39,409 bases of DNA from a virus (IMGVR_UViG_3300027386_000002:1-39409), one strand, 5' to 3'. Positions 1 to 39,409 are shown, counted from the first letter of the stretch. Program-made: numbers and translations. The notes: generated from the letters alone by a model not told the origin.

Positions 1-99
1 CTAACCAGCGGCGTGGATACGTGGATAGTGATGTGGATAAGCGGCGCTATTATGCCCGACTCGACGGGGGCTTGTTCCATATCCCTCGACAGCAATAGT
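1..99. repeat. Terminal 99-bp overlap identical to 39311-39409; circular or terminally redundant genome with a true unit of about 39310 bp
   Basis: The first 99 nt (ctaaccagcggcgtggatacg...cagcaatagt) recur exactly at the window end. An exact fixed-length overlap is typical of a circularised assembly. Confidence 0.9.
13..40 (+). repeat. Three direct GTGGATA heptamers upstream of conserved element copy A
   Basis: gtggatac at 13-20, gtggatag at 21-28 and gtggataa at 33-40. A related pair (gtggatgg, gtggataa) precedes copy C at 23340-23365. Confidence 0.7.
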
Positions 100-138
100 C
101 CCGTACGGGGCGGAGTAAGGGGCCTGTAATCCAGACCT
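55..138 (+). repeat. Conserved approximately 83-nt element, copy A (CCCGACTCGACGGGGGC-N14-TCGACAGCAATAGTCCCGTACGGNGCGGAGTAAGGGGCCT-N1-2-AATCCAGACCT)
   Basis: By manual alignment it is near-identical to 10457-10539 and 23379-23461. All three copies lie on the plus strand. Variation is confined to a 14-nt internal segment. Confidence 0.85.
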
Positions 139-170
139 ACCAGAGAGCTTGTGGTGAAGGGGCTTGGAGA

Positions 171-256
171 ATCGGCGCTACTGGGAGCGTATTGGGGGCG
201 TCCCTGTGAGATCGGCGCATAGGCCTTGTTGCTGGGCCTATTGGCCAGATCGGCGC
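171..256 (+). repeat. Three direct ATCGGCGC octamers spaced 40 and 38 bp apart
   Basis: atcggcgc occurs at 171-178, 211-218 and 249-256. Two of the three are preceded by G, which creates GATC. Confidence 0.7.
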
Positions 257-287
257 TTAGAATGGCGTACAGCGGCTCGTATCAAGA

Positions 288-791
288 GGCTGCGCTGCCG
301 GTTGTTTTGGCCCGTACGGGCTTATCGGTGATGCTGGCTCGCCGTCCTGCCCGCCCTTCCTAGTCTTGTGCCCCCTTCCCCTGCTGCCTCTTCGTCCGGC
401 GAAGGAAGAGAGCCTAAGCGGCTGTGCTGGTCGCTTTGTCTTGGTCGTGGCTGGTAGGGTAGTGGACTGGGGCCCGGTCTCCTGCGCTCCGCCTTGGCCT
501 TAGCGCCCGTCGTCTGTTGCCTTGGCCTTGTCCTACCTCCGTTGCGCCTATATCCCGTCGCGGCTCGGGTGGTGCGCCCCTTGCCGCTGACGGCCTAGTA
601 GGCCCTACGGGCTGTACGGGGGTAGGGGGCGGCACTCTAACGGTGTGAGCTTAGCGGGCCGCGCTCCCCTTTCCCGTTTCCCCCCAGCGCCGCCCTCGTG
701 CGTCGGAACGGGGCCGCTGGCCTCCCCGGCCCTCCTTCCCCCCATCGCCGCCCGGCATTGCTGCGTTCTCATCGGGCCGATGGGCAATGAG
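288..791 (+). repeat. Macro-repeat unit 1 (about 504 bp) of the A-depleted array
   Basis: It starts ggctgcgctgccggttgttttggcccgtacgggcttatcggtgatgctggctcgcc. The segment 437-640 aligns to 941-1144 with only 13 substitutions. Confidence 0.8.
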
Positions 792-1191
792 GGCTGCGCT
801 GACGGTTGTTTTGGCCCGTACGGGCTTGTCGGTGATGCTGGCTCGCCGTCCTGCCCACCCTTCCTAGTCTTGTGCCCCCGGCCCCTTCGGTCGTGGTGGT
901 GGTGGCGATGGCGGCTTGGAGCCGTGGCGACTTTGTTCTTTGTCTTGGTCGTGGCTGGTAGGGTAGTGGACTGCGGCCCGGTCTCCTACGCTCCGCCTTG
1001 GCCTTAGCGCCCGTCGTGTGTTGCCTTGGCGTTGTCCTACCTCCGTTGCGCCTATATCCCGTCGCGGCTCGGGTGGTGCGGCCCTTGCCGCTGACGGGCT
1101 GGTCGGCCCTACGGGCTGTACGGGGGCGAGGGGCGGCGCTCCAACGGCGGGAATCGTCGTAATTGGCTGGGTGGGCTGCGGCGTCGAGACA
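792..1191 (+). repeat. Macro-repeat unit 2 (about 400 bp)
   Basis: It has the same start motif (ggctgcgctgacggttgttttggcccgtacgggcttgtcggtgatgctggctcgcc) and the same internal order as unit 1. Confidence 0.8.
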
Positions 1192-1470
1192 GGCTGCGCC
1201 AACGGTCCTCTTGGCCCTACGGGCTTGGCGGTGGTGCTGGCTCGCCTTTCTGCCCACCCTTCCTAGTCTTGTGCCCCCGACCCCTTCTGTCGTGGTGGTG
1301 GTGATGGTGGGAGCATGGGAGCACAGTGGCTTTGTTCTCTGTCTTGGTCGTGGCGGGTAGGCCAGTGGCTTGGGGCCCGGTCTCCTGCGCTCCGCCTTAG
1401 CCGCTCGGCCCGTCGTGTGATGGCTGGGGCCTTGGCCTTGTGTAGTGCGCGGTGGCCTCCTTAGCGGGCG
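1192..1470 (+). repeat. Macro-repeat unit 3 (partial, more diverged)
   Basis: It starts ggctgcgccaacggtcctcttggccctacgggcttggcggtggtgctggctcgcc. It continues with the ccttcctagtcttgtgccccc and gtcttggtcgtggc blocks seen in units 1 and 2. Confidence 0.7.
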
Positions 1471-1720
1471 GCTGACGGTTCGGTATGATAGCGGTTGTTT
1501 TGGCCGCCTTGTCCGGGGGGTAGTCTCTTGGGCGCTCGTCGTAGTTGGCTGGGTGGACTCAGACGCCGCTGCGGCAGCGCTTCGCGGGCCTTCGCTGGGG
1601 CAATCGTAGTAGTTGGCTGGGTGGACTCAGGCGCCGCTGCGGCAGCGCTTCGCGGGCCTTCGCTGGGGGCGGCTGACGCGTCGGTATGATAGCGGTTCTC
1701 TTGGCCGCCCTGTCCGGGGG
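1469..1720 (+). repeat. Pair of 52-nt direct repeats about 200 bp apart (cggctgacgNNtcggtatgatagcggttNtNttggccgccNtgtccggggg)
   Basis: 1469-1520 and 1669-1720 differ at only a few positions. Confidence 0.75.
1536..1669 (+). repeat. Tandem duplication of a 68-nt unit, two copies
   Basis: The unit tcgtNgtagttggctgggtggactcagNcgccgctgcggcagcgcttcgcgggccttcgctgggg occurs back to back. A third partial copy lies at 1151-1190. Confidence 0.8.
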
Positions 1721-2501
1721 CTGTCGCCCACCCAACTGCGCTGCTCCCCCATCCCCCCGGGTACCTCCCCGTCCGCTGCTCGCCCCCCCCCGTGCTCTTC
1801 TGATGGGCCGTGTGCTCACCAGCGATGTGACGGGAGCGTACGCGATACTGGCTTGGATGTTGTTCGCGGGGGTCTGCGCGTCGTGTGCTTGTCCGGTGTG
1901 TGCCGTCTGCCCTGTCTCGGTATCGTCAGCTCATCGTCGCTGGTTTCCCGCGTCATTCTGTAGCGGCTCTGCTGCGTCGGTTGACGGGCCGTGTGCGTCC
2001 CAGCCCGCCCCGTGCGCTGTTCGGCCTTCGCTCGCTCCCCCGCTCGGCCTGTCCTTCCTCTCCGCACCGAAGGGCGGCACTGTTCGATCTGCGGTCACGG
2101 TGGGGTCGTGGCGGCCTCTCGTTCGTTGTTTTGCGCTGTGTCCGTCTGCGTCGGCGTCGGGCTGTTGTTGTGCATGCCTAACGGTGGTCGCCTCCTCTCC
2201 TTACGGTGATGGCTGCGTTGGCCGCCCGCTCCTGAGTTGCCAGCTTGAGGCCCCGTCTTGGTCGCTGGGTCCGTCTCTGCCCCCCCCCGTCCCCTCGCGT
2301 TCGGCCTCCTGCGATTGTGTGGGTTTTGCTTTGCCGAGCGTTCCTGTCCGTTTCTCGGGGGGGCCACCCCCCCAGTCCGCTGCTCCCCCTTCCCTTCCCC
2401 TCCTCCCCGTCCGCTGCTCCCCCCACCCCGATGGGGCTTCTTTTGCCGCTGCGCCGACGTGTGATGTGTGCCCTACGGGCTTAGCGGTAATGCTGGCTCG
2501 C

Positions 2502-2575
2502 GGGAGGGCTTCAGCGGCTCGCGCCATCGGTGCAGTTGCAAGGAGAGTCGGCGGTGATGTGGCGCTGCGCTGATG
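2502..2575 (+). repeat. Left copy of an approximately 75-nt direct repeat bracketing the AT-rich block
   Basis: gggagggcttcagcggctcgcgccatcggtgcagttgcaaggagagtcggcggtgatgtggcgctgcgctgatgg aligns with 2814-2888. Confidence 0.7.
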
Positions 2576-3059
2576 GAAAATGCTTACACGCTCCTCCAAT
2601 TTCCAATTTTCACATCATTTGCCTCGAAATCGGGGCTGAGCGTCGTGAAATCTTGACGGAGAGCCTTGTTTTCGCGACGGAGAGCCTTGAAAACCGTTCA
2701 AATTTGACGAGAAATCGCGTCAAAAAAAATTTCTGTCGGAATTTTTGGAGAGACGAGAAATCAACGCAGATTTGCCATGATCGCGTCAAAAAAATTTCTC
2801 ATAGTAAAGTTTTGGAGAGGGCTTCAGCGGCTCGTGCCATCGGTGATTTTGCAAAGAATGTCAACGGTAGCGTGGCACTGCGCTCAGGCGAGAAACAGAC
2901 GCGGCGCAGCGGGAAACTAAAACGGGAGCACGGGATTTAAAGAGAGGGAGCACGCGGGAGCATGGCGGAGCGGAGCATTGCTGAAATCGGGTCAGAAAAA
3001 AATTTATCGGAAGTGAAGCCCTAAACGCGTCCCGTCGTCGTCGCCACCAACCCGAACCA
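2576..3059. promoter_or_regulatory. AT-rich non-coding block with iteron-like repeats; candidate replication origin or regulatory region
   Basis: gaaatcgNgtcaNaaaaaaatttNt occurs 3 times (about 2714-2734, 2780-2800, 2988-3008), ttttggagag twice and gacggagagccttg twice. Composition drops sharply in GC relative to both flanks. Confidence 0.35.
2814..2888 (+). repeat. Right copy of the approximately 75-nt direct repeat
   Basis: ggagagggcttcagcggctcgtgccatcggtgattttgcaaagaatgtcaacggtagcgtggcactgcgctcagg is roughly three-quarters identical to 2502-2575. Confidence 0.7.
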
Positions 3060-3088
3060 ATTATACTTGACAGTCTCCATCAAGTCAA
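3060..3088 (-). promoter_or_regulatory. Near-consensus sigma70-type promoter (TTGACT-17 nt-TATAAT) firing toward lower coordinates into the non-coding region
   Basis: The minus strand reads tgccTTGACTtgatggagactgtcaagTATAATtgg. The -35 box is at 3088-3083 and the -10 box at 3065-3060. No ORF of 60 aa or more lies downstream on the minus strand. Confidence 0.6.
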
Positions 3089-3156
3089 GGCATCACGCAT
3101 GGCGTCAACCGTCGCATCTGTTGCCGTGGTATCCCTTGCCTTGTCGGCCTTCTCGG

Positions 3157-3909
3157 TTACACCACCAGCGTTTCTCGTATCGTCAGGGACGCATTAATCA
3201 GCTTGGAGAACCTCTCTTCGGCAATATTGAGTCCCCCTCCTCCTTCCTGTCCTCCCCCCAGTTGCCCATAGATCCACACATCGTCATCATTGACCATCAC
3301 CGTCCCATATTCGCCTGCTTCGAGCACCACCGTTTCAATCTCATCGCGCTGTCCATCCCTGAGCTTCTCCCACTGTATCTGCATCGTTCTCCAGACCCCG
3401 ATGGCGGCGGCTCCATCCTGCAGCCCTTCCCTTGTCGGCGCGAAGCCCAGCAGCGAGTTAAACACATTGACGCGTGCCGGTTGTGCGTTCAGCTCCACCA
3501 GCCTCCCCGTCACCACTCGGGCGCACTCCAGCCGTCCCCCCTCATCCGTTTGCGGGAACGCGATACGCACCTCATCGACAGCGCTCCTCGTCCGGACCGT
3601 AGCCACAAAGACGCGCCTTGAGTCATCGACCGTCAGGATGAGCGTTTCGATGATCCTGTTATTGTTGAGCAGCATCACCGTCGCGTCTCCCAGCAGGTTA
3701 CAGCCCACGATCCCGACGAAGTCGATCACGTTTCGCCCTCTCTTCAGCATCGTGGCCGTATAGACTCGTTGTTCATCGGCGTGCCGTGTGATCATCTTCC
3801 TTCTGAGGCTTGGCGTGGCCAGATTATCGGCCAGGCTGCCCGTAGCCAGCTCATTAGGCGTCAGCGTCACCCTTTGGAATGGGAAGACCGTACCAAAGGC
3901 CAGTGCCAT
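3157..3909 (-). CDS. Virion/tail structural protein (250 aa), paralog of the 37486-38256 product
   Basis: The track ORF starts at TTG 3927, whereas ATG 3909 has GGAG 8 nt upstream. The blocks MALAFGTVFPF, LRRKMIT, IDFVGIV, RLECARVVTGRLV and W..L...QRDEI align with MAISLATSFPF, LRRRLIT, INFVSII, RLETALIIAGELV and W..L...ERDEL of the paralog. Confidence 0.75.
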   Translation of the reverse strand: MALAFGTVFPFQRVTLTPNELATGSLADNLATPSLRRKMITRHADEQRVYTATMLKRGRNVIDFVGIVGCNLLGDATVMLLNNNRIIETLILTVDDSRRVFVATVRTRSAVDEVRIAFPQTDEGGRLECARVVTGRLVELNAQPARVNVFNSLLGFAPTREGLQDGAAAIGVWRTMQIQWEKLRDGQRDEIETVVLEAGEYGTVMVNDDDVWIYGQLGGGQEGGGGLNIAEERFSKLINASLTIRETLVV

Positions 3910-3925
3910 GTCATCATCTCCATAC

Positions 3926-3996
3926 AAAAAGGCCGCGCAACCATCTTCCTCTGACGTCTCTCCCCAGACACCATCGAGATAGAATTGCGCGGCCTT
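3926..3996 (-). terminator. Hairpin plus T5 run downstream of the capsid gene; possible attenuator or terminator
   Basis: The minus strand carries TTGCGCGGCC paired with GGCCGCGCAA (10 bp), followed by TTTTTG. The loop is long at about 44 nt. Confidence 0.4.
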
Positions 3997-4020
3997 GTAT
4001 CTTATCGAGCCGGAGCGTTA

Positions 4021-4971
4021 TCAGCTAACAGCGGCGGTGAACAGGAATCCCGCGTTCTGTTCGGTCACGTTGTGGTCGTAGTCCAGCCCCACATAGACCG
4101 CATCCGCTTCTGGGTTCTCGACCTTGTACTGGCGCACATAGCGATTACGCTGGTATTCGAAGGAGCGCCCGAACCCTATCTGCAGTGCTTGGTTCATCGC
4201 GGCGTTAGACATGCCCGCTTCTCTCCGGAAGACCAGGCAGTTATCCTGCCAGATCAGCTCGTTATCGGCGTCCGCGCCCTCGTTTGCTTCATCGAAGACC
4301 ATATCACCGACGAAGACGTTCTCGGGCGACAGCCACGTGAACAGCCCGGCGAACTGCTCGGTCGTCAGGTCCCCTTCTCGCACGTACTGGAAGCGGTTGA
4401 CGATCTTTGGGTTGCTCACCAGCGCCGTCCAGACGTTGCCGGCTAGAAGCACGGCGTTGGCCCTCATGCCGCACCCGATGAGCACCTGGAGTGCCGCGTC
4501 GTTGAGGTCGCTGATGGGGTCTCCGTTGTCGGCGTCCCACTTATTAGCCGGCACAGAGGTATAGTTAGCGTTGAACGCGCCAGCCGCAAAGCACTTATCG
4601 CGCGCATCGACCTCAGCCGAGATCATCAGTTGCCCCGTCATGGTCATGGTCATCGCTTCGGACGGGTCGAGCACCTCATCCATATCGAACATGGCGTGGT
4701 TGACATCGATCAGGTCATAGAGGCTGTGGTGGTCGAGGCTGTAGGGGTGGGGCTCCGGCACCCAGTGGCTGCGTTCGGCCGGCTCGAGGTAGGCCCTGGG
4801 GCCGGTATTGACGTGGCGCAGGTTCTCGGGCCGCATGATGTACACGCTGCTCTTTTTCTTCGTCACGTACTTGACGGGGAAGGGTCCGTTACGCACGGAC
4901 ATCGGGTTGTTGTAGGCCAGCGACAGATCGCTCAGTGGCCTACTTACATAGGTCGTGCCTTCGGCTGGCAT
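4021..4971 (-). CDS. Major capsid protein (316 aa), lambda gpE-like / HK97 fold
   Basis: AGGAG lies 8 nt upstream of the ATG. The gene follows the protease, scaffold and decoration genes. Its size and sequence character resemble the Phage_cap_E family, but homology could not be searched. Confidence 0.75.
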   Translation of the reverse strand: MPAEGTTYVSRPLSDLSLAYNNPMSVRNGPFPVKYVTKKKSSVYIMRPENLRHVNTGPRAYLEPAERSHWVPEPHPYSLDHHSLYDLIDVNHAMFDMDEVLDPSEAMTMTMTGQLMISAEVDARDKCFAAGAFNANYTSVPANKWDADNGDPISDLNDAALQVLIGCGMRANAVLLAGNVWTALVSNPKIVNRFQYVREGDLTTEQFAGLFTWLSPENVFVGDMVFDEANEGADADNELIWQDNCLVFRREAGMSNAAMNQALQIGFGRSFEYQRNRYVRQYKVENPEADAVYVGLDYDHNVTEQNAGFLFTAAVS

Positions 4972-4993
4972 AGTCTATTCTCCTATATGGCCG

Positions 4994-5368
4994 CTATCGT
5001 TCGAGGGTAAGGATCTGCGCTACTTCGCCGTTGGCCGCGCCACCGATGCACCTACCGATGCTGTTGGCGGTGGCCGCCGCGCCGTCGGATACGACCTTAG
5101 CGGCGTTGTTGGCGCGGACGAAGTGACCGTCCGCGATGGCCCCGGCCGCGGCCACGCGCACCGTCTGCGAGTGTCTCCAGTCGGCAATCGGCACCACATC
5201 ACCCGCGGCCCGGGGCGCCTCGTAGAAGACACCGTCGGGCTTGGCGTTGTTGCCCGTGGCGATCATGCGGCGGTTGGCCGAGATGTTGCAGAGGGTGAAG
5301 GCCTCAGCGGCGGCGGCAGCGCCCCCGGAGGCATAGCTGACATATACAACTCCAGAATCAAGGGCCAT
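4994..5368 (-). CDS. Head decoration / cement protein (124 aa), DUF2190-like
   Basis: It is a small Ala/Gly-rich protein encoded immediately upstream of the capsid gene. GAGGGG precedes the ATG. Confidence 0.55.
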   Translation of the reverse strand: MALDSGVVYVSYASGGAAAAAEAFTLCNISANRRMIATGNNAKPDGVFYEAPRAAGDVVPIADWRHSQTVRVAAAGAIADGHFVRANNAAKVVSDGAAATANSIGRCIGGAANGEVAQILTLER

Positions 5369-5371
5369 GGG

Positions 5372-5899
5372 TTAGGTTCCCCTCTGCCAGTCGGCCACAC
5401 CGATCTCTTCGGCCTCGTAGGCTTTGCGCTCGTCGTCTTTGAGTTCGGCGACGGCTTGGTTGTAGGCGTCCACGCGGTTGAGGGTCGGGTCTTCCTTGAC
5501 CAGCACGGCCACGCGTTCGCCGATCTTACCGCTGACGGATTCCGCGTCTTGGCTATCATCGTTGCCTTCTCTTTGCGATCCGTTCGTTTTCTGCGCGACC
5601 AGGCCGTCCGGCAACAGGCACCAGCTATCGTCGTTTTGGTCGGCCAGCTGTTTGCGTGCCTGGGCGCTGTCGGCTTTCTCGATCCGATCCATGATGGCAT
5701 CGAGCGAGGCCACCGGCACCGCGCCGCGCTCGGCGTGCTTGCTGAGCCTCTCGCGCGCTTGCACCAAAGCGGCCTCATGCTCGGCCTTATCGTTGGCCTG
5801 ACGCGACTCCACCAAGGCGGCAATGACGGCATCCACGGACACCTCTTCCGGAGCGATGCCGAGCATTTCGGCTACTTGCTTCCTCTGTTCTTCGTTCAT
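5372..5899 (-). CDS. Probable scaffolding protein (175 aa)
   Basis: It is acidic and looks helical, and it lies between the prohead protease and decoration genes. The call is positional. Confidence 0.5.
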   Translation of the reverse strand: MNEEQRKQVAEMLGIAPEEVSVDAVIAALVESRQANDKAEHEAALVQARERLSKHAERGAVPVASLDAIMDRIEKADSAQARKQLADQNDDSWCLLPDGLVAQKTNGSQREGNDDSQDAESVSGKIGERVAVLVKEDPTLNRVDAYNQAVAELKDDERKAYEAEEIGVADWQRGT

Positions 5900-5972
5900 G
5901 GTTTCCCCTTTGTTGGTGGGAAAGGGTTTACGGTAAAGATAGTTTCAATCCACGCCAACGCAAGCGAGGCGA

Positions 5973-6674
5973 CTAGGGTCTGAAAATAGAATCGGCAAAT
6001 CCCTTGTCAACAGCCATGCTGGCGGACATGTAGGTCTCTGCGGTCATCATGCGGCGGCACTGCAACACCGACAGGCCGGTCGACTCGGCATAGATGGAGG
6101 CCATCATGGCGTTCTTCTCCACGACGTATTCGGCCAGCGCGGTCGCTTTCTGGGCCACTTTCTTCAGGCCGTTCTCGTCGTAGTAGCCGTACGCATCAAG
6201 CGGGTATCGCACCTCGTGGATCATCATGGATCCCATGTCCGCAATCTGCCTTTGGTCGGCCAACTGCGTCAACAGGGTCGATCCGCTGGCGTCCATACCC
6301 TCCACCAGCGCATTGATCCTGCCGCCCTCCTGCTGATACATCTGCAGGCGCAGCCGGCAGCGTGCCGCCTCATCTATCTGGCCACCCGGCGAGTTGATAC
6401 GCAGCATCAGCTCGTTACCCGTGACACGGGCCATCTGCTCCTCGAACACGCCGTAGGTCATGTAGTTCGACTCACCGTAATAGCGCATCATATCGCCCAC
6501 CCTCTCGGAGACGAACGGGCCATAGATGAAGATGGTGTTCTCGGCGTACTCCCTTGGCCTAAAAGGCATGGGCCGGTCTTCGTCCCTCTCTTCGGACATC
6601 TCGGCCACGGCGCCCTTGTAGCAGGCGGCCCACAGCGCGGCGACTGGGTCTTTATTCTTCGGTTGGTTCGTCAT
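5973..6674 (-). CDS. ClpP/S49-like prohead maturation protease (233 aa)
   Basis: It carries the motifs INSPGG, GMDASGSTLL (serine nucleophile context) and MMIHEV (histidine). It overlaps the end of the portal gene. Confidence 0.8.
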   Translation of the reverse strand: MTNQPKNKDPVAALWAACYKGAVAEMSEERDEDRPMPFRPREYAENTIFIYGPFVSERVGDMMRYYGESNYMTYGVFEEQMARVTGNELMLRINSPGGQIDEAARCRLRLQMYQQEGGRINALVEGMDASGSTLLTQLADQRQIADMGSMMIHEVRYPLDAYGYYDENGLKKVAQKATALAEYVVEKNAMMASIYAESTGLSVLQCRRMMTAETYMSASMAVDKGFADSIFRP

Positions 6675-7965
6675 CGGATTCCTCGTTTGGTTGGTCGTCC
6701 GGCTGATCGATTGGCGGCTGTCTGGGTATGCCCTTCTCCACGAGCTTCATATCAGCCCTAAGCTGGGCCTCGAGGTCGTCGTCCGGGACGATGAAGCCAC
6801 CGCGCCCGAGGCGCTCGATGTGCTCGGCGATGCGAAAGACGCGGGTGGCGTCGAGGTTGGCCCACCGCATCAGCGGCCTAGGCGCCGCATCCCCGAAGTT
6901 GAAGGCCACCAGCTTCTTTATGATATCAATATTAATGGCATCGACCACCTCGTCGAGCAGCGAGCCGAGCACGTTGAACAGTATCTCGTAGAGGTCGGAG
7001 GACAAGGAGCGGTTGGCCGTTTCACTTTCAGACAGGTCGAGGATATGGCTGAACAGCGAGCGGCTGATCTCTAGGTTGTAGTACCGGAAGCGGCCCAGTA
7101 TGTCCACCTCCGGGCGGGCCGACTGCAAGTACTCGAGCTCGAGCCGGTCCTTGGGCAGCAGCAGGTAGGACGACTGATGGGAGGTCATGCGACTAAGCAG
7201 CCCACGGAAAACGTTGCGCTCCGCCAGAGAGACCTCTTCCTCGTAGCGTCCCACCGGCAGGGGCATCAGTTGCCGTCGCGTCCCCAGCAGGTCGGCGTAG
7301 AACAGTTGCAGCTTGGCGAACCAAGGGCGATAACAGGAGCGCAACAGGCTGCGGCCGCGGTGGCTGTCGCCGATGGAGTAGGGCGAGAAGTAGCAGAGCC
7401 GGTCGCGTAGCAGTGTTATCTGTTGGGGCATGTCGTTGTCGTCGTTGACCTGCTGGACGACACTCGTGACGTGGCCCCTATCGTCGTTAAATTCCTCGAT
7501 ACTGTTCTGCCACCGGAACTCAGTCGACAGGGTGTTAGCGCCGTCCATGAACGGATAGGCCAGCTCGTGGATCGAGAAGCCATGCTCCAGCGAGGTGAGC
7601 ATTTCCCTGAGCAGCTTGCGGAAGTTGGCGCGCGGGTTGGGGTCGACAGCGTCGTCGAGGCCCAACTCGTTGGCGACGAAGGAGCGGACCGTCTCGTCGC
7701 CACCCTCCAGCGTGAACGTCGAGCTGAGCAAAGGGGACTTGAGCAGCAGCAGGTCGGACGCCACCTGGCTGTCGTCGCGGGCCATGAACCCATAAATGAG
7801 ATTCGAGCGGCGACCGGCCAGACTACTGGTGTCGTAGTCCCCGAGGTTATCGTCTATAGGCGGTATCGGCGAGGCGTCGGCGAACGGTGCCCAAGCGATG
7901 GGGCTCAGGTCGTAGTCGTAATCACCTTGCGAGTAGAAGTTGCCCAGCGAGTTGAATAGTCCCAT
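6652..7965 (-). CDS. Portal protein (437 aa from ATG 7965)
   Basis: It is a large ORF directly upstream of the protease gene. The track start at 8016 is TTG, and alternative ATG starts lie at 8007 and 7965. ATG 7965 lies 8 nt after a TAAGTT -10-like box and avoids overlap with the divergent gene. Confidence 0.7.
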   Translation of the reverse strand: MGLFNSLGNFYSQGDYDYDLSPIAWAPFADASPIPPIDDNLGDYDTSSLAGRRSNLIYGFMARDDSQVASDLLLLKSPLLSSTFTLEGGDETVRSFVANELGLDDAVDPNPRANFRKLLREMLTSLEHGFSIHELAYPFMDGANTLSTEFRWQNSIEEFNDDRGHVTSVVQQVNDDNDMPQQITLLRDRLCYFSPYSIGDSHRGRSLLRSCYRPWFAKLQLFYADLLGTRRQLMPLPVGRYEEEVSLAERNVFRGLLSRMTSHQSSYLLLPKDRLELEYLQSARPEVDILGRFRYYNLEISRSLFSHILDLSESETANRSLSSDLYEILFNVLGSLLDEVVDAINIDIIKKLVAFNFGDAAPRPLMRWANLDATRVFRIAEHIERLGRGGFIVPDDDLEAQLRADMKLVEKGIPRQPPIDQPDDQPNEESDDEPTEE

Positions 7966-7969
7966 GGTG

Positions 7970-7998
7970 TTGAAACTTACAGATTCTTTCGCTAAAAT
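7970..7998 (+). promoter_or_regulatory. sigma70-type promoter TTGAAA-17 nt-TAAAAT for the packaging operon
   Basis: The -35 box is at 7970-7975 and the -10 box at 7993-7998. The ATG at 8006 lies 7 nt after the -10 box and has no SD, which implies a leaderless or near-leaderless mRNA. Confidence 0.55.
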
Positions 7999-8002
7999 AC
8001 AA
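7974..8002 (-). promoter_or_regulatory. Candidate divergent promoter TTGTAT-17 nt-TAAGTT for the head operon
   Basis: The minus-strand -35 box is at 8002-7997 and the -10 box at 7979-7974, followed by 8 nt and then ATG 7965. The match to consensus is weaker than for the plus-strand partner. Confidence 0.35.
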
Positions 8003-8005
8003 ACC

Positions 8006-8386
8006 ATGAGATTCAAGAGCGAGGCCGCGTTTCAGAAGCACGTCATAGCCATAGCCAAGCTGGGCGGCTGGGAGGTCTTCCATCAGGGGGACATGCGCCA
8101 CATCCTCTCGGGCGTGGGCTATCCCGACCTAACGCTCATCAGCCAGCGTGAGCCGCGCGTGATTTTCGCTGAGTTGAAGACGGACAAAGGCGAGAGGAGC
8201 GCGGAGCAGGTCAGATACGCCGCAGTAATCTCGTCGTTGGGCATCCGGGGCGTCGAGTACTATCTATGGAGGCCCAAGCACCTTGAGAAGATCAAGCAGG
8301 TGCTCAAAGGAACGGGCGATCCGGAGCGAAGACGACGCTTCACCGCCACGCTGGGACTCATGCTAAAGGAGAGCAACAAGAGATGA
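8006..8386 (+). CDS. VRR-NUC family PD-(D/E)XK nuclease (126 aa)
   Basis: It carries GYPDLTLI...VIFAELKTDKGERSAEQ, the classic VRR-NUC D...E.K...Q pattern. The track ORF begins upstream at 7940, but ATG 8006 fits the promoter. Confidence 0.75.
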   Translation: MRFKSEAAFQKHVIAIAKLGGWEVFHQGDMRHILSGVGYPDLTLISQREPRVIFAELKTDKGERSAEQVRYAAVISSLGIRGVEYYLWRPKHLEKIKQVLKGTGDPERRRRFTATLGLMLKESNKR

Positions 8387-8667
8387 ACATATGCGGAGCA
8401 CCATGCTCACGGACGGGCAACGGGATATGTAAAAACAAGGTTAGGCGCAAGGGCCAACTATGCTATGCCCACAAAGACCTCAAGCACTTCACTCAGTTGG
8501 ACATAGCCGAAGTCGTCCAGCTCCTCATCGTAGAGGGCCGCAGAGGGCTTGACAGCTTGGATACGATAGAAGACCCAAGCGCTCGCGCTCTGGCCACCAG
8601 AGAGGCTTGCCGCTGCTTCTCGACGATGGCGGCCTTATGCAAGCAATTCCAGGTCAAGTTCGAGTAA
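8383..8667 (+). CDS. Small zinc-ribbon protein (94 aa); possible small terminase by position
   Basis: AAGGAGAG precedes the ATG, and its start forms an ATGA overlap with the upstream stop. The N-terminus is CGAPC...C.N.V..KGQLCYAH. It lies directly upstream of the packaging ATPase. Confidence 0.6.
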   Translation: MNICGAPCSRTGNGICKNKVRRKGQLCYAHKDLKHFTQLDIAEVVQLLIVEGRRGLDSLDTIEDPSARALATREACRCFSTMAALCKQFQVKFE

Positions 8668-8668
8668 C

Positions 8669-9682
8669 ATGGCAATAAAGGTCAACGCATCGGGAGGGGA
8701 GCACGACCTGTGGCTGCCCGGCGACGAGCGCATCGAGGACTTGGAGCTGTTCACCAGCCAGCAGTTGGGCATGAACATCACGCCGGAGATGGTCCTTTCC
8801 CGCAGCAAGAAGAACCAGCAGTACAAGCGGGCCACGGCGCTGACCCGGCAGCAGGTCGACACCATCCTGTCGGTCAAGGAGCACCGGCGCACCGTCGTCC
8901 GGGGAGCGCACAGCCTGGGCAAGTCCGTGGCCATAGGCGTCTTGGGCTGTTGGTGGCTGACGCGCAAACGCGACAACATGGTGCTGATGGCGTCCGCCAA
9001 AGAGGATCAGGTGTCCAAGGTGCTGTTCCCCAACATGTTGGGCCACTACGTCCGGGCGTTCGGTAGGCGCGGCAAGCTGGGCGCACTGCAGGTCTATCCC
9101 GACCAGCTCGCCCATCCCAAGTGGTGCGCCATAGGCATCAGCGGCCAGAACACCGAGGCTTTCGCCAGCTACCACCCGCACGGCGACGGCGAGGTCTTGC
9201 TGGTAATCGATGAGGGCAGCGCCATGACCGACGCGCTGGCGCAGGCGGCCGAGGGGCTGATAAGCAGCGAGGCGGCGCGGATAGTGGTGCTGGGCAACCC
9301 GCTCAACACCCAGCCGCGCGATCCCTTCCGCGCCTTGTTCACCGACAAGCAGTACAATAGGATTCACTGGAAGACCAGCGAGCATCCCAACATCCAGCAT
9401 CAGAGGCCGATCTATCCTGGTTGCATCTCCCAAAAATGGATCAACGAGATGATTGAACGGCACGGGTTAGAGTCCGACCAGGTTCAGGCGCGTTGCTTCG
9501 GGGAGTTCCCGCCCATCAAGACCGACTCCGAGAAGGGCAAGCTCATCGACGTGAATGCCGTTGCCCAGTCATCGGGCTTGACCGTCGAGGAGATATTGGC
9601 CGAGATGCACAGCGAGGAACCGGAAGTAAAGGACCTGTTCCATTTCGTGGGGCAGGGACACACCTACTCACAGGGGGTATGA
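8669..9682 (+). CDS. Terminase large subunit, ATPase domain only (337 aa)
   Basis: It has Walker A VRGAHSLGKS and Walker B VLLVIDEGS, plus a linker-like motif FGEFP. The ORF stops about 60 aa later, with no RNaseH-like nuclease domain. Confidence 0.7.
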   Translation: MAIKVNASGGEHDLWLPGDERIEDLELFTSQQLGMNITPEMVLSRSKKNQQYKRATALTRQQVDTILSVKEHRRTVVRGAHSLGKSVAIGVLGCWWLTRKRDNMVLMASAKEDQVSKVLFPNMLGHYVRAFGRRGKLGALQVYPDQLAHPKWCAIGISGQNTEAFASYHPHGDGEVLLVIDEGSAMTDALAQAAEGLISSEAARIVVLGNPLNTQPRDPFRALFTDKQYNRIHWKTSEHPNIQHQRPIYPGCISQKWINEMIERHGLESDQVQARCFGEFPPIKTDSEKGKLIDVNAVAQSSGLTVEEILAEMHSEEPEVKDLFHFVGQGHTYSQGV

Positions 9683-10500
9683 TGAGACTACTATCGAACG
9701 ACGAGATCAAGGCCGGGTGTCAGGCGGCCAACATCATCCAGATGAGAGGTTGGGGCATCCGCGCCAACAGTCCCTTGGTCGGCAAGGGCGCGTTGGTCGA
9801 GGTGAAGGTGCAGGGCGGTGAGTGGTCCAACGCCAAAACGGGCGAGTCCGGGCAGATATGGAACATAGAGGCTTCATTCGTTCAGGAGATAGACGACCGC
9901 TCCGAGATCATGAACGTGCTCGACCGGATCATGGGCGAGGGGCCGATAGGGTTGTATGAGGATATATTCGCTCAGGGGTTTCGCAACCAGTTCGCCGCGA
10001 TATGCTGCCAAGGCAACATGCCAAGGGCACGGACGTTGATGCCGGCGTTCAAGCCCGAGGCGGAAGCATCGACCAGCGCCGCCAAGCGCGGATGCGCCAA
10101 CAGGGAGACCGAGGTAGCGGTGGAGTTTCAGGACATAATGAGCAATGCGACGACGAAGTGGTCGCCCTTCCAGCGACGCAACTATGCCAGGCCGAGGGAC
10201 AAGGCCGCGATCCACGGGCGCGAGTTGGCCAAGGCTACTACCATAGCCGTGGCGACGCATCCGACGCAACAGGGGATTAGTAGGATCAACCGCAGCAAAG
10301 GGGAGCAGCCCGCTCTGGATGCGCTATTGGCCGGTTGTTGGATACTCAATCGGGAGATCCAGAGGAGGTCGTTCAGGCCAAAGGCGGGGCCCAGAGCCGA
10401 CGAGCGTGGGGCATCACTGGACAGCGCCACGATGGCGCGATCGGTAGCAGAATCATCCCGACTCGACGGGGGCATCCTCCGTTTTCCTCGACAGCAATAG
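9679..10500 (+). CDS. Hypothetical protein (273 aa)
   Basis: Its start forms an ATGA overlap with the preceding stop. The N-terminal 110 aa or so look globular (KGALVEVKVQGGEWSNAKTGESGQIWNIEA has a weak OB-fold flavour). The C-terminal half is low complexity. The last 20 codons are read out of conserved element copy B. Confidence 0.5.
   Translation: MMRLLSNDEIKAGCQAANIIQMRGWGIRANSPLVGKGALVEVKVQGGEWSNAKTGESGQIWNIEASFVQEIDDRSEIMNVLDRIMGEGPIGLYEDIFAQGFRNQFAAICCQGNMPRARTLMPAFKPEAEASTSAAKRGCANRETEVAVEFQDIMSNATTKWSPFQRRNYARPRDKAAIHGRELAKATTIAVATHPTQQGISRINRSKGEQPALDALLAGCWILNREIQRRSFRPKAGPRADERGASLDSATMARSVAESSRLDGGILRFPRQQ
10421..10437 (+). repeat. Left copy of a perfect 17-bp direct repeat (acagcgccacgatggcg) flanking element copy B
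   Basis: The identical 17-mer recurs at 10542-10558. It contains the mini-hairpin cgcca-cga-tggcg. Confidence 0.9.
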
Positions 10501-10539
10501 TCCCGTACGGCGCGGAGTAAGGGGCCTCAATCCAGACCT
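10457..10539 (+). repeat. Conserved approximately 83-nt element, copy B
   Basis: It aligns with copies A and C. It lacks the upstream GTGGATA heptamers and sits inside a 104-nt segment (10438-10541) bounded by the 17-bp direct repeats. Confidence 0.85.
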
Positions 10540-10541
10540 GA

Positions 10542-10558
10542 ACAGCGCCACGATGGCG
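10542..10558 (+). repeat. Right copy of the 17-bp direct repeat
   Basis: acagcgccacgatggcg is identical to 10421-10437. Confidence 0.9.
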
Positions 10559-10635
10559 TGGTTGTAAGTTTAGCTTGGCTTAGGCGGCCAAAAAGAGGGC
10601 CGCCACGCCATAGCTTGAGTTATAGGATAGCACAC

Positions 10636-10687
10636 GGGCCGCCCTCGTCGCGCTGACGCGCGTTTTCGGGCGGCCCTTCTCTTTGTT
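10636..10687 (+). terminator. Rho-independent-type terminator after the packaging block
   Basis: The stem GGGCCGCCC / GGGCGGCCC encloses an inner cgcg hairpin and is followed by TTCTCTTTGTT. Confidence 0.5.
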
Positions 10688-11063
10688 CGGACGTCTTAGA
10701 TTTGAACTTAGGTAGTAGTCGCGTTTTGCCCCTCCCCACCCCCCGGGCCTTCCATTCTTGATAATCGTTATTTAAGGAGTAAAAACAGCAGATAGGGAGC
10801 GGGTGGTTGGTGGCGGGTTGGTCTGGCGTGGTTGGGCTTGGGTGCTGGAGAGCGCACAGTCTGGTGTGTGTAGTGGGCGGGTGCGCTGGCAGTCTCTACC
10901 GTCTTGTGTAGTTGTCCCCTTTAGGTGTTACCTTCTGTTCCCTTTGGGTATCAGTGCGCGTGCCGGTTGTGGCCGCGTGGCTGGGTGCATGTTTTGCACG
11001 TTGTAAGCAATTGTCTTGCAACGAGTTATGGGCAAGTTAATTGTTTCACATGGAACAATAGTT

Positions 11064-11080
11064 TGGCATGGTTTTTGCAT
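11064..11080 (+). promoter_or_regulatory. sigma54 (RpoN)-type -24/-12 promoter upstream of the first early gene
   Basis: TGGCATG-GTTT-TTGCAT matches the consensus TGGCACG-N4-TTGCW at 11 of 12 specified positions with exact spacing. It lies 41 nt upstream of ATG 11121. Confidence 0.6.
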
Positions 11081-11120
11081 ATATAGGGGTAACAGCAGTT
11101 CACTTCTCAGGAGGCTTGAG

Positions 11121-11486
11121 ATGAGAGTTATAGTTTGCGGTGGCAGAGATTATCACGATAGCGAGCGGGTCTGGCGGGTGCTGGACGGTATCCATGCGAG
11201 GGAGTGCATCCACGTCGTAGGGCATGGAGCGGCGCGGGGAGCGGATAGCTTGGCGGGAGCGTGGGCGAGGGAGCGCGGCGTGATGGAGTTCGCACGTCCA
11301 GCGCAGTGGACGGAGTATGGTAGAGCGGCGGGGCCAAGGCGCAATAGCGAGTTGCTCAGGGAAGTGAAGCCAGCGCTGGTGGTGGTGTTCCCCGGCGGAG
11401 CAGGCACGGCGGATATGCGGAGGAAGGCGCAGCGGCAGCGGGGCGTGAAGGTGGTGACGGTCGCCGAGTCGGGAGGTTCGTCGTGA
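11121..11486 (+). CDS. SLOG-superfamily DUF2493-like protein (121 aa)
   Basis: AGGAGG precedes the ATG. The blocks MRVIVCGGRDY...GHGAARGADSLAGAWARERGV...GPRRNSELL...VVVFPGGAGTADM match the DUF2493 pattern as I know it. Confidence 0.8.
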   Translation: MRVIVCGGRDYHDSERVWRVLDGIHARECIHVVGHGAARGADSLAGAWARERGVMEFARPAQWTEYGRAAGPRRNSELLREVKPALVVVFPGGAGTADMRRKAQRQRGVKVVTVAESGGSS

Positions 11487-11635
11487 ACCGCTTGGCGGTG
11501 GTGGCTTGGTGGGTATTGGTGGCCCTCGTCGTGGCGTCCGGCGGCCTGCTCGCGCCGCTGTTGTTGGTCGGGCTGGCATGGAAGAACCGGCCCGACCACG
11601 TACACCAGCCCGAATGGCTGAAGTGGTTGTGGTGA
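11483..11635 (+). CDS. Small membrane protein (50 aa)
   Basis: It starts at a GTG that forms a GTGA overlap with the upstream stop, with GGGAGG 7 nt upstream. It has one hydrophobic helix, VAWWVLVALVVASGGLLAPLLLVGLAW. It falls below the track cutoff. Confidence 0.5.
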   Translation: MNRLAVVAWWVLVALVVASGGLLAPLLLVGLAWKNRPDHVHQPEWLKWLW

Positions 11636-11723
11636 TAGTGCGTCCCCTCGTGGGACGCGGAGTGTTACCCAAGGGTTTGGGGGCCAGCACATAACCGCGC
11701 ACACGCGCAGGAGGATTGAGAAG

Positions 11724-11870
11724 ATGAAGACCTACGTCATAAGAACATGCGAAGGCGATGAGGAGGTCGCGTTACTCATAGAGAAGTGGGAAAGCTACGG
11801 ATGCTATCTGCACAGTTGGCAGTACGACAGAGAACACAACGAATGGATTATGGTATTTAAGGAGGGCTGA
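11724..11870 (+). CDS. Hypothetical small protein (48 aa)
   Basis: AGGAGG precedes ATG 11724, and the ORF is tightly packed against the next gene. It falls below the track cutoff. Confidence 0.5.
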   Translation: MKTYVIRTCEGDEEVALLIEKWESYGCYLHSWQYDREHNEWIMVFKEG

Positions 11871-11871
11871 C

Positions 11872-12066
11872 ATGAAACTCTGTTCAGACTTCGCCAGTGG
11901 GCCGCGGTTCGATGAGGCGCGGCACGAATTCGAGCGGCTGGAATCCGACCCCGACGCCACGCCGAGGCAGAGGGCCAGCGCATACAAGCGAATGATGAAG
12001 GCGCATAGGGCGCTACGAGTAGAGGCGACGGGCAAGGCCAAGCGACAGACGAAGGCATGGGAGTAG
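11872..12066 (+). CDS. Hypothetical protein (64 aa)
   Basis: The ORF has GGAGGG upstream and sits in the co-directional early block. Confidence 0.6.
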   Translation: MKLCSDFASGPRFDEARHEFERLESDPDATPRQRASAYKRMMKAHRALRVEATGKAKRQTKAWE

Positions 12067-12070
12067 GGCC

Positions 12071-12382
12071 ATGACCAACGCGCAAGAAACCTTCCTAGAG
12101 CGATTGCTTTTGAGCTCCGCCATCCCGCCAGCCGTTCGCAAGGATGCCCGTCGAGTCATGGCAGACCCGGAGGTGGGCGTTGAGCAGGTGACCATGTTGA
12201 TTGACCGAGTCAAGCAGATCATGGACGAAGCCCCACCGAAGGACCAGAGACCGGCAGCGTGGCGCGTGGCCAGCTTGCAAGCCAAGGTGAAGTATTACAA
12301 CCGGCGCGGCAGCAAGGCCAGCATCAAGCCGCTGGTGGCCGACATTGAATGGCTCGCAGAGCAGAAGGAGGTAGCACAATGA
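12071..12382 (+). CDS. Hypothetical protein (103 aa)
   Basis: The ORF is tightly spaced in the operon. Confidence 0.65.
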   Translation: MTNAQETFLERLLLSSAIPPAVRKDARRVMADPEVGVEQVTMLIDRVKQIMDEAPPKDQRPAAWRVASLQAKVKYYNRRGSKASIKPLVADIEWLAEQKEVAQ

Positions 12383-12798
12383 AGACTCGCATGAGATGGA
12401 ACTGCCAAAGCGACGGCTGCTTTTTCGACAAGAAGGTCGCAAGACTCGAAGACTTTGATGACTGCTTTGGTGGCAAGATAGGCATGACGGACGTCGATGG
12501 ACTGGTCGAGCGCAACGGGCACTTCCTGTTCGTTGAATGGAAAGCACCGGAAGAGAAGCTGCCAATGGGCCAACGCATTCTATTTGAGCAACTGACGAAG
12601 TTGTCAGACAAGGTCGTCGTCGTAGTGATACATGGTCATTCATCCATGAGCCAAGGATCGCACCCAGTTCAATACCAGACAGCCTACAAGGGAAGATGGT
12701 CGGCAGTGGAAGAAACCAACATAGACCGGCTAAGAGGATTCCTAAAGCGGTGGTACACGTGGGCAGACAACCAAGGAGACTTTCAATGGCACATGTAG
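12379..12798 (+). CDS. PD-(D/E)XK nuclease, VRR-NUC-like (139 aa)
   Basis: Its ATG forms an ATGA overlap with the upstream stop and GAAGGAGG lies upstream. The pattern GMTDVDGLVERNGHFLFVEWKAPEEKLPMGQ fits D...E.K...Q. Confidence 0.6.
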   Translation: MKTRMRWNCQSDGCFFDKKVARLEDFDDCFGGKIGMTDVDGLVERNGHFLFVEWKAPEEKLPMGQRILFEQLTKLSDKVVVVVIHGHSSMSQGSHPVQYQTAYKGRWSAVEETNIDRLRGFLKRWYTWADNQGDFQWHM

Positions 12799-13313
12799 CT
12801 AAAAACTCGGGCAACAATGAATGGTACACGCCACCAGAGATAATCGAGGCGGCGCGTAGGACGATGGGGAGGATAGACCTTGATCCGGCTTCAAACGAAG
12901 TAGCGCAACGCTGGATAGATGCGGGGAGCTACTACACGAAAGAGGACGACGGATTGCTCTTGTCGTGGGGAGGGCGCGTCTGGTTGAATCCGCCATACGA
13001 AGCGAAGCTGATCGGCCAGTTCGTGGACAAGCTGATCTCCTCAACTGGCATAGAGCAGGCCATCACCTTGACCAACAATGCCACCGAGACCAAGTGGGGT
13101 CAGAAGATATTGGCCAGCGCCAACGCCATCTGCTTCCCAAGCCAGCGCGTCAAGTTCCTCCGCCCCGAAGGCGAAAAGGGCAGCCCATTGCAGGGACAAA
13201 TGATAGCTGGTTTTGGCGTGGACAGAGTGCGCTTTGAGCAGGAGTTTGCACCACTGGGCGCGGTAGTCTTCACCTTGGTTCACTTGGGTAACAGTGATGT
13301 TTCCTTTAGGTAA
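12786..13313 (+). CDS. Phage Dam-type DNA N6-adenine methyltransferase (175 aa)
   Basis: It carries NEWYTPPEII, DLDPAS and WLNPPY (the catalytic NPPY), which match the phage N6A methylase family layout. Confidence 0.85.
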   Translation: MAHVAKNSGNNEWYTPPEIIEAARRTMGRIDLDPASNEVAQRWIDAGSYYTKEDDGLLLSWGGRVWLNPPYEAKLIGQFVDKLISSTGIEQAITLTNNATETKWGQKILASANAICFPSQRVKFLRPEGEKGSPLQGQMIAGFGVDRVRFEQEFAPLGAVVFTLVHLGNSDVSFR

Positions 13314-13356
13314 CACTTAGACGAAGGGGTTCATTGTGCCACAACAAGTTACAAGG

Positions 13357-13373
13357 TGGCACGGATTTTGCAA
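13357..13373 (+). promoter_or_regulatory. sigma54 (RpoN)-type -24/-12 promoter, perfect consensus
   Basis: TGGCACG-GATT-TTGCAA lies in the 116-nt gap between genes, 57 nt upstream of ATG 13430. Its -24 box is the right arm of the inverted repeat GTGCCAC-N13-GTGGCAC (13336-13362). Confidence 0.7.
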
Positions 13374-13429
13374 CGTAGTAGGACAACAGCAGAAGGGCAA
13401 TCCAGCCCACCAAACGAAGGAGAAGTGAG

Positions 13430-13837
13430 ATGGAAAGTCAGAAGGAAAGAATCCTAATGGCAGTGCTTGACCGGCTGCTAAGCTCGGACGACGAGGGCCA
13501 AGCCGAACGGGAGCGGCCAACCATAGCCACCAGAATCCCCATCGGTTCATACGTGGTGGTTCGTTGCCGCGACGCTGGCGTCCATGCCGGTGAGTTGGTC
13601 GCGTGGAGTGGGCGGACGGCGGAGTTGAAGGAGTCGCGCCGGCTGTGGCGTTGGCATCAGGCGCGTGGCGGACTACTAAGCGGCGTGGCCAACTACGGTC
13701 TCAACCACGAAAAGAGCATAGTCGGCTCCCCGTGCGACATCATCTTGACCGAGACGTGCGAGATAATCGCTTGCACCCACGAGGCGGCGCAGTCAATCGC
13801 CAATGCTCCCAACTCGCACGAGGAAGAGCAGGAGTAA
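13430..13837 (+). CDS. Hypothetical protein (135 aa)
   Basis: GAAGGAG precedes the ATG. The sequence looks globular. Confidence 0.7.
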   Translation: MESQKERILMAVLDRLLSSDDEGQAERERPTIATRIPIGSYVVVRCRDAGVHAGELVAWSGRTAELKESRRLWRWHQARGGLLSGVANYGLNHEKSIVGSPCDIILTETCEIIACTHEAAQSIANAPNSHEEEQE

Positions 13838-13838
13838 A

Positions 13839-14108
13839 ATGGTTGATCCAGTAAGGCGCGGCGACGGCTATAGCAAGGGAGATGGCAACGGCAGCGGAAG
13901 GGGATGGGGAGACGGTAGCGGATTCGGTTCGGGATTCGGTTCGGGATTTGGCAACGGCGAGGGCAACGGAGGAGGTTGGGGAGACGGTAGCGGGAGCGAT
14001 GACGGTAGCGGTAGCGGTAGCGGTTCGGGATTTGGCAACGGCGAGAGCGACGGAGGAGGTTGGGGAGACGGTAGCGGGAGCGGGAGGGATGACGGTAGCG
14101 GAGACTAA
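13839..14108 (+). CDS. (Gly-X)n repeat protein with W/F at X positions (89 aa), cassette copy 1
   Basis: The sequence is MVDPVRRGDGYSKGDGNGSGRGWGDGSGFGSGFGSGFGNGEGNGGGWGDG... The SD is gcaggag. Its paralog lies at 15786-16145. Confidence 0.65.
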   Translation: MVDPVRRGDGYSKGDGNGSGRGWGDGSGFGSGFGSGFGNGEGNGGGWGDGSGSDDGSGSGSGSGFGNGESDGGGWGDGSGSGRDDGSGD

Positions 14109-14135
14109 CCACCACCAACCAACGGAGGAAGCACG

Positions 14136-14303
14136 ATGTCACGAGCAACATTGAACCACAAGCGCACAAGCTGGCGCAGACCATACCGGCCAAGGAAGTC
14201 GCTATGGAAGTGCCAAGGGTGCGGGAACGTGTATGACAGGTGGCGCGGGGATGTCCCCCAAGAGAACCGGCAGTGCGTCAATTGCCAGAAAGGAGGTGAG
14301 TGA
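14136..14303 (+). CDS. Zinc-ribbon protein (55 aa), cassette copy 1
   Basis: GGAGG precedes the ATG. The segment KSLWKCQGCGNVYDRWRGDVPQENRQCVNCQKGG is conserved in the paralog at 16138-16269, with many synonymous differences between the two copies. Confidence 0.7.
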   Translation: MSRATLNHKRTSWRRPYRPRKSLWKCQGCGNVYDRWRGDVPQENRQCVNCQKGGE

Positions 14304-15214
14304 TGAAGGAGAAACAGCAGGACGTAATCGTCGTCGATCCGTCCGAGGTCGAAGTAGTGCAGACCCGTCCAGCGACCAAGGAAGAGATTCAGCAGATCCA
14401 GGCCGACGAGTTCAACAAGCAGGCGATGGACCCGCGCACCTTTGAGCTGGCGGTCAACCAGAACGGCCACCTATCCGCCGAGGAAAACATGCTCATCAAG
14501 GTGGACGCACTGCGCGGTCTCATCTCGGTGACGATGGGCGCAGCCGAGCGCGTTCAAGCCGAGGCCACCTTGGAAGGCATCAAGGCACTGGCGCGGAAGC
14601 TCAAGTTGCCCAAGCTGGAAAAGGAATGCGCGACCATGATCTTGGATTGCAAGCGGGTGCTGGTGTTGCAGAATCCGCCCATGCCGAAGAAGGAGAGCGC
14701 GAAGAAGGCCAGAGAGATCAATCATGGAAATTCTTCGACTAGTCCTAACATTCAAGTCGAAGAATCCGAGCCGGACGAGAAGCCCACGCCACAGATGCGA
14801 GCAGCCTTTCGCGACGAGCACGGCAAAGACCTAACCGACGTCGAATGGGAGGAGGTCAAGACCGAGAACCTGAGCGACGAGACCGCGAGACCGATGACCG
14901 TATCCGGCCTACGCGACAGGCGAGCAAAGCGCAAGAACGAACTCGACGGCGGCCAGCGCAAGACCAAAGTAGAGCACAACGAAGAGCGACGCGAGAGCAT
15001 CAACAACCACGTCTTAGTCATCCAGCGCGGCAAGGAGGTACCGGCACTGGGTGGAATCTTGAGAGTAACGCGCGACCAGTTCAAGAATGAAGGAGCACGG
15101 GGCCACGACCAAGCCCAATACGAGGCCGTGGCCACCGTGTATCGACTCAAGGGCAACGACACCCCTGCGACCGACGTAGAGGAGACCATGCCCATGTTTC
15201 CAGAAGGAGCCTAA
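14303..15214 (+). CDS. Hypothetical protein (303 aa)
   Basis: Its start forms a TGATG overlap with the upstream stop. It has a charged, Lys/Glu-rich central region. Confidence 0.7.
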   Translation: MKEKQQDVIVVDPSEVEVVQTRPATKEEIQQIQADEFNKQAMDPRTFELAVNQNGHLSAEENMLIKVDALRGLISVTMGAAERVQAEATLEGIKALARKLKLPKLEKECATMILDCKRVLVLQNPPMPKKESAKKAREINHGNSSTSPNIQVEESEPDEKPTPQMRAAFRDEHGKDLTDVEWEEVKTENLSDETARPMTVSGLRDRRAKRKNELDGGQRKTKVEHNEERRESINNHVLVIQRGKEVPALGGILRVTRDQFKNEGARGHDQAQYEAVATVYRLKGNDTPATDVEETMPMFPEGA

Positions 15215-15215
15215 C

Positions 15216-15611
15216 ATGGCACTACGAGGAATCGCCATCAATCAACGCACGTGCGCCAACACGGGTTGCACCAACACCGTCAGCGGACGGCGCATCTTCT
15301 GCTCAACCACATGCTGCAATGAGCACAACGCCTTTGGTGACGCAATCAGCAAAGGCAAGTACGCCATCTGCTCGATACCCGAGTGCAAGATGCCCTTCCG
15401 CACCAATCGTAGGAAAACCGGGCAGATCGGTCAACATGGCCTATGCGACCAGCACAACGACAAGCTGGCCCAGCTCGACAAAGCCAAGCCCGGTTTGTTA
15501 CCAGCATGGGGCGACAAGAACAACGCGCAGATCCTCTTGTTTGACGACGAGACGCCGCTGATGCTGGGAGAGGGCAACGGACACACAGACAACGGAAAGG
15601 AAGGTGAGTAA
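15216..15611 (+). CDS. Cys-rich zinc-finger protein (131 aa)
   Basis: It carries CANTGCTNTVSGRRIFCSTTCCNEHN and CSIPECKMPF...GLCDQHN. The FCS-type motif is related to those in 38814-39314. Confidence 0.7.
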   Translation: MALRGIAINQRTCANTGCTNTVSGRRIFCSTTCCNEHNAFGDAISKGKYAICSIPECKMPFRTNRRKTGQIGQHGLCDQHNDKLAQLDKAKPGLLPAWGDKNNAQILLFDDETPLMLGEGNGHTDNGKEGE

Positions 15612-15780
15612 TGAACGCAGCATATGGCATCATAGTAACGGCACTACTGGCCCTATCGGAACTCCCCGAGGGATAAACCGAATGCACCATTACCCGCGTC
15701 CCGCATTCGGCCGGCGAGGAGTTCGCGCCAAGCTGGATCGTAGAAGACAGCGACGGCTGCGGAATCAACAGAAAGGTAAG
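15611..15780 (+). pseudogene. Interrupted paralog of the 16337-16624 secreted Cys-rich protein, with an in-frame TAA at codon 22
   Basis: Both copies share the same SD and start context (ggaaggtgagtaATG). The sequence MNAAYGIIVTALLALSELPEG* compares with MKAAYGIIVTALLALSALPEGS..., where TAA replaces TCA. Downstream differences are mostly synonymous in this frame. Confidence 0.6.
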
Positions 15781-15785
15781 CGACA

Positions 15786-16145
15786 ATGGAAGGTTCCGAG
15801 CGCAGAGAAGCAATGCTAAACGGCGACGGCGACGGCGAGGGCAACGGGAGCGGTTGGGGTAACGGCTATGGAGACGGCAGCGGTTGGGGCAGCGGATACG
15901 GCGACGGATGCGGCAACGGATGCGGCAACGGATGCGGCAACGGGATAGGCGCAGGCAACGGGCGCGGTGACGGCTATGCCAGTGGCGCAGGAGACGGTCA
16001 CGGAGCCGGTTGGGGTAAAGGCGCAGGAGAAGGCGACGGCAAGGGAGACGGCTACGGAGAAGGCAACGGGTGGGGAGACGGATACGGCAGCGGCAGCGGC
16101 ATCAGCAACAGCATCAGCAACCCAAGGAGAGACAACGTTGAATAG
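15786..16145 (+). CDS. (Gly-X)n repeat protein with W/Y/C at X positions (119 aa), cassette copy 2
   Basis: The sequence contains GDGDGEGNGSGWGNGYGDGSGWGSGYGDGCGNGCGNGCGNG...GWGDGYGSGSG. Confidence 0.65.
   Translation: MEGSERREAMLNGDGDGEGNGSGWGNGYGDGSGWGSGYGDGCGNGCGNGCGNGIGAGNGRGDGYASGAGDGHGAGWGKGAGEGDGKGDGYGEGNGWGDGYGSGSGISNSISNPRRDNVE
15906..15941 (+). repeat. Perfect 3 x 12-nt tandem repeat (ggatgcggcaac) inside the Gly-X gene
   Basis: Three exact copies encode GCGN three times. Confidence 0.9.
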
Positions 16146-16269
16146 CAGGCGCAAAAAGTCGTTGTGGAAGTGCCCCGAATGCAAACACGTCTATGACCGT
16201 TGGCGCGGAGACGTTCCGCAGAAAGATAGAAAATGTGTTCACTGTCAAGCGAAGGGAGGTAATAAGTAG
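16138..16269 (+). CDS. Zinc-ribbon protein (43 aa from TTG), cassette copy 2
   Basis: AAGGAGA lies 7 nt upstream of TTG 16138. The sequence KSLWKCPECKHVYDRWRGDVPQKDRKCVHCQAKGG is conserved with copy 1. The start codon is uncertain. Confidence 0.6.
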   Translation: MNSRRKKSLWKCPECKHVYDRWRGDVPQKDRKCVHCQAKGGNK

Positions 16270-16336
16270 AGCAGAAAAGTAGTGTCTCCCCCGGCACTAG
16301 GTCGGGGGAGCACATCAACCAGAAGGAAGGTGAGTA

Positions 16337-16624
16337 ATGAAAGCAGCATATGGCATCATAGTAACGGCACTACTGGCCCTATCGGCACTCCCCGAGGGCT
16401 CAACCGAATGCACCATTACCCGCGTCCCGCATTCGGCCGGCGAGGAGTTCGCGCCGAGTTGGATAGTAGAAGACAGCGACGGGTGCGGATACAACAGAGG
16501 AGTTGATCCGTTCTACGTCACCCGGTGCTGGATTGAGTGCGAGAGCAATGGCGGCTACCAGTCCAGTGACCCCGAGTGCGAGGCGTTCGGCATCGTCAAG
16601 GAAGACGACGAGGAAGACGAATGA
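16337..16624 (+). CDS. Small secreted Cys-rich acidic protein (95 aa)
   Basis: It has a signal-peptide-like N-terminus (MKAAYGIIVTALLALSALPEG), five Cys and an acidic tail (KEDDEEDE). Confidence 0.65.
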   Translation: MKAAYGIIVTALLALSALPEGSTECTITRVPHSAGEEFAPSWIVEDSDGCGYNRGVDPFYVTRCWIECESNGGYQSSDPECEAFGIVKEDDEEDE

Positions 16625-16800
16625 AATACTATTACAGCGTATTCAGAGACGCCGACAAGAACGGACGCCAGCAATGGGGATACTCAATCACGTACGGAGG
16701 AACGCAAGTGAGGGAATCGGGGAAGCGATACGATTCTCAAGCGGAAGCGTCATTAGAAGCGACAAGAATAGTCGAGCAGTACAATGACAATTTGGACTAA
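16621..16800 (+). CDS. Hypothetical protein (59 aa)
   Basis: Its start forms an ATGA overlap with the upstream stop. The track ORF is 16576-16800. Confidence 0.55.
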   Translation: MKYYYSVFRDADKNGRQQWGYSITYGGTQVRESGKRYDSQAEASLEATRIVEQYNDNLD

Positions 16801-16957
16801 GCTGTCATGGACAACCTCCGGCTGGAAGCTGTGGAAGTCCGGCACGGAGAGATTCATTCAATCGCCCACCGGCCAGTCGTTGGCCATCCCGTCGAGCCGA
16901 ATGGCTTGGCGGGTATGGGGGGCATTAATCGAGAAGGAGCAGCAACATGGCACGTAA
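16784..16957 (+). CDS. Possible small Trp-rich protein (57 aa)
   Basis: The ORF fills the gap between neighbours and overlaps both ends. There is no clear SD. Confidence 0.3.
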   Translation: MTIWTKLSWTTSGWKLWKSGTERFIQSPTGQSLAIPSSRMAWRVWGALIEKEQQHGT

Positions 16958-17408
16958 AAGGACGAAGAACCCGAGTCCCATCAAGGCGCGAGTCCCCGAA
17001 GACTGGTGGGTCGTTCACTACATGGACGTGGAGAGCCACTTGTCGAAGGCCGGCAACGTCAGCATCCGCGTTGACTACTCGGTCAAAGAGCGCGAGTTCC
17101 CGGTATCGGTGTACTACACGCCGGAACATCCCAACGAGTTCGCACGCAAGCGGTGGCGGAAGTTCAAGGAGGAGATGGCCAAGGAGGGCCACGAGATCAA
17201 GGGCAAGAAGATCGACAGCATAGTCGAGTTGTCGGAGGACTGGTTGATGCCCGGTCGAATCGGCGTGATAGTAGAAGAAGACGGAGAGTACGAAAACATT
17301 GAAGTTGTCGCGCTCGACTGGGATGAAGTGAAGATCGAAGACGAGGAGGAGGAGGAAGCCAAGGCGAAGAAGGACGAGCAGGAAGACCAAGACGAGTTGC
17401 CGTTCTAA
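16947..17408 (+). CDS. Hypothetical protein with an SSB-like acidic C-terminal tail (153 aa); possible ssDNA-binding protein
   Basis: GAAGGAG precedes the ATG. The C-terminus EDEEEEEAKAKKDEQEDQDELPF resembles the acidic D-D-D-I-P-F type tail of SSBs. The gene lies upstream of the helicase and primase genes. Confidence 0.6.
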   Translation: MARKRTKNPSPIKARVPEDWWVVHYMDVESHLSKAGNVSIRVDYSVKEREFPVSVYYTPEHPNEFARKRWRKFKEEMAKEGHEIKGKKIDSIVELSEDWLMPGRIGVIVEEDGEYENIEVVALDWDEVKIEDEEEEEAKAKKDEQEDQDELPF

Positions 17409-17603
17409 GGGGCGGTGGCTCGACATCCGGGGCGGTGGCTTCGTCTAGTCCGCCAGTCATCGCCCCGGCCTCATTGAAGCGACGGGCACCGCAGATGGGT
17501 CGTTCTGGCTGCATTTTCTTTCCGGGGTGGAAACGCCCCGGCCTCATTGAAGCAAGCAAGCAAGCACCAACGAACTGGCGAGGGTCCACCTGTGCTCTTG
17601 CCT

Positions 17604-17648
17604 GGGCCGGGTAGGCAGGAGAGACCTGTCGCCCGGCCCGCACTTTTC
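17604..17648 (+). terminator. Hairpin plus T run between the SSB-like and helicase genes
   Basis: GGGCCGGG...CCCGGCCC forms a stem with an extended inner stem (aggcagg / cctgtc), followed by gcaCTTTTc. Confidence 0.45.
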
Positions 17649-17665
17649 AGGAAAGGGACAGAGTG

Positions 17666-19189
17666 ATGGTAGAACTAACGAAGCACCAGCGCGAGCAGAT
17701 GGACATCGTAATCGACGCCATCGACGCCGGAGAAAGCCCGGCTGTGCTCGCGGGCGCAGCGGGAACCGGCAAGACGACGTGCATGGGCATCTTGGCAGGA
17801 CAGTGGCCAAAGGTGCTGTTCCTTGCACCCACCAACCGCGCAGCGCTCGTGCTGCGCTCCAAGCTACAACAAGGTGCGCGCGTATCCACCATTCACTCCG
17901 CTTGCATGAGGGTCAAGCGCGAGACGCACGAACAGGAGATAAAGCTACTCAGGGCCCTTGTCCGGCAGGCCGAAGACTTGGAGGTATTGGCCGAGGGCAT
18001 CGGGAAGGCGACCGAGGAGAAGAAGGCACGCGCCGAAGTGCTCAAGGGACTGGTGGGGATTGACCTTGACGCGCCGGACAAGATAGTTCGCCAGAAGCTC
18101 GTCAGGATGTTGAGACAAGCGGAGCGCGACAACGAGATAATCTTCGAGGGCGCGAGCGAGAAAGACGAAGAGACAGTCAGCCATATCGTCATAGACGAGG
18201 CGAGCATGGTAACAAACGAGATGGTCGAGCACGTCGAAGCGAAGTTTGCGACCATCCCGATATTGCTTGTCGGCGACGACCACCAGCTTGAGCCGGTCAT
18301 CTCGGACCAAGAGCGCGGCAAGGGTATCGTACCGGCCATGACGGGCGAGCCAACGGCGCGACTGGACGAGGTGATGAGGCAGGCCGAGGGCAGCCGGATA
18401 CTGCGGTTTGCCACGTGGATACGCAAGCAGAAGACCGCGCTCAAGTTGGTACGCTTCGCCGACAAGGGGGAAGCGGACGAGCAGCTACGCATCACGCGGC
18501 GGCCCAAGTCGGGCATCACCAAGGGGCTGTTGCGGCAGTTAGACGAGATCATTGGCCCTCAGTTCTCCGGCGTGGTCTTGTCGCGGCGCAACGACACCAG
18601 GCGCACCATCAACAGAGGCTTGCGCCAGCTCAGGGGATGGGACGAAGGGGAGCCTAAATGGCTACCGGCGGACGGGGAGCGTTTGGTGTGCGTAACCGCG
18701 CCCTCTCGTAGGGCGCTCGAAGAGGAACAGGCCATTGACCCAATCGAGGGCGAGGCGGTAGCATGGGATTCGCCGTTGAACCGGGTGGTCAAGGGAACCA
18801 TCGTATTCGTCGAGAGCACACAGATGGTCGGCGATGCGCGTGGCTACCAGTTCGTGCGGCTGGCAGCGCGGGTTGAGGGCGAGGAGACAGTATTCACAGC
18901 GCACGTGGCCGCCGGGGAGTTCCTGCGAACATACCAGCTCGACGAGGGACGGGATTATGGATTCTCCCCGAGAGGTTGGTACGGTTTTGATTATGGCATG
19001 GCGATGAGTGTTCACAAGGCGCAGGGCAGCGAGTTCGATAACGTGGCCGTGTACGAGCAGGCCGCGCCGTGGCAGCCGGATGAGAACGGCAAGTGGTTGA
19101 GGCCGTCGAGGGAGGAGCATAGGAAGTGGGCCTACACCGCAGCGACGAGGGCCAAGGAGAAACTTTTGTGGGTTAGCATGCCACTGTGA
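17666..19189 (+). CDS. RecD/Dda-like SF1B DNA helicase (507 aa)
   Basis: It has Walker A GAAGTGKT, motif II VIDEASMV and the C-terminal motif SVHKAQGSEFDNVAV. Confidence 0.85.
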   Translation: MVELTKHQREQMDIVIDAIDAGESPAVLAGAAGTGKTTCMGILAGQWPKVLFLAPTNRAALVLRSKLQQGARVSTIHSACMRVKRETHEQEIKLLRALVRQAEDLEVLAEGIGKATEEKKARAEVLKGLVGIDLDAPDKIVRQKLVRMLRQAERDNEIIFEGASEKDEETVSHIVIDEASMVTNEMVEHVEAKFATIPILLVGDDHQLEPVISDQERGKGIVPAMTGEPTARLDEVMRQAEGSRILRFATWIRKQKTALKLVRFADKGEADEQLRITRRPKSGITKGLLRQLDEIIGPQFSGVVLSRRNDTRRTINRGLRQLRGWDEGEPKWLPADGERLVCVTAPSRRALEEEQAIDPIEGEAVAWDSPLNRVVKGTIVFVESTQMVGDARGYQFVRLAARVEGEETVFTAHVAAGEFLRTYQLDEGRDYGFSPRGWYGFDYGMAMSVHKAQGSEFDNVAVYEQAAPWQPDENGKWLRPSREEHRKWAYTAATRAKEKLLWVSMPL

Positions 19190-19203
19190 AAGGAGGCGAG
19201 GAA

Positions 19204-19419
19204 ATGGCAAAGAGGAAGTTCAAAGCAAAGAGCAGCATCGTCCGCAAATACCGTTCAGAGATAGACAAAGCGGCCAGTTGGGAGCGGCTGGAGGATATAG
19301 TAGTAAGCATAGACAACGCCTTTGAGCAGAGGGCCATAGGAGGAGAGCACGTGGACCGGCTATGCGAGCGGGTGGCCAAACGGGCCAGAGAAATTGACCG
19401 ACGCAAGCGGCGCAAGTAG
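19204..19419 (+). CDS. Hypothetical basic protein (71 aa)
   Basis: AGGAGG lies upstream of ATG 19204. Confidence 0.6.
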   Translation: MAKRKFKAKSSIVRKYRSEIDKAASWERLEDIVVSIDNAFEQRAIGGEHVDRLCERVAKRAREIDRRKRRK

Positions 19420-19450
19420 GTTGGTAGGCCCACCAAATGGAGCTATTACA

Positions 19451-21427
19451 ATGCTGACATCCCAACACCGAGAGTATTTAGAGCGCCGCGCCGTTGATCC
19501 AGACCAGTTTCCGGGCCGGTTCCGGTCCGTAGAGGGCAGCGACACACGTCTCGCCAACTTCGCGCCGCACAACAAACGGGCGGGGCTGTTGATTCAGTCC
19601 GGCGACAGGTACCAGCTCAGACCGGATTCGCCACCGCACAGCAACGGCAAGACAGCTAAATTCGTCTGCGAATCTGGACTTGCGCCCATCATCGACCTAC
19701 CAGACAGCGAGGTGCTCGAAGGCGACGGGCCGGTCGCAATCGTCGAAGGTCTCGTGAAGGCGGACGCGGTGCGGATGTGTTGGCCGGACGCTTGCGTCAT
19801 CGGTATCACCGGCTGTTCGACATGGGCAGAGCAGGGAACGCGCTACGGGCGATTACAAGGCGCGTTAGAGCGAGTACCGTGGAAGGGCCGCGACACCTAC
19901 ATCATCTTTGACGCAGACGCCGAGACGAACGGGAACGTCAAGCGAGCGGAAAAGGCATTCAGCCAAAGGTTGCGCGAGCAGGGCGCGGCGGTGCACGTGG
20001 TCAAAGTGCCGGTGCTCGAAGGCGACGAGACCGCCGGTATAGACGACGTGCTCGCATCACACCAACCGAAGCACCGGGCCAGCGCGTTGGCCAAGCTCAT
20101 CGAGGAAGCGCCCGTGATGCAGGGGCGCGGGGGGCCAAGGAAGAGGGCTGGCAGGCCCAGCGAGGACAAGCGCCCCGACTCGCCCCACGAGCTTGCCGTC
20201 GTGTGCTGCGGCTCCGGCAACTGGACGACGATGGACGGCCAGACAGCCCACTACGAGCGCAATGCGGGGCTATGGACGAAGTTGTCGCGGGAGTCGGTAG
20301 GGGAGGTGGCCTGTTACCCGGAATACACCGAGCCCATCAACTTGGAGCCAACCAGCGGGATTAGAAAGATGGTTCCAAGCTGCATCTTGGGGATTCTCAA
20401 TTTGCGAGGGCCAGCACCGGCAGCGCCTCGTAGGTTGTGGCCGTTCGCTTCCGAGGTCATGGACGTGGACACCGGCGACATGATGGACTACGAGCGCGGC
20501 CACTACTTCACCGAGAAGCTCGACTACGATCCAGACCCCAACGCGGACGGCAGGCCGGAGCTATTCGGCCAGTTCCTATACAGCGCGTTCCAGTCCAGCG
20601 AGATGGTCCATTGGGCCGAGCGACTGTTGACATACATCCTGTTCGAGCACAACCGCCACCAGCGTCTAATCGTCTGGCAGGGCGTCCCAGGCAGCGGCAA
20701 GGGCGTGCTGATGGGTCTGCTTGGCGACATGATGGGGAGCCAGCACTTGGCGACGCTAAACGAGCGACTGGCGTGGGAGGAAGCAACCTGGGCGTTGATG
20801 CCGTTGGCCGGTGCCAGGGTGGCCATCCTTCCAGAGACCAACAGAGGCTTGCCAGCGCACACGGCCAAGGCGATAACCGGCCACGACCAGATTGCCGCTG
20901 CGCCGAAGGGCGGCCACCAGATTTCATTCGTCTATCGCGGACACCTGATCTACTCCACCAACAAGCAGCTTAGCATGTCAGACCCGGGCATGGAAAGGAG
21001 GCTGTTGACGCTGCCATTCACCGGAAAGCCAGCCGTGGTGGACACCGAGTTACCGGCCAAGCTAAGGGAACTCAGGCCACAGATATGGACGCACTTGTGG
21101 GAGTTGTGGCAGGAGGTCAAAGACGACCCATTAGAGCCGCCAGCAATGGCACAGGATGCCAGCCGGGCCACCACCGGCGGCGACTGGGAGGAATGGGCCG
21201 AGGAGCGACTTGAGATAGACCTACAAGACGGCAACACCGAGACAACCGCTATGCTCGTATGGGATTATCTGGTATGGAAAGGGGAGGACGCGACCGACGA
21301 GAAGGAGAAAAGGAACGCAGCCAACAAGATGAGGCGCAAGGCTCCGGGGCTTGGGTTGATAGCGGCGGGGCGTGGCGCGTGGCGATGCAAACTGAAAGAA
21401 GAGGAGGCCAATGGCAACGTACAATAA
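19451..21427 (+). CDS. Primase-helicase: Toprim-like (DUF3854-type) N-domain plus P4/D5-family SF3 NTPase (658 aa)
   Basis: The N-domain has VAIVEGLVKADA and YIIFDADAETNGNV, a Toprim-like acidic pattern. The C-domain has the P-loop GVPGSGKGVL. GGAG lies 8 nt before ATG 19451. Confidence 0.7.
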   Translation: MLTSQHREYLERRAVDPDQFPGRFRSVEGSDTRLANFAPHNKRAGLLIQSGDRYQLRPDSPPHSNGKTAKFVCESGLAPIIDLPDSEVLEGDGPVAIVEGLVKADAVRMCWPDACVIGITGCSTWAEQGTRYGRLQGALERVPWKGRDTYIIFDADAETNGNVKRAEKAFSQRLREQGAAVHVVKVPVLEGDETAGIDDVLASHQPKHRASALAKLIEEAPVMQGRGGPRKRAGRPSEDKRPDSPHELAVVCCGSGNWTTMDGQTAHYERNAGLWTKLSRESVGEVACYPEYTEPINLEPTSGIRKMVPSCILGILNLRGPAPAAPRRLWPFASEVMDVDTGDMMDYERGHYFTEKLDYDPDPNADGRPELFGQFLYSAFQSSEMVHWAERLLTYILFEHNRHQRLIVWQGVPGSGKGVLMGLLGDMMGSQHLATLNERLAWEEATWALMPLAGARVAILPETNRGLPAHTAKAITGHDQIAAAPKGGHQISFVYRGHLIYSTNKQLSMSDPGMERRLLTLPFTGKPAVVDTELPAKLRELRPQIWTHLWELWQEVKDDPLEPPAMAQDASRATTGGDWEEWAEERLEIDLQDGNTETTAMLVWDYLVWKGEDATDEKEKRNAANKMRRKAPGLGLIAAGRGAWRCKLKEEEANGNVQ

Positions 21428-21734
21428 CAGGCAACCGAAGGTCGACCAATTCGCCATAGCAACCAGCGGCGAGCAGAAGCAGAGGCGAATGTTGAAAGTT
21501 GACGAGAAAAGGGTGACGGGACCGCGCAAGAAATATGACGTGAGATCCGCGTCAGTAGATCAGGGGATAGAGCACCTTGCTGCGGACATAGTAGCCGGGG
21601 CCATACGGGAATTTGAAAGGAGCGGAGACAAGGCAACAGAGCTGTATTTGAGGAGCAATTGGTGCAAGCTCCATTGTAACCTCGTGGGGGTGAACCACCA
21701 GATCGTGCTGGACAAGATAGAAGGACGCATTTAA
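21411..21734 (+). CDS. Hypothetical protein (107 aa)
   Basis: GAGGAGG precedes the ATG. The ORF overlaps the end of the primase gene. Confidence 0.65.
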   Translation: MATYNNRQPKVDQFAIATSGEQKQRRMLKVDEKRVTGPRKKYDVRSASVDQGIEHLAADIVAGAIREFERSGDKATELYLRSNWCKLHCNLVGVNHQIVLDKIEGRI

Positions 21735-21751
21735 CCGAAAGGAGATCGGCC

Positions 21752-21937
21752 ATGAAGCTGATATATCTGAAAGAACCCGGCCAAGTAGCATACGAAGCGT
21801 ATAGAGAGGTATGTCCAGAATCGAAGTTCACCGGCGACAAGCTACCCACTTGGCAAGACATAGATGAAGAGCTCAAGCCATACTGGGAGGCCGTAGAGAC
21901 GGCCGTAACCAATCGCGTCATCAATAAGGGGGTATGA
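21752..21937 (+). CDS. Hypothetical protein (61 aa)
   Basis: AAGGAGA precedes the ATG. Confidence 0.6.
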   Translation: MKLIYLKEPGQVAYEAYREVCPESKFTGDKLPTWQDIDEELKPYWEAVETAVTNRVINKGV

Positions 21938-21940
21938 GGA

Positions 21941-22132
21941 ATGATGGACGAAAAGGAAAAGAAGGGAAGGCAGCAGATCGAGAGCGCAATGAAGGTGCTC
22001 AAGGAAAAAGGCATCCGCATCTATGCGGGTAGTTGCGGGTGCTGCGATTCGCCGTGGCTTAAGGTCGAAGTAGAAGGGGAGGTCATATTGGATGTAGATG
22101 GGATAAACTTAGACATGTTCGGGGAAGGGTAA
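21941..22132 (+). CDS. Hypothetical protein (63 aa) with a CGCCDSPW motif
   Basis: The ORF is tightly spaced in the operon. Confidence 0.55.
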   Translation: MMDEKEKKGRQQIESAMKVLKEKGIRIYAGSCGCCDSPWLKVEVEGEVILDVDGINLDMFGEG

Positions 22133-22140
22133 TAGGAACG

Positions 22141-22740
22141 ATGCGGGTCTTAGTTGCTTGCGAGTGCTCAGGGCGCGTCAGGGATGCGTTTAGGGCGCGT
22201 GGCCACGACGCTGTCAGTTGCGATCTAAAGCCATCCGCGACGGACGGACCGCACATACAAGGCGACTGCTTGAAGGTCTTGAATACCGACTTTTGGGACA
22301 TGCTGATTGCGTTCCCGCCATGCACCTACTTGAGTTGTGCTACGCCATTGAACCATGATCCAGACCCAGAAAGGGCGATATTGCAACATGAGGCGGTCAA
22401 GTTCTTCTTCGCGCTCTACCACGCACCAATTGACCGGATATGCGTTGAGAATCCGCAAGGGATGATTAATGGGATCAAGAAGCCGACACAGCGCATTGAC
22501 CCATTTCTCTTCGGAGAGCCAATTTGCAAGCGGACATACCTATGGTTGCGGGGATTGCCGCCACTGTATCCCACCAAGGTTGTCAGGCCGTGCCAGGACA
22601 AGACGGAGCGGTGGTGGAACTCGGGCGGGCGAAAGGGAAGGCAGGCCAGTAGGGCCGTAACGTTCCAAGGGGTGGCCGAGGCCATGGCAGAGCAGTGGGG
22701 CCAGATCAAACAGCCGTGGCTTTCACCGTTGGGGATTTAG
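22141..22740 (+). CDS. DNA cytosine-C5 methyltransferase-like protein (199 aa, compact)
   Basis: It has FPPC (a motif IV Pro-Cys), VENP (motif VI ENV-like) and an N-terminal VLVACECSG in place of motif I. It is short for a full C5 methylase. Confidence 0.5.
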   Translation: MRVLVACECSGRVRDAFRARGHDAVSCDLKPSATDGPHIQGDCLKVLNTDFWDMLIAFPPCTYLSCATPLNHDPDPERAILQHEAVKFFFALYHAPIDRICVENPQGMINGIKKPTQRIDPFLFGEPICKRTYLWLRGLPPLYPTKVVRPCQDKTERWWNSGGRKGRQASRAVTFQGVAEAMAEQWGQIKQPWLSPLGI

Positions 22741-22828
22741 CCGGGCGAGCGTGGGTACACGTCAGAGCGGCGTGGCCCAAAAATAGAGTGGAACATCTGC
22801 TCGCCCGGCTTAACTAAGGAGGCAAGAA

Positions 22829-23044
22829 ATGAAGCGAAGCGAGGCACTTGCAGCACTCAACAAGATCGCGGAAGTATTAGACATTGACGGCGAACTAACG
22901 ATTGACGAAGAAGCATTGATATACTCGACTTTAATAGTCATAGCCGGATGGACGGGAGAAGAATGGGAGGCCGCGCTGAACGGCGTCAGGATGGTGCAAT
23001 GCACAAAAGCAATCAGAAACATCAGATTAGGAGACGCAACATGA
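22829..23044 (+). CDS. Hypothetical protein (71 aa)
   Basis: AAGGAGG precedes the ATG. Confidence 0.6.
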   Translation: MKRSEALAALNKIAEVLDIDGELTIDEEALIYSTLIVIAGWTGEEWEAALNGVRMVQCTKAIRNIRLGDAT

Positions 23045-23322
23045 GTCGACGAGACAAGCGAATCCGGGTGAGCGAGAGGACGCTGGGGCTAATCCGGGAG
23101 GAGCACCCCAACGTCATGGACACCATAGCGCTCGAAGAGTTGGTTCAACACTATTTCCGGTTGAAAGATCGGAACAAGCTCATCGAGGAGGCGCTCGAGG
23201 AAGAGGTTAGGAGGAGCCGGAGGTTCAAGAACAAGTCGGACAAGCGCGACAAGGTCATAGCGTGGATGATCGTTTCGGCGGTCGCGACGGCGTTGTTCGC
23301 ATTGTTTGCCGCTTTCGCTTAG
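23041..23322 (+). CDS. Hypothetical protein with a C-terminal transmembrane helix (93 aa)
   Basis: Its start forms an ATGA overlap with the upstream stop. The C-terminus is VIAWMIVSAVATALFALFAAFA. Confidence 0.6.
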   Translation: MSRRDKRIRVSERTLGLIREEHPNVMDTIALEELVQHYFRLKDRNKLIEEALEEEVRRSRRFKNKSDKRDKVIAWMIVSAVATALFALFAAFA

Positions 23323-23339
23323 TCGTATATTAGTTTCAA

Positions 23340-23365
23340 GTGGATGGTATGGTATTGTGGATAAG
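23340..23365 (+). repeat. GTGGAT(A/G) heptamer pair upstream of element copy C
   Basis: gtggatgg at 23340-23347 and gtggataa at 23358-23365. The arrangement is the same as upstream of copy A. Confidence 0.65.
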
Positions 23366-23378
23366 CAACCCTGTTATG

Positions 23379-23461
23379 CCCGACTTGACGGGGGCATATT
23401 CCATTTCCATCGACAGCAATAGTCCCGTACGGCGCGGAGTAAGGGGCCTCAATCCAGACCT
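23379..23461 (+). repeat. Conserved approximately 83-nt element, copy C
   Basis: It aligns with copies A and B. It ends 23 nt before the tail-fibre ATG and 9 nt before its AAGGAGA SD. Confidence 0.85.
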
Positions 23462-23484
23462 AAAAGGCAAAAGGAGAACGTACC

Positions 23485-26400
23485 ATGCAGCAGTTTCTTT
23501 CTCTTCTAATGATGGCTTGGGCTTTGTCCTATGGCCTCGTGGCAGTCAACGCCCAATCATATGCGCCAGGAACCGGCCAGAAGGCGGAGTATCAGCCAAT
23601 CAGGCAGGCATACCAGGAGACCGGCCCGGGCGACAAGCTCATAACGGTAGCCGATCTGGATGGCGCATTCCTCAAGTCCATCGAAGTGTCGGCCAACGCC
23701 GAGGGGCTGCGGACGATCAGGATCGTCTATCAGGACGAGAACAACCAAGAGGGGACGCTGATCTATACCGAGCGCACCGGCGGGGAGCTGGCCGGGGCGC
23801 TCGACAGGACGCTGGGCACCGGCTGGCGCACCGGCGGCGGCAGCGGCGGAGGTGGATCGGCACCGACCAACCTGTCCACGTCGCCAGCGGCCAGCAGCGT
23901 GGTGATACGGTCCTCGACCGGCACGGACGCGACCATACCGGCGGCCACCACCTCGCAGGCCGGTGTGATGACATCGGCGGACAGGACGAAGCTCAATGGC
24001 ATATCCGCTAACGCCATAGCCGCCGCGCAGGCCACCACCATCGCCGACGCACGGGCGCAACTGCGCTTCACCAACGCCGAGAAGTCCAAGCTATCGCAGA
24101 TATTGGTCAGCCGTCAGTTGCCATCGGGCGGCAGCACGGGGCAGATACTGACCAAGCAGTCCGGCACCGACTTCGATGTGACATGGCTGGACGCACCCGA
24201 GGGCGGGGGCGACGGCACGACCAACCTGAGCGTCACGCGCACGTCCGACGACGTGACCGTTGGGTCGTCCACGGGAAGAAGCGCGGTCATAACGGCAGCG
24301 ACCACCACGCAGGCCGGTGTGATGAGCGCAGCCGACAAGTCCAAGCTCAATGGCATCGAGACGGGGGCCACGGCAGACCAGACCGGCGCGGAGATGGTCA
24401 CGGCACTCTCGGGGCTGTCGGGCAGTGCGAGGCTACCAGCCAGCGCCGTGCGCGATCTGCCGACGGGCGGGGGAGGCGACACCGACGGGACGCCAGCGCG
24501 GACGGAGCGGCTGCTGTTCGCCAACCTGACCAACATCGGCAACACGCCCGTAGCCTTGACCACGAGGGCGACGGGCTTCTCGCAAGTGGTCTTCCCGGCA
24601 GGCCAGACGACGACGGAATTGGTGACGGCGACCGCGTCGGCCACATCGTTCGCGGTGGCCAAGGCCGGAACCTACTTGCTCGACTTGACGGGCTTGGTGC
24701 AGCGCGGCAACCCGGACAACAACCGCGTCAATTTTCAGGGCGACATACGCGACGCCAGCAACGCCGTCGTGGGGCGCATATCGGGCTTCTACCAGCGCAC
24801 CGTGCCCAACGCGGGTATCGATGAGGTCTTGGTCGGCTACTTGACCACCACGGCCGACAATTCGGCTGTCACCGTCAGGCTGTTCACGCCGACATCGCCG
24901 AGCGGTAGCGGATCGGCCACCAGCGCCGTCAACTTCTCAAACGTAGCCCTCAACATCACGCCCTTGCTCAACGTCGAGGGCACCGGCGGAGGGGGCACGG
25001 CAGCGCCGACCAACCTATCCATCCAGCGCACGTCGAACAACGTGGTCATCGAGTCGTCCACCGGCACCAACGCGACGATTCCACCGGCCACATCTTCGTT
25101 GGCAGGCACCATGTCGGCCAGCGACAAGGCGACGCTCTCGGCCACCCTGTCGCGCACGGCGGTTGCTCAGGTAGCGGCGGGGGCGGCCAGCAGCCGGTTC
25201 ACCGACGCGGAGAAGTCCAAGCTCAACGGTATCGAGACGGGAGCCACGGCAGACCAGACCGGCGCGGAGATGGTCGCGGCACTATCCGGTCTCGCAGGCA
25301 GTGCGAGGCTACCAGCCAGCGCCGTGCGCGATCTGCCGACGGGCGGGAGCGGGGCCGACGCCACGGCCAGAGCGGCAACGGTGGTCAACAGGGACAGCAT
25401 CAACGCAATGCGCCCGAGGATAGCCGACAACAGCCGAGAGTTCCTGATCATCCCCAACGAATGGGTCAGAACCACCGACGCCCGTTCGTTCGTGCTGCAT
25501 CTGGATGCAGGCGCATTTCCAAGTGGCGCAACGCAGATCCAAGTGACCATTCACGGCGTCAACGTCAATCGACAAGCACTGACGGCGGATGATACCGACT
25601 ACACCATAGCCATCAACGCATCCAATGCCGGAACGATAGCACGCGCAATACGCAGCACGACAACAGTGCTCAAGGTCGAGGTGCACTATCAGAACGCGAG
25701 TGCGGTAACGCTCGCCGAGCACGACTTCTTGATTCCGGTGGTCTCGGCGGCCACGCCGGGGGGCATCACGGCAGCGGAGCGGACGAAGCTATCGGGTATC
25801 GAATCGGGGGCCATAGGGCCAGCGGCGGCCACGGCCATAGCCAACGCACGAGCCGCAGCCCGGTTCACGGACGCGGAGAAGACCAAGCTCAACGGCGTCG
25901 AGTCCGGAGCGACCGCCGACCAGACCGGCACCGAGATTGTGGGATTGCTTGAGGGACTGTCAGGCAATGCGCGGTTGCAGGCCAGCGCCATCCGCGACCT
26001 ACCCAGCGGCGGGGGGAGCGGAGAAGACGCCACGGCCAGAGCAGCGGCGCAGGTAAACCTCGACAGCATCAACGCGATGCGACCGAGGGTAACCGCCAAC
26101 AGCCGCGATTTCCTGATGAGTCCAAACGAATGGATAGCAGGAAGCACAGGCATTCAACTCTATAGGCTGCATCTGGATGACACCGCCATTCCGACGGGCG
26201 CAACGCAGATACAGATATTATTTCAAGGCATAACCTTTGGTCGCAGACCAATAGTCGCTAGCGATACCGATTACCTTATAACAATCAACTCAGGTAATAC
26301 GGCAAGAATAGAAACAGCCATCAGCGGGCTGACGGCGCTTAGGGTAGAGGTGCGATTTGATAACGCGTTAGGGCAAGCGCTTGCAAGGCACGACTTCCTG

Positions 26401-27405
26401 ATTCCGATTCTATCGGAGCTCACGGCGCGTCCGGGCTACACGTTCGCCGAGCGGATGAAGCTCCAAGGCGTCGAGGCGGGGGCCACAGCAGACCAGACCG
26501 GCGCGGAGATGGTCACGGCACTATCGGCACTATCGGGCAACGACAGGCTACCAGCGTCCGCCGTGCGCGACCTACCCAGCGGCGGGGGCAGCGGAGGCGG
26601 GGCCGTCCTGCAGGACGTGGTGGAGTTCCCCACAACCGTCTCGCGATTGGAGTTCACCGAGAACCCGGATGCCACCTATGGCACGGCGGGAAGTACGCAC
26701 AGGGAGCGCTACACCGAGATAAACGGCAAGACGTTCGTCTTCACGGGAACAACGACCAAAACGGTCTTTCTCGCAGACCTCATCTTCATCAACAGCGAGG
26801 GGGTGCGCGACGACGTAGCCGGGTCGGTCTTCTACGTAATGAACTATGGGAACTCGGGCAACGTAACATTCGGAGGCGGTGGCATAGCGGACATACGGCC
26901 CACCACCGCACAGGGCGGGGCGACGATTCTACCGGGCTACGGCGCGTTCATCTTCCTGAATCCGCACCAGAGCACGCGCTTCTTTCTCCAGGTGGTGGCG
27001 TGGAACAGGGACTTCTTGCCGGAATCACCGGAAACGCTAATAGGAACACCTACGAGCGACGTGACGTACACAAATGACGCTTGGAACCTAATGTCTGGTA
27101 GCGTTAGGGCTATATCTTCAGCGGATGACAGGAAGACGTTGGAGTTGTCGCTTTTGGGGGATGGGGGGATATGGGTTTCCGCTTATTTCCCGGCAGACCT
27201 GTTTAGAAATGCGGGGAACATAACATCCGGAGGCACTTCGACAACTAATGCAATAGCTCTAACGTTCCCAGCCGCTGAGACCGGTTTTGACATTTCAGAT
27301 TCGGGAAGGGAAACGGTCTATATGGGGCGCGTGAACAACGCATGGTATATAGCTTCATCGGCATTGAGTAACTACGCCCGCCACAGGGTGAGGCTAAGGC
27401 CGTAA
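23485..27405 (+). CDS. Tail fibre / receptor-binding protein with modular repeats (1306 aa)
   Basis: It has a signal-like N-terminus. Motifs of the form TNLS..SSTG..ATIP.ATT.QAGVMSA.DKSKLNGIE and ADQTGAEMV.ALSGL.G.ARLPASAVRDLP.GG recur, which is typical of phage fibre repeats. It also contains two tandem modules of about 200 aa. Confidence 0.75.
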   Translation: MQQFLSLLMMAWALSYGLVAVNAQSYAPGTGQKAEYQPIRQAYQETGPGDKLITVADLDGAFLKSIEVSANAEGLRTIRIVYQDENNQEGTLIYTERTGGELAGALDRTLGTGWRTGGGSGGGGSAPTNLSTSPAASSVVIRSSTGTDATIPAATTSQAGVMTSADRTKLNGISANAIAAAQATTIADARAQLRFTNAEKSKLSQILVSRQLPSGGSTGQILTKQSGTDFDVTWLDAPEGGGDGTTNLSVTRTSDDVTVGSSTGRSAVITAATTTQAGVMSAADKSKLNGIETGATADQTGAEMVTALSGLSGSARLPASAVRDLPTGGGGDTDGTPARTERLLFANLTNIGNTPVALTTRATGFSQVVFPAGQTTTELVTATASATSFAVAKAGTYLLDLTGLVQRGNPDNNRVNFQGDIRDASNAVVGRISGFYQRTVPNAGIDEVLVGYLTTTADNSAVTVRLFTPTSPSGSGSATSAVNFSNVALNITPLLNVEGTGGGGTAAPTNLSIQRTSNNVVIESSTGTNATIPPATSSLAGTMSASDKATLSATLSRTAVAQVAAGAASSRFTDAEKSKLNGIETGATADQTGAEMVAALSGLAGSARLPASAVRDLPTGGSGADATARAATVVNRDSINAMRPRIADNSREFLIIPNEWVRTTDARSFVLHLDAGAFPSGATQIQVTIHGVNVNRQALTADDTDYTIAINASNAGTIARAIRSTTTVLKVEVHYQNASAVTLAEHDFLIPVVSAATPGGITAAERTKLSGIESGAIGPAAATAIANARAAARFTDAEKTKLNGVESGATADQTGTEIVGLLEGLSGNARLQASAIRDLPSGGGSGEDATARAAAQVNLDSINAMRPRVTANSRDFLMSPNEWIAGSTGIQLYRLHLDDTAIPTGATQIQILFQGITFGRRPIVASDTDYLITINSGNTARIETAISGLTALRVEVRFDNALGQALARHDFLIPILSELTARPGYTFAERMKLQGVEAGATADQTGAEMVTALSALSGNDRLPASAVRDLPSGGGSGGGAVLQDVVEFPTTVSRLEFTENPDATYGTAGSTHRERYTEINGKTFVFTGTTTKTVFLADLIFINSEGVRDDVAGSVFYVMNYGNSGNVTFGGGGIADIRPTTAQGGATILPGYGAFIFLNPHQSTRFFLQVVAWNRDFLPESPETLIGTPTSDVTYTNDAWNLMSGSVRAISSADDRKTLELSLLGDGGIWVSAYFPADLFRNAGNITSGGTSTTNAIALTFPAAETGFDISDSGRETVYMGRVNNAWYIASSALSNYARHRVRLRP
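24337..24471 (+). repeat. Intragenic 135-nt repeat, copy 1
   Basis: It aligns with 25213-25347. The last 51 nt (24421-24471) are identical to 25297-25347. Confidence 0.85.
25213..25347 (+). repeat. Intragenic 135-nt repeat, copy 2
   Basis: See copy 1. Confidence 0.85.
26458..26588 (+). repeat. Intragenic repeat, copy 3 (more diverged)
   Basis: gccacagcagaccagaccggcgcggagatggtcacggcactatcggc...ccgccgtgcgcgacctacccagcggcggggg. A fourth diverged copy lies at about 25870-26005. Confidence 0.7.
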
Positions 27406-27422
27406 ACGAAAGGAGGCGCATC

Positions 27423-27572
27423 ATGGCGTTAGAGATAGTCGACAAGTGCGAGCATTGCGAATCCGAAGACATCGACATCACCGAATGCGAATTATGCGGA
27501 TTCGTATTGCGCGTCAAGTGCATGACCTGCGGAAGCGAAGACGAAAGTTTCCACTGCGTCTGCGAGGATTAA
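27423..27572 (+). CDS. Small zinc-ribbon protein (49 aa)
   Basis: AAAGGAGG precedes the ATG. The Cys pattern is CEHC...CELC...CMTC...CVC. It falls below the track cutoff. Confidence 0.55.
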   Translation: MALEIVDKCEHCESEDIDITECELCGFVLRVKCMTCGSEDESFHCVCED

Positions 27573-27644
27573 GTTGCAAGCGATAAGCGGGTTGCATAGC
27601 TTCAACAGCTCAGCCACCAACAACATCCAGAAGGGAGACCCACC

Positions 27645-27860
27645 ATGAACGTCAAAGATCATTTGCACCACATCTTGGGCCCGATCGTCGGCGACATCGA
27701 GCATTATGTACAGTTGGGCTTGGACGCCAAGCAGGTCGTCTCCGCCGTCGTACACACGCACGAGCGGGCCGGTCATCCGCCCGACAAGCTCAAGGCCATC
27801 GAGGACGTAGCGGTCGCGCTGCTCAACGCACGGGATGCCTTCTTTCCGCAAGTGATATAG
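27645..27860 (+). CDS. Hypothetical protein (71 aa)
   Basis: AAGGGAG precedes the ATG. It is co-directional with its neighbours, so I prefer it to the antisense ORF at 27492-27881. Confidence 0.55.
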   Translation: MNVKDHLHHILGPIVGDIEHYVQLGLDAKQVVSAVVHTHERAGHPPDKLKAIEDVAVALLNARDAFFPQVI

Positions 27861-27864
27861 GGGC

Positions 27865-28377
27865 ATGATGACCAGGTTCATTCTACTGTCGTTGCTCCTG
27901 TTCGCGTCTTGTCGGCCCTATGACGTGTTCGACAAGTGGGCCAACCATTATTTCAAAGACGAGCCGGCGGTGTCCGGAGACCTGCTGCGGCGGATAGCTC
28001 AGGTCGAGTCGTCCATGGACGCGAGGGCCATATCACCAGCCGGTGCGCGTGGCATAATGCAGATAGAGCCGGAGACGTTCAGATGGATCCAGAGCAAGGA
28101 ACCGGCGCTGGCGGGGCTGCACGTCGATGAGCTCTTTAACGTTGACGTGAACGTGAGGGCCGCGACGTGGTATCTGCGTTGGCTGTGGGATCAGTGGCCC
28201 AACAGACCGGCCAGAGAGCGGCTAAAATACGTTTTGGGCAGCTACAACGCCGGTATTGGCCACATCAGGCGCGCCGACAAGGATACGTGGGCGCGGACGG
28301 AGATAGCGCTGTGCGCGGAGACAAGCTCAGCGTCATGCCACCAGACGCAGAAGTATGTCAGGGAGATACTGCCATGA
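27865..28377 (+). CDS. Lytic transglycosylase (SLT domain) endolysin with a lipoprotein-type signal (170 aa)
   Basis: It has the lipobox-like LLFASC, the catalytic context QVESSMD...GARGIMQI, and YNAG. Confidence 0.8.
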   Translation: MMTRFILLSLLLFASCRPYDVFDKWANHYFKDEPAVSGDLLRRIAQVESSMDARAISPAGARGIMQIEPETFRWIQSKEPALAGLHVDELFNVDVNVRAATWYLRWLWDQWPNRPARERLKYVLGSYNAGIGHIRRADKDTWARTEIALCAETSSASCHQTQKYVREILP

Positions 28378-28679
28378 GCTTACTGATGGAATTCTTCCTA
28401 ATCGAGTACGCCATCCTGTTGCTGTTGGGCATCATCTTCGGGGTGGGCAGCTCGTTGGCGTGGTTCAGGATGGGCGGCAAGCCGGTCAAGAAGCTGCTGT
28501 TGACCACAGCCGTCAGCGAGCGCGACAGGATCAGGCTGCAGCTGCGCGACGAGGATGGGGAGCTACTGCTTCAATCGCCGGCCGGGTTCACTCACGTGGA
28601 CGAATTGAAAAAGAGGGCCGAGGAGATAGCTCAGCGGGTGATTGTGATCGACGAGAACGCGGAGGGCTTGAAGGGGTGA
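28374..28679 (+). CDS. Membrane-anchored protein with a DUF1508/YegP-like C-domain (101 aa); possible lysis accessory protein
   Basis: Its start forms an ATGA overlap with the upstream stop. It has an N-terminal TM helix (FFLIEYAILLLLGIIFGVGSSLAWF). The segment RIRLQLRDEDGELLLQSPAGFTHVDELKKRAEEI resembles YegP repeats. Confidence 0.6.
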   Translation: MSLLMEFFLIEYAILLLLGIIFGVGSSLAWFRMGGKPVKKLLLTTAVSERDRIRLQLRDEDGELLLQSPAGFTHVDELKKRAEEIAQRVIVIDENAEGLKG

Positions 28680-28707
28680 AGCGATTGAAACTGAAGTAGA
28701 GCCAATA

Positions 28708-28752
28708 GAAAGGCCCCGGTGATAGAGGAGAATCACCGGGGCCTTTCTCTGT
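28708..28752. terminator. Bidirectional terminator between convergent transcription units
   Basis: A 16-bp perfect stem (gaaaggccccggtgat / atcaccggggcctttc) with an 8-nt loop is followed by tctctgtt. Confidence 0.7.
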
Positions 28753-28764
28753 TCAGCGCGGAGG

Positions 28765-29490
28765 CTATTCGCCGCCGCCACCAGCATCACCACCGCCATC
28801 GGGCGCTTGCTCACCGCTGCCATCAGCCTCGATGGCCTTGGCTGCGGACTCACCGGCCTGCTCAACCGCCTTAGAGTCGCTGAGCGCCTTCTGCTTCATG
28901 ACCTCAACCTGAGCGCCATAGATCATCATGCGGGCCTCGTTGGCCATGCGCGAGAACTCGGAGGCTTGGTCGATGGCTTTGGCCAGTCCCTCCGGCAAAG
29001 CGCCCCTCTTCATTTTGAGGTTCATAGAGATCTTAGCCGTCATATCCGTGGTTCTGGTTTGCTCGGATTTGTGGGTGACCTCACAGGACATAGAGGCATG
29101 AGCCGAGACGGGGCCCCAGCCACCGGAGACACCAGCTTCTGTCTTAGCATTGACGCCGGTCTCGGACTTGTCTTCGGTGTGGGATCCGATGTTCATTTCA
29201 AAATCGAATTCGGCAGTGTCGTACTCAAAGCGTTGCGCCTCCACCGCTTCAATGGGCGGCAGCGATGAAATGCGGTGCAAGTCGTTAAACGGCTCAGGCA
29301 TCGACTCGATCTGATGGATCTCGATATTCGGCGCCTTGAGAAGCGGCTGAATGAAATTCGCTAAGTGTCTGATCTGACCGTTAGTGTCGGAGTCCTGCAG
29401 CGCTCCGCTTATCTCAGCTATCTTGGCAGCCAGCGTGCCGAAGGCGGTGGACATGTTATCAACAAGTGCCTCATTGCTTGGCCCGGCCAT
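28765..29490 (-). CDS. Hypothetical virion-operon protein (241 aa) with a Gly/Asp-rich C-terminus
   Basis: AGGAGA precedes the ATG. It is the last gene of the minus-strand late operon. Confidence 0.65.
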   Translation of the reverse strand: MAGPSNEALVDNMSTAFGTLAAKIAEISGALQDSDTNGQIRHLANFIQPLLKAPNIEIHQIESMPEPFNDLHRISSLPPIEAVEAQRFEYDTAEFDFEMNIGSHTEDKSETGVNAKTEAGVSGGWGPVSAHASMSCEVTHKSEQTRTTDMTAKISMNLKMKRGALPEGLAKAIDQASEFSRMANEARMMIYGAQVEVMKQKALSDSKAVEQAGESAAKAIEADGSGEQAPDGGGDAGGGGE

Positions 29491-29914
29491 CGTCTTTCTC
29501 CTGTTTAGCCACCCTAGCGCGGTGGTCGTTTATATGCTCTCTATTCACTTCGTTGGCACGTTCACGCGCCAGCTCAAGCGACTCAAGTGGATTCGTAGCC
29601 TCAAAGCTAACTTCTACGTCTATCTCTGGCAACTTACGAAAAAGACCATTCTTGAGGTGCACCCACATGTCGCCATCCTCGTCTTCTTCGAGGTAGGCTT
29701 TGGTCTGCAACGTAACCTCAGAAGGGCGCATGGAGGAGTTGGGCAGGTTGGCCGCGCCCTCCACCTTGAGCGGCTGTCCGGCTATGTCTATCTCGCAGCC
29801 GAGTTCTTCGGGTGCTCGTTTGGCAGAGCCAACGGTATGGCGCGTCGTATCGTGGACGGCATGCTCGACACTTTGACAGAGAGTCGAGAGGAATCTGGAG
29901 AGGGAGAGGGCCAT
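29471..29914 (-). CDS. Hypothetical protein (147 aa)
   Basis: The ORF is tightly packed in the late operon. Confidence 0.65.
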   Translation of the reverse strand: MALSLSRFLSTLCQSVEHAVHDTTRHTVGSAKRAPEELGCEIDIAGQPLKVEGAANLPNSSMRPSEVTLQTKAYLEEDEDGDMWVHLKNGLFRKLPEIDVEVSFEATNPLESLELARERANEVNREHINDHRARVAKQEKDDGRAKQ

Positions 29915-29916
29915 GA

Positions 29917-30918
29917 TTATCCGTAGCGGAAAGAGATGGTTTGACCGGCAAGGTTAGTGGGCATGCGACGTCGCGAGACACCGATAATGTAGCCTTGGCC
30001 GTCCACCACAAGACTGGCACCGCCTTGCGGCACGAAAGCACCGGCGGCGGAGCTGTCGTCCAAGAACACATCACGCGGGTAGCCGCGTGGCGACTCGACA
30101 CCGAAGAACAGGTAGCCGGTATCGGTGCCGAGCGTAGAGACGGGTATGCGCGTCGATTCGTCCGTAGAGCGCGTGGAAATCTGAAACTCAGCTTGAGTGA
30201 CCATGTTGTCGGCAGACCAGCCCACGTACACGACGTGCTCAACCGGCTCCAGCGCCGCCACGCGGTCTTCCAGCGCGGTGAGCTCCATCGGGCTGGCGAG
30301 CCTGTAGTTGACGCCGTTGATGGTGATGGAAGAGAGTTGACCGTCTTGGTCGTCCGTGGCCGGGTTGGCTTCCACCTGCAGGTCGGCGTTGATGGTGATG
30401 CGTTCGGTCACGTCGTCGTGGTCGAGGTCGATGCGGTTGCCTTGGTGGATTATCGCTTTGACCAGCAGGTAAATGTCATCGACGGTGATGGGCAGGGCCG
30501 AGCCGGGGACACTACCAAAGCCACCAGTAGTGCCGAAGCTGCCATAAGCGAGCTGGCTTTCCGATTCGGCAGAGGCAGCCAAGCGCAGGCCACCCTCAGC
30601 GCCGACCTGGTCGAGTAGTTTTTCCGCTTGCTCGAAGTAGGCTTGTCCGCGTTCAACGTCTCCTTCACCGAAAAGAAGCTGTGAGGCGGCCAAGCGCGAC
30701 GAGATGGGCCGAGCCAACGAGAGCAGGTTGTCGTCGTCGTACGGCCCTTCGCCCAGTCCGATGGCAACGAAGCGGGCCGAGATGATGGCGAAGGCGTCAC
30801 CGATGGCTTCTTCCACTTCGTCCAGTGTGGGCGTCGTATCAGCCGAGTACTGAGCGCCGGTGAGCCGGGTTATATCGGTCGCGACGGAAAAGCCATCTAC
30901 TCCGATGGTGATTGCCAT
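29917..30918 (-). CDS. Tail or fibre-associated structural protein (333 aa)
   Basis: GAAGG precedes the ATG. It has a beta-rich C-terminal half. The call is positional. Confidence 0.6.
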   Translation of the reverse strand: MAITIGVDGFSVATDITRLTGAQYSADTTPTLDEVEEAIGDAFAIISARFVAIGLGEGPYDDDNLLSLARPISSRLAASQLLFGEGDVERGQAYFEQAEKLLDQVGAEGGLRLAASAESESQLAYGSFGTTGGFGSVPGSALPITVDDIYLLVKAIIHQGNRIDLDHDDVTERITINADLQVEANPATDDQDGQLSSITINGVNYRLASPMELTALEDRVAALEPVEHVVYVGWSADNMVTQAEFQISTRSTDESTRIPVSTLGTDTGYLFFGVESPRGYPRDVFLDDSSAAGAFVPQGGASLVVDGQGYIIGVSRRRMPTNLAGQTISFRYG

Positions 30919-30984
30919 GAGAAAAACCTTCTTTCGTTAGTTTCAATCGTTCCAAAGATACCAATACAGCGCAGTAGCAACAAA

Positions 30985-33900
30985 TTAAATGCCAAGGAAG
31001 TTAAAGAAGCGCCTAATGATTCCCTGAAGTGCCGGGTCGAATTCAAAATCGCCAAAGAAGCCGTCGTCGTTCCTCGGGGCCAAAGAAACCAGTATGCCGG
31101 TGCCGACAGTCGAGAAGGTGTTGGCTTCATGGGGAGCGAGCAAGATGGTAGTGACGCTGAGGCTGACGGGAACGGGTAGCTGAGCAAACTGCGCTTCAAA
31201 CGATTGGATGGTCTGATCGACGGCAGCCCTGTAAGAGCCAACGAACTGCTGGTAGTAGATACGCGCACCCACCTCATAGCCCTGGAAAGAGCCTTGGGGC
31301 TGGCGCAGTTGGGTGTCAATCGAATCGCGCATGCGGCCGGTTACGACTGGACAAAGCTCGCGCAACCGCTGTTCAACCAGCGCGGTGATCTGCATGAGGA
31401 ACTCGAGATTACTGCCTTCGAGGTGCGGCGGCACGAACTCAGTGGTGTTGGGCAAGAACCATACCTCAACGGAAGGGATGCTTTGGCCGTTATCATCGGC
31501 GGGACTTATCGCGGGGACGACGTTGAGGAAGCCCCCGTGGGTGAGGTTCTCTTTGAGGGCGTTTCCTTCCGCGATGGCCGTTGGGATGACGCTGTTGTAG
31601 TCGTCGTCGTCAATCGCGTCAGAGTGGTTCGATCCGATGATGAGGCCGAAGCGTTCGCCTTCTTGATAGGAGTAGATGCCAATGGTGACGTGGAGCAGGC
31701 TACCGGTCACGCCCCCTTGGATGATGCCGAGGATGGAGTTGGCGAGGTTTAGCGCGTCCGTAGCAATAGGGGTGTCGAAGTCGGCCGGGTCCAGCGATGG
31801 GCGAGGGTCGTAGTCTCTGTAGTTGTCCGTATCCGCATCGTCCGGGTCGCCACCAATGATATTGCCGTCTATGTCGTACACGGTGAACTCGCCGGTAGTC
31901 TCGTCCAAGACGGTGAAGTATCCAGTGGCCGGGTCATACGAGAAGTCAGGAGCACCTTCCATCAGGAAGAAGACGCCGTTGCGGTCGATGCCTATCCAGC
32001 GGTCGCCTATCGCGTCGTAGAAGTAGGGGAAGAACCGCTGCCCTATGTCGATGGGGCCCTGATCAACGCGGCCACCGGGCCTCTGACGGGGAACGCCCAT
32101 TTGCGGGGGGATGATGTTGAGGTCTTCGAGCGGGATGGGGTAGCCCTCCTCATCGACGATGACCGGGCGGCCATGCTGATCGAGTCCAATCCAATGGCCA
32201 ATCGTATCGTCGTAATAGATATCGCCGACGTAGGTGTCCGGATCATATTCATCGATGCCGCCGTCGCCAGTTCGGTCTTCCGGGCGGGTTATGTTGGCCC
32301 ATATCGGGTTGCCATTGTCGTCCGTGCCCACCTGTTCGCCGCCGGGGAAGTAGCCTTCGAGGTTCGCTTGGACGACGTGGCGGCCACCGGACTGTTCCTG
32401 GACGAAGTGCCCAATCTCCGGGTCGTAATACATGTTATCGGGCAGCGTGGCGAACATCTGGGCGAGGCGTTGGCGTCCATTGGGCGTCGAGTCGTCCGGC
32501 AGCTCGGTAATGGGTATCGGCGGAGTGCCGTCCGTGAACTCCGCCCGGTCTATCTCGACATAGCCCCGGTTAGAGTCGTAGAAGTAGAGCGTCGGATCTG
32601 ATCCGCCGAGCGGGTTCCTTGGGCTGTCGAATGCACCCCGGGGCGGACGGCCTTCGGTATCGAAGTGGTCTGAGAAGTCCGCTTGAATGACGTGGCGGCC
32701 TTGTGAGTCTATCTCAATGAAGTGCCCAATCTCCGGATCGTAATAGACGTTATCCGGCAGGCTGGAGAACAGGTTGGCGAGGGCGCGGCGTCCGGCGGGC
32801 GTGCTGGCGTCCGGCAACTCCGTGCGGGGGATGGGGCCTTCGCCGTCGGAAAACTCACTGCGATCTATCCTGTAGAGTCCGACGTTCGGGTCGTAGTAGT
32901 AGAGGTCGGGCTGGGCCGGGGAGGCGTCGAAAGAAGGATCGGGCCGATCTTCGTCAACCGGAGTGCCGCCACCGCCACCGGTATCGCCAGTGCCACCGGT
33001 ATCGCCGCTACCAGGAACATCGCTCCTGCCAGTGCCACCGGTATCACCGCTGCCAGTACCGCCCGGGTCGCCGTAATCGTATATGATGACCACGTTGCGG
33101 GGATCAATATCCAAATGGAGGATTTGGAGATAAAGAACAATGACATATTCAATCTCGCTCTCGTGGACTGGCCAGTCGGGGCGACCATAGACGGTGGAAA
33201 CAAGGTCAGAATAGCGTACCTGTAATTCAACGTCGTCGTCGTCATCTACTGTCGTGGGCTTGGCCGCGATGAAGCCAGCGGGATTGGCACCCGGGCTCTC
33301 ATCCTCGTCGTCATCATCGTCGTCCGAGGGGGTCTGGCCTAACGTTCCTCCTTGCTGAATCTCGATCTGACGGCGACGTTCATCCTCTTCACGCTGTCTG
33401 CGCCGCCGATCCTCTTCCTCTTGTTGACGCCGTAGAATCTCTTGCTCTATAAGCTCCTGTCGGCGTCGTTCCTCTTCGGCGCGCCGCCGGTCTTCTTCCG
33501 CTTGGCGGCGTCGTTCGGCCTCCGCTGCTTGGCGGCGTCGTATCTCATCTTCCAGCGCTTGCAGGCGACGCCGTTCTTCTTCGGCCTCCTCTTCGCGCCT
33601 GCGTTCTTCTTCCTCGCGACGCCGCCGTTCCTCTTCTTCTTCCTGTTCACGCCGCCGGCGGTCCGCCTCCTCCTGTGCCCGTCGTTCGCGCCGCCGTCTA
33701 TCCGCCTCCTGCTGTGCACGTCGTCGCCGGTCGGCCTCTTCCTGTGCACGTCGTTCGCGCTCTTCTTGTTCGCGTTGCTCTCGTTCGCGCCGGCGGCGGT
33801 CGGCCTCCTCCTGGATCAGTCTATCCCGCTCCTCCCGGTCTCGGTCGCGCTGTTCTTGTTCGCGACGCTCTCGTTCCTCTTGTTCGCGCCGCCGCCGTTC

Positions 33901-34581
33901 CGCTTCTTGTTCGCGCCGTTCCCGCTCTTCTTCCTCGCGCCGTTCCCGTTCCTCGCGCCGCCGCCGTTCCTCAATCTGACGGCGCATCTCCTCTTCGCGC
34001 CGACGACGATCCTCTAATTCGCGGTCTTCGCGTTCCTGCTCCGCTTCCCGCCGCCGGTCTTCTTCCTCCTCAGCCTCAAGACGTCGCCGTTCCTCTTCGG
34101 CTTCCCGTCGCTCCCGTTCAGCTTCGCGCTCCTCTTCCTCCCGTTCGCGCCGTTCATCTTCCTCTTCTTGACGCTGACGTTCCTCCTCATCATCATCGTC
34201 ATCACCAGAAGGGGTGCGGGGCTGGCCCAGTGTTCGCCGTTGTTCCGCTTCGATTCGACGCCGACGTTCTTCGGCCTCTCTTCGCGCCCTCAGTTCGCGT
34301 TGTCTGCGCTCCTGTTCCTCGTAGGCTTCTATAGCCGCACGGCGACGACGGTCGGCCTCATTTCGACGCCTATCTTCCGCCTGGCGCCTCTGAATCTCAA
34401 GGATAGGGTTAGAACCGCCGGCCGCTTCGTCCGAGTCGAAGCGCTCAAGGTCATCACCACCGGCGGGCTCGTCCGAGTCGAAGCGCTCAAGGTCATTGAG
34501 TTGACCGCCGCCAACGTCATCGGGGTCTTGGCCACTCGAACGGGTGATAATCACCTCGTTGGGATGAAACCAACGGGCCAT
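30985..34581 (-). CDS. Large virion protein (1198 aa): Glu/Arg-only helical segment, Gly-rich linker, tandem beta-hairpin repeat modules and a C-terminal globular domain; possible internal/ejection or tail-needle protein
   Basis: Its start forms a TGATG overlap with the upstream stop. Residues about 62-430 are almost exclusively E/R/Q/A/D. GDTGGTG repeats follow, then YYDPEIGHF-type repeats. The gene order does not fit a canonical tape measure. Confidence 0.7.
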   Translation of the reverse strand: MARWFHPNEVIITRSSGQDPDDVGGGQLNDLERFDSDEPAGGDDLERFDSDEAAGGSNPILEIQRRQAEDRRRNEADRRRRAAIEAYEEQERRQRELRARREAEERRRRIEAEQRRTLGQPRTPSGDDDDDEEERQRQEEEDERREREEEEREAERERREAEEERRRLEAEEEEDRRREAEQEREDRELEDRRRREEEMRRQIEERRRREERERREEEERERREQEAERRRREQEERERREQEQRDRDREERDRLIQEEADRRRREREQREQEERERRAQEEADRRRRAQQEADRRRRERRAQEEADRRRREQEEEEERRRREEEERRREEEAEEERRRLQALEDEIRRRQAAEAERRRQAEEDRRRAEEERRRQELIEQEILRRQQEEEDRRRRQREEDERRRQIEIQQGGTLGQTPSDDDDDDEDESPGANPAGFIAAKPTTVDDDDDVELQVRYSDLVSTVYGRPDWPVHESEIEYVIVLYLQILHLDIDPRNVVIIYDYGDPGGTGSGDTGGTGRSDVPGSGDTGGTGDTGGGGGTPVDEDRPDPSFDASPAQPDLYYYDPNVGLYRIDRSEFSDGEGPIPRTELPDASTPAGRRALANLFSSLPDNVYYDPEIGHFIEIDSQGRHVIQADFSDHFDTEGRPPRGAFDSPRNPLGGSDPTLYFYDSNRGYVEIDRAEFTDGTPPIPITELPDDSTPNGRQRLAQMFATLPDNMYYDPEIGHFVQEQSGGRHVVQANLEGYFPGGEQVGTDDNGNPIWANITRPEDRTGDGGIDEYDPDTYVGDIYYDDTIGHWIGLDQHGRPVIVDEEGYPIPLEDLNIIPPQMGVPRQRPGGRVDQGPIDIGQRFFPYFYDAIGDRWIGIDRNGVFFLMEGAPDFSYDPATGYFTVLDETTGEFTVYDIDGNIIGGDPDDADTDNYRDYDPRPSLDPADFDTPIATDALNLANSILGIIQGGVTGSLLHVTIGIYSYQEGERFGLIIGSNHSDAIDDDDYNSVIPTAIAEGNALKENLTHGGFLNVVPAISPADDNGQSIPSVEVWFLPNTTEFVPPHLEGSNLEFLMQITALVEQRLRELCPVVTGRMRDSIDTQLRQPQGSFQGYEVGARIYYQQFVGSYRAAVDQTIQSFEAQFAQLPVPVSLSVTTILLAPHEANTFSTVGTGILVSLAPRNDDGFFGDFEFDPALQGIIRRFFNFLGI

Positions 34582-36731
34582 CAGGTTGTCTCATAGGTCA
34601 CATCGAGCTGCATCCGGCCATCCCTCGAGCTGGCCGTAGCACCGGATTGCCAGTCGCAGGTCAGCCAGAGGTACGCACCGTCGAGGCCGTTGGCTTGGGC
34701 GGGCGTGAGGGTGTAATCGAAGGAGACATCGCCGGCGGGCTGGAAGCTGCCGCTGTCTCTGAGCAGGGTCGCTCCGGACACGCTGTTCCATCCCGGCCAA
34801 GGGGAGGCGGGTTGCGGCGGGGCGTTTTGAGACGAGAAGAGGCGAAACCGGCAGCCTCTGTTAGTGTTGGCCGTCATCCTAACGCGCAGTCCAGAGATGC
34901 GGTGTCCGTCCAGGGCCAAGAGGCGGTAGTAGGAGGCCAACAGGCGGTCGTACACGCGGGCGTGGCCAGTGACCAGGTCGGAGGCCAGCGGGGTGGCGAC
35001 GATGATGTTCTCGGTGCGGAGCGGGTAGTTGTCGCGAGTCTGGAAGAGCTGACCGGCCTGAGAGACCTGAGAGAAATAGGTCTCGGTGAAGGTGGCCTCC
35101 TCCCGGTCTTTGATGCGGGCGGCCACCACCGCGAGGCTGCGCGAGCCCCAGTCCAGTTGCGTCTCCTCGACGAGGTAGTAGCGTTCATCGGCGACGGAGC
35201 CGAAGTCAATTAGGTCGCCCGGCAGCACGTCGCCCATCGGCAGGCGCAGCGAGAATCCAAACAGCGCGACCGGGTCCTCTTCCGTCCAGCGCGACCAGCG
35301 CTCGGAGCCGAGGCCCTCGACGAAGCGCGTGCGGGCGAGCTGGCGGTCGGGCTGGGAGCACCAGCGGAAGCGCCGCTCATCCTCGATGATGCCGAATTCT
35401 TCTTGGTCGGCGGCATTGTCGATGGTGGTGCTGTTGGCGTAGAGCTGCCGCCTTTCGGCGTTGAGGACCAAGGGGTACTGTCCGAAGGGCGCGTTGACGC
35501 GGTTGGCGTACAGCGGGTGGGGGCCGAGGATGCGTATGTCATCACCACCGGCGGGATTCTTCAAAAGCCAGCCCGGGTCAACGGGTCGGCGCAGGTCATC
35601 GGCGGACGGCTCGAGGACAAAGCGGTCGGCCACCGACCAGACGGGTTCCTCCCCGGCGGGGGTGTTGGCTTGGCCGTGCCTCCTGTTGCCGTCTATCTGG
35701 CGGATGATGACCCCGTACTCGTCGGCTATCTCCCCGGCGGCCACCCCGACTTCCTCCGGTCCTTCGATGAAGGTGTAGATGTTGACGCCGCCGCGAAACT
35801 GGAAAGGGGCCGCGGCAATAAGGCCGTGGGCGTCGAGCGCCGCGGCGGGTTGGTTGGCCTTGTAGCGCAAGAGCCAGTAGATGACCTGTCCGGCCTCGCC
35901 GACGAGCTCGTTGGCGGCCAGCCCGGGCAGTGGGCGAGCCGCCGTGGTGGTGATGCCGCTGCCGGCGTACCACAAAAGCGTCTCCTCGTTATGCTCGATC
36001 CTGTCGCCTTGGCTGTCCTCGCGGTGCGCCCCGATCCACAGCGCCCTGTCCTCGTCCACGTCATCCGAGTAGCTGTCCTCGGCGGTGTAGGGATTGAAGA
36101 AGACTTCCCCGAAGATGTTGGGGCCGCCGGTGAGGGGCAGGTTGCCCAGCGCCCAGCTCAGCGCCCCGCCGACGCGCCCTATGCAGTTCATGGGGAACAG
36201 CTCCGCGGAGATGGAGCGGGCGGCGCTGTCGCCGAACAGGATGGGGTACGGAAGGCCGCGGGTGCTTTCCGGCGCGCTATCGGAGTCAATCAGGTCCGTG
36301 AGGATGGGGAAGGACTGGTAGGACAGCGGCCCGGACAGGAACAGGCGGCAGCGGCTGCCGTCGCGGCTGGGCGACGGCGTCCAGTTGGTGGGGACGAAGC
36401 CCCGCCAGGTATAGACGGAGCTGGCGTGGTTGCCGACGGTGGATTTGCGATAATCATCCGGGCTGTTGCCCTGCCCGATGCGGACCGTAACGGCCTTGCC
36501 GGACAGGTCGTAGGTGTCGTGGAGGGCGTCTATGTCCGCGAACGAGACGTCGAGCCAGTCGGTGGGGCGACGGCCGGGACGCCCGAACTCGTTGGCCGAC
36601 TGGCGCAGGGAGGCGTCGTGGACGGTGAAGTTGCCGTAGTTGGTGCCGTCTTCGAGCACCTTGCGGCGGTCGGAGCCCCGGAGCGTGACATTGGGCGTGG
36701 CGGCTATCTCAACGAGTATCTCGACGGTCAC
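34581..36731 (-). CDS. Large tail structural protein (716 aa from a GTG that overlaps the upstream stop as GTGA); nozzle or host-specificity-like
   Basis: The track ORF extends to 36863 but overlaps the upstream gene. The GTG at 36731 forms a GTGA overlap with the stop of 36728-37486. The call rests on size and position only. Confidence 0.65.
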   Translation of the reverse strand: MTVEILVEIAATPNVTLRGSDRRKVLEDGTNYGNFTVHDASLRQSANEFGRPGRRPTDWLDVSFADIDALHDTYDLSGKAVTVRIGQGNSPDDYRKSTVGNHASSVYTWRGFVPTNWTPSPSRDGSRCRLFLSGPLSYQSFPILTDLIDSDSAPESTRGLPYPILFGDSAARSISAELFPMNCIGRVGGALSWALGNLPLTGGPNIFGEVFFNPYTAEDSYSDDVDEDRALWIGAHREDSQGDRIEHNEETLLWYAGSGITTTAARPLPGLAANELVGEAGQVIYWLLRYKANQPAAALDAHGLIAAAPFQFRGGVNIYTFIEGPEEVGVAAGEIADEYGVIIRQIDGNRRHGQANTPAGEEPVWSVADRFVLEPSADDLRRPVDPGWLLKNPAGGDDIRILGPHPLYANRVNAPFGQYPLVLNAERRQLYANSTTIDNAADQEEFGIIEDERRFRWCSQPDRQLARTRFVEGLGSERWSRWTEEDPVALFGFSLRLPMGDVLPGDLIDFGSVADERYYLVEETQLDWGSRSLAVVAARIKDREEATFTETYFSQVSQAGQLFQTRDNYPLRTENIIVATPLASDLVTGHARVYDRLLASYYRLLALDGHRISGLRVRMTANTNRGCRFRLFSSQNAPPQPASPWPGWNSVSGATLLRDSGSFQPAGDVSFDYTLTPAQANGLDGAYLWLTCDWQSGATASSRDGRMQLDVTYETT

Positions 36732-37486
36732 ACCAGTATCTCCGTGAAGGTGAAGTCGACGTCCGAGCGCAGTCCAGCCCGCTCCGTGCCGCTGATGGCC
36801 ACCGAGCCCATGCGCCAGTCGCCGCGCTCTATCTCGAACATGAGGATGGGAAGCGACGCCCATTGCTCGATGAGCTGTTGGTCGGCGGCAGCCGCGTCCA
36901 AGGCCACGTAGCGGAAGACGGAGTACTCGCCCTGGCGGATGGGCGGCGCATAAGGGTCGACGACGCGGGAGCGGTTCTGGCGGCGCTCGAGCGAGCCGCG
37001 TATCTCGCGCCCGAGCTGCTGTACTTGGCCGGGCTGGACGAAGCCGACGACGGTGCGGAAGGAGCGGGGCTGGGCTATCTGGTAGCGGATGGTCCGGAGG
37101 TCTCTGGTCTGTGTGGCCTCGTCAACGCGCAGGGAGGGGATGCCGGAAAGGTCGAGCTGGACGATGGGGACGGTCTCTTCCACGGCACCGGTGCTGCTGC
37201 GGAGGCGCACGGCGACGGCCTGCGCGGACAGCCGGTAGAACAGGGAGGCGATGGCGTTGATGGGCCGGTCGGTGGTTGACAGGTGCTCTATGTTCCACGT
37301 GATGGCGTTGGCTACGTCCAGGCCGGAGGTGTAGAAGCGCAGCAGCGGGTCGAAGTTGGCCAGGTTCTCCTTGACGGACGGCTCCTCCCCATCGACGGTC
37401 TCGGTCAAGGAGCCGCTGGACAGGGTCGAGGTGACGACACTAAAGGCCCGGTCCGGGATGAACGCGCGGGGGTAGTGGTCGGCCAT
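36728..37486 (-). CDS. Tail structural protein (252 aa), possibly a distant paralog of its neighbour
   Basis: Its start forms a TGATG overlap with the upstream stop. It has a similar length and beta-rich character. Confidence 0.65.
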   Translation of the reverse strand: MADHYPRAFIPDRAFSVVTSTLSSGSLTETVDGEEPSVKENLANFDPLLRFYTSGLDVANAITWNIEHLSTTDRPINAIASLFYRLSAQAVAVRLRSSTGAVEETVPIVQLDLSGIPSLRVDEATQTRDLRTIRYQIAQPRSFRTVVGFVQPGQVQQLGREIRGSLERRQNRSRVVDPYAPPIRQGEYSVFRYVALDAAAADQQLIEQWASLPILMFEIERGDWRMGSVAISGTERAGLRSDVDFTFTEILV

Positions 37487-38256
37487 CAGGTTGAGGGTAC
37501 CACTTCCTGCAAGCGGAGCCGGGCGTCGCTGTAGTCGCTGAACTGACGGTCCGTGATCACCAGCGGCCCGTCCACGAACCCGTACACGACATCATCGGAC
37601 TGGGTGTCGTCGTAGAAGACTATCGAGGAGGTGGCGTTGGTGGCCCGGTAGAGGTCGCGAAGCTCGTCGCGCTCGATCCGGGAAAGGGCCGTCCAGGTGA
37701 TGTTGACCTCGCGGAACAGGGCGCGGCTGCTGGAGGGTATCTGGATGCCGCGCGGAAGGCGCTCGAAGCGCAAGCGGCCGAGGTTAATGCGGACGGACTG
37801 GGGAAGGGCCTGCGGGCTGACGAGCTCACCAGCGATGATGAGCGCCGTCTCGAGGCGACGGCTGGCCGCGACCTGGGGAAAGACGACCTGTATGCGGCGA
37901 ACGCCGGTGTAGGTCTGCGCGAACAGCCGGTGGGCCGACTGGCCAGAGACGAGAGCCTGTGCGGTCTGACCGTTGTTGATGACCTGGTTGCCAGCGGTCG
38001 GCAGCAGGTTGATGGTGGCCTGACCGGTGACGTTGGGGTCGATGATGGAGACGAAGTTAATCCGCTGGTCGGCTCCGGCGGTGAGCGTGACGGTATAAGC
38101 CTGAGCCGCGGCGCGGGCGTTGGTGATGAGGCGACGGCGGAGGTTGACGTCCCGTATGTCAGCAGCGCGAGAGGATTCGGATAGGTCGTCCGGCGTGACG
38201 ACGACGGCGACCCCATCGGCGTTGAAGGGGAAAGAGGTTGCGAGTGAGATGGCCAT
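37486..38256 (-). CDS. Tail structural protein (256 aa), paralog of the 3157-3909 product
   Basis: It is the first gene of the tail operon. The conserved blocks are listed under 3157-3909. Confidence 0.7.
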   Translation of the reverse strand: MAISLATSFPFNADGVAVVVTPDDLSESSRAADIRDVNLRRRLITNARAAAQAYTVTLTAGADQRINFVSIIDPNVTGQATINLLPTAGNQVINNGQTAQALVSGQSAHRLFAQTYTGVRRIQVVFPQVAASRRLETALIIAGELVSPQALPQSVRINLGRLRFERLPRGIQIPSSSRALFREVNITWTALSRIERDELRDLYRATNATSSIVFYDDTQSDDVVYGFVDGPLVITDRQFSDYSDARLRLQEVVPST

Positions 38257-38353
38257 GGATTCTCTGTCCTGTTAGAGGTTCCTCTAATATAATGAGTGAT
38301 TTAGAACAGAAAAGGAGCGAAACAGGGTGACAAGGCTGCAAGAGAGGCGCGAA

Positions 38354-38429
38354 TTTTATCAGTTTTCGTCGATTTTGGCGATGTTTTGAGAGAATTCGGC
38401 CATCTTTTTGGCCAAAATATCGCCGTTTT
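38354..38429. other. Helically phased T4-5 tracts (predicted intrinsic DNA bend)
   Basis: T tracts occur at 38354, 38363, 38373, 38384, 38404 and 38426, with the first four spaced 9-11 bp apart. They lie upstream of the tail operon start. Confidence 0.5.
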
Positions 38430-38599
38430 GGCAACGGAATGGGCCGAGAATGGCCGCACGTCTAGTGCATATCTACGAATTTTGATGTAGATATCGGGGA
38501 TTTTTCCTGTATATGAATCGTATATACAATCTTGGTGGAGAGAAGCGGAGGAGGGGCTGTGGGGACAAAGATACACTGGTTAGTGTCGGATTTAGGCTA

Positions 38600-38759
38600 T
38601 TAACGCCCGTTTTGTTTCACTAGGCATATGATACCCTACGCACGCACGCGTATAGAAAAGCAAAATGGTAAATTACACAATATTGTGTATATAACGCGCA
38701 CGCGCACGCGCAGGGAAAGCACCTGGGCAATATGCCTAGTGAAGCAAGATGGGCGTTAA
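38600..38759. promoter_or_regulatory. Nested dyad-symmetry element: 30-bp imperfect inverted repeat arms around (CG/CA)n tracts and a central perfect 16-bp palindrome
   Basis: The arms are ttaacgcccgttttgtttcactaggcatat (38600-38629) and atatgcctagtgaagcaagatgggcgttaa (38730-38759). The centre is TACACAATATTGTGTA (38674-38689). The flanking tracts are acgcacgcacgcg and acgcgcacgcgcacgcgc. Confidence 0.8.
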
Positions 38760-38788
38760 TTGCTGGATTACGTTAGATTACGTAGTAT
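38760..38788 (+). promoter_or_regulatory. Candidate sigma70-type promoter TTGCTG-17 nt-TAGTAT for the zinc-finger gene
   Basis: It abuts the right arm of the dyad element. Its spacer contains gattacgt twice. Confidence 0.4.
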
Positions 38789-38813
38789 TATGTCCATTAA
38801 TAGGAGGCGTCTA

Positions 38814-39314
38814 ATGATGACCCAATGCGAAGGATGTAGCGTTCTAATAAGCCAGCCAGCAAAGGGAAGGCGTAGGAGATTCTGTAGCGATGCTTGTAGG
38901 AAAAGACTGCGTCGTATAGAGAACGGTCCTAACTATCCCGTAATAGAGTGCGCCAATGAAGGATGCACAGAGCGCTTTGAGAAGTGGAGCCATAACCACC
39001 GATTCTGTTCGGCTACCTGTAGGAATGCGGCCCAGTATCGGCGCAATAAGCCCCCATCAGAGGAAGTATGGATAGAGTGCGCTTCTGAATGGTGCAATGA
39101 GCATTTCAAGCGCGTCCACCCAAACCAGCGCTATTGTAGCGCTTCTTGTAGAGGCGGCGATATATCCATGTTCGGCGATCCATTGCCAGAAGATTGGGGA
39201 GAGCGGCTGGAGGAGAAGGCTAATCAGCGGCGAGCGTCTAATGGAAGACCCATAAAGCCCGGACAAGGATACTCTTTACCCTATCCGGGGCGAGCGGCTA
39301 ATGGAGAAGACTAA
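38814..39314 (+). CDS. Triple FCS/TRASH-like zinc-finger protein (166 aa)
   Basis: AGGAGG lies 5 nt before ATG 38814. It has three repeats of C-x2-C-x11-13-(F/Y)CS-x2-CR: CEGC...RFCSDACR, CANEGC...RFCSATCR and CASEWC...RYCSASCR. Confidence 0.7.
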   Translation: MMTQCEGCSVLISQPAKGRRRRFCSDACRKRLRRIENGPNYPVIECANEGCTERFEKWSHNHRFCSATCRNAAQYRRNKPPSEEVWIECASEWCNEHFKRVHPNQRYCSASCRGGDISMFGDPLPEDWGERLEEKANQRRASNGRPIKPGQGYSLPYPGRAANGED

Positions 39315-39409
39315 CCAGCGGCGTGGATACGTGGATAGTGATGTGGATAAGCGGCGCTATTATGCCCGACTCGACGGGGGCTTGTTCCATATCCCTCGAC
39401 AGCAATAGT
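39311..39409. repeat. Terminal 99-bp overlap identical to 1-99
   Basis: It is an exact duplicate of the window start and includes the first 45 nt of element copy A. Confidence 0.9.

What the first reader, a model, noticed from the sequence alone, without database searches (positions are those of the whole stretch)
33290..34400. A Glu/Arg-only segment of about 370 residues in a 1198-aa virion protein: a predicted very long single alpha-helix
Residues about 62-430 of the 30985-34581 product consist almost entirely of E, R, Q, A and D in alternating charge blocks (RRREEEERERREQEAERRRREQEERERREQEQ...). The run is interrupted once by TLGQPRTPSGDDDDDEEE, and it ends with a similar GGTLGQTPSDDDDDDEDE. 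This resembles the ER/K single-alpha-helix motif known from myosins and caldesmon. The longer block of about 285 aa would span roughly 40 nm as a rigid helix, comparable to a Gram-negative envelope. In a genome with no tape-measure gene, it could act as a ruler, a spacer, or an ejected trans-envelope rod. Arg is used almost exclusively in place of Lys.
Basis: partly seen in the sequence, partly recalled or inferred. Interest (0 to 1): 0.65.

Follow-up and report, generated by a model that had tools for sequence, protein, structure and literature searches.

The report
Giant Glu/Arg helix in phage protein
An uncultivated sponge-associated phage encodes a 1198-residue structural-module protein carrying a lysine-free Glu/Arg stretch predicted to form a 42 nm free-standing alpha-helix, but close relatives lack it, so it is a lineage-specific expansion rather than a conserved molecular ruler.

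Summary
The ORF 30985-34581 (-) encodes 1198 aa. Residues 59-117 and 132-409 are about 70-77% E/R/D, contain no Lys, Pro or Gly, and are 5% hydrophobic.

AlphaFold2 predicts two uninterrupted helices of 59 and 278 aa (about 9 and 42 nm). Opposite charges are enriched at i->i+4 (z=+8) and like charges are depleted (z=-8). There is no heptad seam and no charged face. This is a single-alpha-helix (SAH) type pattern, not a coiled coil.

The C-terminus is an HK97 gp10 / lambda gpZ-type tail-completion domain (hhalign 99.3%). In phage 80alpha that domain sits as a monomer inside the neck, capping the DNA end. The gene lies in a conserved block (256-252-716-target-fibre) next to the head genes, so a virion role is likely.

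The 'ruler' reading is weakened. Six orthologous lineages keep the C-terminal two-thirds, but their longest charged helix is only 18-83 aa. The window's helices are expansions of an ancestral 'short helix + TLG + acidic run' module, and tandem DNA repeats lie within them. Arg-only usage reflects lysine avoidance across the whole tail module.

Whether the helix is monomeric is untested. Designed Arg-only ER repeats aggregate.

The parts
30985..34581 (-). Whole gene, 1198 aa (P0001). Its ATG overlaps the stop codon of the upstream 716-aa gene by 1 nt.
34408..34581 (-). Residues 1-58: predicted disordered N-terminus with two copies of DLERFDSDE(P/A)AGG. This is a degenerate form of the SPLExxF and PFAGDPFGR motifs repeated 2-5 times in orthologues.
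34231..34407 (-). Residues 59-117: E/R/A/Q helix 1, 59 aa, about 9 nm. Block-mean pLDDT is 88-95 over residues 61-110.
34180..34233 (-). Residues 117-134: TLGQPRTPSGDDDDDEEE, the helix-breaking 'TLG + acidic run' motif. The motif is shared with orthologues.
33355..34188 (-). Residues 132-409: E/R-only helix 2, 278 aa, about 42 nm. It has no K, P or G, 5% hydrophobic residues, and a net charge of about -16.
33620..33972 (.). Degenerate tandem DNA repeats inside helix 2, with periods 24, 39, 51 and 69 nt and 67-87% matches. They are traces of expansion by duplication.
33298..33351 (-). Residues 411-428: GGTLGQTPSDDDDDDEDE, the second 'TLG + acidic run' motif.
32947..33246 (-). Residues 446-545: a small conserved segment (IEYVIVLYLQIL...DP) followed by a Gly-rich linker (GGTGSGDTGG...). 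It aligns to DPLSLTxxEYxIVYGxLRPxFAGGPRVGGGGDTGPGG in orthologues.
31807..32946 (-). Residues 546-925: Tyr/Asp/Gly-rich beta-hairpin repeats (YYDPEIGHF..., LPDDSTPxGR...). They are conserved in orthologues, and the fold was not identified.
31456..31779 (-). Residues 935-1042: conserved alpha/beta domain with block-mean pLDDT about 69-87. It is duplicated in P0007 and P0008.
31081..31410 (-). Residues 1058-1167: HK97 gp10 / gpZ-type tail-completion-like domain, with the motif CPVVTGRMRDSI at residue 1077.

Best explanation
The gene encodes a minor virion protein of an uncultivated phage found in marine-sponge metagenomes.

Its conserved C-terminal part ends in a tail-completion (HK97 gp10 / lambda gpZ / SPP1 gp16.1 / 80alpha gp51) type domain. 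By analogy, this domain would sit as a single copy inside the head-tail channel against the end of the DNA. The rest of the chain would then point down the channel and leave ahead of the DNA (inferred).

The N-terminal third is a fast-evolving, lysine-free, highly charged arm. It is built from short linear motifs, short charged helices, and 'TLG + poly-Asp/Glu' breaks. In this one lineage two of the short helices have grown, at least partly by tandem duplication, into E/R-only helices of 59 and 278 residues (shown).

Their i->i+4 Glu/Arg pattern, even charge distribution around the helix axis, and lack of a hydrophobic seam let each stand as a salt-bridge-stabilised single helix needing no partner (predicted). 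That property would suit a protein present in one copy.

The helix most likely works as a thin, soluble, semi-rigid extension or spacer of the arm, with freely variable length. It is probably not a ruler matched to a fixed virion or envelope dimension (inferred from relatives).
For: Helix and SAH pattern:
- Composition.
- i->i+4 statistics with z = +8 / -8 against shuffles, and at most 12.7% a/d hydrophobic occupancy.
- Charge moment at 100 degrees is below shuffles (0.112 vs 0.187 +/- 0.019), so there is no charged face. Kappa is about 0.13.
- AF2 helices 59-117 and 132-409, block-mean pLDDT mostly 82-95.

Lineage-specific expansion:
- Orthologues' longest Pro/Gly-free runs are 83, 43, 37, 26 and 18 aa, against 284 aa here.
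- The 'helix + TLG + acidic run' module is shared, e.g. P0005 IEDQQRRTLGDFSGT against window IEAEQRRTLGQPRTPSG.
- Tandem DNA repeats lie inside the segment.
- All six Arg codons and both Glu codons are used, so this is not a simple nucleotide repeat.

Virion role:
- The gene order 256-252-716-target-333 (fibre-like) is conserved next to the portal, protease and capsid genes in the window's own phage and five related contigs.
- The family profile retrieves small proteins; 9 of the 10 scanned match PF04883 at E<=0.002, 7 of them above Pfam's cut-off.
- hhalign gives 99.3% probability, E = 4.6e-20.
- P0004 matches PF04883 at E = 0.0038 and phrog_5 'tail completion or Neck1' at E = 1.7e-4.
- The AF2 secondary-structure order helix, hairpin, helix matches the described gp51 fold. 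gp51 is a monomer in the neck lumen that caps the DNA end (PMC11661146).
- The tail-completion protein is needed for correct DNA routing into the cell (PMC11099176).

Stability of an Arg-only helix:
- The myosin-6 SAH with all Lys changed to Arg stays monomeric and becomes more helical (PMC5347031).
Against: - No proteomic or structural evidence places the protein in virions or in the channel.
- The window protein's own C-terminus does not hit PF04883 directly.
- Foldseek gave no significant match for the C-terminal model, which has mean pLDDT 57.6.
- Known tail-completion proteins are 112-255 aa, stand-alone, and belong to long-tailed phages. Their genes lie beside terminator and tube genes. 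None of this holds here.
- Designed Arg-only ER repeats (AEEERRR) aggregated at neutral pH, and EK1R2 oligomerised. Monomeric behaviour is therefore not assured.
- The i->i+4 pattern could be inherited from duplication of an already patterned unit rather than maintained by selection.
Confidence: 0.5

Rival explanations
1. Ruler or trans-envelope rod. The 42 nm helix has a length-specific job: it either sets tail length in place of a tape-measure protein, or bridges the Gram-negative envelope after ejection.
For: No tape-measure, tube or sheath family is detected in the genome. The tail-completion domain normally contacts the tape-measure N-termini inside the lumen, so a covalent N-terminal extension would occupy the tape-measure's place. 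The predicted length is 41.7 nm. The sequence is identical apart from one substitution in independent samples.
Against: Orthologues in the same gene slot have helices of only 18-83 aa, or largely acidic, Pro/Gly-containing arms. The total N-terminal arm varies from 250 to 556 aa. The helix carries a net charge of about -16, whereas tape-measure proteins are reported as positively charged against a negative lumen. There is no chaperone or frameshift gene context. Tail morphology is unknown.
Confidence: 0.12
2. Functionally neutral low-complexity expansion. Replication slippage inflated a tolerant linker, and the helix has no role of its own.
For: It is absent from all five other lineages with a readable N-terminus. 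Tandem DNA repeats lie inside it. Codon usage there differs from the rest of the genome, with GAA more frequent than GAG and with CGG, CGT and CGA enriched. The N-terminal arm is the least conserved part of the family.
Against: There are 278 residues without a single Pro or Gly and only 5% hydrophobic residues. Repeat copies have diverged to 67-87% at the DNA level while the E/R pattern is retained. The charge moment is lower than random. No length polymorphism was seen among independent assemblies.
Confidence: 0.2
3. Self-associating Arg/Glu helix. The segment is helical but forms intermolecular charge-zipper bundles or higher assemblies rather than a monomeric SAH.
For: Designed AEEERRR repeats were highly helical at pH 3.5 but insoluble/aggregated at neutral pH, and AEEEKRR oligomerised. 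Arg makes promiscuous, multidentate salt bridges (PMC5347031). Arg makes up 34% of the segment and Lys is absent.
Against: The natural, non-repetitive myosin-6 SAH stayed monomeric when all Lys were changed to Arg. The window sequence is irregular and contains Q, A and D. It has a net negative charge and no charged stripe that could zip. If the C-terminal domain is a single copy, as in 80alpha, there would be no partner chain in the virion.
Confidence: 0.15
4. Intrinsically disordered polyampholyte, or a conventional coiled coil.
For: Charged residues make up 77% and are well mixed, with kappa about 0.13. Highly charged sequences are often scored as coiled coils by older predictors (own knowledge).
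Against: AF2 block-mean pLDDT is mostly 82-95, as one continuous helix. There is no Pro or Gly. The i->i+4 pairing is strong. The a/d positions are at most 12.7% hydrophobic, which excludes a canonical heptad core.
Confidence: 0.05

Closest known systems
ER/K single alpha-helix (SAH) domains of myosin-6, -7a and -10, caldesmon, drebrin and the CAF-1 KER region
   Same: Very high E plus basic residue content. Oppositely charged residues are enriched at i->i+3/4. There is no hydrophobic seam. The predicted helix is long and free-standing, and such helices are used as a spacer or lever.
   Different: The segment has Arg only, with no Lys. At 278 residues in one stretch it is much longer than the experimentally characterised SAHs read here, such as the 128 Å (12.8 nm) KER helix of CAF-1. 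It carries a net negative charge and has no basic face, unlike the DNA-binding KER helix. It lies in a phage structural-module protein. Monomeric state is untested.
Trichohyalin (mammalian hair-follicle protein, E/R/Q-rich, proposed single-stranded alpha-helical rod). This comparison rests on own knowledge and was not checked here.
   Same: It is an Arg-based rather than Lys-based E/R/Q helix of hundreds of residues, built from degenerate tandem repeats.
   Different: It is eukaryotic. It is richer in Q and L. Its Arg residues are substrates for deimination and cross-linking. There is no sequence homology to the window protein.
Tail completion proteins (HK97 gp10, lambda gpZ, SPP1 gp16.1, 80alpha gp51; Pfam PF04883)
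   Same: The C-terminal domain shares the PVxTGxxRxSI motif and a helix-hairpin-helix order. The profile-profile match is 99.3%.
   Different: Known members are stand-alone proteins of 112-255 aa in long-tailed phages, encoded next to terminator and tube genes. Here the domain ends an 1198-aa protein lying between a 716-aa gene and a fibre-like gene. The genome has no recognisable tube or tape-measure gene.
Tape-measure proteins, and the ejection or internal-core proteins of short-tailed phages (T7 gp14-16, P22 gp7/20/16, needle gp26)
   Same: These are large, partly helical proteins encoded between tail-hub and fibre genes. They are expected to lie in or leave through the DNA channel. The gene sizes 252-716-1198-fibre resemble T7 gp14 (196 aa), gp15 (747 aa), gp16 (1318 aa) and gp17.
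   Different: There is no sequence or profile similarity. The protein has no hydrophobic or transmembrane segments. It would be single-chain rather than a trimeric coiled coil. The lysozyme-type transglycosylase (SLT) domain is encoded by a separate gene.

Membership tests
ER/K single alpha-helix (SAH) motif | More than about 70% charged residues (E with K/R), low hydrophobic content, and no Pro or Gly over tens of residues | tested here: met
   77% charged, 5.4% hydrophobic, and a 284-aa Pro/Gly-free run.
ER/K single alpha-helix (SAH) motif | Opposite charges enriched, and like charges depleted, at i->i+3 and i->i+4 | tested here: met
   At i->i+4, z = +8.0 and +6.2 for opposite pairs and -8.0 for like pairs. 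At i->i+3, E->R has z = +5.0. All values are against 2000 shuffles.
ER/K single alpha-helix (SAH) motif | No heptad hydrophobic seam, so not a coiled coil | tested here: met
   The best register has 12.7% hydrophobic a/d positions, or 19% counting Ala.
ER/K single alpha-helix (SAH) motif | Monomeric, highly helical in solution, with non-cooperative melting | not testable with these tools
   Only an AF2 prediction is available. The literature shows that designed Arg-only repeats can aggregate, while an Arg-only myosin-6 SAH stays monomeric.
ER/K single alpha-helix (SAH) motif | Mixed Lys/Arg as the basic partner, as is typical of natural SAHs | tested here: not met
   Lys is 0% in the segment and 0.2% in the whole protein.
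HK97 gp10-like tail completion protein (PF04883) | Sequence match to the family model | tested here: inconclusive
   The window's C-terminus gives no Pfam hit even at E<=10. Orthologue P0004 scores 18.6 bits against a cut-off of 21.4. The family profile, however, retrieves bona fide PF04883 proteins, and hhalign gives 99.3% probability.
HK97 gp10-like tail completion protein (PF04883) | [quoted passage not shown] | tested here: inconclusive
   The AF2 secondary-structure order fits: H513-531, E543-548, E556-561, H566-587 in model numbering. Foldseek found no significant PDB or BFVD match.
HK97 gp10-like tail completion protein (PF04883) | Small stand-alone protein (112-255 aa) encoded next to the terminator and tube genes of a long-tailed phage | tested here: not met
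   The domain is the last ~140 aa of an 1198-aa protein (residues 1058-1167). Its neighbours are a 716-aa gene and a fibre-like gene. No tube or terminator gene is detected.
Tape-measure protein | Match to tape-measure families, a mostly helical chain, and position after a chaperone gene pair with a frameshift | tested here: not met
   There are no PHROG or Pfam hits. Only about 340 of 1198 residues are helical rod. The upstream gene is a conserved 716-aa protein.
T7-type internal core / ejection proteins | Sequence or profile similarity to gp14, gp15 or gp16, with an SLT domain in the largest protein | tested here: not met
   There are no PHROG hits. hhalign of the neighbouring gene families against T7 gp11, gp12 and gp15 gives probabilities of 0.3% or less. 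The SLT domain is in a separate 170-aa gene.

The most novel reading that the evidence does not exclude
This phage group lacks a tape-measure protein, and the DNA-end-capping tail-completion domain has been fused to its own single-chain channel filler. In this lineage, a monomeric 42 nm Arg/Glu single alpha-helix serves as a partner-free rod. It would pass through the tail channel still folded and span the host envelope ahead of the DNA. That would make it a new, non-coiled-coil solution to the tape-measure / ejection-conduit problem.
Probability: 0.1. Interest if true: 0.8.

Novelty: new variant of a known kind. Interest (0 to 1): 0.5.

Why it matters
If the helix behaves as predicted, it would be a natural, Arg-only single alpha-helix nearly 280 residues long. 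Design work reported that Arg-rich ER repeats aggregate, so it would be a useful test case for what keeps such helices soluble. It could also serve as a ready-made 40 nm protein spacer.

For phage biology, the family shows a tail-completion domain, known only as a small protein of long-tailed phages, fused to a protein of 1100-2400 aa. This occurs in a tiny, sponge-associated phage group whose tail genes match nothing known. That makes the group worth imaging.

The comparative result also cautions against reading a striking length as a ruler, because the helix is dispensable in sister lineages.

Tried and rejected
- Phage-database searches with the conserved C-terminal 753 aa, the 716-aa neighbour, and 25 kb of the window's DNA found nothing.
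- The capsid protein is only 23-32% identical, by tblastn, to Mu-like and other phages. Roseobacter phage CRP-6 has a tape-measure gene and a different layout, so it gives no guidance.
- Profile searches against PDB sequences with the target family and the 716-, 252- and 256-aa families found nothing.
- Foldseek of the C-terminal model gave only weak beta-propeller/NHL-like and tail-fibre noise. Foldseek of the N-terminal model gave nothing.
- The ER segment alone found nothing in PDB sequences or in the 5.8-billion-protein set, probably because of composition filtering. How common such segments are could therefore not be measured.
- The search for related loci found no relatives in IMG/VR or JGI metagenomes. 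The C-terminal alignment was too variable to scan with.
- hhalign against T7 gp11, gp12 and gp15 was negative.
- DNA binding by a basic face, as in the CAF-1 KER helix, was considered and rejected. The charge moment is below random and the net charge is negative.
- Tail morphology (short or long) could not be resolved.
Full report
**1. The observation**

The minus-strand ORF 30985-34581 encodes 1198 aa. The finding's coordinates correspond to residues 62-431.

- Residues 62-117 are R 37.5%, E 23%, A 14% and Q 9%.
- Residues 136-424 are E 34.6%, R 34.3%, Q 9.7%, D 6.9% and A 6.6%, and Lys does not appear.
- The run is broken once by TLGQPRTPSGDDDDDEEE (residues 117-134). It ends in GGTLGQTPSDDDDDDEDE (residues 411-428).
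- Both flanks align in frame to orthologues.
- The identical protein is on at least two independently assembled contigs from different samples. A third variant differs only by R337W.

The segment is therefore real and translated. One run carrying it, SRR8092756, is a metagenome of the Mediterranean sponge Aplysina aerophoba.

**2. Helix, and of which kind**

- AF2 without an alignment predicts two continuous helices, 59-117 and 132-409. Block-mean pLDDT is mostly 82-95, lower at the helix ends and dipping to 62-72 around residues 250-270. The regions 1-57, 119-129, 408-448 and 503-541 score below 50.
- Against 2000 composition-preserving shuffles of residues 136-412, opposite charges at i->i+4 are strongly enriched (72 and 65 against about 41; z = +8.0 and +6.2). 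Like charges are depleted (30 against 81; z = -8.0). E->R at i+3 is also enriched (z = +5). Charge autocorrelation is -0.51 at lag 4 and +0.24 at lag 8.
- Hydrophobic residues are 5.4%, and the best heptad register fills only 12.7% of a/d positions. A canonical coiled coil is excluded.
- The charge moment at 100 degrees per residue is lower than random (0.112 against 0.187 +/- 0.019). Charges therefore wrap evenly round the helix, with no basic or acidic face. Net charge is about -16. This argues against a DNA-binding helix of the CAF-1 KER type.
- The helix lengths are 278 aa (41.7 nm) and 59 aa (8.8 nm).

These are the sequence hallmarks of ER/K single alpha-helices. The caveat comes from PMC5347031. 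Designed AEEERRR repeats were highly helical at pH 3.5 but insoluble/aggregated at neutral pH, and AEEEKRR oligomerised. The irregular natural myosin-6 SAH, in contrast, stayed monomeric and became more stable when every Lys was changed to Arg. The window sequence is irregular and contains Q, A and D, so it resembles the second case. Its monomeric state is nevertheless untested.

**3. What the protein is**

The whole protein has no Pfam or PHROG hit and no match in 50,697 phage records. The family is tiny:

- six proteins in the 5.8-billion-protein set;
- nine with E <= 1e-10 among 1.84 billion representatives.

All members share the C-terminal two-thirds:

- a small segment plus a Gly-rich linker;
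- about 380 aa of Tyr/Asp/Gly-rich beta-hairpin repeats;
- an alpha/beta domain;
- a terminal domain with the motif CPV(V/R)TGRMRDSI.

The evidence that this terminal domain is of the HK97 gp10 type is as follows:

- The family profile also retrieves small proteins of 90-216 aa. Of the ten scanned, nine match PF04883 (HK97-gp10_like) at E<=0.002, seven of them above Pfam's cut-off.
- hhalign of the two alignments gives 99.3% probability, E = 4.6e-20.
- Orthologue fragments hit PF04883 (E = 0.0038) and phrog_5 'tail completion or Neck1' (E = 1.7e-4) directly.

This family includes lambda gpZ, SPP1 gp16.1 and 80alpha gp51.

- gp51 is a monomer inside the neck lumen. It caps the DNA end and bundles with the N-termini of three tape-measure chains (PMC11661146).
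- SPP1 particles lacking gp16.1 eject their DNA outside the cell (PMC11099176).
- Known members are stand-alone proteins of 112-255 aa in long-tailed phages.

**4. Context**

The window is a phage genome. Identified genes:

- a Mu-type portal, a head protease and a capsid protein on the minus strand;
- a Dda-like helicase, a primase, two methyltransferases, an HNH endonuclease, an SLT-type lytic enzyme and a 1306-aa fibre on the plus strand.

The block 256-252-716-target-333-147-241 (DUF2589) is conserved in order on related contigs. Orthology was confirmed by BLAST. The 333-aa product shares its N-terminal ~176 aa with a 1275-aa protein in the same slot of another genome, as fibre anchor domains do.

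None of the 256-, 252- or 716-aa families matches anything in PHROGs, Pfam, PDB sequences or T7 tail proteins. No tape-measure, tube or sheath family is detectable anywhere in the genome. Tail morphology therefore stays unresolved. A virion role for the target is inferred from synteny and from the tail-completion domain.

**5. The comparative test of the 'ruler' idea**

Six lineages have a readable N-terminal arm. Its length before the Gly-rich linker varies from 250 to 556 aa. The longest Pro/Gly-free run in each is:

| Protein | Longest Pro/Gly-free run | Note |
|---|---|---|
| Window (P0001) | 284 aa | E/R only |
| P0004 | 83 aa | E/R/Q-rich, 13% hydrophobic |
| P0007 | 43 aa | |
| P0006 | 37 aa | |
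| P0002 / P0005 | 26 aa | |
| P0008 | 18 aa | |

P0002 is 56% identical (BLASTP) over 86% of the conserved C-terminal 753 aa and sits in an identical gene order. Yet its arm is acidic, contains Trp, Pro and Gly, and has only short helices.

What is shared is a module of 'short charged helix + (R/Q)TLG + S/T/G/P + poly-Asp/Glu'. Examples are IITEIYERTLGKFSGTLDEDDEEEE, IEDQQRRTLGDFSGT and ERQQQETLGETPSD, set against the window's IEAEQRRTLGQPRTPSGDDDDDEEE and IEIQQGGTLGQTPSDDDDDDEDE. The arms also share N-terminal SPLExxF and PFAGDPFGR motifs, which are degenerate in the window as DLERFDSDE(P/A)AGG x2.

The window's helices are thus expansions of ancestral short helices. Tandem DNA repeats with periods of 24, 39, 51 and 69 nt and 67-87% matches lie inside the long one. 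All Arg and Glu codons are used, so the tract is not a recent pure nucleotide repeat.

Correlation with a physical dimension could not be examined.

**6. Arg instead of Lys**

This is not a property of the helix alone. The five proteins encoded consecutively in the tail block have 0-0.8% Lys (256, 252, 716, target, 333), and the fibre has 1.6%. The helicase, the primase and a 304-aa protein have 4-8%.

**7. Best model and rivals**

- Shown: the composition, the charge pattern, the predicted helices, the lineage specificity, the C-terminal tail-completion-like domain, and the synteny.
- Inferred: the protein is in the virion. Its C-terminal domain sits as one copy in the channel at the DNA end. 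Both termini of gp51 point away from the DNA, so the long N-terminal chain would point down the channel and leave first.
- Inferred: a helix that needs no partner, is about 1.2 nm thick and is very soluble would suit a single-copy protein that must traverse a narrow channel.
- Conclusion: because relatives manage without it, I rate it a variable spacer or extension rather than a ruler.
- Rivals: a true ruler or envelope-spanning rod (0.12), a neutral slippage product (0.2), a self-associating Arg/Glu helix (0.15), and disorder or a coiled coil (0.05).

**8. Novelty**

SAH motifs are well known, and Arg-based E/R rods exist (trichohyalin; own knowledge). The library search for single alpha-helices in bacteriophages returned no report of such a motif in a phage virion protein. 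A tail-completion domain fused to a giant protein is outside the described range.

I file this as a new variant of a known kind, of moderate interest. It is striking and experimentally tractable, but probably not a conserved mechanism.

Noticed in passing
window 290-2900 (also L001 2115-5268): About 2.6 kb has no credible ORF, and public gene calls leave a 3.1 kb gap. GC is 65-68% and the minus strand is strongly purine-rich (AT skew -0.38 to -0.53). The region is built from ~500-bp direct repeats (312-648, 816-1152, 1215-1428; 79-93% identity) plus 54-68-nt repeat families. No Rfam family or tRNA is present. A gap before the 256-aa gene also exists in the related contig L003 (1003-2832).
   Followed up: partly
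window 3157-3927 (-) and 37486-38256 (-): Two paralogous 256-aa genes (28% identity) flank the non-coding repeat region. The related genomes L007, L008 and L010 each show one 257-aa homologue; whether a second paralogue exists there was not checked.
   Followed up: partly
window 29917-38256 (-), tail module: Lysine is avoided across the tail module: 0-0.8% Lys in the 256-, 252-, 716-, 1198- and 333-aa proteins. Replication proteins of the same genome have 4-8%. The cause is unknown; avoidance of Lys-directed modification or proteolysis is a guess.
   Followed up: partly
window 29917-30918 (-); L007 17482-21309: The 333-aa product shares its N-terminal ~176 aa (40% identity) with a 1275-aa protein in the same slot of a related genome. 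In L005 the matching sequence is split over two ORFs. This behaves like a tail-fibre anchor domain with swappable C-termini.
   Followed up: partly
L009 12211-19397 vs L007 10001-17143: In one related long-read contig the target homologue is split into 1909 aa plus 476 aa, with the alpha/beta and tail-completion domains alone in the second product (P0010). In another contig it is fused as 2380 aa. The second copy of the same genome on that contig (L008) is fragmented differently, so indel errors are likely.
   Followed up: no
window 17422-17480 (+): A borderline Rfam hit to CRISPR-DR16 (35.6 bits, cut-off 35) lies in an intergenic spot. The sequence contains GGGGCGGTGGCT twice. There is no array, so this is probably chance or a hairpin.
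   Followed up: partly
window 8669-9682 (+) and 9493-10500 (+): The only terminase-like signal is a weak PHROG hit (1.4e-11) on a 337-aa ORF, which overlaps a second 335-aa ORF with no hits. The large terminase may be split, frameshifted or very divergent.
   Followed up: no
window 28765-29490 (-): A DUF2589 (PF11655) protein is conserved at the end of the tail block in three genomes. It is the only Pfam-recognisable member of that block.
   Followed up: no
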